Shown: one piece after another, positions 1 through 34,161 of the stretch | How the letters are laid out: each line of letters opens with the position of its first letter | How positions within the stretch are numbered: the first letter of the stretch is position 1 | Source: an uncultured Planctomycetaceae bacterium | Lineage (GTDB): Bacteria; Planctomycetota; Phycisphaerae; SM23-33 | Direction: 5' to 3' | Length of the DNA: 34,161 bases | Assembly: GCA_964483755.1 (NCBI GenBank) | Contig: CAZADC010000001.1 | Coordinates: 15,158 to 49,318, forward strand | The notes under the pieces: generated by a model | What the model saw: the letters and a program-made list of their open reading frames with translations, nothing else | Told to the model about the DNA's origin: nothing | Databases searched by the model: none | Made by a program: the position numbers and the translations under genes

Positions 1-85
1 TCGTGCAGGCAGCGGTGACCGCCAGGGAGGAAGCGACCGGGCGCGGACTCATCCGGCTGGGTATGCCCACGATTGGACGGCGACC

Positions 86-505
86 ATGAATGACACAGAC
101 TGCATCTTCTGCAGAATTATCGTCGGCGAGGTGCCGAGCGAGACGATCGTCGACGACGAGCATGCCCTGGCGTTCATGGACGTCGGCCCGCTCGCCGAGG
201 GGCACGTCCTGCTGATCCCGAAGCGCCACCACGAGACGCTCGACGAGATGCCCGCCGACGCCGCCGGCGCAATGCTGCGTCACCTGCCTGGGCTTGTCGC
301 CGCCGTGCGGGAGGCGACCGGCTGCGAGGGCGTCAACGTCCTGCAGAACAACGGGCGCGTCGCCCACCAGGTCGTCCCCCACGTGCACTTCCACGTGATC
401 CCGCGGAATTCCGGCGACGCCTTCGAGTTCAACTGGCCGGCCGGGAGCTATCCGGAAGGGCGGATGAGCGAGCTGGCCGGGCAGATCCGGGAGGCGATGC
501 CGTGA
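86..505 (+). CDS. HIT (histidine triad) family protein
   Basis: 139-aa ORF. It has an N-terminal CIFCRI motif and a C-terminal HVHFHVIPR (HxHxHxx histidine triad). Its stop overlaps the next gene's GTG start (GTGA at 502-505). Confidence 0.85.
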
Positions 506-1143
506 GACATGCGATCCTGACTGCTCTCGCCGCGGCGGTGTTGCTGCTGCCGCTGGCCTGCACGAGCTCCGTCGACGAGCCGACCCCGAAGGAAAGCGAA
601 ACGAAGATGGCCGACACCCAGCCGCCCGACTCTTCCGCCCCGATCGTCGTGCTCGAGACCAGCCGCGGCGACATCCGCGTGAAACTCTGGCCGGACCGCG
701 CTCCGAAGACCGTCGCCAACTTCCTGCAGTACGTTCGGGACGGGTTCTACGACGGCACGATTTTCCACCGCGTGATCGAGGGCTTCATGATCCAGGGCGG
801 CGGATTCACGCCCGAGATGGACAAGAAGTTGACGCGCGAGCCGATCCCCAACGAGGCCTCGGCGGATGCGCCGAACGATCGCGGCACGATCGCCATGGCG
901 CGGACCAGCGATCCGCACAGCGCCACCGCGCAGTTTTTCATCAATCACGCCGATAACGATTTCCTCAATCATCGCGACGAGTCCGCCCAGGGCTACGGAT
1001 ACGCCGCGTTCGGCGAGGTCGTGGACGGCATGGATGTCGTCGATGAGATCGCCGGCGTCGAGACGAAGACCGTCGGCATGATGGAGAACGTGCCCGTCGA
1101 GCCGATCCTCATCAAGCGCGCCTACGTGCCCGAGCCGGACTGA
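502..1143 (+). CDS. Cyclophilin-type peptidyl-prolyl cis-trans isomerase, predicted lipoprotein
   Basis: The GTG start overlaps the HIT stop. The signal peptide carries a lipobox (LLLPLAC). Cyclophilin core motifs are present: [15 protein letters not shown] and TNGSQFFI-like [10 protein letters not shown]. Confidence 0.9.
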
Positions 1144-1163
1144 GCGGCATTGGATACGGTCGT

Positions 1164-1253
1164 GCCGGCGGAACAGTCTTCCAGCCTGCTCGCGCCGGTG
1201 GAACAGGCTTTCAGCCTGTTCGGCACAGCCTGAAAGTCTGCCCGCTGGTGCAG
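1164..1253. repeat. Three tandem ~30-nt palindromic units between convergent genes (possible bidirectional terminator / REP-like cluster)
   Basis: Unit 1 (1164-1193, gccggcggaacagtcttccagcctgctcgc) and unit 2 (1194-1223, gccggtggaacaggctttcagcctgttcgg) match at 25/30 positions. Unit 2 contains a perfect 9-bp stem with a 3-nt loop (gaacaggct-ttc-agcctgttc, 1201-1221). A third, degenerate copy carries cagcctgaaagtctg (1224-1253). The cluster lies between the stop at 1143 (+) and the stop at 1305 (-). Confidence 0.5.
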
Positions 1254-1304
1254 GTCGACCTGGCTCTGCTCGGGGGTCGGCGGGCCGGCAGCCCACGGCG
1301 CGCG

Positions 1305-2420
1305 TCACCCCGAGCGCTGTCGCATGAAGACCCCGATCGCCCCGGCCAGGCGTCGTCCGAAGTCCCTCAGCAGATCGGGGCTCACGGTCACGTCGCCCAC
1401 GTTGGCGTAGGGGATCTCGAGCGAAGTGACGAATGACGCCCTGTTCGCCATCCACTTCGAGAACGAGCAGGCCTCCGGCGTCGCCTGCGAGGTGTTCCAC
1501 GACTGTCCCCACGGCAGGTCGTCCGCCTGCGAGTAGGGCAGGGCGCCGCGAGACCGCTGCTCCAGCACGCGCCCGAACTCCTGCTGCGCTCGCCAGATGT
1601 CGGCACGCGGACTTCCCACCTGGTAGATGTGCTCGTTATTCGGGCCGCGAATCCACGGACTGTGCAGGTCGACGGCCGCGTCCGGACCGGGACCGTCATT
1701 CGCCAGTCGCATGACGGCGGCCGTCTCGCGGTAGCGAGGCGTATCGACGTAGTCCCGGTTGTGATCGTGCCCGTCGCGGGCCTTGCCCTGGTCGCCGTCC
1801 TCGACGCCGTCCTTGTCGACGAACGGGACCGCCAGCAGACGGACGTGCTCGCGGACCCACGCCTCGGGCGCGCCCGGCACGGCGTGGGCGATCGCGTCCA
1901 GGACGCCTTCGAGAACGAAGCTCGCGCTGCTCTCGCAGGCATGATGCCTTGCCGTCAGCAGTAGCCGTCGTTCGCTGTCCGCCGGGCCGATCGCCAGCAG
2001 CTCCACCTCGCGGCCCTCCCGGGAGCGGCACAGCACGTCGCGCTGAATTCCGGCGCCGTGTGCGGCAAGAAAGGCGTCCAGATCGCTCTGCAGGTAGGGC
2101 AGGCAGAAGCAGAACTGCACGTCGCTCTCGTCGGCGGCGAAGCGGTAGGTGAACGTCGGCGCCTGGTCGTCATCCCGGCCGAGCCAGTCCCACGACCGCC
2201 CGCCGTCGCGGCTGACGCAGGGCCCGCGCGAGCCGATCACGTCCCAGTCGGTGAACTCGAAACGGATCGTCCGCCCCTGGGCTCCGCGGACGGCGAAACG
2301 CCAGTAGAACCATGGCTCGGTCGATCCGCGCTGGTCCTGCCGGATGCGGGCCGTGGCGTCGTCCAGATCGTCGACGATCACGTTGCCCGCCGGTGCGTCG
2401 GCCGTGAGTGTCCAGTCCAT
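1305..2420 (-). CDS. M14-family zinc carboxypeptidase-like protein (cytosolic-carboxypeptidase-like N-domain)
   Basis: HxxE zinc motif in TARHHACESS, with later DLHSPW and HDHNRDY motifs. I chose the start at the internal ATG (MDWTL, 2418-2420). This leaves a 101-nt gap to the upstream gene's stop at 2522. The 39 N-terminal codons of the track ORF are Arg-rich and look non-coding. Confidence 0.65.
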   Translation of the reverse strand: MDWTLTADAPAGNVIVDDLDDATARIRQDQRGSTEPWFYWRFAVRGAQGRTIRFEFTDWDVIGSRGPCVSRDGGRSWDWLGRDDDQAPTFTYRFAADESDVQFCFCLPYLQSDLDAFLAAHGAGIQRDVLCRSREGREVELLAIGPADSERRLLLTARHHACESSASFVLEGVLDAIAHAVPGAPEAWVREHVRLLAVPFVDKDGVEDGDQGKARDGHDHNRDYVDTPRYRETAAVMRLANDGPGPDAAVDLHSPWIRGPNNEHIYQVGSPRADIWRAQQEFGRVLEQRSRGALPYSQADDLPWGQSWNTSQATPEACSFSKWMANRASFVTSLEIPYANVGDVTVSPDLLRDFGRRLAGAIGVFMRQRSG

Positions 2421-2521
2421 GGTCCGTGCAGTGTATTGCGTGCACAGGCGGCTTGCACGTTCGTGTCGGTCGGTGTGGGTCCGCCTCACCGGGCTCGCCG
2501 GTTTCGCGGACGGCCGGCGGT

Positions 2522-4735
2522 TCATTCGCCGTCGCATTCAGGGTTCGCCAGTCCCGGCTGCCTTCGCAGCGCCGCTTCTTCCCGCTGGAAACGCTCCAGG
2601 AGGTCCCCGTGGTCCAGACCGGCCGCCCTGGCGCGGTCGATGGCCTCACGCAGCAACTCGGCGTCGGCGGCGTCCGGATCTTCATCCCGCAGGCGCCGGG
2701 CCGCGCCGAGCGCCTCGATGAACGCCTCGGCCTGGTCCTGGAGCTCGCGGAGGACGCCGAGCAGGGCGTTGGGGTCGCCGCCGCGCTCCAGCTCCCGCCG
2801 GGCGGCGTCGCGTCGCTCGACGGCCAGGAGGAACTGCCCGACGGCGTTTCGCAGGTGCGCGGCCTCGGACGGTACGAACGGGCTGCGCCGCCCGCTGGCG
2901 GCGTCGGGGACGTTGAGCCATGAGCGATACGGCGAGCCGCCCGCGCCCGCGCTGCCGAAGTCGCACAGGCGGACGTTCCCGCCGTCGGCCGTCGGCGCCT
3001 CCAGCAGCATCGCCGGCGGCAGCCAGCCGGTCCATTTCGCCGGGCGGAACTCGAGATTCGCCGCGTCAAGCGCCGGCAGCGCGTCGGCCGGGGCGCCGGC
3101 GTAATCTCGATGCCAGGTGTCCAGAAGCGTCCCCTGCTCGGGGTCGGTGGCGTTGTAGCGGCGGTCCCAGGTCAGCAGGATCGGCCCGCGGTAGACGCTG
3201 GTCCGACCCGCGCACTGCCCGCGCCCCGCCCAGAAATGCGGTGTGAAGTCCAGCGTCAGCTCCACCGCGTCGCCGCCGGACCAGCGCCGCCGCAGGGGGA
3301 GGTACTCGCCGGGCTGCACGTTCTCGACCGCTTCGCCGTTGACGCTGACCCGCGTCTCCCGCGACCACTGCGGGATGCGGAGCTTGAGCTCCAGCTCGGC
3401 GGGGCGGGAGGGATGCACCGCCAGGCGGACGACATTGTCGTACGGATAGTCCGTCTGCTGAACGATCCGCAGCTCGCCGCCGTCGGCCAGCTCGGCCGTC
3501 ATCTCACCCGACGCGTATGCGTTCACCAGCAGCTCGCCGTCGTCGCCGCGCAGCATCGCCCAGCCGCTGAGCAGCCCGAACCCGCGGGCCGAGTTCACGC
3601 TGCAGCAGTTCAACTCCGGCGTGCCCTCGCGCGCCTGGAAGACGATCGAATGCGCGCTCGCCCGGCGCACGCCGTCCATCGGCGTGTCGTAGGTCGCCCA
3701 CCGACCGGTCGCGTTGTGCATGCCGAGCACGGAGTTGAGCAGCGTCAGCTCCAGCTCGTCCGCGACGCGGGAATCGCCGGTCAGGTGCAGCATCGTCTCG
3801 CCCAGCGCGGACCACGCGATCGTGCAGCAGGTCTCGATCGCTCCGGGATGGTACGGGTCGCCGACCGCCCGCTCGCCGGAGGTGAACCCGCCGTTGTTGT
3901 GCCGGTCGCCCCGGACGATGCTCCACCAGATCCGCTCGAACGCGTCGCGGTACGCCCGCTCGCCGGTCAGGTCGTACAGCTCCGCCATGGCGAGGATCGG
4001 GTGCAGGCTTTCCCAGCGCGGGCGCGGCAGCTCGAAGAACTCCCGACCCGACAGCGGCCCGCGGAGGTAATCCCCGGCAAGCGGGCGGCCGGCGTCATCG
4101 GTGGCGGTGAACTCGCGATCCACGATCTGCCGCGCCAGGTCGAGGTATCGCTGTTCGCCGGTCCTGCGGTAGAGCAGGCACAGCGAATGCGCCGGGGCGA
4201 GGTTCATCTCCGTGCTTCCGGTCTCGGCGAGGCGCGGCTCTGTGTCGCCGAGGTACATCTCGCACATCAGGTCGCCCGCACGTCGCGCGCACCACAGCGC
4301 GGCCGCGTCGCCGGTCGTTTCGCGCCAGGCGAGCAGCCCGAGCATCAGGTGGTAATGCCCCCAGGTGTCCCACGTGTTGGCGCACTGCGGGGCGTGGTTG
4401 GTCAACGCCGCCTCGCTCGGCCAGGGACCGAGATACCCGTTGTCGGCCTGCAGCGAGACCAGCTCGGCGACGAACGTCTCCAGCCGTCGACGGAGCTCTT
4501 CGTCGCCCGTCATCCGCAGCACGGCGACGGCGCCCGTGAGGTACTTGCCGGCGAACTCCCCGGCCCAGGGGACCATGTCCCGCCGCGGAAGCCGGTCGCG
4601 GTCGCGGAAGATCTCCAGCATCCCCGGGTTCGCCCACGGGGCAACCTTCAGCCATTGTTCGGTGACGTTGTCGACGTACTGGCCGAGTACGCCTCTGAAG
4701 CGGCAGGCCGTTGCGGCCGGTGTGAACGGAAGCAC
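2522..4735 (-). CDS. Glycoside hydrolase family 127-like (DUF1680, beta-L-arabinofuranosidase-like) with helical C-terminal extension
   Basis: 737 aa. It has the Glu-x-Cys (AIETCC) and Cys-Cys (PELNCCSVNSARG) motifs that match the Zn/catalytic Cys cluster of HypBA1-type GH127 enzymes. The last ~110 aa are Ala/Arg/Glu/Leu-rich and helical. Confidence 0.75.
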   Translation of the reverse strand: MLPFTPAATACRFRGVLGQYVDNVTEQWLKVAPWANPGMLEIFRDRDRLPRRDMVPWAGEFAGKYLTGAVAVLRMTGDEELRRRLETFVAELVSLQADNGYLGPWPSEAALTNHAPQCANTWDTWGHYHLMLGLLAWRETTGDAAALWCARRAGDLMCEMYLGDTEPRLAETGSTEMNLAPAHSLCLLYRRTGEQRYLDLARQIVDREFTATDDAGRPLAGDYLRGPLSGREFFELPRPRWESLHPILAMAELYDLTGERAYRDAFERIWWSIVRGDRHNNGGFTSGERAVGDPYHPGAIETCCTIAWSALGETMLHLTGDSRVADELELTLLNSVLGMHNATGRWATYDTPMDGVRRASAHSIVFQAREGTPELNCCSVNSARGFGLLSGWAMLRGDDGELLVNAYASGEMTAELADGGELRIVQQTDYPYDNVVRLAVHPSRPAELELKLRIPQWSRETRVSVNGEAVENVQPGEYLPLRRRWSGGDAVELTLDFTPHFWAGRGQCAGRTSVYRGPILLTWDRRYNATDPEQGTLLDTWHRDYAGAPADALPALDAANLEFRPAKWTGWLPPAMLLEAPTADGGNVRLCDFGSAGAGGSPYRSWLNVPDAASGRRSPFVPSEAAHLRNAVGQFLLAVERRDAARRELERGGDPNALLGVLRELQDQAEAFIEALGAARRLRDEDPDAADAELLREAIDRARAAGLDHGDLLERFQREEAALRRQPGLANPECDGE

Positions 4736-4936
4736 GAAGTGTTCTCCGGTTCTGTCCGGTCTCCCGCGGCCGGCGCACGTTGCGGGCCGATTGCGGATGG
4801 GAAACCACGATCGCAGCCATTAGGCCTTCAGGCATGCGGAATGCAACGTGTTTTGTCGGATTTTTCCGTTCCGTTGCGGGCGCGCGCCGCTACCATGCGC
4901 GTTTTGCCGGGCCTCAACGCAACGGGAGCCGCATCC

Positions 4937-6040
4937 ATGAACGCCGTGCAGCGCCTTCGTGCGACCTGGGAACACAGGCCGGTGGACCACCTGTTCCGCC
5001 GGGAGTTCTACATCTGGACCGAGGCCATCGATCGCTGGAGGGGCGAGGGCATGGACCCGGATGCCGACCCGGCCGAGCTGTTCGGCTTCGACCCGGTCGC
5101 CGACGTCGGCGCCGGCGGGCTGGGCTGGTGCGACCCGGCCTTTGCGCCCGCGATCGAGTCGAAGGTTCTCGATTCCACGGCCGAGTACGAGGTCATCCTT
5201 GACGCCTCCGGCCGGACGGTGAAGATGTTCAAGGGCCGCCGGCACGGGTTCATGCCGACCTACCTCAAGCACGCCGTCACCGGCTGGGACGACTGGCGCC
5301 GCGACGTCGAGCCCCGCCTCCAGCCGGACACGCCCGGTCGCTACGAGGGCTTCGACGCGAAGATCGCCGAGCTCCGGGCCGCCGACGCCGAGGGGAAGAT
5401 GATCATCCAGGGGGGCATCGGCGGGTACATGTACCTGCGGGCGCTGGTCGGACCGGAGGATATCTGCTACCTGCTGCTGGACGAGCCGGACCTGGTCCAC
5501 GCCATGATGCGGACCTGGCTGGAGCTCGCCGACGGGTGGACCGCCCGCGTGCAGGAGCACGTCGAGCTGGACGCCGTCTTCCTGGCCGAGGACATCTGCT
5601 ACAACCACGGGCTGCTCATCAGCCCGGACATGGTTCGCGAGTTCCTCTTCCCGTATTATCAGCAGCTTCTCAGCAACGTCCGGTCGCGGCAGGAGGGCAG
5701 GCGCCTGTACTTCCAGGTGGACACGGACGGCAACGTCGGCGAGGCGATCGACCTGTACAAGGAGATCGGGCTCGACGCCATGCTGCCGTTCGAGGTGGCG
5801 GCGGGCAATGACGTCGTGGATCTCGCCCGCCGGCATCCGGACGTCGTCTTCTCGGGCGGCATCGACAAGCGGGTCCTCGCGGAGGGACCGGACGCGATCG
5901 ACCGTTACCTGGAGGCGGTCATCCCGGCCATGCTGGAGCGCGGCGGATACGTGCCGACCTGCGATCACGGCGTGCCGGACAACGTGTCGTTCGACAACTA
6001 CATGCACTATCGCAGGCGAATGATGGAGCTGGATCACTGA
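4937..6040 (+). CDS. Uroporphyrinogen-decarboxylase (URO-D) fold family protein, function unknown
   Basis: Only the last 367 codons of the 976-aa track ORF look coding. The upstream part is antisense to the GH127 gene. ATG at 4937 (MNAVQRL). It shows URO-D/MtaA-like segments (FLAEDICYNHGLLISPDMVREFLFPYY, DAMLPFE). The assignment rests on remembered family features only. Confidence 0.6.
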   Translation: MNAVQRLRATWEHRPVDHLFRREFYIWTEAIDRWRGEGMDPDADPAELFGFDPVADVGAGGLGWCDPAFAPAIESKVLDSTAEYEVILDASGRTVKMFKGRRHGFMPTYLKHAVTGWDDWRRDVEPRLQPDTPGRYEGFDAKIAELRAADAEGKMIIQGGIGGYMYLRALVGPEDICYLLLDEPDLVHAMMRTWLELADGWTARVQEHVELDAVFLAEDICYNHGLLISPDMVREFLFPYYQQLLSNVRSRQEGRRLYFQVDTDGNVGEAIDLYKEIGLDAMLPFEVAAGNDVVDLARRHPDVVFSGGIDKRVLAEGPDAIDRYLEAVIPAMLERGGYVPTCDHGVPDNVSFDNYMHYRRRMMELDH

Positions 6041-6119
6041 CGCGCGCCGGCGCTTCGGCGCCGCGGCGGGCCGTTCGCCGATGTTTCGCAATCGCAGCAT
6101 CCAACGAAAGGAACATGTC

Positions 6120-7124
6120 ATGCAGTATCGCAGTCTCGGACGCACCGGAGCGAAGGTCAGCAAGCTGTGCCTCGGATGCATGATGTTCGGCGGCAAGACC
6201 GACGAGGCGGAGTCCGCCCGGATCATCGACCGCGCCATCGACGGCGGGATCAACTTCATCGACACCGCGAACGCCTACAACCGCGGCGACAGCGAGATCG
6301 CCGTCGGCAAGGCGCTCCAGGCCAACGGCAAGCGGGATCACATCGTGCTGGCGACGAAGGTCTTCGCGCCGATGGACGACGACGATCCGAACATGCGCGG
6401 CAACCACCGGCGCCACGTCATCGAGCAGTGCGAGGCGTCGCTGAAGCGCCTCCAGACCGACTGGATCGACCTGTACCAGATTCACCGCCCGATGTCGGAC
6501 ATCCCGATCGACGAGACGCTGCGCGCCCTGGACGACCTGGTCCGGGCGGGCAAGGTGCGCTACATCGGCACGAGCACCTTCGCCGCCTGGCAGCTCATGG
6601 AATCGCTGTGGGTCAGCCGGGAGCTCGGGCTCAACCGCTTCGTCACCGAGCAGCCCCCGTATCACCTGCTGGACCGGCGGGTCGAGCGCGAGCTCGTGCC
6701 GATGCTCCGGACGTACGGGTTCGCGATGATCCCCTGGTCGCCGCTGGCGGGCGGGTTCCTGACCGGCAAATACAAGCGCGGGCAGGACAAGGACAAGGCC
6801 GAGGGACGCCACAGCGGGTGGTTCTACGGGAATCACTTCAGGGACCGGGCGTTCGACGTGGTCGAGAAGGTCGAGGAGATCGCCGAGGGCAAGGGCTGCA
6901 CTCCCGCGCAGCTGGCGATCGCCTGGGTCGCCCAGCGTCCGGGCGTGACGGCGCCGATCATCGGCCCGCGGACGATGGGGCAGGTCGAGGACAACCTCGG
7001 CGCGGCGGAGGTCGAGCTGAGCGAGGCGGACTGCAAGGCGCTGGACGAGGTGGCGCCTCCGGGCACGGCGACGGTCCCGACGTACTACGAGGCGGACTTC
7101 GGCCCGCACAAGCACCGCTGGTGA
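6120..7124 (+). CDS. Aldo/keto reductase
   Basis: MQYRSLGRTGAKVSKLCLGCMMFG N-terminus. AKR catalytic tetrad context is present: DTANAY, LATKV, LYQIHRP. I chose the ATG at 6120, preceded by aaaggaac. The track ORF starts 13 codons earlier. Confidence 0.9.
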   Translation: MQYRSLGRTGAKVSKLCLGCMMFGGKTDEAESARIIDRAIDGGINFIDTANAYNRGDSEIAVGKALQANGKRDHIVLATKVFAPMDDDDPNMRGNHRRHVIEQCEASLKRLQTDWIDLYQIHRPMSDIPIDETLRALDDLVRAGKVRYIGTSTFAAWQLMESLWVSRELGLNRFVTEQPPYHLLDRRVERELVPMLRTYGFAMIPWSPLAGGFLTGKYKRGQDKDKAEGRHSGWFYGNHFRDRAFDVVEKVEEIAEGKGCTPAQLAIAWVAQRPGVTAPIIGPRTMGQVEDNLGAAEVELSEADCKALDEVAPPGTATVPTYYEADFGPHKHRW

Positions 7125-7267
7125 GCCGGCAGGGGCCGCCCCGTTTCCCGGCCGGTCCGATCCGCATCCGGAGCGTCGAATGCCGTCCTGCGGTGCGTCG
7201 CGTCGGCGGACGCTGCGCACCGCCGGCGGGCGTGCGTCCGCGCTTGCGCCGTGCGGGTCGAATTGGA

Positions 7268-7296
7268 TTGACACGGCATGAGGCAGCCGTTAGAAG
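7268..7296 (+). promoter_or_regulatory. Candidate sigma70-like promoter for the giant gene
   Basis: Perfect -35 TTGACA (7268-7273), a 17-nt spacer, then TAGAAG (7291-7296, 4/6 to TATAAT but lacking the final T). It sits about 100 nt upstream of the ATG at 7395. The call is weak. Confidence 0.25.
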
Positions 7297-7394
7297 AAGA
7301 TTCGGGAGTTCCCCCGGCAGTGGTGCTCCAGAAACGCTCCGCGCGCAGCCCGACGGAGTTCGTGAGAGGCGGTTTTTTCGTAGGAGATTACAGT

Positions 7395-10300
7395 ATGCCT
7401 CGCAAGTCCGATCGCTCGACGTCTCCCGCTCTTTTCGAGCAGCTCGAAGCCCGGCTGCTTCTCAACGGTGCGTTGGCCGATGGCCTGGGTGACGACGCCG
7501 GCTCGGAGGAGCTCGCTGCTCTCGTGGTGGATGCCGAGGCGGGCGGCTTGCCGCCGGGCACTCCCATGCAGGATCTGGGCGACGACGCGCCGGACGGCAC
7601 GGCTGAGATGGTTTACGACACCGGGACGGGTCAGGTGTGGTTCGACAACGGGGGCTCAACGATCAACCTGATCGAACTTTCAGTGAACTCCACAGAGGGC
7701 CTGGCGCTGGATCCCAGCATGTCGGACAGTTTCTTCACCGCGACCCCGAACGTGGATACGACCACGACGCTGCAGTACTTCGTGCCTGCGGGCCTGCCCA
7801 CGGGCGAAGACCAGGTAGGCGGGGTCGGTTACATGACTACCGGGCTCACCGAGCTCATCCAGGGCACACACCTTCTGTTCCGCTACCAGGTCCCCGGCGA
7901 GACGCTGGAGATTGGACTGATTACGATCATTGACGGCGGACCCGCTCCGACGGGCATTAGCGGCACCAAGTTCCACGATGAGAACGGCAACGGGGTGTTC
8001 GACGCCGGCGAGCCGGGCCTCGAGGGGTGGACGATCCGGCTGTTCACCGACGACAACGACAACGACGTGCTGGACGAGGCCGACACCCGCCGGCAGGCGG
8101 CGACCATCAACGACCTACGAGGAGGACGTCACCAACGCGAGCGGCGACTACGACTTCCTCGGGCTCTCGGCGGGCACATACTTCGTCGAGGAAGTCGCGC
8201 AGCTGGGGTGGGACCAGACCTTGCCCGGTGCTCCCGGATACCACACCGTGGACGTGGTAGAGGGGTCCGTTTCGCTTGACAGGGACTTCGGTAACATGGA
8301 GGCGCCCTTCGAAGGCATCGCCGGAAGCAAGTGGGAGGATCTCGACGGCGACGGCGTGTGGGACGCCGGCGAGGACGGGCTCAGCGACTGGACCATCCAG
8401 CTGTACGTCGATGACGGCAACGGCACGCTGGGGGTCGAGGATGCGCTGGCCGACGAAGCCGTCACGGACAGCCAGGGCGACTACGCCTTCCAAGGGCTGA
8501 CGACCAACACCTACTTCGTCCAGGAGGTGCTGCAATCCGGGTACGCCCAGACGCATCCCGGCGCCCCCGGCTACCACACGATCAACTACTCGGACGGCGA
8601 CGAGGTGCTCGACGTGGACTTCGGCAACCAGCCGATCCTGGGCATCAGCGGCGTCAAGTGGCACGACCTGAACGGCGATGGCGTGATGGACGCCGGCGAG
8701 CCCGGGCTCGAGGGGTGGACGATCACCGCCTGGCGGGACGCCAACGGCGACGGACTGATCGGCGGCGACGAAAGCAGCTTCACCACCACCACCAACGTCG
8801 ACGGCGAATACGCCTTCCCCACGCTGGCGCCGGGCTTCTACCGCGTCGCCGAGACGCTCGAGCCCGGATGGGTGCAGACCGGCCCGCTGGCGGGCGTCTG
8901 GCAGGGCGAGCTGACCACCGACGGCAGCATCGAGGACGTGAACTTCGGCAACATGCAGTTGGCCGACGCGAGCGGCGTCGTGTGGAACGACGTGAACGGC
9001 GACGGCGTTATCGATGGCGGGGAGTCGCTGCTGGAGGGCTGGACCGTCTTTGCCGACACCGACAGTGACGGCGAGTTGGACGCCGGCGAGATCAGCGCCG
9101 AGACCGCGGCCGATGGGACCTACACGCTGTCCGATCTGGCGCCGGGGCCGTACAACCTGACCGTCGTGATCCCGCCGGCCTGGGAGGCGACCGTGCCGGC
9201 GACCGGCATGATCTCGGTGAACCTCGTCAGCGGCGACGCGCTGGCCGACCAGGACCTCGGCGTCCGCCAGCCCGCACTGCCCGATCTGGCGAGCGGATCG
9301 ACCGATTTCAGTGACTACGCGCCGACGACCGTCAACCCGGGCGACGCCTGGCAGGTCGACTGGCGGGTGGTGAACAACGGAACCGTCGCCTCCGGCGACT
9401 TCCAGACGGCCTTCTACATCAGCGCGGACGCTGCGATTACGACCGACGACCTGCTGATCGGCACGGTGGACGCCGCGAGCATCGACGCGGGCGGCTTCGC
9501 CGATCTGACGCTGAACGTGGCGAGTTTTCCCGACGTCCCGGCCGGCGAGTACTTCGTCGGGGTGATCGTCGATTCCGCCGGCGCGGTGGCCGAGTCCGAC
9601 GAGCTCAACAACACCGGCGTGGACGACGCCGCGCCGCTGAGCGTGCCCGGCATCCGCGGGACGCTCTGGTACGACACCAACGCCGACGGCGTGATGGACC
9701 CGGGCGAGGAGCCTGTCGCCGGACAGACCATCTTCATCGACGCCGACCAGGACGGGATCGTCGATCCCGGAGAGGTCACCGCAACCACCGACGCCGACGG
9801 GTTGTATTCCTTCACCGGTCTGCCGGACGGCACCTACAACATCGACGTCGCGCTGCCGACCGGGTGGAGCCAGAGCTTCCCCGCGTCGCCGAATTACTCG
9901 ATCAGCTACACGGCCGGGACGGTGATCGCCGGCCGGGACTTCGGCGTCTCCGGAGCGGCCGACCTGCTCGACGAGGGTGACGCCTTCAGCGGATTCGATC
10001 CGCAGACCGTCGTTTCCCCCGGCGCCACGTGGGACGTCTGGTGGGACATCCGCAATGCCGGGACCGGCGACGCCGGCAGCTTCGTCGTGCGGGTCTACGC
10101 CTCCGTAGACAACGACATCTCCACGACGGAAGACAACATCCTCTTGGACAGCGAGACCGTCGCCGGCCTGGCCGCGGGCCAGTACCTGGATCTGAACCTC
10201 TCGCTCCTGGGGTTCCCCGAAATCCCCGCCGGCGATTACTATGTCGGCATCGTCATCGACCCGCTCAACAGCGTGCTCGAGACCGACGAGACCAACAACA

Positions 10301-13300
10301 CCGGCGTCAACCTCGAATACACGCTCAACGTGATCAACCGTCCGGATCTGCAGGGCGCCGTGCCCGAAGACAGCGGATTCGATCCGCCGGCCGTGCTCCC
10401 TGGCGACCAGTGGCACGCCTGGTTCGACGTGACGAACACCGGCGGCGAGGCGGCCGACCGGTTCCGCGTGGACTACTACGCCTCGACGAACAACAGCATC
10501 ACGACGCTCGACTACCACCTGGGCTACGACTGGGTGGAAGGGCTCGGGATGGACGAGGTCGCCCAGTCGGCCGTGTCGCTGATGAACTTCCCGGACCTGC
10601 CGGCCGGGGAGTACTACGTCGGGATCATCATTGACCGGGCAAACGTCATCCTCGAGGGCGACGAGCTGAACAACAAGGCCGTCTCGTCCACCTACCCGCT
10701 GATCGTTCCCGGCCTTTCGGGAACCAAGTGGGAGGACATGGACGGCGACGCCGTGCGCGACGCCGCCGACCTCGGCCTCAGCGGGTGGACCATCCGCCTG
10801 TACACCGACGACAACGACAACGGCGTGCTGGACCCCGCCGAGGAAGCCACCTTCCAGGAAACCACCACCGACGATGACGGTCGCTACGAGTTCAAGGACC
10901 TCGCCACCGGCCGCTACTTCGTGCAGGAGGTCCAGCAGGCCGGGTGGGGCCAGAGCTACCCCGCCGACATGCACACGGTCGAATACACGGTCGACACGTT
11001 CGTCGGCCAGCTCGACTTCGGCAACGCCGAGCTGGTGACGATCAGCGGCGTCAAGTGGCACGATCTGGACGGTGACGGCGTCCTGGACGACGGCGAGCCA
11101 ACCCTTGAGGGCTGGACGATCTTCCTCGACGAGAACGACAACGGCGTCCTGGACGTCGGTGAGACCAGCACCGAGACGGACGCCGGCGGGGAATACAGCT
11201 TCACGGATCTCATGCCCGGTCAGTACGTGGCGGCGGAGGTTGACGAGTTCGGCTGGATGCAGTCCTGGCCGACCGGCGACGGCGTGTACCGCCTGACGGT
11301 GACCAGCGGCAGCGACGAGATCGACGTGAACTTCGGCAACTACGAGCCGGCCGAGGCCCGCGGACTGAAGTGGCACGATGTCAACAGCGACGGCACGCGC
11401 CAGATCGGCGAGCCGGGGCTCGATGACTGGATCATCTACGGCGACGTCAACGACAACGGCGTGCTGGACCTCGACGAGCCGTCCACCGTGACGGACGCCG
11501 ACGGCAATTACGCCCTGACGAACCTGCCCCCGGGCGACTACACCATTCGCGAGGTCCTGCAGGACGGCTGGGAGCAGTCCTTCCCCGTCGGCGGGCACGC
11601 GGTGACGATCGTCAGCGGGGACGTGCTTGCGGACCTGGATTTCGGCAACTTCCAGCCGGGCGAGATCAGCGGCGTCAAGTGGCATGATCTCGACGCCGAC
11701 GGCGTCTACAAGGACGCCGAGGACGGCCTCGAGGGCTGGACGATCTTCCTCGACGAGGACGACAACGGGTTGCTGGACTGGACCGACGGCGACGGGGACG
11801 GCGTGTGGGACGCCGGCGAGGGCGAGCAGTGGACGCTGACCGACGCCGACGGCGCCTACAGCTTCACCGGCCTGACGTACGGTACGTATCACGTCCGCGA
11901 GCTCCTGCAGCCCGACTGGGAGCAGTCGGCCCCGGCGACCGGCGAGTACGTGGTGACGGTTGCCAGCGGGAGCGTGGTGACCGGGCGGAACTTCGGAAAC
12001 TACATGCCGGCCGTCATCGAAGGCGTCAAGTGGCACGACATCAACGGCGACGGCGGGTACGACGTGGGAACCGAGCCGCTGCTGGAGGGGTGGACCATCT
12101 TCCTCGACCAGAACGAGAACGGCGTTCTCGACGCCGGCGAGGTGTCCACGACCACCGACGAATTCGGCGAATACAGCTTCACCGGGCTCGTCCCGGGTCC
12201 CTATACGGTTGCCGAGGTGATGCAGCCCGACTGGTCGCAGTCCTACCCGGCGAGCGGGTCCTACGGCATGACGCTCGTCAGCGGCGATGTGGCCTCGGAC
12301 ATGAACTTCGGGAACTACGCGTTCGGCGAGATTTCCGGCACGAAGTGGGATGACCTGAACATCAACGGCATCCGCGAGGACGGCGAGCCGGGCATCGAGG
12401 ACTGGACCGTCTTCCTCGACGCCGACGACGACGGCGAGCTGGACTGGACGGACGCGAACGACAACGCCGTCTGGGATGCGGGCGAAGGCGAGCGGTGGAC
12501 GCTCACCGACGCCGATGGCGCCTACGTCTTCGACGAGCTGAGCCCGGGCGACTACGTCGTCGCCGAGGTGCTCGAGGCGGGATGGACGCAGTCCGCCCCG
12601 ACCGCGGGCGCCTACGCCCTGACCGTCACGAGCGGGCTGGTCGTCGAAGGCAACGACTTCGGGAACTTCCGCCTCGGGCAGATCAGCGGACACAAGTGGA
12701 ACGATCTCGACGGCGACGGCGTGTGGGACGTCGGCGAGACGGGCCTCGAGGACTGGGTGATCTTCATCGACGAGGAGCTCGGCATGCCCGGCGGCACGAC
12801 GCTGCTGGACACCGGCTTCGACACCGATCCCCGCGCCTCCGGCTGGGTGCTCACCGACTGGGACCTCGACGTCCACGACACCGGCGGATGGACGGACACC
12901 GACCAGTTCATCGCCCCGGGCGACTACATGTGGCAGTCGCCGCAGTTCACCGCGGCGCCGCTGAGCTACTTCCGGATCGACTTCATCGCCCGCGGGACGG
13001 GTGACGGGTTCGTCGCCGGCATGGGCTTCAACCCGGAGGCCGAGTTCGGCCGCTATCCCGACGCGGACGCGACGGCCGGCGAACTGGTCGCCGATGACTG
13101 GACCAGCTACGAGCTGACCGACACGTGGCAGACGTTCACCTACTATACGCGGGCCCGGTCCAACGCCGTCACCGACGCGGTGCGGTTCATGGGCGCTGGT
13201 ACGGAGGTGGACGACGTTACGGTGACCACCGCCAGCGACGCCGAGGCGCGCGACTGGTACGACGGCGTCTACGCCGGCATACCCGCCGTGACCTACGACC

Positions 13301-16300
13301 CCGGCGCCGGACGCTTCGACGGCGTCGAGGACTTCATCGGCAAGCTGGAGGCCGGCGAGGACGTCCGCATCGTCTTCCTCGGCGACAGCATCATGCTCGA
13401 TTCCGGCAACTCCGGCATCGACGTGCTCCTGGAACGCATGTATCCCGGCTCCAACGTCGAAATCGTCACCGCCGTCGGCGGCGGGACGGGCGTGGACAAG
13501 TGGGCGGTCGACGAGCTCTACGACTGGCCGGACCACGACCTGGATCTCGACGCCGCCGTCATCGACCAGCAGCCTGACCTGGTGCTCATCGGCGGGATCA
13601 GCAACAACGAGGCCTACGACGACTTCCGCAGCGTCATCGACGACGTCCGCGACGGCGTCCAGACGCAGTTCGGCTACGAGGTGGACATCATGCTGATGAC
13701 CGGCGCGTTCGGAACGGGCAGCGACCCGGCCGGATACGCGACCGAGCTGGCCTCCATCGCGGCCGAGAAGGACACGGCGTTCATGGACATGCGGGCTGCG
13801 TGGACCGCCTACATGGCCGACGCCGCTCTCGCCGGCTACGACAGCACGTACTTCTATCGTGACGGCGTCCACGCCAACGCGTACGGCAAGCAGGTGATCG
13901 GGCGCATCATGCAGGCGCAGTTCGCGCCGGACACCATACCCGACACGGCCGGCAACGGCGTGCTGGACTGGACCGATCTGAACGACAACGGCGTGTGGGA
14001 CGCCGGCGAGGGCGAGCGGTGGACCACCACCGACGCGACGGGCGCCTACGCCTTCACCGACCTCATGCCCGGCGAATACGTGCTCGCCGAGGTGCTGCAG
14101 GACGGGTGGGTGCAGACGGCTCCCGAAACCGGCGTGCACAACGTGGTCGTGACCAGCGGCGCGGACCTCACCGGCGTCGACTTCGGCAACGTCGAGGGCG
14201 GCACGATCCAGGGCGCCAAGTGGTACGACATCAACGCCGACGCGGTCTGGGACGCCGAGGAGGACGCGCTGGAAGGCTGGACGATCCGCCTTTACAGTGA
14301 CCTCAACAACAACGGCGTGCTCGAAGAGGCCGAGCGGGACGAGTACCTCGAGGACGTCACGGACGTCGACGGCGCGTACGAGTTCACCGACCTCCTGCCC
14401 GGACGCTACTTCGTCGAGGAGCAGCTCCAGGCCGACTGGGCCCAGACCTTCCCGCTCAGCGGCATCTACACCGTCAACATCACGGCGGGGCTGACCGTCG
14501 CCGATCAGGATTTCGGCAACGTCCTGACCAGCGACATCAGCGGGATGAAGTTCGAGGATCTCAACGGCAACGGCGCCTTCGACGCCGGCGAGCCCGGGCT
14601 CGAAGGCTGGACCATCTTCCTCGACCAGAACGACGACGGCGTGCTTGACGCCGGCGAGCCCAGCACGGTCACCGCGGCCGACGGAACGTACACCTTCGCC
14701 GAGCAGCTCCCCGGCACCTATTACGTCGCCGAGCAGCTCCAGGCGGGCTGGACGCAGTCCTACCCGGCCGCCGGTTCGCACGAAATCGAGCTGGTCAGCG
14801 GCGTCGACCAGGGCGACGTGGACTTCGGCAACTGGACCACGGGGTCCATCTCCGGCGCCAAGTGGGACGACCAGAACTACGACGGCGTGTGGGACGCCGA
14901 GGAACCGGCCCTGCCCGACTGGACGATCTTCCTCGACGAAGACGACGACGGCGAGCTGGACTGGACCGACGGCAACGACAACGGCGTCTGGGACGCCGGC
15001 GAGGGCGAGCAGTGGACCCTCACCGACGCCCAGGGCGACTACAGCTTCTCCGACCTGCCCCCGGGCGACTACGCCGTGGCGGAGGTGATCGAGGACGGCT
15101 GGTACCAGAGCTATCCCGCCGGCGGCGTGCACGAGCTGACGCTGGTCAGCGGTACGGCAGTTGAGGACCTCGACTTCGGCAACGGCCTGGCCGTGTCGAT
15201 CACCGGGTACAAGTGGAACGACGTGAACGGCGACGGCGTCTGGGACGTCGGCGAGGAGGGCCTCCAGGACTGGACGCTCTACCTCGACGCCAATGACAAC
15301 GGCGAGCTGGACGCGGGCGAGGCCACGGCCGTCACGCTCGCCGACGGCAGCTACGCCTTCGGGCCGCTCATGCCGGACACCTACATCGTCCGCGAGGATC
15401 TCGCCGCCGACTACTGGACGCAGACCGCGCCGGTCGACGGATACTACGAACTGACGCTCGCGCCGGGCGAGACGGCCGCCGATCAGAACTTCGGCAACCA
15501 GTCCCGGCCGCTCGCCAACGACCTGGAGGTCGCGACCGACGAGGACACCGACCTCAACGAAACGGTCACCGGGTGGGACTTCGAGGACGACGATTTGACG
15601 TTCGCGATCGACACCCAGCCGGCGAACGGCACGGTGACGATGAACCCGGACGGAAGCTTCACCTACGATCCGGACGACGACTTCAACGGCGTGGACACCT
15701 TCACGTTCATCGCTTCCGACGATTACAACGACAGCGAGCCCGGCACGGTGACGGTCACCGTCAACCCGGTAAACGACGGGCCGGTCGCGAACGACATGAA
15801 CCTGGCGACCGACGAGGACACGCCGCTCGTGATCGACCTGGACGCGACGGATGTAGAGACCGATCCGGCGGACCTGATCTACACGATCACCTCCCCGCCG
15901 ACCCACGGCACGCTGGACGAAACCGGCCCCGGGCAGTACCTCTACACGCCGGACGACGACTACAACGACGCGGCTGCCCCCGATACCTTCACCTACACGG
16001 TGACCGACACGGGCGACCCGGCCGGCGTGGGGACAAGCCCCGCGCTGACCAGCGGCGAGGCGACGGTGAGCATCACCGTCAATCCTGTCAACGACCCGCC
16101 GATCGCCCATCCGCAGACCGTGGAGATCGACTTCGAGGGCCAGCCCATCGCCATCGACCTGACCGGCGAGGACGTCGAGACCCCGGCCGGCGAGCTCACC
16201 TACGACATCGTCACACAGCCGGTATTCGGTGAGGTGACGCTGGTCGGCAGCACCGCATGGTACACGGCGTCGACGGTCTGGGGCGGCGGGCTGGACAGCT

Positions 16301-17598
16301 TCCGGTTCACCGTCACGGACACGGGCGACCCGGCCGGTGTCGGCGACAACGCCGAAACCAGCGTCCCGGCGACGGTCACGCTCGACGTGGCGCCGTTCGC
16401 CTACTTCGACGAGAACCAGGACGCCGTCTACTACGGCTGGGGCTTCGGCGCCGACGATCCCGCCGTCATCTCGCTCAAGAAGGAAGGGCAGGGATGGGCG
16501 GTGTTCGGCCGGGACGATCCCGAGCGCATCGAGCGCATCCTGGTCGACGGCACGACGGACAACAGTCAGCTCGATATCCAGGTGCCCAACCTCGGCTGGC
16601 AGATCGGCGACATCAACATCGACGGCTCGCTGAAGAGCCTCGATGCTAACGGTTCGCTGGTCGGCGACATCCACGTCACCGAGTGGCTCGGCGACCTGGA
16701 CTTCGGGGACGTCTTCTGGATCGGCGGCGAGCACACCGTCCGGATTGACGGCGTCGGCGACGAGATGAAAGTCGAGTTCGGGCGCATGGCCGACATCACC
16801 TTCGACTCCAACACGCCGGTAAAGAAGTTCGACTTCACCGACTGGACGGATCGCACCGGCGGCGACGACTGGCTGCGGGCGCCGTACGTCGACAAGCTGA
16901 GCGCCAACGGCGACGGCAACGCCGTGGCGGGGAATTTCCAGGCCAACCTGGACGTCGACACGCTCGACAAGGCCAAGATCGACGGCGGCGTGATGGCCGG
17001 ACAGTGGCTCATCCCCGACGGCGTCGGCAAGCTTCAGGTTGACGACGACTTCCAGGTCGCCGACTTCCAGACCCGCTACCTCGACAAGTTCGACGTCGGC
17101 GGGTCGGTCGTGGATACCGAGATGCGGCTCGGACAGATGGACGGACAGTCCGCCAAGAAGATGTCCGTTGACGAGTGGCTGCGCGACAGCCGCATCTTCG
17201 GCGACGGCGAGTTCGGAAAGGTCGAGTTCGGCGGGATGGACTCCAGCGTGTTCGGCGCCGGACTGCTGGATACGCTCGACGGGTTCGCGCCCGGCGCTGC
17301 CGGATACGTCAAGAAGTTCGACGTCGGCGGCGTGACCGATCCGCTCGGCTTCTCCATGATCGATTCCCTGGCGGCCGCTCACACCTTCAACAAGGTGTCC
17401 CTGGAGTACGTCCAGGGCAATAACGCCGGCAACGCCGGATACCCGGACCTGCTCGGGCCGGGCGATTTCGGCGTCGTCGCCGACGTGGCGATCGACAAGC
17501 TGCAGGTCGAACGCACCAACGGCGAGAAGCTGAAGTTCAAGTCCGACGAGATGCCCGACGGGCAGGTCTTCCAGGATTTCTGGGTCCGGGTGGTCTGA
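7395..17598 (+). CDS. Giant (~3,400 aa) repeat-rich extracellular protein, reading frame broken once (pieces 7395..8279 in frame 0 and 7930..17598 in frame 1)
   Basis: AGGAG lies 9 nt upstream of the ATG at 7395. The frame-0 ORF ends inside the first SdrD-B-like repeat (ISGTKFHDENGNGVFDAGEPGLEGWTIRLFTDDNDNDVLDEADT...). The rest of that repeat (...YEEDVTNASGDYDFLGLSAGTYFVEEVAQLGW...) continues in frame 1. It is therefore one gene with a 1-nt frame break near 8110-8116. Confidence 0.8.
7956..9279 (+). repeat. SdrD-B / Cna-B-like repeats 1-4 of the giant protein
   Basis: Units of about 105-115 aa with this pattern: (I/L)SGxKWxDxNGDGxxDxGExGLxGWTIxL...DxxGxYxFxxLxPGxYxVxExxxxGWxQxxP...xxDFGN. 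Confidence 0.75.
9280..10707 (+). other. Three CARDB-like domains (9280-9645, 9958-10335, 10336-10707) with SdrD-B-like repeat 5 between the first two
   Basis: Each domain has PDL...F(S/D)...PxxVxPGxxWxVxWxxxNxGT..., then ...xFYxSxDxxITTxDxLL..., then ...FPxxPAGxYYVGxxxDxxxxVxExDExNNTG. This matches the remembered CARDB signature. Confidence 0.6.
10708..12774 (+). repeat. SdrD-B / Cna-B-like repeats 6-11 plus the N-terminal half of repeat 12
   Basis: Same repeat pattern. Repeat 12 stops after ...ISGHKWNDLDGDGVWDVGETGLEDWVIFIDE (12772-12774). Confidence 0.75.
12775..13953 (+). other. 393-aa insertion inside repeat 12: beta-sandwich/CBM-like region (~12796-13230) + SGNH/GDSL hydrolase domain (~13360-13925)
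   Basis: SGNH blocks: VRIVFLGDSIM (GDS Ser codon 13387-13389), LVLIGGISNNE (GxNx block) and YRDGVHANAYG (DxxH, 13861-13872). The preceding segment ends in a ...AVRFMGAGTEVDDVTVT motif, typical of the last strand of binding-module beta-sandwiches. Confidence 0.65.
13954..15504 (+). repeat. C-terminal half of repeat 12 plus SdrD-B / Cna-B-like repeats 13-16
   Basis: The sequence resumes with NGVLDWTDLNDNGVWDAGEGERWTTTDATGAYAFTDLMPGEYVLAEVLQDGWVQTAP. This aligns to the second half of intact repeats 9, 11 and 15. Confidence 0.75.
15505..16395 (+). other. Three cadherin-like / bacterial Ig (VCBS, tandem-95-type) domains
   Basis: Three units of the form ANDxxxxTDEDTxLxxxL...DxDxDxLTYxIxxxPxxGTxxxxxxGxxxYTPxxDxNGxDxFTYxxxD...VTVNPVNDxP. 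Confidence 0.65.
16396..17595 (+). other. C-terminal ~400-aa region with a periodic short motif (beta-helix-like), no recognisable anchor
   Basis: A motif recurs roughly every 20-35 aa: hydrophobic-(K/D)K-(L/F)-x-(V/F)-x-G. Examples are LKSLDANGS, VKKFDFTDW, VDKLSANGD, LDKAKIDGG, VGKLQVDDD, LDKFDVGGS, FGKVEFGGM, VKKFDVGGV and IDKLQVERT. There is no PEP-CTERM, LPXTG or T9SS-like tail that I can recognise. Confidence 0.4.
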
Positions 17599-17618
17599 CC
17601 GACGCACTGTGGACAACC

Positions 17619-17651
17619 CCGGCCGGGCGCTGAACGTCGGCGTCCGGCCGG
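17619..17651. terminator. GC-rich hairpin between convergent genes (candidate bidirectional terminator)
   Basis: ccggccgggcg (17619-17629) pairs with cgtccggccgg (17641-17651). This gives an 11-bp stem with one G-U pair and an 11-nt loop. There is no U-tract. It lies between the giant-gene stop (17598) and the SDR stop (17711). Confidence 0.3.
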
Positions 17652-17710
17652 CTCGCTGCGCCGGCGGAACCGATCGGTCGGTCGACGACTGCGCCGTGAT
17701 GGGGGGACGG

Positions 17711-18517
17711 TCACGGCTGCAGCATGCCCTGACGATAGGTCTCCATGATGCGATCGACCAGGCGGGGCGAGAGCGGCGCCAGCAGCGCCAGGAACTTGCC
17801 CCCGGACGTGAAGATCAGCTCCGGACGGTACCGTCCGATCGTCGCGACGATTCGCCTCGCCACCACGTCCGGCGGCTGCGGTGTGCGGATGCCCTCGAAC
17901 GGTTCGGAGCCCGAGCGCCGCTCCCGGCGCCCCTCCACGCGGTCGAAAAAGTCCGTATCCGTCATGCCCGGGCACACGCAGGTGACGTTCACGCCGTGCG
18001 GGCGGAGCTCGACGCGCATCGAGTCGGTGAGCCCGACCACGGCGAACTTCGTCGCGCAATACGCCCCGTTCATCGGCGTCCCGCGCTTGCCGATCACCGA
18101 CGACACGTTGAACACGTGCCCCGACCCCTGGCGGATCATTACCGGCGCGGCCGCCCTGCACCCGTAGAACAGCCCGAAGAAATTCACGTCGAATATCCGC
18201 CGCATCTGCTCGTCGGTGATCTCGTGGACGGCGGCGTGCAGCCCGTATCCGGCGTTGTTTACGAGCACGTCCAGACGCCCGAATCGCTCGGCCGTGGCGT
18301 TCACGAGCTCGTTCACCTGCCGCTCGTCCGTCACGTCCGTCGGGGCGACGACGATGTCCGCCGCACCGGTATGTCGGCATCGCTCGGCCACCCGCTCCAG
18401 CTCATCCTCGCGCCGGGCGGCCAGCACCACCGCGCAGCGCCTCTCCGCCAGGCGCAACGCCGTCGCCTCGCCGATCCCGCTCGACGCGCCGGTCACGATC
18501 GCGACCCGCTCGCTCAT
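17711..18517 (-). CDS. Short-chain dehydrogenase/reductase (SDR) family oxidoreductase
   Basis: MSERVAIVTGASSGIG (TGxxxGxG) at the N-terminus, plus NNAG and the YCATK (YxxxK) catalytic motif. Confidence 0.9.
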   Translation of the reverse strand: MSERVAIVTGASSGIGEATALRLAERRCAVVLAARREDELERVAERCRHTGAADIVVAPTDVTDERQVNELVNATAERFGRLDVLVNNAGYGLHAAVHEITDEQMRRIFDVNFFGLFYGCRAAAPVMIRQGSGHVFNVSSVIGKRGTPMNGAYCATKFAVVGLTDSMRVELRPHGVNVTCVCPGMTDTDFFDRVEGRRERRSGSEPFEGIRTPQPPDVVARRIVATIGRYRPELIFTSGGKFLALLAPLSPRLVDRIMETYRQGMLQP

Positions 18518-20009
18518 CGACTTCTCCCTTCGCTGTCGCCTGCGTCCCGTTCGCCGTCGCCGTCGCTCGCCCGACGGCCAGGATCTCCACGGTGGTCAGC
18601 ACCGCCGCTGTGATCACGGCCGCCCAGAGGGCGAGCTTGATCCGCCGGACGAGGCGATCGATCGGCCGGCGGGTGCCCCCCGTGCTGCCCAGCCAGAGCA
18701 CGTAGCTGATCCGCCACGAGATCGCCCCGTGCCGCCAGTTGCCCTGCGACGCGGGTATCCCGTTTAGCCGGGCGACCTCCTGCAGCGACCGCGCGAACAC
18801 GGCGGCCCCTTCCGGCGTGATGCGCTCTCCGGTCGGCTCGGGCTCCGGTCCCGACGACCAGGCGGCGATGACGTCGCTCTGGCGCTCGAACCGCCGGCTG
18901 ATCCATCCGAACCCCAGCCACCAGATCATCGCCAGCGCAAGCATCGCCAGCCCGTGGGCGGTGAGCAGGTCCAGCCCGAGCAGGATCGCCGCGTCGGCGG
19001 CCAGGCCGACCAGCGTCACGCTGGCGACGGCGAACAGCGCCGAGTAGAAGATGTGGTGCTGGACGATGTGCCCGGCTTCGTGGGCGAAGATGCTCTCGAC
19101 CTGCCGCGGGTGCATGCGCTCCAGCAGGGCGTCGCTCAGCAGCACGTACCGGACGGGGGCGAGCAGGCCCATCACGGCGGCGTTGGCGATCACCCCGCCG
19201 CTGCGCCACACGAGGATGTCGCGGTAGCGGAGTTTGAGTCGCTCGCACGTCTCCTCCAGGCGCCGCCGCAGCTCGCCGTCCTCGAGCCGGCGCGTCCGCC
19301 AGATGCGGACGATCATCAGCGGCGCCGCCAGGAACACCCCCAGCGCGGTCGCCAAGGTGGCCGGTGCGATCACGTACGGCGCAAGCTCCTCGCCCAGCAG
19401 CGGCGGCAGGTAGAGCAGCCAGACCTCGTCGATCCCGATGATCAGCAGCACCGGGACCGCGACGAACAGCAGGTAGTGACGGGTGTTGTAGTCCAGGTAC
19501 TCGCGGAACGTCCAGATCGGCGGGGCGTCGTCGGCCCCCGCGGCCGCGTGGAGGCGGACCTCGCGATAGAACGGATACTCCGCCGCCCACGCCAGCTCCA
19601 GCGCGACGGCGAACGGGAGGAACATCGCCAGTGTGTCGATCAGCGGCACGCCCCCGACGTGCAGCCATTCGCGGACCCGGTCACCGAGACCGAGCAGGAC
19701 CAGCGCCGCCAGCCCGCCGACCAGCCAGAACCGCGTGAGCAGCGCCAGGGCGCGGTGCCGCCGGAAGATCGCGCCCGCGTTGCCGGGGCGCTCGGCCAGC
19801 GCGGCGGCCGCGCGCCGGGCGGCGAGTCCGCTGAGCCCCGCGGCGGTCGCCAGGTACGCCGCGAGCGACCCGCCGATCACCCATCCCCCCGCCAGAGGGG
19901 CGGTGAGGGGATCGAGCGTGAGCACGACGACAAACGCAATAAGCACAAGAACATGCATGGTCACCGCGATTGTAGCCCAGGCGGCGGGTCGGATCGGGGA
20001 GAAAATCAC
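18402..20009 (-). CDS. M48-family (HtpX/Ste24-like) integral-membrane zinc metalloprotease
   Basis: HEAGH (HExxH) at 19068-19082 (minus strand). There are several long hydrophobic segments on both sides. The low-complexity C-terminal tail overlaps the SDR start by 116 nt. The start could instead be the internal MHVLVL (M18). Confidence 0.75.
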   Translation of the reverse strand: MIFSPIRPAAWATIAVTMHVLVLIAFVVVLTLDPLTAPLAGGWVIGGSLAAYLATAAGLSGLAARRAAAALAERPGNAGAIFRRHRALALLTRFWLVGGLAALVLLGLGDRVREWLHVGGVPLIDTLAMFLPFAVALELAWAAEYPFYREVRLHAAAGADDAPPIWTFREYLDYNTRHYLLFVAVPVLLIIGIDEVWLLYLPPLLGEELAPYVIAPATLATALGVFLAAPLMIVRIWRTRRLEDGELRRRLEETCERLKLRYRDILVWRSGGVIANAAVMGLLAPVRYVLLSDALLERMHPRQVESIFAHEAGHIVQHHIFYSALFAVASVTLVGLAADAAILLGLDLLTAHGLAMLALAMIWWLGFGWISRRFERQSDVIAAWSSGPEPEPTGERITPEGAAVFARSLQEVARLNGIPASQGNWRHGAISWRISYVLWLGSTGGTRRPIDRLVRRIKLALWAAVITAAVLTTVEILAVGRATATANGTQATAKGEVDERAGRDRDRRVERDRRGDGVAPGGEALRGGAGRPARG

Positions 20010-20149
20010 GCCGGAGCGGAACCTGCGGGGTTCAATGATATAGACGAGTCCGCGCCGCCGCTGCGGCCTGAGAGCCGGCGGCGGGGCGGCATGACTCGGG
20101 CGCGACGGGCCGGCGCCCGAGCCGGAACACGGCCCGCGGGAGACTCATC

Positions 20150-20935
20150 ATGAAGCGAGCACTCTGGACAGTTGCGGCGCTGGCGGCGATCGCGCTGCTG
20201 GCGGGGGCGGCGACGGCGGGCGACGAGAACGCCCCGGCCGGCGGCAAGAAGAATCGCGCGAAGCCGGACAAGAAGGAAACGGTCCTGCGCGGACGCTACG
20301 CCCAGCTCGTCAAGGAGCTGGACATGACCGATGACCAGCAGGCGAAGCTCACCGAGCTCGTCAAACAGCACAACGAGGCGATGAAGGCGTGGACCGGCCG
20401 GCACGGCGAGCGGATGAAGGAGCTCCAGGCGCAGTTCAAGCAGGCGAAGACCGACGGGGACAAGGAGCAGGCGAAGCAGCTCCGCGAGCAGATGAAGGCG
20501 TTGTCGGCCGAGCGGGCGAAGATCGAGTCCGAGCACTGGAAGCAGGTCATGGGCATCCTCACGCCGGAGCAGGTGCAGGCCTGGCATGCTCACCAGTTCG
20601 AGGCGATGGCGATGCGCCTAGACAAGAAGGTTGACCTGACCGAGGATCAGAAGGCCCGGATTTCCGAGCTTGCGAAGGCCGCGGCCGCGCAGACGGCCGG
20701 GGCGGCGGACGCCAAAGCCCGGACACAGGCGAGGCGGGATTTCCACCAGGCCGTCATGAACGCCGTGCTCACCGACGAGCAGAAGGCGAAGCTGAAGCAA
20801 CCGGCCAAGGCCCGAGACAAGGGCGAGCAGAAGGCAAAGCCCAAGCACCGAAACAAGAAGCCCGACGCCGCCGCCGACGGGGTGGACGACGACGATGACG
20901 GCGACGAGGTGGAGGACGTCGGGCTGGGCATGTAG
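20150..20935 (+). CDS. Spy/CpxP-like periplasmic protein (LTxxQ repeats)
   Basis: Signal peptide MKRALWTVAALAAIALLAGAATA. There are four LTxxQ-type motifs (MTDDQQAKL, LTPEQVQAW, LTEDQKARI, LTDEQKAKL) in a Lys/Glu/Ala-rich helical protein. The tail is acidic (DDDDDGDEVED). Confidence 0.6.
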   Translation: MKRALWTVAALAAIALLAGAATAGDENAPAGGKKNRAKPDKKETVLRGRYAQLVKELDMTDDQQAKLTELVKQHNEAMKAWTGRHGERMKELQAQFKQAKTDGDKEQAKQLREQMKALSAERAKIESEHWKQVMGILTPEQVQAWHAHQFEAMAMRLDKKVDLTEDQKARISELAKAAAAQTAGAADAKARTQARRDFHQAVMNAVLTDEQKAKLKQPAKARDKGEQKAKPKHRNKKPDAAADGVDDDDDGDEVEDVGLGM

Positions 20936-20956
20936 CGCGAATCCGGTGAACTGCCC

Positions 20957-20993
20957 GCGGCGGGGCGGGGTCCGAGCGACCCGGTCCCGCCGC
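20957..20993 (+). terminator. Candidate terminator hairpin after the Spy-like gene
   Basis: gcggcggg (20957-20964) pairs with cccgccgc (20986-20993). The inner stem is gggtc/gaccc (20968-20972 / 20978-20982). It starts 22 nt after the stop. No U-tract follows. Confidence 0.3.
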
Positions 20994-21259
20994 AGCATGC
21001 GCTGAATCGTGCGAGGCGTATCGAATCCCTCGCGGTGTCTCGAATCGTGCGCGGTGCCCTGGGCACCGCGCCACACCACGCGGCGGCCTGGAAAGGCCGC
21101 CGCGCTGAGCAGGGGAAGGCCGCCGCGCTCAGTGAGGGGAAGGCCGTCGGCGATGACACTCGGTTGCGTGGGCGGCGGGGCGGAACGTAGAATCACTCAC
21201 CCGGCGTCGGCAGAGCGTTCGGGCACACGGTTGCAGCGGTTCTCTTACAGGAGCGGCGG

Positions 21260-22642
21260 ATGCGGTACGTTTCCACGCGAGGACAGGTCGAGCCGGTCGG
21301 CTTCCGGCAGGCGGTCATGATGGGCCTGGCCGACGACGGCGGGCTCCTCGTGCCCGAGGAGATTCCCGACGTCACCGATCGCCTCGACGCCTGGCGGGCC
21401 CTGGACTACCCGAACCTTGCCTACGAGGTCATCCGCCTCTTCGCCGACGACGTACCCGACGCCGACCTGCGCGAGCTGGTCGCAGGGGCATACGACGACG
21501 CCTTCGATCCCGCCCCGGCCGTGACGGTCCGTGTCGGCGATCTCCACGTGCTCGAGCTCTGGCACGGGCTGACGCTGTCGTTCAAGGACGTCGCGCTCCA
21601 GCTTCTCGGACGGCTGTTCGAGTACGTCCTCGCCGAGCGAGGCGGGCGACTGAACATCCTCGGCGCGACCAGCGGCGACACGGGCAGCGCCGCGATCTGC
21701 GGCGTCCGCGGCCGGGATCGCATCGACATCTTCATGATGCACCCGCACAACCGCGTCTCACCGATCCAGCAGCGCCAGATGACCACCGTGCTGGACGACA
21801 ACGTCCACAACATCGCCGTCGAGGGCAGCTTCGACGACTGCCAGAGCATCATGAAACAGCTCGCGAGCGACCTCGACTTCAAGCGTCCGTACTCGATCGG
21901 GGCGGTCAACAGCGTCAACTGGGCCCGCGTGCTCGCCCAGACGGTCTACTATTTTCACGCCGCCTTCCGCGTCACCGAATCGACCGGCGCCGAGTCGGTG
22001 CGGTTCTGCGTGCCGACCGGCAACTTCGGCAACATCCTCGCCGGCTGGTACGCCAGACGGATGGGCGCGCCCATCGAGCAGCTCATCCTCGCCACGAACG
22101 AGAACGACATCCTGGCGCGGTTCTTCAACACCGGCGTCTACGCACGCGGCGAGGTGCAGCCCACGCTCTCGCCGGCCATGGACATCCAGGTCGCCAGCAA
22201 CTTCGAGCGATATCTGTACTACCGCCTCGGCTGCGACGGCGACCGACTGCGGGCGACGATGGAGCAGTTCGGCGAGACCGGGCGGATTGACGCGGAGGGC
22301 GCGGACGAGGGCGCGGTCGATCCGGACATCACGGCCGGGACGGGCACGATGGACGACTGCCTGGACGCCATCCGCCGCTGCCACCGGCGGCACGGGTACC
22401 TGCTGGATCCGCACACTGCCGTGGGTGTCACCGTCGCGGAAGGTCAGCCCGTCGGCGCGCCGATCATCTGCGAGGCGACGGCGCATCCGGCCAAGTTCCC
22501 GGACGCCATCCGCAAGGCGACGGGCGAGGACCTGGCGCACCACCCGGACATCGACCGGCTGGAAGGGCTGCCCACACGCTGCGTGGTGCTGCCGAACGAC
22601 CCCGAAGCCGTGCGAAGCTTCATCATCGACGCCGTTGGATGA
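21260..22642 (+). CDS. thrC: Threonine synthase
   Basis: MRYVSTRG N-terminus, PLP-lysine motif LSFKDVALQ and GATSGDTGSAA. Length is 460 aa. AGGAG lies 6 nt upstream of the ATG. Confidence 0.9.
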   Translation: MRYVSTRGQVEPVGFRQAVMMGLADDGGLLVPEEIPDVTDRLDAWRALDYPNLAYEVIRLFADDVPDADLRELVAGAYDDAFDPAPAVTVRVGDLHVLELWHGLTLSFKDVALQLLGRLFEYVLAERGGRLNILGATSGDTGSAAICGVRGRDRIDIFMMHPHNRVSPIQQRQMTTVLDDNVHNIAVEGSFDDCQSIMKQLASDLDFKRPYSIGAVNSVNWARVLAQTVYYFHAAFRVTESTGAESVRFCVPTGNFGNILAGWYARRMGAPIEQLILATNENDILARFFNTGVYARGEVQPTLSPAMDIQVASNFERYLYYRLGCDGDRLRATMEQFGETGRIDAEGADEGAVDPDITAGTGTMDDCLDAIRRCHRRHGYLLDPHTAVGVTVAEGQPVGAPIICEATAHPAKFPDAIRKATGEDLAHHPDIDRLEGLPTRCVVLPNDPEAVRSFIIDAVG

Positions 22643-22688
22643 CCGCCCGCACCCGACACGAGACAGACCAGACGAGAACGGAGCGACC

Positions 22689-23483
22689 ATGATCCGGATT
22701 GCGATTACGGGAGCGGCGGGGCGGATGGGACGGCGCATCGCGGCGCTGGCGATCGAGTCCGAGCAGTTCGACGTCGTCTCGGCGCTCGAGTCGAGCGGCT
22801 GCGAGCACGTCGGGCGCGACGTCGGCGAGCTGGCCGGCGTCGGGACCTTCGGCGTCAAGGTCACCGAGGAGCTGACCGACACGCCCGCCGTGCTGATCGA
22901 CTTCTCCCTGCCCGAGGGCACGATGCGCTGGCTCGAAGTCTGCCGGTCGCACGGCGTCGCGATGGTCATCGGCACGACCGGGCTCACCGAGTCCCAGCAG
23001 GCCGAGGTCGCCGACGCGGGATCCAGCATCCCGATCGTCCACGCGGCCAACATGTCGGTCGGGATCAACGCGCTGCTGCGGGTCGTGGGCGACCTGGCGG
23101 CCGCGCTGGGCGAGGACTACGACGTCGAGATCGCCGAGACCCACCACCGCTTCAAGCAGGACGCCCCGTCCGGAACGGCGATCGCCCTGGCGAGGGCGGT
23201 CTGCGCCGCGCGCGGCAGGGAGTACGGCGACGCGGCCGTGCTGGGACGCGGCGGAAGACAGCCGCGCAATTCCGGCGAGATCGGCATGCACGCCCTGCGG
23301 GTCGGGGACACCGTCGGTGAGCACTCGGTGCACTTCGGCAACCTGGGCGAGACGATCACGATCTCTCACTCCGCCCACACGCGGGATACCTTCGTCCGCG
23401 GGGCGCTGCGGGCGGCGGCGTGGGTCAGCGAGAAGCCCGCCGGCCTGTACGACATGCAGGACGTCCTGGGGCTCCGCAAGTAG
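22689..23483 (+). CDS. dapB: 4-hydroxy-tetrahydrodipicolinate reductase
   Basis: MIRIAITGAAGRMGR Rossmann N-terminus and ETHHRFKQDAPSGTA signature. I chose the ATG at 22689. The upstream part of the 398-aa track ORF overlaps thrC out of frame. Confidence 0.92.
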   Translation: MIRIAITGAAGRMGRRIAALAIESEQFDVVSALESSGCEHVGRDVGELAGVGTFGVKVTEELTDTPAVLIDFSLPEGTMRWLEVCRSHGVAMVIGTTGLTESQQAEVADAGSSIPIVHAANMSVGINALLRVVGDLAAALGEDYDVEIAETHHRFKQDAPSGTAIALARAVCAARGREYGDAAVLGRGGRQPRNSGEIGMHALRVGDTVGEHSVHFGNLGETITISHSAHTRDTFVRGALRAAAWVSEKPAGLYDMQDVLGLRK

Positions 23484-23504
23484 ACGCAGGAAGGCGGAAC
23501 GACG

Positions 23505-24737
23505 ATGAGCGGCGCGAGCCGACAGCACGTGCTGGACGCGATCGACCACGTCCCGCCGGACCGCGTGCCGGTCGACTTCGGCGGGCATCGAAGCAGCGGG
23601 ATCATGGCGATCGCTTACGCGAAGCTGCGGGAGCATCTCGGCCTGCCCCGCCGCCGGCCGCGAGTGTACGACATCGTCCAGCAGATCGCGATCATCGACG
23701 ACGACGTGCTCGACCGCTTCGGCGTGGACACGATCGAGCTCGGCCGGGGGTTCTGCGAGGACGAGTCATGGTGGAAGGAATGGCGCCTGCCGGACGGCAC
23801 GGAGTGCCTGATTCCCGCCTGGATGGACGTGCGCGCGGAGGGCGGCGACTGGATCCTGCACTCGCAGTCCGGCCGGCCCGTCGGTGTGCACAAGGCCGGT
23901 TCGCTGTACTTCGAGGCGAACCACTGGCCGTACCTCGACGGCGTCCCCGACGACCTGACCGACCTGCCCCGCGCGATGGAGGACGTCATCTGGGCGATCC
24001 CGTCCCCGCCCGGGCCGTGCGCGGCGACGCCGGAGGACCTGGCCGCCGGCGCGGCGAGATTGCGCGCGTCGACCGGCCGGGCGATCGTCGCGCTGTTCGG
24101 CGGCAACCTGATGGAGTGGGGACAGTTCCTCTGTCGCAACGACAACTTCTACGTGCTCCTCGCGGGCGAGCTCGACAGGGCGCACGCGCTGCTCGACCGG
24201 CTGACGGAGATTCACCTCGCGTCGCTGGAGACGTTTCTCGGCGCGGTCGGCGAGCACATTGACGTCATCCTGTTCGGCGACGACCTGGGCATGCAGACCG
24301 GCCCGCAGATATCCCCAACGATGTACCGCGAATTCTTCAAGCCGCGCCACGCGGCGCTTTGGCGGCGGGCGAAGGAGCTGGCGGACGTGAAGGTCCAGCT
24401 GCACTGCTGCGGCGGCGTCCGTCCGCTGCTGGACGACCTGATCGACGCCGGGCTCGAGGCGATCAACCCCGTCCAGACGAGCTGCGCCGGCATGGAGCCC
24501 GGCGCACTGAAGGCCGACTTCGGCGACAGGATCTGTCTGTGGGGCGGCGGGTGCGACACGCAGACCGTCCTGGGGCAGGCGACGCCGAAGGAGATTCGCG
24601 ACCACGTCCTTCGCCGCCTGGAGACGCTCTCGCCCGACGGGGGGTTCGTCTTCCAGCAGGTGCACAACGTCATGGCCGACGTGCCGCCCGCCAACGTCGT
24701 CGCGATGTTCGATGCCGTCGCGGAGTTCAACCGTTGA
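23505..24737 (+). CDS. Uroporphyrinogen-decarboxylase (URO-D) fold family protein, second paralogue
   Basis: 410 aa with URO-D/MtaA-like segments (ILFGDDLGMQTGPQISPTMYREFFKP, LHCCGG, LEAINPVQ). Only distantly similar to the 4937-6040 product. Confidence 0.6.
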   Translation: MSGASRQHVLDAIDHVPPDRVPVDFGGHRSSGIMAIAYAKLREHLGLPRRRPRVYDIVQQIAIIDDDVLDRFGVDTIELGRGFCEDESWWKEWRLPDGTECLIPAWMDVRAEGGDWILHSQSGRPVGVHKAGSLYFEANHWPYLDGVPDDLTDLPRAMEDVIWAIPSPPGPCAATPEDLAAGAARLRASTGRAIVALFGGNLMEWGQFLCRNDNFYVLLAGELDRAHALLDRLTEIHLASLETFLGAVGEHIDVILFGDDLGMQTGPQISPTMYREFFKPRHAALWRRAKELADVKVQLHCCGGVRPLLDDLIDAGLEAINPVQTSCAGMEPGALKADFGDRICLWGGGCDTQTVLGQATPKEIRDHVLRRLETLSPDGGFVFQQVHNVMADVPPANVVAMFDAVAEFNR

Positions 24738-24804
24738 CGAGCGTCCAGGCCGGTCATCCCCCGGCATTTACGGCACGGTCCCGTCGTTGTTCGGAGTGAA
24801 TCCC

Positions 24805-25953
24805 ATGCACTGGAACATGGAGGAGCTGTCACGGCCGCCGGAGAGACACCCGGCGCCGGCATTCGAGGAGCCGGGCGTCGAGGCGCTGTTCTTCGACGCG
24901 CCGGAGTTCGGCGGCAGGCCCACGCGGAGCTTCGCGTGGATCGGATTGCCCGAGGCGGCGGTCCGCGAGCCGGTTCCGGGGATGGTTCTCGTCCACGGCG
25001 GCGGGGGCACGGCCTTCGCCGAGTGGGTCCGCCTCTGGACGTCACGCGGGTACGCCGCCATCGCGATGGACACCTGCGGGTGCGTGCCCGGCGGGGAGAG
25101 CGGCAAGCGCCCGCGTCACGAGATGGGCGGACCGGCCGGCTGGGGCGACTTCGCCCGCGTCGACGAGCCCGTGACCGAGCAGTGGGCATACCACGCCGTC
25201 GCCGACGTGATCCTCGCCCACTCGCTTCTGCGATCCCTGCCGCAGGTCGACGCGGAGCGGATCGGCGTCACGGGCATCTCCTGGGGCGGGTACCTCACCT
25301 GCATCACGGCCGGGGTTGACCGGCGCTTCCGCTTTGCCGTTCCCGTCTACGGCTGCGGGTTCCTCGGCGACAACTCCGTTTGGCTTCAGAACTTCCGCGA
25401 GCTGGGCCCGCAGCGCGCCGGCCGCTGGCTGGAGCTGTGGGACCCCTCACGGTACCTTCCGGCCGCAGGTCTTCCCATGCTGTGGGTGACGGGCACGAAC
25501 GACTTCGCCTATCCCATGGACTCCCTGCGCAAGAGTTACCGCCTGCCGCCCGGACAGCGCACACTGTGCGTCCGTGTCCGCATGCCGCACGGGCACGGCG
25601 GGGCGGGGGAGAAGCCGCCCGAGATCGCCGTCTTCGCCGACAGCGTTCTGCGCGGCGGCGACCCGCTGGCGAGGATTCCAGACAGTCGAACCGACGACCG
25701 GGACGTCGAGGTGCGGTTCCGCGCCGACGTGCCGATCGTCCGGGCGGAGTTGTGCTTCACGGCCGACACGGGCCCGTGGCCGGAGCGCGAATGGCGCGTC
25801 CGACCGGCCGAGCTGGACGCCGGCGCAGGACGGGTTCGCGCGACGGTGCCGGACGATGCCGCCGTCTGGTACGTGAACCTGCTCGACGAGCGCGGCTGCG
25901 TCGTGAGCGCCGAGCACGTCGAACGCGGCGAGGAGAGCGGAGGGCGGTCGTGA
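24805..25953 (+). CDS. Alpha/beta-hydrolase, acetyl-xylan-esterase / dienelactone-hydrolase-like
   Basis: MVLVHGGGG oxyanion-type segment, nucleophile elbow GISWGG (GxSxG) and a later MPHGHG segment. The ATG at 24805 leaves a 67-nt gap after the previous stop. Confidence 0.6.
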   Translation: MHWNMEELSRPPERHPAPAFEEPGVEALFFDAPEFGGRPTRSFAWIGLPEAAVREPVPGMVLVHGGGGTAFAEWVRLWTSRGYAAIAMDTCGCVPGGESGKRPRHEMGGPAGWGDFARVDEPVTEQWAYHAVADVILAHSLLRSLPQVDAERIGVTGISWGGYLTCITAGVDRRFRFAVPVYGCGFLGDNSVWLQNFRELGPQRAGRWLELWDPSRYLPAAGLPMLWVTGTNDFAYPMDSLRKSYRLPPGQRTLCVRVRMPHGHGGAGEKPPEIAVFADSVLRGGDPLARIPDSRTDDRDVEVRFRADVPIVRAELCFTADTGPWPEREWRVRPAELDAGAGRVRATVPDDAAVWYVNLLDERGCVVSAEHVERGEESGGRS

Positions 25954-26633
25954 TCGAGCACCCCTGGGACATCACGCCCAAGCAGGCCGTCCGTCTTCAG
26001 CGCGAGCTGGCGGTCAACGTGCGCGTCGAGCCGCTGGAAGAACCGGTCGACACGGTAGCGGGGACGGATTGCGCCTTCCTTCCGGGCGAGCGGATTCTCG
26101 CGGCCGCCGTGCTGTGCGACGTCCGTACGATGAAAGTCATCGGGTCGGCCCACGTTGTCCGCCCGTGCCGGTTCCCATACGTATCAGGGTTGTTGAGCTT
26201 CCGGGAAGCCCCGGCCGTCATCGAGGTGGTCGAAGCCCTCCCCGAGCGTCCTGACCTGCTCATGTGCGACGGGCAGGGCGTGGCGCACCCCCGGCGGCTG
26301 GGGCTGGCCAGTCACGTCGGGTTGTGGCTTGACCTGCCGACGATCGGCGTCGCCAAGAGCCGCCTGTGCGGCGAGCAGCGCACGCCGGGCGAGCGACGCG
26401 GGTGTCGGACGCAGCTCCGCCACGACGAAGAGCTTGTCGGGTGCGTGGTGCGGACGCGGACGGGCGTCCGCCCGCTGTTCGTGTCCGTCGGACACCGCGT
26501 GTCGCTGGACGACGCGGTGCGGTGGACGCTGCGCGGTGCGCGGTCGGTCCGCCTGCCGGAGCCCACGCGCCAGGCCCACCTGCTCGTGACGCGGCTGAAG
26601 AAGGAGATCGCGGACGGCGCGCGGCGTGCGTGA
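25950..26633 (+). CDS. nfi: Endonuclease V
   Basis: The GTG start overlaps the previous stop (GTGA 25950-25953). Motifs: VAGTDCAF, DGQGVAHPRRLGLASHVG and PTIGVAKSRL. The 227-aa length matches typical Nfi. Confidence 0.85.
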   Translation: MIEHPWDITPKQAVRLQRELAVNVRVEPLEEPVDTVAGTDCAFLPGERILAAAVLCDVRTMKVIGSAHVVRPCRFPYVSGLLSFREAPAVIEVVEALPERPDLLMCDGQGVAHPRRLGLASHVGLWLDLPTIGVAKSRLCGEQRTPGERRGCRTQLRHDEELVGCVVRTRTGVRPLFVSVGHRVSLDDAVRWTLRGARSVRLPEPTRQAHLLVTRLKKEIADGARRA

Positions 26634-26871
26634 GCGTCGAAGTTCAAAGCGCAAAGCTACAGTCGGCAGTTGGGGCAGTCGGGACAGTCGGGGGACATCC
26701 ATACGGGTTTTCGTTCGCTCTGCGGGCAGGGCGGACCATCACGCTTCGGAAGCTGCCAGCGTGCAGTCACCTGCATGGCGTCCTACGAGGTACGACGAGG
26801 GCCAGTCGGTTTCGGGACCTTCGCCCGGGCGCGCAAATCCGTATTTGTACGCGCTGCGGGAACTCCGGGGA

Positions 26872-26899
26872 TTGCGAACTGTGCATGGGGGCTTATAAT
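26872..26899 (+). promoter_or_regulatory. Candidate sigma70-type promoter of the HEAT/kinase/STAS/Mla operon
   Basis: TTGCGA (26872-26877), a 16-nt spacer, then perfect TATAAT (26894-26899). It is 28 nt upstream of the ATG at 26927. It lies in a visibly less GC-rich 293-nt intergenic region. Confidence 0.4.
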
Positions 26900-26926
26900 C
26901 CGCTGTCGTCGGCCTATCGCTCGTTT

Positions 26927-27316
26927 ATGAAAGGACAGCCCTTGCGGACATCCCTGTCCATTCCGGCGTGCCTGGCGGCGATGCTCGTCGCGGGGTGCGC
27001 GCCGTCGGGAGACGACCTGTACCGCCAGATGCAGGGCGAGGACCCGGACGAGCGGATCGAGGCGATCGTGCAGGCCGGTCGGCAGCGGGACCGCGACGCC
27101 GTACCGCACCTGGTGGACCGCCTGACCGACAGCGAAGCGGACGTGCGGTTCTTTGCAATCGCCTCGCTCGAGCGAATCACCGGAGAGACGATGGGATACG
27201 AGTACTACGCGCCGGCCCCACAGCGCCATGAGGCCGTCGAGCGGTGGCGGGAATGGCTGCGGAGTCGCGCGCCCGCCGCCACGCGCCCGGCGTCCCAACC
27301 GGCGGGGGCGTCATGA
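26927..27316 (+). CDS. HEAT-repeat lipoprotein
   Basis: Signal peptide with lipobox (AAMLVAGC). PBS-lyase/HEAT-like repeats are present: DERIEAIVQAGRQRDRDAVPHLVDRLTDSEADVRFFAIASLERITG. The stop overlaps the next start (ATGA). Confidence 0.6.
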   Translation: MKGQPLRTSLSIPACLAAMLVAGCAPSGDDLYRQMQGEDPDERIEAIVQAGRQRDRDAVPHLVDRLTDSEADVRFFAIASLERITGETMGYEYYAPAPQRHEAVERWREWLRSRAPAATRPASQPAGAS

Positions 27317-27765
27317 AGCCGCCGCCCGAGCGCCCGGTGCGGATCGAGATATTCTCCACGTCCGCGCACCTGCCGATCGTGCGGGGCGCCGTGGAGAAGA
27401 CGTGCGAGCTGCTGGGGTTCGACGACGAGACGGCCGGGTCGATCGTCCTCAGCGTCGACGAGGCGCTGACCAACGTCATCCGCCACGCCTACGACGGCGC
27501 CGACGACCGGCGGATCGAAGTCGAGCTCGCGTCCACGGCCGGGGGCGACGGGCTGCGCATCACGGTGCGCGACGACGGGACGTACGTCGATCCTGCGCAG
27601 ATGCGCCCGCGCGACCTGAAGGACGTGCGTCCCGGCGGGCTGGGCGTGCACATCATCCGCGAGTGCATGGACGACGTGAGCTACGCTCGGCGGGACAACG
27701 GCGGCACCGAACTGACGATGACCAGGCGCCTGTCGGCTGAACGAAAGGAAGGGCCGTCTCCATGA
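27313..27765 (+). CDS. Anti-sigma regulatory factor type Ser/Thr kinase (RsbW/SpoIIAB-like, HATPase_c)
   Basis: N-box EALTNVIRHAY, G1 VRDDGT, G2 GGLGVHII, about 150 aa. It has ATGA overlaps at both ends. Confidence 0.8.
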   Translation: MKPPPERPVRIEIFSTSAHLPIVRGAVEKTCELLGFDDETAGSIVLSVDEALTNVIRHAYDGADDRRIEVELASTAGGDGLRITVRDDGTYVDPAQMRPRDLKDVRPGGLGVHIIRECMDDVSYARRDNGGTELTMTRRLSAERKEGPSP

Positions 27766-28100
27766 CAGCGGCCGTCAAGAACATCCGTTGGAACGACAAT
27801 GCCGCGATCGTGGAGGTCGCCGGCGACATCGACCTGAACCGCAGCGGCGATTTCCAGAACGAGCTGCTGACGGTCCTCGACCGTCGCCCGGACCGGCTGA
27901 TCATCGACCTGAGCGACGTCGGATACATGGACTCGTCGGGCGTGGCGTCGTTGGTGAAGCTGCTCGCCCGGGCGAAGAAGGGCGGGTTCACGCTGGCGCT
28001 GGTCGGGCTCCAGCCGCGGGTGCGGAGCGTCTTCGAGATCACCCGCCTGGACAGCGTGTTCAATATCTACGCCGACGAGCAGGAGGCGCTGGAGCAGTGA
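27762..28100 (+). CDS. STAS-domain anti-sigma-factor antagonist (RsbV/SpoIIAA/MlaB-like)
   Basis: 112 aa. LIIDLSDVGYMDSSGVASLV carries the conserved DSSG phospho-acceptor motif (27930-27941). The stop overlaps the MlaE GTG start (GTGA 28097-28100). Confidence 0.85.
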   Translation: MTAAVKNIRWNDNAAIVEVAGDIDLNRSGDFQNELLTVLDRRPDRLIIDLSDVGYMDSSGVASLVKLLARAKKGGFTLALVGLQPRVRSVFEITRLDSVFNIYADEQEALEQ

Positions 28101-28921
28101 CCGAACCGGACGGCGACAAGACGAACGCCGTCGAGCGCCTCGGCGGGCGCGTGCTGACGGGCCTGAGCTACGTCGGCGGGATGACGCTCCTGCTCGGCAC
28201 GGTGCTCGGGTGGACGCTGCGCGGGCTGGTCTCGAAGAAGGCGAGGTTCTCGGGCAAGGCGGTGACCGAGCAGATGGTCCGCGTGGGCGTCCGCAGCGTG
28301 GGCATCGTGGTGCTGGTGCAGCTGTTCATCGGCGTGATCCTCGCGCTGCAGATGACCCCGCCCCTCGAGCCGTGGGGGCAGGTGGACAAGGTCGCCAACA
28401 TCATCGGCGTGGCGGGCTTCCGCATGCTGGGCCCGATCATCACAGCCGTCGTGCTCAGCGGGTTCGCCGGGGCGTCCATCGCGGCCGAGCTGGGAACCAT
28501 GGTCGTCGCCGAGGAGATCGAGGCGCTGGAAGCGATGGCGCTGAACCCGATCCGCTTCCTCGTGGTCCCGCGCGTCCTGGCGACGCTGGTCATGATGATC
28601 CTGCTGACCGTGGTGGCCGACTGGATGATCGCGCTGGGGGGCTACGCCACCTCGTGCCTGGTTCTGGGCCCGGAGGCGTACGTCGGATACTGGGACCGCA
28701 TGCAGCAGCAGCTCCGCTATCGCGATTTCTACACCGGGCTGATCCAGGCGGGCGTGTTCGGGCTGCTCATCAGCGTGATCGCGTCCGGCGAAGGGCTCAA
28801 CGTCCGCGGCGGCGCCGAGGGTGTCGGGCGGGCGACGACGATGACCGTGGTGTACTCGATCGTGGCGATCATCGCCTCGGCGTGCGTGTTCACCGTGGTG
28901 TTCTACGTGTTCGGGCTGTAG
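28097..28921 (+). CDS. mlaE: MlaE-family ABC transporter permease
   Basis: Multi-TM protein of about 274 aa. It has MlaE-like segments: GVRSVGIVVLVQLFIGVILALQ, LGPIITAVVLSGFAGASIAAELGTM and EEIEALEAMALNP. Confidence 0.85.
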   Translation: MTEPDGDKTNAVERLGGRVLTGLSYVGGMTLLLGTVLGWTLRGLVSKKARFSGKAVTEQMVRVGVRSVGIVVLVQLFIGVILALQMTPPLEPWGQVDKVANIIGVAGFRMLGPIITAVVLSGFAGASIAAELGTMVVAEEIEALEAMALNPIRFLVVPRVLATLVMMILLTVVADWMIALGGYATSCLVLGPEAYVGYWDRMQQQLRYRDFYTGLIQAGVFGLLISVIASGEGLNVRGGAEGVGRATTMTVVYSIVAIIASACVFTVVFYVFGL

Positions 28922-28964
28922 GGCCGCAGCGACCTGCGACCCTCGATCATGTCGAAAGCGTTCG

Positions 28965-29819
28965 ATGGATGAGAAGCGGAACAATCCGGAACCGGTCATC
29001 CGCGTCGTCGACCTCGTGAAGCGCTACGACGGCAGGGCGGTGCTGGACGGCGTGCAGCTCGACGTTCACCCCGGCGAGACGCTCGTTGTCATGGGCGGGT
29101 CCGGCTGCGGAAAGAGCACGCTGCTGCGGCACATGGTCGGCGCGATCGTGCCGGAGGAGGGGCACGTCGAGCTGCTGGGCTGCAATCTCAGCACGGCCGA
29201 GGAGGAGCAGCTCGACGCCCTGCGCAAGCGGTTCGGCATCCTGTTCCAGTCCGGGGCGCTGTTCAACTCGATGACCATCGGCGAGAACGTCGCCCTTCCG
29301 CTCACCGAGCACAGCACGCTGGACGAGGCGACCATCGAGATCATGGTCACCATCAAGCTGGAGCTTGTCGGGCTCCGCGAGGCGGCCGACCGCATGCCGG
29401 CCGAGATCTCCGGGGGGATGAAGAAGCGCGCCGGGCTCGCGCGGGCGATCGCGCTCGACCCGGAAATCCTGTTCTACGACGAGCCGTCAGCCGGTCTCGA
29501 CCCCGTCACGTCGGCGGAGATCGATCAGCTCATCATCGACCTGTCGCGGAAGCTCGGCGTCACCAGCGTGGTGGTGACCCACGAGATGGATTCCGCCTTC
29601 CGCATCGCCGACCGGATGGTGATGCTCGACAAGGGGCGGGTGCTGAAGATCGCCCCGCGGGAGGAGTTCGAGCGCATCCGCGACGGCGAACCGACCGGCG
29701 AGCCGGCCGAGGACCTGATCCGCCAGTTCCTCCGCGGCGATTCGGAAGGACCGATCACCCGGCGACGCCGCAGCACGGGCTACGCCGAGGACATCCTGGA
29801 AATCGGCGGACGCCCGTGA
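28965..29819 (+). CDS. mlaF: MlaF-family ABC transporter ATP-binding protein
   Basis: Walker A GGSGCGKST, ABC signature ISGGMKKRAGLARA and Walker B ILFYDEPSAGLD. A C-terminal extension of about 40 aa follows the NBD. Confidence 0.9.
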   Translation: MDEKRNNPEPVIRVVDLVKRYDGRAVLDGVQLDVHPGETLVVMGGSGCGKSTLLRHMVGAIVPEEGHVELLGCNLSTAEEEQLDALRKRFGILFQSGALFNSMTIGENVALPLTEHSTLDEATIEIMVTIKLELVGLREAADRMPAEISGGMKKRAGLARAIALDPEILFYDEPSAGLDPVTSAEIDQLIIDLSRKLGVTSVVVTHEMDSAFRIADRMVMLDKGRVLKIAPREEFERIRDGEPTGEPAEDLIRQFLRGDSEGPITRRRRSTGYAEDILEIGGRP

Positions 29820-29861
29820 CCCGGCGACCCGCGATGCAGCACACCGTTCGGAGATGACGAC

Positions 29862-31217
29862 ATGCCGAGAAAGCAACGAAGCAAACTTGCCGCCGGACTG
29901 TTCTCGCTGGCCTGCCTGCTCGCCCTGCTGGGCGTGGTGATCTGGCTGGGAGCGGCCGATATCTTCAAGACGACCTACCAGCGGGCGGTGTTCTACGCCG
30001 ACGTGTCGGACGGAAGCCTCGGGCTGAAGACCGGCAGCTTCGTCCGCATCAACGACGCGCAGGTGGGACGGATCGTCGACGTGCAGTTCAACCCGGACGA
30101 CGGGCGGACCTACTACACCGCCGAGATCGAGCAGGCGGGCGCGGAGATTCATCGCGACGGCAAGGCGGTGGCGTCGGCGGGATTCATCGGCGGATCGCAG
30201 CTCGTGGTGCTGTCGCGCGGCAGCGAGTCGGAGCCGCTCGCGACGGCCGACAACCCGCTCGAGGTGACCCCCGCCGGGTTCATGGACGCCCTGACGCAGC
30301 TCAGCGACAAGGTCGGCGCCGAGCTGGACCGCGAGGACCCCGAGGCGCTGCTGGGCAAGGTGCACGCGATTCTCGACGGGCTGGACACGGCCGCCGGGAC
30401 GGTGTCGGAGATCACGACGGCGCTTCAGCAGGAGATCGACGCCGAGCGCGCCGAGGCGCTGCTGGGCAAGATTCACACGGCCATGAACGACGTCAAACGG
30501 ATCACCTCCTCGCTTCGCCAGGAGATGTCGCGCGACGAGGAGGGCTCGCTGCTGGCGAAGGTTCACGGCACGGCTGACAACGTCCGCGACACGTCGGAGT
30601 TCCTCGTCGGCGAGATCGACCGCGAGGCCGAGGGGTCGGCGATGGGCAAGGTGCATGCGGGCCTCGACGACGTCACCGAGATGACCGCCGACGCGAAGCC
30701 GAAGGTCGGCGAGGCGCTGACGGCGGTACGCGACACGGCCAAGCGCCTCGACCGGTACACCGAGGAGGATCTCGGCGACCTGCTGGCGAAGATGCGGGAC
30801 GTCGGCGACAAGGTGCTGGAGATCGCCGAGAACCTGCGCGAGGTGTCGGTCGAGGCGAGGGAAGTCATCACCGTCAACCGCGTTCAGATCGACGAGATGA
30901 TCGACAACATGGCCCTCGTCTCGGCGGAGCTCAAGGCGACGGCGAAGGAAGTCCGGCGCAACCCGTGGCGGCTGTTCTACCGTCCGGACGACGAGGAGCT
31001 TCGCTCGCAGAACATCTACGACGCGGCGCGGGCTTTCAGCCAAGGGGCCGAGCAGCTCGACCAGGCGGTCACGAAGCTGCGCCGGCTCGCCGAGGCGCAT
31101 CCCGAGGGCGTGCCGGCCGACGACGAGCAGCTCGAGCGCATCCGGCGGCAGGTGGAGGAGAGCTTCTCGAACTTCACCAAGGTCGAGCGGGCGCTGTGGG
31201 ACGAGCTGACGAAGTAG
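29862..31217 (+). CDS. mlaD: MlaD/MCE-family protein with long repeat-containing helical C-terminal extension
   Basis: N-terminal TM anchor (LFSLACLLALLGVVIWLG). MCE core: GLKTGSFVRINDAQVGRIVDV...GFIGGSQLVVL. About 280 further residues follow, including 5 copies of an LLGKVH-type repeat. Confidence 0.75.
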   Translation: MPRKQRSKLAAGLFSLACLLALLGVVIWLGAADIFKTTYQRAVFYADVSDGSLGLKTGSFVRINDAQVGRIVDVQFNPDDGRTYYTAEIEQAGAEIHRDGKAVASAGFIGGSQLVVLSRGSESEPLATADNPLEVTPAGFMDALTQLSDKVGAELDREDPEALLGKVHAILDGLDTAAGTVSEITTALQQEIDAERAEALLGKIHTAMNDVKRITSSLRQEMSRDEEGSLLAKVHGTADNVRDTSEFLVGEIDREAEGSAMGKVHAGLDDVTEMTADAKPKVGEALTAVRDTAKRLDRYTEEDLGDLLAKMRDVGDKVLEIAENLREVSVEAREVITVNRVQIDEMIDNMALVSAELKATAKEVRRNPWRLFYRPDDEELRSQNIYDAARAFSQGAEQLDQAVTKLRRLAEAHPEGVPADDEQLERIRRQVEESFSNFTKVERALWDELTK

Positions 31218-31225
31218 TCGCGTGC

Positions 31226-31243
31226 AGGCGCGGCGCCGCGCCT
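31226..31243. terminator. Perfect 18-nt GC palindrome between convergent genes
   Basis: aggcgcggc|gccgcgcct (31226-31243) followed by tt. It lies between the MlaD stop (31217) and the vWA gene stop (31305). Confidence 0.3.
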
Positions 31244-31304
31244 TCGTCCGAGCGACGCAGTAATGCGCCGGTCGGCCGTTCGCGTCCGCCGGCGGGCCGG
31301 GCGA

Positions 31305-33242
31305 TCAGTCAGCGTCCTTCTTCGGGCGGACGTGGATCAGTTCGCCGCCGTAGTTCTCGGCGAGCTCTCGCATGTCCGCGACGGCGGCGCCGGCGCGTTC
31401 GCCGATGAGCACACAGTAGAGTCGCAGCGAGTAGGTGTCGTCGGGGTCCATCTCCTCCAGCATCTTGCGGATGTCGTCAAAGCCCTCGGTCTTCCCGTCG
31501 GTGATCAGGAACACCGTGTGGTGCCCGGACTCGTATCGCAGGCACATCGTCACGCGCTCGAATCGGCTGGCGGGACTCTGCGCCTCGGTCGGGCGAATCC
31601 TGTTCACGGCGCTGACGCCCGCTCGAATGGCGGCGTCGAGTTCCTCCTGGTCGCGCAGGTGCAGTCGGTAGTACTCCGAGCCCGATGGCGAGCTGAAGGG
31701 AGCGACGGCGAGTCCCTGCCCGATGCGCAGCTCCTTCAGCGCCTCGGCGACCTCCCCCTTCGCGACGTCCAGGGCGCCGGCGTCGGCCATGCTCGGCGAG
31801 CCGTCGATGAGGAAGTACACCTGCTCGGCCCGGTAGCTTCGCCCGAACAGTCGGATCATGTGGGCCTCGTTCCGGCGGAAGAGGTTCGCACGCTTCACGA
31901 GGACTCCCATGCGCGGCGTCTGGTGGCCGTCGAACAGCAGCTTCGCATCGCTTCGCGCCGGGGCCTCGATTTCGTGGTCCGCGATGATCCCGCCGATGCG
32001 GATGGGCAGCTCGCGCTCGAGCTTCCCGAGATTCCTCAACTCCGTCCTCGTCGCTTCGGCGGTCACGAGGAACCCGTCGCGCGACAAGGCCTCCACGCGG
32101 TACGTATCACGTCCGGGGACGGGAGACACGTCTTTCAACCAGAGGTCCCAAGAAAGGTACTTGCCGTCGAGGTCCGTCTCCCTTCGCCTCTTGAGCGCGT
32201 CACGGTACAGCTTGTTGAAACGTTGCTTCTCCTCGGGCGCCATGGACTGCCAGTGCGGAAGGGCGTCGGGCGGTTCGATGTCTTCGCCGAGCAGCCAGGC
32301 CGCCATCGTGCGCGGGGTCGCGACGGGGCTGTCGGCGATCCTCGCCCTGTATTCCTCGGCGCGCTTCGACCGCTCCGCCGTGCTTCTGACGGGGACCGGC
32401 TGCGGGTAGGTCCGGTGGGAACCCGAGTGCAGGCCGTGGGGCCGCTCGTCCGCGCCTTGGCGAGGGCGCGGTCCGGCGGCTGTCGCCAGTTCGCCGGGGT
32501 CCTTGGGCTGGTCCGTCCCCCGATCGCAGTGGCGGCAGCGGATCGTCTTCGCACCGCCGCAGTAGTGACAGGGCCCGAGGCGCCCGGCCCCCTGACAGCG
32601 GGAGCAGCGGCGCATGCCCTTGTGAGGGGAGTTCTCGCAGTCCGGGCACGGCATGGCGCCGTCGCCGTCGCATCGGCTGCAATCGCCGTGGTAATCCCGA
32701 CCGTCGCCCCCGCACGCCGTGCATTCGATCTCCCCCGCCCCGTTGCATCGCCCGCAGGCGACGTACCCGTTCGTGCAGTGCGGGCATCGCTCCTTGCCCG
32801 TCGCGTTGCAGTACGTGCAGCGCATCCGGCCGGTGTTGAAGCACCAGGGGCAGCGCTTCTCGCGCGTCTCCCGCGGGCGGGTCGCCGCGGCGGGCGGCTT
32901 CTCCGCCAGGGTCAGGCGGGCGCGGATCAGCACGCGATCGGCGCCCGATGGGGACGACTCCAGCGCCTCGCGGTAGCGTTGGGCGGCCGCCTCGAACTCC
33001 CGGCGGGCCAGCAGCCGTTCCGCCTCGTTGAAGGCGTCGAGTCCCGTCCTGTCGATGCGGGTCACGTCGGCGTGGGGCTTGGTGACGGTTCGATCGTCGA
33101 TCTCGAACGTCACGGTTCGATCGGTCGCCGCGGTGATCCGGATGTCCTCGTAGGCAATTCCCCGCACCCACACGGTGTCTGCGGATGCGGCACAGGTTGC
33201 GATATGCAGCACGCATGCCACTGAGAAAAGAGATGTTTTCAC
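31305..33242 (-). CDS. Secreted protein: N-terminal domain + 10x CxxC DnaJ-type zinc-ribbon region + middle domain + C-terminal vWA domain
   Basis: I chose the GTG at 33240-33242, preceded by AAGAGG (plus strand cctctt at 33251-33256). The signal peptide is KTSLFSVACVLHIATCAASA|D. The Cys-rich block lies at ~32520-32860. The vWA MIDAS DGSPS is at 31791-31805 (minus strand), with VFLITDGKTEG later. Confidence 0.7.
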   Translation of the reverse strand: MKTSLFSVACVLHIATCAASADTVWVRGIAYEDIRITAATDRTVTFEIDDRTVTKPHADVTRIDRTGLDAFNEAERLLARREFEAAAQRYREALESSPSGADRVLIRARLTLAEKPPAAATRPRETREKRCPWCFNTGRMRCTYCNATGKERCPHCTNGYVACGRCNGAGEIECTACGGDGRDYHGDCSRCDGDGAMPCPDCENSPHKGMRRCSRCQGAGRLGPCHYCGGAKTIRCRHCDRGTDQPKDPGELATAAGPRPRQGADERPHGLHSGSHRTYPQPVPVRSTAERSKRAEEYRARIADSPVATPRTMAAWLLGEDIEPPDALPHWQSMAPEEKQRFNKLYRDALKRRRETDLDGKYLSWDLWLKDVSPVPGRDTYRVEALSRDGFLVTAEATRTELRNLGKLERELPIRIGGIIADHEIEAPARSDAKLLFDGHQTPRMGVLVKRANLFRRNEAHMIRLFGRSYRAEQVYFLIDGSPSMADAGALDVAKGEVAEALKELRIGQGLAVAPFSSPSGSEYYRLHLRDQEELDAAIRAGVSAVNRIRPTEAQSPASRFERVTMCLRYESGHHTVFLITDGKTEGFDDIRKMLEEMDPDDTYSLRLYCVLIGERAGAAVADMRELAENYGGELIHVRPKKDAD

Positions 33243-33399
33243 GGTTCTTGCCTCTTTGTTCGAGATATGGCTCAGCTCCGCCCGATTTTGCCCCACGGGC
33301 CCCCGACCTGGCTCCTTTATACCGCGCAGATCCATAGATTCAAGCGCACATCCCGCGTTTGGGAAAGAGCCCCGCGCGTCGCCCTGCCGGCCGGCAGGG

Positions 33400-34080
33400 T
33401 CAATATTCGTAATCCTGGCGGACGGGGCTGGGCAGGACCGGGCGGTCGAGGACGATGTTCTCCGCGCCGCCGCCGGTGAAGCCCACGATGCCGCGCCCGC
33501 CGCCGTTGTCGCGGAGGTTGCGCTGCTCGGTGTCGGTCAGCCCGCCGAAGACGTCGCCGAGCCCGGGGTCGCGCTGGTTGAGCAGATGCTCCATCGGCGG
33601 AATGAGGTTGTCGTTGGAGAACTCGCCGGCGAACACTTGCATGCGTCCCTGCGGCGTGTTGAGGTTCCACGTGCCGGTCTCGCCGCTGAGCCCCATGCCC
33701 ATGTCGCCGCTGTAGCCGACCTGTCCGGAGGTGCCCCGGATGCTCGCGACGGCGACCGGGGTGGCCACCCGGAAGTCGTTGCGCCCGGCCTCGCGGTCCA
33801 CCTTGGCGTCGACCGTGCCGTACTTGAGCCCGACGCGAGCTTTGGCGGTGTCGCCCTCCTTGCGGAACTCGCTGATTCCCGCCTTGGTCGCGCTGTTGAC
33901 GGTCACCCGGCCGCGATCGGCGAACTGCAGCACGACCTTCCCGCCGAGCCCGGTGCGGATGATCGTCAGCTCCCCGAGCTCGTCGCCTTCCTCGATGGGG
34001 CGCCACTTTCCCTCGGCGCCCTCCTCGACGGCGACGAGCTTTTGCGCCGGCCCGGAAACCGAAACCACCGTCGCCGTCAT
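33400..34080 (-). CDS. FecR-domain-like protein (probably 5'-truncated by the window edge)
   Basis: FecR-like pattern: GDELGELTIIRTGLGGKVVLQFADRGRVTVNSAT...VGLKYGTVDAKV...DFRVATPVAVASIRGTS. The same frame stays open from 34081 to 34161 (EAPPAEAADARPADDADPVADGLADGA), so the true start may lie beyond the window. Confidence 0.5.
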   Translation of the reverse strand: MTATVVSVSGPAQKLVAVEEGAEGKWRPIEEGDELGELTIIRTGLGGKVVLQFADRGRVTVNSATKAGISEFRKEGDTAKARVGLKYGTVDAKVDREAGRNDFRVATPVAVASIRGTSGQVGYSGDMGMGLSGETGTWNLNTPQGRMQVFAGEFSNDNLIPPMEHLLNQRDPGLGDVFGGLTDTEQRNLRDNGGGRGIVGFTGGGAENIVLDRPVLPSPVRQDYEY

Positions 34081-34161
34081 GGCGCCGTCGGCAAGCCCAT
34101 CGGCGACGGGGTCGGCGTCGTCGGCGGGCCTCGCGTCGGCGGCCTCGGCGGGGGGGGCTTC

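Follow-up and report, generated by a model that had tools for sequence, protein, structure and literature searches.

A two-domain SGNH-type module nested in a calcium loop of one SdrD_B repeat of a giant planctomycete protein

A hallmark already described for RTX adhesins is the split Ig-like domain from which a guest domain projects (PMC12077191, PMC10865825). AhLap, FrhA and MpIBP-type adhesins resemble the protein described here in having a long calcium-dependent fibre in which an Ig-like beta-sandwich is cut after its first strand or strands; the guest buds sideways, and the chain then completes the sandwich. RrgA, GBS104 and Mfa5, adhesins at the tips of pili and fimbriae, likewise have an IgG-like (Cna-type) stalk domain with a guest inserted after strand B and before strand C (PMC7835359). 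For the host, the closest known counterparts are the B domains of staphylococcal SdrD/SdrG (PDB 4JDZ), which are tandem Pfam SdrD_B domains with DxDxDG-type acidic calcium loops and a calcium-dependent fold strength (PMC6232131). For the guest, SGNH chemistry and the CE2 architecture have been defined (PMC9487903), and the CE2 esterases CjCE2A (2waa) and Est2A (3u37) share its order of an N-terminal jelly-roll beta-sandwich and a C-terminal SGNH catalytic domain. SGNH and jelly-roll domains are also combined by domain-in-domain insertion in Ape1 with CBM35, CE20 and viral haemagglutinin-esterase (PMC9487903, PMC12313940).

In the window (the whole stretch of DNA analysed, 34,161 nt), we identified an ORF that is open throughout 3,222 codons (9.6 kb). 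The best explanation of the gene product is a giant fibre-like protein that a Planctomycetota (Phycisphaerae-like) bacterium secretes and presumably carries at the cell surface. One of its SdrD_B repeats holds a complete guest module. The features of this locus are as follows.

7930..17598, + strand: giant ORF, with about 15 SdrD_B repeats, CARDB domains, 3 cadherin-like/Big_9 domains and, at the C-terminus, ~480 aa of orphan sequence
7278..8279, + strand: putative real 5' part of the giant gene, in another frame than the main ORF
12682..12777, + strand: N-terminal part of the split SdrD_B repeat, aa 1585-1616, ISGHKW...IFIDEE (alignment to intact repeats and AF2)
12778..12798, + strand: N-side linker LGMPGGT, rich in Gly/Pro/Thr, with low AF2 pLDDT; free-standing homology begins at about TLLDTGF
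12799..13233, + strand: guest domain 1, a predicted jelly-roll beta-sandwich of ~145 aa (AF2 all-beta, query residues 40-184, pLDDT ~90-97)
13237..13926, + strand: guest domain 2, a predicted SGNH-fold (GDSL-like) alpha/beta domain of ~230 aa (AF2 query residues 186-415, pLDDT mostly >90)
13387..13389, + strand: block I, putative nucleophile Ser1820 (FLGDSIM), with G-D-S invariant in 19/19 family members
13477..13491, + strand: block II, GGGTG, putative oxyanion-hole Gly, the Gly residues invariant or nearly so in the family
13591..13608, + strand: block III, GGISNN, non-canonical, with the invariant Ser1891 at the Asn position of GxND and Asn1892 next to it
13861..13872, + strand: block V, D1978-G-V-H1981, putative catalytic Asp and His; R-D and H are invariant and align to RDrVH of 7ddy
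13927..13950, + strand: C-side linker PDTIPDTA, rich in Pro/Thr/Asp, in the place of the PEP-CTERM or small C-terminal domain of free-standing relatives
13951..14205, + strand: C-terminal part of the split SdrD_B repeat, aa 2008-2092, GNGVLDWTDLNDNGVWDAGE...FGNVEGGT (alignment, Pfam and AF2)

A preliminary description of this DNA had given the repeat boundaries at 12774 and 13954, the Ser codon at 13387-13389 and DxxH (DGVH) at 13861-13872, and all of these coordinates check out. Its central claim, a whole beta-sandwich and SGNH module in a loop of one Ig-like repeat, is upheld by the complete host, the autonomous guest and the AF2 folds. It also called the architecture unusual, which was overstated given the guests known from split Ig-like domains of RTX adhesins (PMC12077191, PMC10865825).

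The product of 7278..8279 has a LEPR-XLL-type motif (FEQLEARLLLNG) near its N-terminus, matching NCBIfam NF012209 at residues 52-73 (19.8 bits, cut-off 17). It also contains the starting half of the first SdrD_B repeat, seen as a weak match at residues 232-264 (E 9.4e-4, 19.8 bits, below the cut-off of 29.7). This repeat is begun in the 7278..8279 frame and carried on in the 7930 frame, with an apparent frameshift at ~8090-8116, between the LEPR-XLL N-terminus and the main ORF. Because of this apparent upstream frameshift at ~8.1 kb, expression of the full giant protein is uncertain. A Pfam-type domain scan found no RTX repeats and no T1SS signal in the giant protein.

[quoted passage not shown] The whole insert gave no match when scanned against Pfam, and none to the CE2 sequence family was detectable. 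Its SGNH half aligns to positions 1-177 of the 178 in Lipase_GDSL_2 (E 4.4e-4), with 21.2 bits against a cut-off of 32.9. The best Foldseek match was the CE2 esterase 2waa (E 8e-10), with the same order of beta-sandwich and SGNH domain, and further matches were 3u37 (CE2), 6hfz (acetyl-mannan esterase), 4q9a and Ape1. The acetyl xylan esterase 7ddy was recovered both by Foldseek (TM 0.64-0.67 on target) and by the family profile searched against PDB (E 1.2e-8). The overall TM to CE2 structures is low (0.2-0.3), because the relative orientation of the two domains differs. Foldseek matches for the beta-sandwich included CBM4, CBM16, CBM22, MAM and CDTb RBD. The "CBM flavour" of the preliminary description therefore stands at the level of fold, but guest domain 1 matched no CBM sequence family and no Pfam family.

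The motif blocks support much, but not all, of the earlier "complete SGNH esterase". GDS, together with D363 and H366, is invariant across the family and kept in the insert. Block III had been described as a GxNx block, but it is not canonical: it reads G-G-I-S-N-N, and when HMMER aligns the family with Axe2 (G-I-N-D), the family's invariant Ser (S1891) falls on the block III Asn. This Ser for Asn also sets the guest apart from CE2 enzymes, as does its block V, which retains the Asp, whereas many CE2 enzymes have a Ser-His dyad.

The departures from the canonical pattern, block III and the sub-threshold Pfam score, would suit a guest that is a ligand-binding module, its SGNH machinery vestigial or only gripping acetylated glycans. 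Such a role also has precedent, since every split-domain guest described so far is a ligand-binding domain (PMC12077191) and a survey of RTX adhesins is without enzyme terms. However, the Ser, Asp, His and glycines of block II do not vary among 19 family members of 28-53% identity, and the insert has kept them, as selection for catalysis predicts; the nearest structures are active esterases. We consider a purely binding guest unlikely.

The split of the host repeat can be located to the codon. The repeat starts with ISGHKWND at 12682, its IFIDE ends at 12774, and it resumes with NGVLDWTDLNDNG at 13954. The interruption had been put at 393 aa; the split and the rejoining of the halves stand, and the best parse refines its length to 391 aa, from L1617 to A2007 (nt 12778-13950), placed after position 3 of a calcium loop and before position 4. 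The N-terminal part comprises strands A and B, calcium loop 1 and positions 1-3 of calcium loop 2, while six beta-strands come from the C-terminal part, which also finishes calcium loop 2 and carries the additional calcium loop of the long repeat type. With the insert excised, the loop reads D-E-E-G-N-G-V-L-D, where intact repeats have D-E-D-D-N-G-L-L-D, and zero host residues are missing. The joined halves align end to end with three intact 117-aa repeats (67-68/115 identical), the only gap being of 2 residues, exactly at the junction. Identity of the rejoined repeat to its paralogues is 57-62%, and that among intact repeats 41-65%. The C-terminal part, in its native context, scores 34.1 bits for Pfam SdrD_B (query residues 446-487). 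The rejoined repeat reaches 37.1 bits (cut-off 29.7). Judged from these alignments, the host repeat is complete, without decay or degeneration.

Two AF2 runs covered the split repeat (mean pLDDT 85.9 and 89.5, pTM 0.77-0.78). In the first, the N-terminal half had pLDDT 44-59 and no strands. In the second, for which intact-paralogue rows spanning both halves were supplied, biasing it towards one domain, the N-terminal half reached pLDDT 91-95 with strands at query residues 2-7 and 26-32, and the C-terminal part formed strands at query residues 446-505 (pLDDT 84-94), giving 8 strands in total over both half-repeats (pLDDT 84-95). Residues 33-36 of the query, in the N-side linker, had pLDDT <50, as did residues 421-443, the latter also in the second run.

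The unstructured N-terminal half of the first run and the persistently low values at 421-443 are what would be seen if the repeat were broken, not split, with the halves staying apart and the insertion acting as a flexible hinge or bead between partial domains. The insertion also cuts a calcium loop of a calcium-dependent fold (PMC6232131), so the repeat might be weakened. Yet neither half has decayed, identity to paralogues being equal to that among intact repeats; once joined, the halves score above the Pfam SdrD_B cut-off, the loop is perfect again after excision, and paired rows yield confident strands in both halves. The same topological site, two strands, guest, remaining strands, is also used in the solved structures of RrgA, GBS104 and Mfa5 (PMC7835359). 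A broken repeat is thus quite unlikely, and the two half-repeats probably pack into one domain.

The guest has many free-standing relatives (1,221 representatives at E <= 1e-3, 363 at E <= 1e-30; median length 406 aa). Free-standing proteins of 365-500 aa are 40-52% identical to the insert along almost all of its length. Chance is excluded, because the insert's matches to free-standing proteins have E = 1e-121 to 1e-58. Eighteen close homologues (P0001-P0018, uncharacterised, 233-499 aa) show 29-52% identity over 52-98% of the insert. They are homologous to the whole guest and share every motif block, but they stand alone, most have a hydrophobic N-terminal leader, and their end is a PEP-CTERM or a small C-terminal domain. 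SdrD_B repeats were present in 0/164 relatives and 0/80 metagenomic loci, and no orthologue of the giant protein, with or without the insert, was found. On the sequence evidence, the guest is a self-contained pair of domains, which normally makes up a secreted protein of its own and forms a family of such proteins. Homology begins directly past the relatives' hydrophobic leaders and ends directly ahead of PEP-CTERM; the guest has neither the leader-like N-terminus nor the PEP-CTERM anchor, and is best explained as derived from the mature part of this widespread family.

Several free-standing family members end in a PEP-CTERM anchor. PEP-CTERM proteins are tied to exopolysaccharide-producing systems, a link that would favour a polysaccharide O-acyltransferase, which in the manner of AlgX, PatB or OatA would decorate the cell's own exopolysaccharide passing the fibre. 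One family member has a weak DUF459/PatB-family Pfam match, and SGNH-fold transferases exist, some with altered oxyanion holes or CBM-like domains (PMC9487903). But such an enzyme needs an acyl donor relay of the AlgI/AlgJ or PatA type, implausible in mid-fibre and outside the cell; no relay partner gene was present among the scanned window ORFs, and the best structural matches are hydrolases (CE2, acetyl xylan/mannan esterases, Ape1). Transferase activity is therefore very unlikely.

The codon usage of the insert is indistinguishable from that of the host (RSCU distance insert-host 0.22, compared with 0.22-0.60 for host chunks; GC3 0.936 vs 0.93-0.94), so the insertion event would be old or intragenomic. 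A functionless arrangement, from a chimeric assembly of this repeat-rich MAG contig or a pseudogene, is highly improbable. In its favour are the many repeats of the region (~72% identical to one another at the DNA level), the apparent frameshift and the failure of searches to find an identical or near-identical contig elsewhere. Against it, both junctions are in frame and fall at a single codon-precise position of the loop, the guest is without just those two parts, leader and anchor, that would have come along with a free-standing gene joined by mistake, its codon usage is host-like, the 9.6-kb frame is open, and ~72% identical repeats are too divergent for assembly collapse.

Taken together, we favour, with a probability of roughly 0.65, a fibre shaft whose split SdrD_B repeat displays a nested CE2-like esterase module. 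The shaft would be built of calcium-binding SdrD_B (CnaB/prealbumin-like) beta-sandwich repeats. In the split repeat, the chain would exit inside calcium loop 2 after two strands, pass through a linker of ~8 residues, fold as the 391-aa unit of jelly-roll beta-sandwich and SGNH-fold domain, and come back through a second ~8-residue linker to form the last six strands. The guest is most likely a hydrolase of carbohydrate O-acetyl (or other) esters with a CE2-like design. In such an enzyme Ser1820 would act as nucleophile, with His1981/Asp1978 as acid-base pair; the oxyanion hole would consist of a block III Ser or Asn together with the main-chain amides of Ser1820 and of one block II Gly. Holding or positioning the polysaccharide would fall to the jelly-roll domain.

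This putative esterase-bearing fibre differs from each of its nearest parallels. RTX adhesins split BIg domains, not SdrD_B/CnaB-like ones, and place lectin, peptide-binding or vWA guests in the distal ligand-binding region, whereas here a two-domain enzyme-type guest lies ~50-60% along the chain of a protein that has a LEPR-XLL N-terminus in place of RTX repeats and a T1SS signal. RrgA, GBS104 and Mfa5 are tip proteins of ~900 aa with a vWA guest and a host stabilised by an isopeptide bond, in contrast to calcium loops in a 3,000-aa fibre. Staphylococcal B domains are uninterrupted, whereas one calcium loop here holds the guest and some repeats (the 117-aa type) have an extra duplicated loop. 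In Ape1, CE20 and haemagglutinin-esterase the beta-sandwich lies inside the SGNH domain; here the reverse is seen, a whole enzyme unit inside a stalk beta-sandwich. Split domains that project guests are already known from RTX adhesins and from RrgA, GBS104 and Mfa5. The novelty lies in a host of SdrD_B type, in a guest of enzyme type and in the organism, in which the shaft of a LEPR-XLL planctomycete protein would display an enzyme sideways, about half-way along the fibre.

We found that one SdrD_B repeat of the giant protein (12682-14205) is divided by a guest, and this was the only nested repeat seen in the protein. In a pattern scan of repeat starts, the split repeat begins at 12682 (ISGHKWND), runs normally to IFIDE (end 12774) and restarts at NGVLDWTDLNDNG (13954). 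The joined halves aligned end-to-end with three intact 117-aa repeats, with 67-68/115 identities and one gap, of 2 residues, located at the junction. Once the multiple alignment was correctly registered, the break lay within the calcium-type loop common to every repeat (FLDE-D/N-D-N-G-V-L-D). Removal of the guest, L1617-A2007 (391 aa, nt 12778-13950), leaves D-E-E-G-N-G-V-L-D, and thus no host residue is missing.

The rejoined repeat was then scored against Pfam SdrD_B (PF17210). It reached 37.1 bits, above the cut-off of 29.7 and comparable to intact long repeats (45.1 and 33.0 bits); the C-half alone, in its native context, scored 34.1 bits. Identity of the rejoined repeat to its nearest paralogues (57-62%) matches the identity among those paralogues. 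This lack of decay argues that the host would still have to fold. The calcium-type acidic loops DLDGDGVWDVGE and DLNDNGVWDAGE are intact, and the middle loop D-E-E/G-N-G-V-L-D is the one divided by the guest. B domains of SdrD and SdrG bind three Ca2+ per domain, the source of their strength (PMC6232131). Since the insertion lies in a calcium loop, the guest may carry a mechanical cost.

To place the split repeat in its gene, the following features are listed.

7930-17598, forward strand: giant open reading frame of 3,222 codons
7278-8279, forward strand: open reading frame with the LEPR-XLL motif (FEQLEARLLLNG) and the start of the first SdrD_B repeat
8041-8160: stretch that holds the apparent frameshift
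9310-9651 and 9970-10713: CARDB domains, three stretches between complete SdrD_B repeats, tandem and not nested
11665-12015, 12331-12681 and 14848-15198: SdrD_B repeats of the long type, to which the split repeat also belongs
16147-17595, forward strand: D-, G- and V-rich C-terminal region of about 483 aa in the giant protein

Pfam searches of the giant frame identified 15 SdrD_B stretches together with CARDB and cadherin-like/Big_9 domains. The SdrD_B repeats fall into two sub-types, a short one of 104-110 aa with a single D-x-N-G-V-L-D loop past strand B, and a long one of 117 aa with an extra duplicated loop (DWTDxNDNGVWDAGEGE). The guest is located in a repeat of the long type. For the C-terminal region, a search of 5.8 billion proteins gave no homologue, and neither Pfam nor NCBIfam had a matching family; it is an orphan domain that may serve in anchoring or as the tip.

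The upstream frame matched the NCBIfam LEPR-XLL model NF012209 at residues 52-73 (19.8 bits, cut-off 17), and the first SdrD_B repeat begun in it goes on in the 7930 frame. The giant gene therefore probably extends from 7278 to 17598, and its reading frame apparently shifts at about 8090-8116, within the first SdrD_B repeat. Its upstream start appears to be ATG 7278 or an internal Met at 7395. The frameshift reflects a sequencing or assembly error, or else it is a real lesion, and the LEPR-XLL N-terminus belongs to the main frame only in the case of an error. An open reading frame of 3,169 codons lies antisense to the giant gene (8107-17616, reverse strand). Given the very high GC3 of the sense frame (0.92), we read it as most likely a mirror frame and not a gene.

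Window G+C is 67-72%, and neither GC3 (0.936 in the insert, 0.93-0.94 in the host) nor codon usage (RSCU distance 0.22, at the low end of the range of host chunks) gave the insert a compositional signature of foreign origin. No second copy of the insert was found within the window. At the junctions, there was no target-site duplication and no meaningful repeat. A shared 8-nt word, TGCTGGAC, occurs just inside the guest N-terminus (12803-12810, encoding L-L-D) and just past the guest in the host (13961-13968, encoding V-L-D). The word may be a trace of microhomology at which the insertion took place, although a match of this length between two GC-rich 69-nt windows is about what chance would give. 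The junctions might also have been created by misassembly, in which a free-standing gene was joined into the repeat array. Such an error would be expected to carry over a stop codon along with a leader and an anchor; the insert has none of them, and the repeats are only about 72% identical at the DNA level.

The downstream threonine synthase gene (thrC) has at most 71% identity to those of Phycisphaerae and other Planctomycetota MAGs, and the loci carrying its relatives showed no similar giant gene and no synteny. Neither these loci nor the search with the C-terminal 483 aa revealed an orthologue of the giant protein, and an exact-peptide scan of metagenomes with a 508-aa fragment returned nothing. 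The neighbourhood includes the following features, and an aldo/keto reductase, an LTXXQ protein, the threonine synthase and an MlaD protein are also nearby.

3110-6040, 23505-24737 and 24712-25953, forward strand: two open reading frames with URO-D-like domains (one of 976 aa) and an AXE1/Peptidase_S9-type alpha/beta hydrolase

To describe the guest, we used AlphaFold2 (AF2) models, Foldseek and family profiles. In a first AF2 run, whose alignment combined the guest family with rows for the half-repeats only, pLDDT of the insert was mostly >90. The two predicted domains and the conserved blocks of the second are as follows.

12799-13233: all-beta domain (query residues 40-184) in the AF2 model
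13237-13926: alpha/beta domain (query residues 186-415) in the AF2 model
13387-13389, forward strand: S1820 of block I (FLGDSIM), invariant in the family
13477-13491, forward strand: block II (AVGGGTG), glycines invariant or nearly so
13861-13872, forward strand: block V (D1978-G-V-H1981), invariant and aligned to the RDrVH motif of 7ddy

Foldseek searches of the PDB matched the alpha/beta part to the acetyl xylan esterase 7ddy (TM 0.64-0.67 on target), the GDSL protein 4q9a (TM 0.53) and the two-domain acetyl-mannan esterase 6hfz (TM 0.41-0.43), each with probability 1.00. The model thus places a three-layer alpha/beta SGNH fold in the second guest domain. The beta part matched CBM4, CBM16, CBM22, MAM and toxin receptor-binding jelly rolls, with TM 0.39-0.57 on target for the CBM4/16/22-like entries 1gui, 2zex, 1k42, 8xmz and 2w5f, and the first domain is accordingly modelled as a jelly roll of CBM4/16/22-like type. 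Pfam gave no match on 12775-13260 at E <= 10, hence no CBM family.

For a second model, described below, the best Foldseek matches were the CE2 esterases 2waa (E 8.2e-10) and 3u37. In CE2 esterases, a jelly roll at the N-terminus precedes the SGNH domain at the C-terminus (PMC9487903), and the modelled guest has the same order. The insert matched no CE2-related Pfam or NCBIfam family even at E <= 10. By these sequence searches, the guest is a member of neither CE2 nor any CBM family.

A search with the insert as first parsed (393 aa) retrieved 18 proteins of 233-499 aa (E 6e-121 to 1e-21, 29-52% identity, 52-98% query coverage). By inspection, most of these free-standing relatives start with a hydrophobic leader; several end in PEP-CTERM (Pfam and TIGR02595) and others in a small C-terminal domain. 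Homology to the insert starts just past the leader and stops just short of the anchor. The insert has no N-terminal leader and no PEP-CTERM sorting signal, and the mature core alone is kept; the guest is an autonomous module.

When 1.84 billion representatives were searched with a profile, 1,221 relatives passed E <= 1e-3, of which 363 also passed E <= 1e-30; the median length of the relatives is 406 aa. A few lie inside large proteins, in N-terminal, C-terminal, internal or triplicate position. One protein of 1,169 aa (P0038) carries the jelly-roll and SGNH module three times in tandem. Another of 2,722 aa (P0032), long, low-complexity and Asn-rich, with an N-terminal region that is subtilisin-like by eye, carries it internally at residues 1073-1467. 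The module is thus a mobile building block of other large surface proteins. An SdrD_B-like repeat was found in 0/164 retrieved relatives and 0/80 metagenomic loci, and against this set the window is so far the only place with the nested arrangement. The closest free-standing homologue has NRPS-like, TPR and histidine-kinase-like genes as neighbours, which gave no clue to function. Cluster names read just 'GDSL-type esterase/lipase family protein', from an Opitutaceae MAG.

No significant match came from searching Pfam and the PDB with the complete insert sequence. To obtain a sequence signal for SGNH, either the SGNH half by itself or the family profile was needed as query. The profile matched 7ddy at E 1.2e-8, and for Axe2 the E value was about 6e-4. 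The SGNH half matched Lipase_GDSL_2 over profile positions 1-177/178 with 21.2 bits (E 4.4e-4), below the cut-off of 32.9. Lipase_GDSL_2 matches at E <= 0.01 were present in 10/19 family members.

The preliminary description had proposed a complete SGNH esterase with a GDS serine at 13387-13389 and a DxxH motif at 13861-13872. We found both at these positions, the latter reading DGVH. The family-invariant columns include G-D-S, R-D..H and the block II glycines, all of which are present in the window copy. However, the Lipase_GDSL_2 threshold was missed, and block III reads G-G-I-S-N-N, which is not canonical and lacks the Asn of GxND. HMMER aligned the Asn of G-I-N-D in Axe2 with the family's invariant Ser, not with an Asn; the next residue, Asn1892, is variable in the family (S, H or T in relatives). 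Altered oxyanion holes occur in known SGNH families (PMC9487903), and catalysis with a non-canonical block III is conceivable. Since block III departs from a defining SGNH feature, activity of the guest is inferred.

In the first AF2 run, both halves of the host repeat had low confidence, and the N-half was unstructured (pLDDT 44-59). The alignment of the second run contained ten intact repeats bridging the gap, and such rows bias the model towards one domain. Here, the N-half formed two strands with pLDDT 91-95 and the C-half six strands with pLDDT 84-94. Low confidence was limited to linkers and calcium loops (residues 33-36 and 421-443), with a mean pLDDT of 89.5 and a pTM of 0.78. Two strands cannot reach such confidence in isolation, and the model therefore almost certainly packs the halves together. 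With packing read from pLDDT, the model is consistent with reassembly of the half-repeats into one domain rather than proof of it. The Foldseek tables consisted mostly of guest-domain matches. The linkers LGMPGGT and PDTIPDTA are Gly/Pro/Thr-rich and give slack for the excursion of the chain.

Guests that exit and re-enter an Ig-like domain are a recognised signature of the ligand-binding regions of RTX adhesins (PMC12077191; PMC10865825). The same path is seen here at the sequence level, where the host is complete, and is consistent with the AF2 model; in the tip adhesins RrgA, GBS104 and Mfa5 (PMC7835359), the guest sits at the same topological site as in the window protein. The preliminary observation is confirmed. 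The initial reading of a domain nested within a repeat is correct at its core, whereas its claim of an unusual architecture was overstated, as split domains are known. Pfam matches of the whole giant protein included no RTX (HemolysinCabind) or BIg families and no T1SS signal, and thus it is not an RTX adhesin. Taken together, this is a known split-domain design, new in its SdrD_B host, its enzyme-type two-domain guest and its planctomycete LEPR-XLL protein.

The guest is predicted to be an esterase on a giant fibre, with catalysis, substrate and expression all at the level of prediction. In the fullest reading, an 'enzyme on a mast', an active CE2-like polysaccharide esterase from a free-standing PEP-CTERM-anchored family would have been captured codon-precisely in a calcium loop of a mechanically strong SdrD_B repeat, and the giant LEPR-XLL fibre would tether the cell to external (e.g. 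algal) polysaccharide and also deacetylate it, away from the cell. We regard this reading as tentative, with a probability of roughly 0.3. If it is true, an enzyme would for the first time be seen as the guest in a split domain of an adhesin, and B-type repeats would tolerate insertion of whole proteins in their calcium loops. With an inactive module or a dead gene, what is left is a neat example of domain capture and not much else.

An active module would widen the split-domain principle of fibrillar adhesins from ligand-binding to catalytic guests, and would add the SdrD_B repeats of Planctomycetota to its RTX/BIg and Gram-positive pilin scaffolds. Such a module would also represent a natural graft of a whole two-domain protein, received by a calcium loop in a fold that ranks among the mechanically strongest known, and would be useful to protein engineering, e.g. 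for loop-insertion display on rigid stalks. Furthermore, it would offer a first way into the function of the giant LEPR-XLL proteins, which are poorly understood, and of >1,000 jelly-roll and SGNH surface proteins that form an uncharacterised family.

Follow-up and report, generated by a model that had tools for sequence, protein, structure and literature searches.

Kinase–STAS gene pairs ahead of MlaE in Planctomycetota suggest phosphorylation switching of lipid traffic between two membranes

Introduction

What does a kinase–antagonist pair of the partner-switching kind, which usually governs gene switches, do directly ahead of the permease gene of a lipid transporter? The question is raised by a locus in a window of 34,161 nt (the whole stretch of DNA that was analyzed) from an uncultured Planctomycetaceae bacterium, in which the genes of an RsbW-like kinase and a STAS protein precede mlaE. 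The post-translational regulation of Mla/MCE transporters is an open question. The paper on the MlaFB structure proposes phosphorylation of MlaB at Thr52 and leaves this phosphoregulation open, with no kinase known (PMC7367683). In a published survey, most Phycisphaerae were scored as being without MlaB (PMC10665443), and we found no published kinase-linked Mla system in the literature.

The occurrence of the kinase–STAS pair ahead of MlaE in about 60 Planctomycetota genomes suggests that phosphorylation switches lipid traffic between the two membranes. Judging from the sequences and from analogy with known systems, we estimate a probability of roughly 45% that the pair is a dedicated partner-switching module joined to a lipid ABC transporter of the MCE/Mla type in a Phycisphaerae-like planctomycete.

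Results

Six genes lie in one direction on the plus strand at 26927–31217, as the first-pass annotation had described, and rechecking the coordinates in the sequence upheld its gene boundaries. The first gene encodes a HEAT-repeat lipoprotein of 129 aa (26927..27316; Pfam HEAT_2, 1.4e-7), followed by an RsbW/SpoIIAB-like GHKL serine kinase of 150 aa (27313..27765; Pfam HATPase_c_2, 3.4e-27), a single-domain STAS protein of 112 aa (27762..28100; Pfam STAS, 1e-23), an MlaE-family ABC permease of 274 aa (28097..28921; Pfam MlaE, 1e-61; TIGR00056, 1e-53), an MlaF-type ABC ATPase of 284 aa (28965..29819; Pfam ABC_tran, 1.2e-29; NCBIfam best match PRK11831, 5.5e-62) and a long MlaD/MCE protein of 451 aa (29862..31217; Pfam MlaD/MCE, 8.5e-9). 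The stop codon of the lipoprotein gene and the start codon of the kinase gene share ATGA at 27313–27316, the kinase stop and the STAS start share ATGA at 27762–27765, and the STAS stop overlaps the GTG start of MlaE in GTGA at 28097–28100. Gaps of 43 and 42 nt then precede MlaF and MlaD, respectively. The GTG start of MlaE has an AGGAGG 10 nt upstream and fits the N-termini of 66 orthologues. A sigma-70-like promoter match (TTGCGA-16 nt-TATAAT, 26872..26899, plus strand) is located 28 nt upstream of the first gene; it is the single promoter-like site in 26500–31450, where shuffles expect 0.3, and is a consensus match only.

The first-pass annotation had proposed checking whether the linkage of the pair to all three transporter genes is kept in relatives. 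The arrangement was compared in 80 species-representative Planctomycetota genomes, mostly Phycisphaerae, with evaluable genomes as denominators. A homologue of the HEAT lipoprotein is found directly 5ʹ of the kinase in 70/74 genomes, STAS directly after the kinase in 74/76 and MlaE directly after STAS in 60/65, with median gaps of −4, −4 and +16 nt, respectively; 46 of the 76 lipoprotein–kinase pairs overlap. MlaF directly follows MlaE in only 18/57 genomes, and therefore the conserved unit is lipoprotein–kinase–STAS–MlaE and not the six-gene operon. The kinase–STAS–MlaE part of the proposed linkage is thus strongly kept, but MlaF–MlaD accompanies it in only about one third of the genomes, among them the clade of the window, where the operon continues with MlaF and a long, periplasm-spanning MlaD. 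Since the order recurs in 60/65 evaluable species-level genomes with otherwise variable flanking genes (the commonest neighbour, guaA, is present at about 23 loci), the arrangement is far beyond chance. Throughout the group, the lipoprotein, kinase, STAS and MlaE genes are kept as one compact unit, in many cases with translational coupling.

Both members of the pair resemble partner-switching proteins. The best NCBIfam matches of the kinase are RsbW (54.9 bits, cutoff 145) and SpoIIAB (45.3 bits, cutoff 135), both under the equivalog cutoffs, and its PDB sequence matches include RsbW (6m36_A), SpoIIAB and Rv1364c. The ATP-binding motifs that had been noted as intact are indeed near-invariant across orthologues: the N-box (D49-E50-A51...N54...H58-A59-Y60, DEAxxNxxxHAY) and the G-box (R106-P-G-G-L-G-V-H113, RPGGLGVH) show no variation among 28 close homologues and reach at least 95% conservation across 81 orthologue calls. 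The DSSG motif reported for the STAS gene at 27930–27941 was likewise recovered and encodes D57-S58-S59-G60. All 76 orthologues compared carry Ser (68) or Thr (8) at the predicted phospho-acceptor position 58, and G60 is invariant.

By sequence and predicted fold, the STAS protein is RsbV/SpoIIAA-like and not MlaB-like. It scores 83.5 bits against the anti-sigma factor antagonist model TIGR00377, above the cutoff of 53.45, and 46.4 bits against the SpoIIAA equivalog, under the cutoff of 114.75, and its top PDB matches are SpoIIAA, RsbV and TM1442. The AlphaFold2 model (pLDDT 93.8) has its best structural matches in SpoIIAA and RsbV in kinase complexes (TM 0.8–0.9). The idea that this gene may be the equivalent of MlaB survives only in part: it is a small STAS-only gene in an operon with MlaE and MlaF, but its score against the NCBIfam MlaB model NF033618 is 32.7 bits against a cutoff of 90, and the top 50 structural matches do not include MlaB; the match to the PDB MlaB sequence has an E value of 0.002.

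Considering that RsbV/SpoIIAA and RsbW/SpoIIAB are the nearest counterparts of the STAS and kinase proteins in both sequence and fold, an ordinary partner switch has to be weighed, in which the kinase would be the anti-sigma factor of a sigma factor encoded elsewhere, STAS its antagonist, and mlaE merely co-expressed, for example in an envelope-stress programme, with no physical hold of the pair on the transporter. The first-pass annotation had listed no sigma factor, PP2C phosphatase, MlaC or MlaA in the window, and a domain search of the sizeable ORFs agreed. Neither a sigma factor nor a PP2C gene is consistently near the related loci. A FliA/WhiG-type sigma gene, which would suit such a switch, occurs near only 4 of about 78 loci, on the opposite strand, convergent and downstream of MlaE; in the other 74 there is no sigma factor. 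Sigma factors of the FliA type are usually restrained by FlgM and not by kinases of the RsbW type. A tblastn probe of the related loci located PP2C near the cluster in only two (L015 and L033). The classical sigma gene follows the kinase; here mlaE holds the downstream slot in 60/65 genomes, often with overlapping codons, and the kinase-then-STAS order sets STAS, not the kinase, beside the presumed target. A few genomes in which the pair or the kinase is apart from MlaE (L007, L034, L042 and L051) would also fit an ordinary switch, but where the pair lies away from MlaE no sigma gene follows it. We consider this explanation unlikely.

More distant relatives of the STAS protein do not adjoin MlaE, and one of them adjoins a response-regulator-SpoIIE phosphatase, a canonical partner-switch component. 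No STAS–MlaE or STAS–MlaF fusion was found among the best 150 relatives. Four diverged natural kinase–STAS fusions were found, each directly upstream of MlaE, and one of these recurs in independent assemblies. Single-chain AlphaFold2 modelling of a natural fusion gave a pTM of 0.51 with no defined domain docking.

Such fusions beside MlaE, in which the two proteins act as one unit at the transporter, also suit a switch of classical polarity. Here the kinase itself would bind and inhibit MlaE/MlaF, unphosphorylated STAS would pull it off, and phosphorylation of STAS would let it return. This is the canonical RsbW/RsbV logic, and the conserved linkage to MlaE is as compatible with it as with docking of STAS. 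However, STAS, not the kinase, is the immediate and often overlapping neighbour of mlaE, and in the only known STAS–ABC precedents it is STAS that touches the transporter, either as MlaB on MlaF (PMC7367683) or as a STAS–MlaE fusion (PMC12436622). The MlaF protein of the window also keeps a groove-docking motif associated with a bound STAS protein. With these points against it, inhibition by the kinase itself appears quite improbable to us.

The motif in question is Y273...I277-L278 in the C-terminus of MlaF (encoded at 29781–29798), which aligns with Tyr261/Leu265/Leu266 of E. coli MlaF, residues with a role at the MlaF–MlaB groove in C-terminal docking (PMC7367683). The C-terminal extension is kept in 21 orthologues. 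Over its full length the ATPase can be aligned with the MlaF chains in solved structures of Mla complexes, which are its best PDB matches. MlaD has an N-terminal membrane helix, one MCE domain and a repeat-containing C-terminal extension of about 330 aa, which is probably helical, as judged from its sequence, with LLGKVH-type repeats at aa 163, 200 and 260. Its Pfam match (PF02470, 36 bits, above the cutoff of 25.1) spans residues 52–117, and the Mce family model TIGR00996 matches residues 12–307. The MlaE permease (PF02405, 1e-61), the MlaF-like ATPase and the MCE protein share one operon, as is characteristic of an Mla/MCE-type ABC transporter; all three score under the E. coli-type equivalog cutoffs. 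No MlaA or MlaC domain occurs in any sizeable ORF of the window, and MlaD matches the "long MlaD without MlaA/MlaC" bridge type (PMC10665443).

The first gene of the module adds a small exported component. The lipobox LVAGC of the HEAT lipoprotein places the Cys at residue 24, and this Cys is kept in all but 2 of 74 orthologue calls, the exceptions being a truncated gene call and a protein with Asp at the Cys position. The lipoprotein could serve the MCE bridge as a periplasmic partner or cap, or it could act as a sensor.

Discussion

We propose that the kinase phosphorylates Ser58 of the STAS protein. Unphosphorylated STAS would act like MlaB, or like the MlaE-fused STAS domain of Brucella, and dock on the cytoplasmic face of the transporter through a helical face centred on Ser58, stabilizing or activating MlaF2E2. 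The docking site would be the helical subdomain of MlaF together with its C-terminal "handshake" groove. Phosphorylation of Ser58 would break the contact and turn transport off, and an unlinked PP2C phosphatase would restore docking. Either the kinase or the transporter would occupy this one STAS face, which would make the pair a partner switch whose output is a transporter and not a sigma factor. A fuller version, in which phosphorylation of the STAS subunit by a dedicated RsbW-like kinase controls assembly of the MCE/Mla transporter in Phycisphaerae and the co-translated periplasmic HEAT lipoprotein feeds in envelope status, is put forward tentatively, at well under even odds.

Points for docking of STAS under kinase control are the conserved gene order amid variable flanks, the Ser/Thr acceptor, the fusions beside MlaE, the lack of a consistent sigma or PP2C gene near the related loci, the MlaF docking motif and the MlaB and Brucella precedents. 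Points against it are the canonical antagonist character of STAS, the lack of a STAS–MlaE or STAS–MlaF fusion among its best 150 relatives, the adjacency of MlaF in only 18/57 genomes, the lack of a linked gene for a cognate phosphatase and the few genomes with the pair or the kinase apart from MlaE.

STAS might instead be a constitutive MlaB-like structural subunit and the kinase-like protein an ATP/ADP sensor or scaffold that carries out no phosphotransfer. In E. coli, MlaB functions although no kinase is known for it (PMC7367683), and stressosomes offer a case of phosphorylation-independent STAS signalling (title of PMC3944199). Against this, 76/76 orthologues carry Ser or Thr as acceptor in a DSSG loop that is itself conserved, and the kinase likewise keeps its catalytic N-box and G-box residues; such conservation of acceptor and kinase motifs is hard to explain without phosphotransfer, and we regard a purely structural role as very improbable.

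If regulated docking of STAS is correct, it would give the first example, among MCE/Mla-family lipid transporters, of switching through serine phosphorylation of a STAS subunit, and partner switching would gain a membrane transporter as a new class of output, with lipid traffic controlled instead of transcription. These loci provide a natural setting where a candidate kinase is tied genetically to a STAS–transporter unit and in some genomes fused to STAS, and therefore the phosphoregulation hypothesis is directly testable with a few recombinant proteins. They also bring regulatory components into the "minimal MlaEFD bridge" picture of non-proteobacterial diderms.

That picture comes from Veillonella parvula (PMC10665443), which shares the core of MlaE, MlaF and long MlaD without MlaA/MlaC but has no STAS protein. 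The word "kinase" has no match in the main text of the same paper; its Supplementary Data 1 includes Phycisphaerae in which MlaE and MlaD are unlinked, as well as a single Phycisphaerales genome where a clustered "MlaB" adjoins MlaE.

Phosphorylatable STAS proteins with non-transcriptional targets are known from Anabaena HenR/All4160, Bordetella BtrU/V/W and Vibrio fischeri SypE/SypA, whose targets are an enzyme, secretion or biofilm formation. Those modules have no ABC/MCE lipid transporter as target, and their kinases and phosphatases are arranged differently.

The Bacillus modules RsbW–RsbV and SpoIIAB–SpoIIAA, the best sequence and structural matches of the pair, likewise combine a HATPase_c_2-type GHKL serine kinase with a STAS antagonist encoded by adjacent, coupled genes, and SpoIIAA is phosphorylated on a Ser at the same position (Ser58). 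The operon in the window differs in having no sigma factor or PP2C gene, in its reversed order (kinase, then STAS), in the ABC permease downstream, and in the scores of the pair, which lie under the RsbW, SpoIIAB/SpoIIAA equivalog cutoffs.

The chimeric Mla–Pqi system Mpc of Brucella abortus (PMC12436622) resembles this locus in its MlaE/MlaF-type transporter, whose MlaE is directly preceded by a STAS module. Its MCE protein is elongated and proposed to span the periplasm, its operon includes a lipoprotein gene, and MlaC is missing. In MpcE, the STAS domain, which is homologous to MlaB, forms one polypeptide with MlaE, and the description includes no kinase (PMC12436622), whereas STAS here is separate or kinase-fused and has a conserved putative phospho-acceptor. 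The lipoprotein here is a HEAT-repeat protein and is not known to be related to PqiC.

MlaFEDB of E. coli, P. aeruginosa and A. baumannii shares with this locus MlaE, an MlaF with the C-terminal "handshake" extension (Tyr/Leu/Leu kept) and an MCE protein, and in both the operon also encodes a small STAS protein of one domain. Thr52 of MlaB, which is equivalent to Ser58 here, lies at the centre of the MlaF interface, and T52E weakens binding (PMC7367683). MlaB has no known kinase, its gene is the last one in mlaFEDCB, and it has diverged strongly from RsbV-type STAS proteins. In contrast, the window has no MlaC or MlaA, its MlaD is 451 aa long against 183 aa, and its STAS protein, a canonical antagonist of the DSSG type, is paired with a kinase and encoded immediately ahead of mlaE.

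Anatomy of the cluster and its surroundings

The cluster occupies 26927–31217 of the window, in which G+C is about 68%, and its six genes, all on the forward strand, encode in order a 129-aa HEAT-repeat protein with an LVAGC lipobox, a 150-aa HATPase_c_2 kinase, a 112-aa STAS protein, a 274-aa MlaE permease, a 284-aa MlaF-like ATPase, and a 451-aa MCE protein. When the window was re-inspected, the junctions described in the first-pass annotation proved exact, namely the overlaps ATGA (27313–27316), ATGA (27762–27765), and GTGA (28097–28100) and the gaps of 43 and 42 nt, as did the DSSG codons of the STAS gene at 27930–27941. The absence of a sigma factor, PP2C, MlaA, or MlaC that it had reported was borne out as well, as none of the window's sizeable ORFs contained such a domain. 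An AGGAGG sequence stands 10 nt 5ʹ of the mlaE GTG codon, and this start matches the N-termini of the MlaE orthologues. A promoter-like sequence, TTGCGA-16-TATAAT, lies 28 nt 5ʹ of the first gene and is the sole such site across the 5-kb region, being a consensus match only. No Rfam match and no forward-strand terminator was detected within the cluster or downstream of it, and the three terminator-like matches all lie on the reverse strand within coding sequence.

Other genes of the window were also inspected. Some 6 kb 5ʹ of the cluster, at 18402–20935, the gene of an M48/BlaR1-like membrane peptidase (−) adjoins that of an LTXXQ-family (CpxP/Spy-like) periplasmic protein (+), both of an envelope-stress type. 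A giant ORF of 3222 aa at 7930–17598 (+), with repeated SdrD_B (15 stretches), CarboxypepD_reg, CARDB, cadherin-like, and Big_9 domains, probably encodes a huge surface or adhesin-like protein. The 676-aa ORF at 31305–33335 (−), convergent on mlaD, shows coding-like codon bias and a dense CxxC run resembling zinc-ribbon or DnaJ-type zinc-finger repeats, and gave no Pfam match. The ORF at 33400–34080 (−) contains a FecR domain (9.4e-13). FecR domains are often tied to ECF sigma signalling; no sigma gene was visible beside this ORF up to the window end.

Conservation of the linkage

For both the kinase and the STAS protein, close homologues came from metagenome-assembled genomes of Phycisphaerae/Planctomycetota. 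A scan with the kinase alignment over one genome per bacterial species yielded 514 relatives, of which the 80 best loci, labelled Planctomycetota almost throughout, were retained; the six window proteins were then mapped onto these loci and adjacencies were counted wherever they were evaluable. The kinase was followed by STAS in 74 of 76 genomes, the HEAT lipoprotein by the kinase in 70 of 74, and STAS by MlaE in 60 of 65, with median intergenic distances of −4 nt (lipoprotein–kinase), −4 nt (kinase–STAS), and +16 nt (STAS–MlaE). MlaE was followed by MlaF in 18 of 57 and MlaF by MlaD in 13 of 14. The linkage proposed earlier thus held strongly from the kinase through STAS to MlaE, and from MlaE to MlaF in about a third of genomes. 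The flanking genes varied by clade: about 23 loci had a divergent guaA, and 11 a convergent UbiA-like gene. These counts, together with the variable flanks, indicate that the conserved unit is lipoprotein–kinase–STAS–MlaE, and the six-gene form is the version of the window's nearer relatives. Chance adjacency was ruled out, because this four-gene core persisted in 60/65 evaluable genomes despite the variable flanks. The pattern agrees with the Mla survey of Grasekamp et al.: in its Supplementary Data 1, MlaE and MlaD are unlinked and a clustered MlaB is absent in most Phycisphaerae, and one Phycisphaerales genome has a "MlaB" gene adjoining MlaE (PMC10665443).

Individual loci differed in their surroundings. 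In two related loci (L007, 7001–7797; L034, 2–666), a close kinase–STAS pair, with 55–57% and 64–67% identity to the window proteins, is followed by unrelated genes (in L007 an alanine dehydrogenase, in L034 an EamA-like transporter); the retrieved flanks, about 6 kb downstream of each pair, contained no MlaE in either locus and no HEAT gene in L007. The upstream order thrC–dapB–endonuclease V–HEAT gene (window 21260–26633) is common to the window and the loci L003 and L085, and the window has two genes more, one URO-D-like and one for an esterase, between dapB and endonuclease V.

The STAS protein and its kinase

By sequence, the STAS protein is classed as a canonical anti-sigma-factor antagonist. 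It scored 83.5 bits against TIGR00377, and its best PDB matches were TM1442, RsbV, and SpoIIAA. The match to MlaB was weak (NF033618, 32.7 bits vs. a cutoff of 90; PDB MlaB, E 0.002). The predicted model (pLDDT 93.8) superposed best on SpoIIAA and RsbV from their kinase complexes, and MlaB was absent from the first 50 structural matches. The weak match and this absence place the protein outside the MlaB family strictly defined. It is linked to the transporter all the same by its position, the gene order in Brucella, and a motif of MlaF. The STAS gene directly precedes mlaE, a position that is conserved and often codon-overlapping. In Brucella, the N-terminal part of MpcE is a STAS domain with homology to MlaB, and the order of MpcE, STAS then MlaE, is that of the window cluster (PMC12436622).

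The acceptor and catalytic residues are intact. Position 58 of the STAS protein, the second residue of D57-S58-S59-G60, is Ser in 68/76 and Thr in 8/76 orthologues within a conserved Y-M-D-S-S-G loop, and it shares its numbering with the phosphorylated Ser58 of B. subtilis SpoIIAA. The N-box and the RPGGLGVH G-box, which form the ATP-binding/catalytic site of the kinase, are kept in essentially all members. The lipobox Cys of the HEAT lipoprotein was present in all but two of 74 orthologue calls. A rival explanation would have the STAS protein as a structural subunit whose role is independent of phosphorylation.

A classical module, in which the pair would control an unlinked sigma factor, is a possible rival but fits poorly. 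The family of the STAS protein is that of such modules, but the window has no sigma gene, the gene order is reversed, and the "target" slot is occupied by mlaE. Clustering of the ORFs from every locus, together with probes based on a FliA-like sigma factor and a response-regulator–SpoIIE protein, revealed no conserved sigma factor or PP2C in the flanks; a sigma factor occurred in only 4 loci and a PP2C in only 2. The four sigma genes are of the FliA/WhiG family and lie convergent, downstream of MlaE (L037, 9895–10806 (−); L038; L047, 10080–10874 (−); L082, 6860–7762 (−)), all in loci with the four-gene core and no adjoining MlaF/MlaD. In L015, a convergent gene 27 bp after mlaD (7873–9810 (−)) encodes a three-domain response-regulator–SpoIIE(PP2C)–STAS protein, possibly the cognate phosphatase. 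The only other locus with a PP2C, L033, has a dCache–SpoIIE protein 3.6 kb downstream.

Natural fusions

A STAS-family profile search over 1.84 billion representative proteins returned four mutually diverged, single-chain kinase–STAS fusions of 267–285 aa (L085, 5001–5804; L086, 499–1338; L087, 839–1696; L089, 5001–5834), one of them present in independent assemblies. Each lies directly upstream of MlaE, which argues that kinase and STAS act as one unit belonging with MlaE; upstream of each is a small gene, encoding a HEAT lipoprotein where annotated. The AlphaFold2 model of one fusion (P0244) had both domains folded (pLDDT 81), with their mutual arrangement not fixed (pTM 0.51). No STAS–MlaE or STAS–MlaF fusion occurred among the best 150 of the search. 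A further rival keeps the same transporter circuit, but with the kinase instead of STAS contacting the transporter.

The high-scoring multi-STAS proteins of this search were more distant, not near MlaE, and were set aside as unrelated to it. One adjoins a response-regulator–SpoIIE phosphatase. A 563-aa protein (L090, 854–2545) has an unusual architecture, in which three STAS domains precede a HATPase_c_2 kinase domain, and is likewise not beside MlaE.

The transporter as the proposed output

The window MlaF could be aligned over its full length with MlaF subunits from solved MlaFEDB complexes, their unusual C-terminal extension included. In E. coli, MlaF Tyr261, Leu265, and Leu266 insert into a groove to which both MlaF and MlaB contribute (PMC7367683); Y273, I277, and L278 of the window MlaF align with them, and the motif is conserved in 21 orthologues. 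The MCE protein (29862–31217) has one MCE domain, then about 330 residues with LLGKVH-type repeats that are probably helical, judging from the sequence, and its residues 12–307 match the model of the actinobacterial Mce family. Within residues 150–290, LLGKVH-like motifs lie at 163, 200, and 260, with periods of about 30–37 and 97 residues. It is of the "long MlaD" type, for which a bridge across the periplasm that needs neither MlaC nor MlaA has been proposed (PMC10665443); this would explain why the genes of both are missing from the window.

The best-supported reading is a partner-switching pair with the transporter as its output. The observations before us are the anatomy and conservation of the cluster, the preservation of its catalytic and acceptor residues, the kinase–STAS fusions, the lack of any linked sigma gene, and the presence in MlaF of the MlaB-groove motif. 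Leaning on the E. coli MlaFB work, we infer that the kinase would phosphorylate Ser58 of STAS; unphosphorylated STAS would bind the cytoplasmic face of MlaF/MlaE in an MlaB-like manner; phosphorylation would free it, lowering assembly or activity of the transporter; and an unlinked PP2C would reverse the modification. In E. coli, MlaB is needed for stable MlaF association, and its Thr52 is located centrally in the interface with MlaF, where T52E weakens binding (PMC7367683).

Comparison with known systems

Full-text searches for any kinase-linked Mla/MCE system gave only the hypothesis of MlaB phosphoregulation, which PMC7367683 raises as an open question, no kinase being known, and the main text of PMC10665443 makes no mention of "kinase". 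The present locus family makes this hypothesis directly testable. Partner-switching modules with non-sigma outputs, such as HenR/All4160 of Anabaena and the Bordetella and Vibrio systems, and STAS subunits of Mla transporters are already known separately, and the system in the window thus combines these two known kinds.

Follow-up and report, generated by a model that had tools for sequence, protein, structure and literature searches.

A planctomycete gene for a multidomain protein

The stretch of DNA analysed here (the window, 34,161 nucleotides in all) carries on its minus strand, at 31305..33242, a gene of 645 codons plus stop that opens with GTG and codes for a protein of 645 amino acids. 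This gene for a putatively exported planctomycete protein is genuine, as read from the list of open reading frames, the translation, a GC3 of 0.87 and an alignment to homologues over its full length. An opposing frame of 653 amino acids on the plus strand (31263..33224) was set aside as a high-GC shadow frame (GC1 0.87, GC3 0.67). The open reading frame, the signal peptide, the ten CxxC pairs and the vWA domain all lie where the original prediction had placed them, and in this anatomy, that is, the gene and the layout of its modules, we have high confidence.

The frame itself extends further upstream (31305..33335, minus strand; 676 amino acids counted from the first ATG). The original prediction had allowed for a start at this ATG, at 33335, which would leave the hydrophobic stretch uncleaved and yield a zinc-finger protein that is cytoplasmic or anchored N-in. 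The ATG is in frame, with no stop codon between it and the GTG. On sequence criteria, the GTG at 33242 is nonetheless the better start, because it is preceded at 8 nt by a Shine-Dalgarno-like AAGAGG read off the sequence (33251..33256, minus strand) that has no counterpart before the ATG, because GC3 drops to 0.65 in the 31-codon upstream extension, and because nearly all of the 28 aligned homologues begin at the hydrophobic stretch, with a small residue and an Asp in the same column. A start at the upstream ATG is highly improbable.

Residues 1-21 (MKTSLFSVACVLHIATCAASA, followed by D22; 33180..33242, minus strand) have the layout of a signal peptide: a short charged n-region (MK), a hydrophobic core of 16 residues (TSLFSVACVLHIATCA) and A-S-A directly ahead of D22, with small residues at -3 and -1 in a rule-based reading. 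D22 is conserved in at least 90% of the homologues in the 28-homologue alignment, where the residue before it is A, G, S or C, and this pair of a small residue and a nearly invariant Asp coincides with the start of the first domain. The Sec signal peptide proposed earlier, with cleavage between ASA and D, is supported by this conservation, and we infer that the protein is exported through a Sec-type signal peptide. Neither a twin-arginine motif nor a conserved lipobox was found in the signal region of the 28-homologue alignment; a lipoprotein reading of the tetrapeptide IATC was dropped, since its Cys varies among homologues.

The gene is flanked by a FecR-domain gene upstream (33400..34161, minus strand; PF04773 at 1.2e-12), which is cut by the contig end, and by a convergent Mla operon. 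A hairpin after the stop codon of the FecR-domain gene folds no better than shuffled sequences (z = -0.6), and no promoter-like or terminator-like sites were found. The FecR-domain gene is absent beside the homologues at four other loci and is unsupported as a partner; indeed, no conserved partner gene adjoins the homologues at the loci compared. The window also codes for a surface-type protein of 3222 amino acids.

A ten-knuckle cysteine array

The most conspicuous module is an array of ten CxxC knuckles at residues 129-243 (32514..32858, minus strand), delimited by its invariant cysteines, its profile matches in the PDB, AF2 and Foldseek results and its spacing. The CxxC pairs start at residues 131, 142, 153, 163, 174, 188, 199, 213, 225 and 236 (window 32526-32852), with a period of 11 residues. 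Four of them fit CxxCxGxG exactly (CGRCNGAG, CTACGGDG, CSRCDGDG and CSRCQGAG) and the other six are relaxed, which confirms the earlier count of ten pairs and four exact matches. All 20 cysteines are invariant among the 28 aligned homologues, and since these share only 22-30% identity the array cannot be a product of chance. It is the best-conserved part of the protein family, and within it the surface residues other than Cys and Gly are poorly conserved.

The DnaJ-type nature that had been proposed for this block holds up in profile searches. Against the PDB, the array profile matched the DnaJ cysteine-rich domain 1exk (E = 2.3e-5), BSD2 (5.4e-4), 2ctt (1e-3) and 6jzb (6.7e-3), and its matches were confined to DnaJ cysteine-rich domains, BSD2 and DnaJ-like zinc-finger chains. 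PF00684 matched 18 of the 28 homologues, with alignments over the central knuckles and in every case under the Pfam gathering cut-off (best scores of 32.1-32.2 bits against 32.7), and PF25436 matched three; the protein itself gave no PF00684 match at E <= 1 in the Pfam search. No DnaJ or DnaJ_C family was found by Pfam in the protein or the 28 homologues, and the true DnaJ-type domain of the source genome sits elsewhere, on contig C555. In the AF2 model the array has a pLDDT of 58-87, and the top four Foldseek matches to it are all BSD2 (TM on the target 0.50-0.64, probability 1.0, E 0.026-0.045; TM 0.62-0.64 for 6ekb and 6ekc). By the profile comparisons, to which AF2 and Foldseek add weak support, the array is a member of the DnaJ/BSD2 cysteine-rich superfamily.

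The spacing of the knuckles carries a further signal. Across 55 related units it is mirror-symmetric around the junction of knuckles 5 and 6, and spacer 5 is the longest in 45 of the 55. Mirror partners have equal spacers in 23 of 115 informative pairs, as against 2 of 135 for direct-repeat partners, and related double units are exact palindromes, such as 11,13,10,11 and 11,10,13,11 on either side of a central 16. All seven long PF00684 alignments in homologues cross the same junction. Spacers 1/9 and 4/6 show the mirror pattern clearly; within the subfamily of the protein itself, by contrast, spacer 2 co-varies with spacer 7 and not with spacer 8. Such mirror-symmetric spacing suggests a five-rung hairpin that turns between knuckles 5 and 6 and would probably be stapled by zinc bound between paired knuckles. 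Both an origin as a direct repeat (5+5) and a parallel packing of the array are disfavoured by the spacing statistics.

Modules on either side of the array

Between the signal peptide and the array lies a head that, according to the structural models, would consist of an SH3-like barrel followed by three TPR-like helices. The SH3/Sm-like small beta-barrel (residues 22-66; 33045..33179, minus strand) is modelled by AF2 as six short strands with a pLDDT of about 90. Foldseek matched it to Hfq, at a probability of 0.99-1.0 and an rmsd of 1.0 A over 39 residues, as well as to SH3 domains and to the C-terminal domains of integrases, always with E > 0.1. The TPR-like helices (residues 69-114; 32901..33038, minus strand) are modelled with a pLDDT of 89-96 and contain conserved A74, E75, A86, Y90 and R109; the TPR_11 match in the protein is weak, and TPR families match its homologues.

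What had been described as a middle region of some 250 residues following the array resolves into two parts. The first, residues 244-329 (32256..32513, minus strand), is a Pro/Arg/Gly-rich linker of about 85 residues with no predicted structure: it is variable and gap-rich in homologue alignments, and AF2 gives it a pLDDT under 50 where model 1 ends and mostly 38-65 where model 2 begins. The second, residues 330-458 (31869..32255, minus strand), is read from PF12869, AF2 and Foldseek as a helix plus an OB-like beta-barrel. It shows the conserved patterns W..MT..Q...A...Y and G.kV.W.L...DV, and PF12869 (tRNA_anti-like) matches 3 of 16 homologues, though not the protein itself. The AF2 topology, b1-b2-b3-a-b4-b5 with the helix between strands 3 and 4, is of low confidence; Foldseek matched it to the OB domains of AspRS, AsnRS, LysRS, SSB and IF1 (E 4e-3 to 5e-2), matches that are only a hint, as this model of the C-terminal half was built from a two-row alignment and has a pLDDT of 53.5. 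No Foldseek E-value for the array or the OB fold came down to 0.001. This is weak evidence, and it hints at an OB-like fold.

The C-terminal module, residues 470-640 (31323..31835, minus strand), was delimited by Pfam, by comparison of the family profile with the PDB and by residue mapping. Taken alone, the protein matches the Pfam families VWA and VWA_2 weakly (E 0.04-0.06), scoring 14.0 and 14.9 bits where PF00092 and PF13519 require 23.8 and 27. VWA families match 13 of 16 aligned homologues at E <= 0.01, with a best value of 5.6e-14, and the family profile with the protein as its first row matched ITIH4 at 1.7e-19, alpha2delta-1 at 6e-15, and integrin I-domains and the vWA of the anthrax toxin receptor at about 1e-4. 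Beta and alpha elements alternate in the predicted secondary structure. Judged by these profiles, the module is a vWA fold, as the original prediction had it, and the DGSPS motif occupies residues 480-484 (31791-31805) as anticipated. The MIDAS site is incomplete, though: D480, S482, S484 and D582 are kept, that is, four of five positions, and the column for Thr is occupied by Q555, next to S556. Since the MIDAS Thr is replaced here and the closest relative with the full architecture (P0026) lacks both DxSxS and the TDG motif, metal-dependent binding is not conserved across the subfamily.

Distribution of the array and of its vWA fusion

A homologue search returned 493 representatives at E <= 1e-3, and the 28-homologue alignment was drawn from the best 150 of these matches, among which about 25 share the signal peptide, the head and exactly ten CxxC. 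A search for related loci by alignment recovered two genome and seven metagenome loci. The array module is present in 71 of 251 Planctomycetota genomes sampled, attached to many otherwise unrelated exported proteins; arrays of ten knuckles are more frequent than those of any other size (43 of 124), and arrays of 20 also occur. We found no Pfam or NCBIfam model for the exported array family, and a literature search for an exported bacterial CxxCxGxG family retrieved no description. The idea that the protein is an unusual combination thus stands in part only: exported arrays are common in this phylum, and it is the fusion to a vWA domain that is rare, being restricted to six clusters (the protein and five others) among the 28 homologues from the best 150 matches. 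In two relatives, P0022 and P0069, the head, OB and vWA modules are joined without a Cys array.

The head and the vWA domain resemble two adjacent operon products

Relatives of two modules were found in a vWA/ExbBD operon. Its genes code, in order, for a zinc-ribbon/TM(SxxxH)/vWA protein, a protein with the head and TPR, ExbB, ExbD, a further ExbD and a TPR protein of about 1000 amino acids. The operon is complete and in identical order in nine genera, partial in a tenth, and in the source genome split over contigs C268, which carries the TM-vWA gene, and C243, which carries the other five. In all 11 of the operon vWA proteins examined, the TM helix carries a conserved MPW/F-V-I-S-x3-H-x-G.

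The vWA domain of the protein aligns with the operon vWA at 24% identity over 180 amino acids (BLASTP, E = 7e-8) and ranks fourth among the vWA matches from its own genome; the head aligns with the one in the operon's small TPR protein at 38% over 55 amino acids (E = 8e-7). By these alignments, two adjacent operon genes encode paralogues of the head and of the vWA domain. The two modules are hence linked both by fusion and by adjacency, as the unit of head, OB and vWA exists without the array and the operon places the corresponding genes side by side. The gene itself lies outside the motor operon and is not beside ExbB or ExbD, as its paralogue in the same genome is. The original prediction had made no mention of the operon.

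In 2025, vWA 'force transducers' working with TolQ/TolR-like motors, with a co-occurring TPR gene, were predicted for the PVC group (Mol Biol Evol, PMC12204202), and the operon described here fits that predicted cluster in its gene content. There are also differences. The operon seen here starts with the vWA gene, an order unlike that of PMC12204202; and the transducers of that study bear a motor-binding TM helix with an S-x3-H (SHLS) motif, whereas our protein lacks the motif and has a cleavable signal peptide in place of the helix. It also has the ten-knuckle array and an OB-like domain, both of which are missing from the operon proteins.

The Bat operon encodes envelope proteins of related composition, with vWA domains in BatA and BatB, and TPR and SH3 domains in BatC and BatE. 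The resemblance extends to the presence of vWA, TPR and SH3-like modules in the envelope and goes no further: Bat vWA proteins are membrane-anchored and unlinked to ExbB/ExbD, and membership was rejected since Pfam and NCBIfam searches matched neither a BatA-type N-terminal domain nor any further Bat family.

Redox setting of the envelope

The redox state of the array outside the cytoplasm, which had been left as an open question, can be narrowed. Searches of the source genome and of 18 others from its family turned up no DsbA, Thioredoxin_4, DsbB or VKOR, and neither a haem-copper (COX1) nor a bd oxidase was found in the source genome, though as this genome is only 85% complete these absences are not proven. 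With no DsbA, DsbB, VKOR or terminal oxidase found, reduced, zinc-binding thiols in the envelope are plausible. The host, an uncultured Planctomycetota bacterium, is probably an anaerobe. Other families of the same class carry VKOR-DsbA fusions, and VKOR occurs in 16 of 71 module-positive as against 30 of 180 module-negative Planctomycetota genomes. A confinement of the arrays to lineages without disulfide machinery was rejected phylum-wide, the module being no rarer where VKOR is present, and describes the family of the protein only.

Proposed role and alternatives

We tentatively propose that the protein may be the soluble, periplasmic bridging arm of a vWA/ExbBD envelope system. Cleavage of the signal peptide would release a soluble periplasmic protein of five modules, whose head would share its docking partner with the TPR protein encoded in the operon. 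The rod of ten knuckles would fold back between knuckles 5 and 6, with up to five zinc ions joining the outgoing arm to the returning one, and the part played by this zinc hairpin would be that of a stiff spacer, not of a chaperone or a redox centre. The linker of about 85 residues would give flexibility between the rod and the OB-like barrel, and the vWA domain would grip its ligand by metal-dependent contact. A more specific form of the proposal appears rather doubtful: here the five-zinc 'stapled hairpin' would be a hitherto undescribed structural element, a stiff extracytoplasmic spacer in a soluble arm calibrated in length, the fusion would mean that the operon's head and vWA proteins bind each other or a common partner, and the arm would couple the PMF-driven motor to a periplasmic or outer-membrane target.

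Known relatives of the array show both the likeness and its limits. The DnaJ cysteine-rich domain (PF00684, 1exk) has CxxCxGxG knuckles and a long beta-hairpin-like spacer in mid-array, as the protein does, but comprises four knuckles and two metal sites against ten knuckles and possibly five sites; the protein moreover lacks a J-domain, a G/F region and C-terminal client-binding domains, and places its array behind a signal peptide. BSD2 (6ekb, 6ekc and 8ilm) and PSA2 likewise present a free-standing Cys-rich hairpin without a J-domain. These plastid proteins are small, single-domain assembly factors of four knuckles; the array studied here is 2.5 times longer and one of five modules.

The array might itself be the working part and act on exported proteins as a holdase or an assembly chaperone, with the OB and vWA domains holding the client or target. 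Unfolded proteins or assembly intermediates are the clients of the DnaJ cysteine-rich domain and of plastid BSD2, no relative of the array has a solved structure other than these two and DnaJ-like zinc-finger chains, and both the conservation of the array within the family and its attachment to so many unrelated exported proteins would suit such a function. We nevertheless consider it quite unlikely: J-domain and periplasmic Hsp70, which would take over clients, are both lacking, the head, OB and vWA modules also exist as a unit without the array, and a scaffold fits the poorly conserved array surface better than a client-binding face does. As to redox chemistry, DnaJ and the plant DnaJ-like zinc-finger proteins LQY1 and CYO1 are reported to reduce or isomerize disulfides, and an exported array might work as a thiol-disulfide oxidoreductase or isomerase that replaces the Dsb and VKOR proteins not found in the 19 genomes, while other families of the class have VKOR-DsbA fusions. 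A precedent for the extracytoplasmic location comes from PMC7662858, which places PSA2, a DnaJ-like zinc-finger member, in the thylakoid lumen. Such a role is decidedly unlikely when set against the distribution of VKOR given above and the want of a terminal oxidase in the source genome to drive oxidation; besides, 20 strictly periodic cysteines in knuckles rich in Gly mark out structural Cys4 zinc sites and not a thioredoxin-like active site.

The protein could instead be a surface or secreted adhesin whose Cys ladder is locked by disulfides and not by zinc, and whose vWA domain binds an external substrate. Extracellular Cys-rich repeats are mostly disulfide-bonded, a generality that favours this reading, and the same window codes for a surface-type protein. 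Furthermore, vWA domains are typical of adhesins, an example being CglB of myxobacterial gliding, as cited in PMC12204202. We judge it unlikely, because the C terminus is a plain ...HVRPKKDAD with no C-terminal sorting domain, no recognizable outer-membrane sorting signal or conserved lipobox is present, disulfide-forming machinery was not found in the source genome or its 18 relatives, and the closest vWA relatives are periplasmic proteins tethered to the inner membrane.

What supports a periplasmic bridging arm, and what is new here, is the paralogy of the head and the vWA domain with two adjacent genes of a conserved ExbBD operon. That one chain joins the paralogues of the transducer vWA and of the small TPR head is a gene-fusion clue that both act together. 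The cytoplasm is considered the place of Cys4 zinc sites; exported ten-knuckle arrays of the DnaJ type suggest that they may serve the cell envelope too, at least in lineages in which no disulfide machinery was found. As a rigid spacer, a hairpin of five metal-stapled rungs would be of a new kind, and the protein offers a soluble bait for finding what the predicted vWA machine binds.

Gene start and export of the ten-CxxC protein

The ORF of the ten-CxxC protein (the target) remains open for 676 codons on the minus strand (31305..33335). We place its start at the GTG at 33242, yielding a protein of 645 aa, because an AAGAGG read from the sequence lies 8 nt 5′ of this codon, GC3 drops before it (0.87 within the ORF versus 0.65 in the 31-codon stretch that an upstream ATG start would add), and most of 28 aligned homologous sequences start at the hydrophobic segment. 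An antisense ORF of 653 aa on the plus strand (31263-33224) was rejected as a high-GC shadow frame (GC1 0.87, GC3 0.67). In the target, CxxC motifs start at residues 131, 142, 153, 163, 174, 188, 199, 213, 225 and 236, four of the ten fit CxxCxGxG exactly, and DGSPS occupies residues 480-484 (31791-31805). Since these recomputed values agree with the original prediction, its coordinates and motif counts were right.

The N-terminus consists of MK, TSLFSVACVLHIATCA and ASA, followed by the cleavage point and DTVWV, that is, a signal peptide and then the folded head, and contains no twin-arginine motif. In the alignment of 28 homologues the Asp after ASA is at least 90% conserved, and the residue before it is A, G, S or C; alignment and AF2 model both make it the first residue of the head. 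The signal peptide with an ASA|D junction proposed earlier is thus upheld by the homologues, and we infer with good support that the target is exported. A lipoprotein reading of 'IATC' was discarded, its Cys not being conserved among the aligned homologues.

The array is a remote relative of the DnaJ Cys-rich domain

A Pfam search of the target gave no match for its array of ten CxxC knuckles. Among the 28 homologues, PF00684 (DnaJ_CXXCXGXG) matches 18, with a best E of 1.3e-7 and always just below the 32.7-bit cut-off, and GRXCR1-2_C, BSD2_CRD and Anti-TRAP match a few. Twenty ten-knuckle modules, combined into a profile and searched against the PDB, matched only the DnaJ CR (1exk, E 2.3e-5), EMB2737 (8xku, 3.4e-4), two BSD2 chains (5.4e-4; 9ci1, 1.4e-3), the DNAJA3 zinc finger (1e-3) and full-length DnaJ (6.7e-3). 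In the AF2 model of the array (pLDDT 58-87) the best Foldseek matches are also BSD2 chains (TM 0.62-0.64 normalised on BSD2, E 0.03-0.04). The block had been described as DnaJ-type, and the homology check suggested for it bears this out: in the PDB only DnaJ/BSD2-type chains are matched, and the array is a remote member of the DnaJ-CR superfamily that belongs to no curated family. Literature searches found no paper on an exported bacterial DnaJ-type knuckle array.

The topology of the array was tested by spacing statistics on the best 150 of 493 representatives; these are related sequences, and the counts that follow are hence not independent. Exactly ten knuckles is by far the commonest size (43/124; twenty in 6), and of about 1270 spacings between knuckle starts, 800 measure 11 residues. 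Among 55 ten-knuckle units, 45 have their longest spacer in fifth position; this spacer ranges from 10 to 45 residues and resembles the apex β-hairpin of the DnaJ CR. Flanking spacers of a length other than 11 were compared with their partners: mirror partners (1/9, 2/8, 3/7, 4/6) are equal in 23 of 115 informative pairs, direct-repeat partners (1/6, 2/7 etc.) in just 2 of 135. Palindromic units also occur, exact in 11,13,10,11|16|11,10,13,11 and 13,11,11,11|15|11,11,11,13 and off by one residue in 11,16,11,11|14|11,11,15,11. PF00684 gives seven long alignments in homologues, and each of them runs across knuckles 5|6. The spacing symmetry and these spans match what is predicted for a DnaJ-like antiparallel hairpin lengthened from two to five rungs, in which each rung would be formed by one knuckle per arm around one metal. 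This is probably the topology of the array, with the counter-signal that spacer 2 varies together with spacer 7, not with spacer 8, in the subfamily to which the target belongs.

In P0054, P0056 and P0125 twenty knuckles form two ten-knuckle units, each near-palindromic in spacing (for example 11,13,10,11|16|11,10,13,11 then 11,13,11,11|21|11,11,13,11). In the Phycisphaerae homologue P0015 (L013, 4010-4846) the apex insert is enlarged and knuckle 6 is degenerate (C...YYSTTRQGC in place of CxxC). Because its other nine knuckles are kept, the apex rung seems to tolerate change.

A family built from recurring modules

A word-indexed protein search with the target returned the query alone, and an exhaustive HMMER search of 1.84 billion representatives was then used. 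It yielded 493 proteins with E ≤ 1e-3, of which 42 reach E ≤ 1e-10. A common layout is seen in about 25 of the top-scoring hits: a signal peptide comes first, then a shared N-terminal domain and exactly ten CxxC, and usually a variable linker leads on to a conserved domain of about 130 aa. Across the 28-sequence alignment all 20 array cysteines are invariant, at an overall identity to the target of only 22-30%. A C-terminal vWA-like domain is added in six proteins (the target, P0003, P0007, P0008, P0010 and P0026). The array is missing from P0022 and P0069, which join the head to the middle domain and vWA; P0046, P0051, P0059 and P0098 have only signal peptide, middle domain and vWA. Because the modules recur in such other combinations, the target is a shuffle of four recurring modules and a member of a family, not an oddity. 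Of the 'unusual combination' inferred originally, the array part is common in this phylum, and only the fusion with vWA is rare. Some part of the target is matched in 16 of 24 other genomes of the window's taxonomic family, and the homologue loci with an organism title are one Planctomycetaceae MAG and one Phycisphaerae MAG.

The array also occurs in other architectures. It follows a signal peptide or membrane anchor at L010, is separated from N-terminal zinc ribbons by a single TM helix at L014 and L016, and elsewhere lies, leaderless, before C-terminal multi-TM regions; by these placements the module is used on both sides of the membrane. L024 (G018:C150, 6301-9515) holds two tandem paralogous genes, in each of which a signal or anchor segment is followed by about 330 aa of helical domain and, at the C-terminus, by the ten-CxxC module, which is thus borne by a different exported scaffold. 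A gene for a protein of some 1050 aa lies on metagenome contigs of a low-GC organism (L016, 1109-4279; also L017 and L018). This protein starts with zinc ribbons and continues with a long repeat rich in Ser, Pro and Tyr (…YPSPTSAYSSPSNE…), a single TM helix, TPR-like helices and a small barrel region, and it ends in a CxxC module of six knuckles; downstream lie multi-TM paralogues with N-terminal zinc ribbons.

Head, middle and vWA domains

AF2 modelling of residues 22-275 with a five-row alignment gave, for residues 22-114, a pLDDT of about 90 and six short strands followed by three helices. A Foldseek search of the PDB pairs the barrel with Hfq/Sm proteins (probability 0.99-1.0; rmsd 1.0 Å for 39 residues). 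Further matches are SH3 domains and, in retroviral integrases, the SH3-like C-terminal domain; every match has E > 0.1. On this model we call the head an SH3/Sm-like small barrel with a TPR-like three-helix unit.

For the domain before the vWA, PF12869 (tRNA_anti-like OB) matches 3 of 16 homologues. A poor AF2 model of the C-terminal half, from two rows only (pLDDT 53.5), shows β1-β2-β3-helix-β4-β5 and then an alternating β/α fold, and the OB domains that Foldseek returns for it come from class IIb tRNA synthetases, SSB/RPA and IF1 (E 4e-3 to 5e-2). An OB-like fold is our best reading, if a weakly supported one.

A profile of the last 350 residues (target as first row, nine homologues) matched ITIH4 (1.7e-19) and calcium-channel α2δ-1 (6e-15) in the PDB, together with ITIH1, CLCA1, integrin I-domains and anthrax toxin receptor vWA domains. 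Of 16 homologues, 13 are matched by VWA families; the target itself, a divergent member, scores only 14-15 bits against Pfam VWA. The vWA homology foreseen earlier holds. The target keeps the MIDAS residues D480, S482, S484 and D582, but its Thr position is occupied by Q555 with S556 adjacent. In P0026 (646 aa; L021, G022:C244, 2865-6239), the nearest full-length relative and the only one to show the target's complete architecture, the metal-site motifs of the vWA domain are lost altogether (DGRSA, VVGAD), and directly 3′ of its gene lies another head-domain paralogue of 468 aa.

Paralogues in a vWA/ExbBD operon

A FecR-domain protein with a Gly-rich C-terminal tail (33400-34161, minus strand, cut by the contig end) is encoded 157 nt upstream of the target start, and the other neighbour is a convergent MlaE/F/D operon; neither recurs beside target homologues in the loci examined. 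A GC-rich hairpin 3′ of the FecR-domain stop codon is no more stable than shuffles.

Paralogues of the target head, of about 350-380 aa, sit in a strictly ordered operon: zinc-ribbon/TM/vWA, head+TPR, ExbB, ExbD, ExbD and a TPR protein of about 1000 aa (reference locus L025, G016:C25, 6431-13102). It is complete in nine genera of the family (L025, L027-L033, L038), partial in a tenth at a contig end (L034), and split over two contigs in the window's own genome (C268, L039; C243, L026). All 11 operon vWA proteins examined carry the TM motif MPW/F-V-I-S-x3-H-x-G. A vWA 'force transducer' family was predicted recently (Mol Biol Evol 2025, PMC12204202); its members have a TonB/TolA-like helix with the SHLS/His motif, joined by a linker to a C-terminal vWA domain. 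Our operon fits the predicted PVC cluster of that family, although gene order differs, the vWA gene here being first. Between target and operon, the vWA domains align along their full length at 24% identity (E 7e-8) and the heads at 38% identity (E 8e-7). Domains paralogous to two operon neighbours are thus fused in the target, and also in the array-less P0022 type. By the logic of gene fusion, this suggests that the head protein and the vWA protein act together.

Redox state and proposed role

DsbA (above cut-off), Thioredoxin_4, DsbB and VKOR were found neither in the window's own genome (85% complete) nor in 18 genomes of the same family. The same searches were positive in control genomes, and also in other families of the class, where VKOR-DsbA fusions are present. 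Haem-copper and bd oxidases were likewise not found in the 85% complete genome. Because these were not found, the lineage may be anaerobic and devoid of periplasmic disulfide formation. With anaerobic life and a non-oxidising periplasm, exported CxxC knuckles would stay reduced and bind zinc after Sec export. The idea that arrays are confined to lineages without disulfide machinery failed: the module occurs in 71 of 251 Planctomycetota genomes, counted whatever its cell location, and VKOR in 16 of these 71 versus 30 of the 180 others.

Several functions could be assigned to such a protein. The array, as kin of DnaJ and BSD2, might act as a holdase or as a thiol-disulfide oxidoreductase; we favour a spacer over a catalytic function, because conservation in the array is mostly limited to Cys and Gly and head-OB-vWA proteins exist without it. 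The invariant cysteines might alternatively lock a surface adhesin through disulfides, a reading set against the apparent lack of periplasmic disulfide formation in this lineage. Least likely, the protein would be cytoplasmic, with translation beginning at the upstream ATG, a reading opposed by the GC3 drop, the AAGAGG before the GTG and the conserved junction. Of these roles we hold one to be the most likely, while granting it somewhat less than even odds: the protein would serve the vWA/TolQR-like envelope system, or a related one, as a soluble bridging arm in the periplasm. In this model the head would dock, the zinc hairpin and linker would set the reach, and the OB and vWA domains would bind a target molecule. 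Our confidence in the anatomy is much higher than in this role. The protein is a new architectural variant, and its value lies in a testable five-zinc hairpin and in a fusion that ties it to a predicted motor system.
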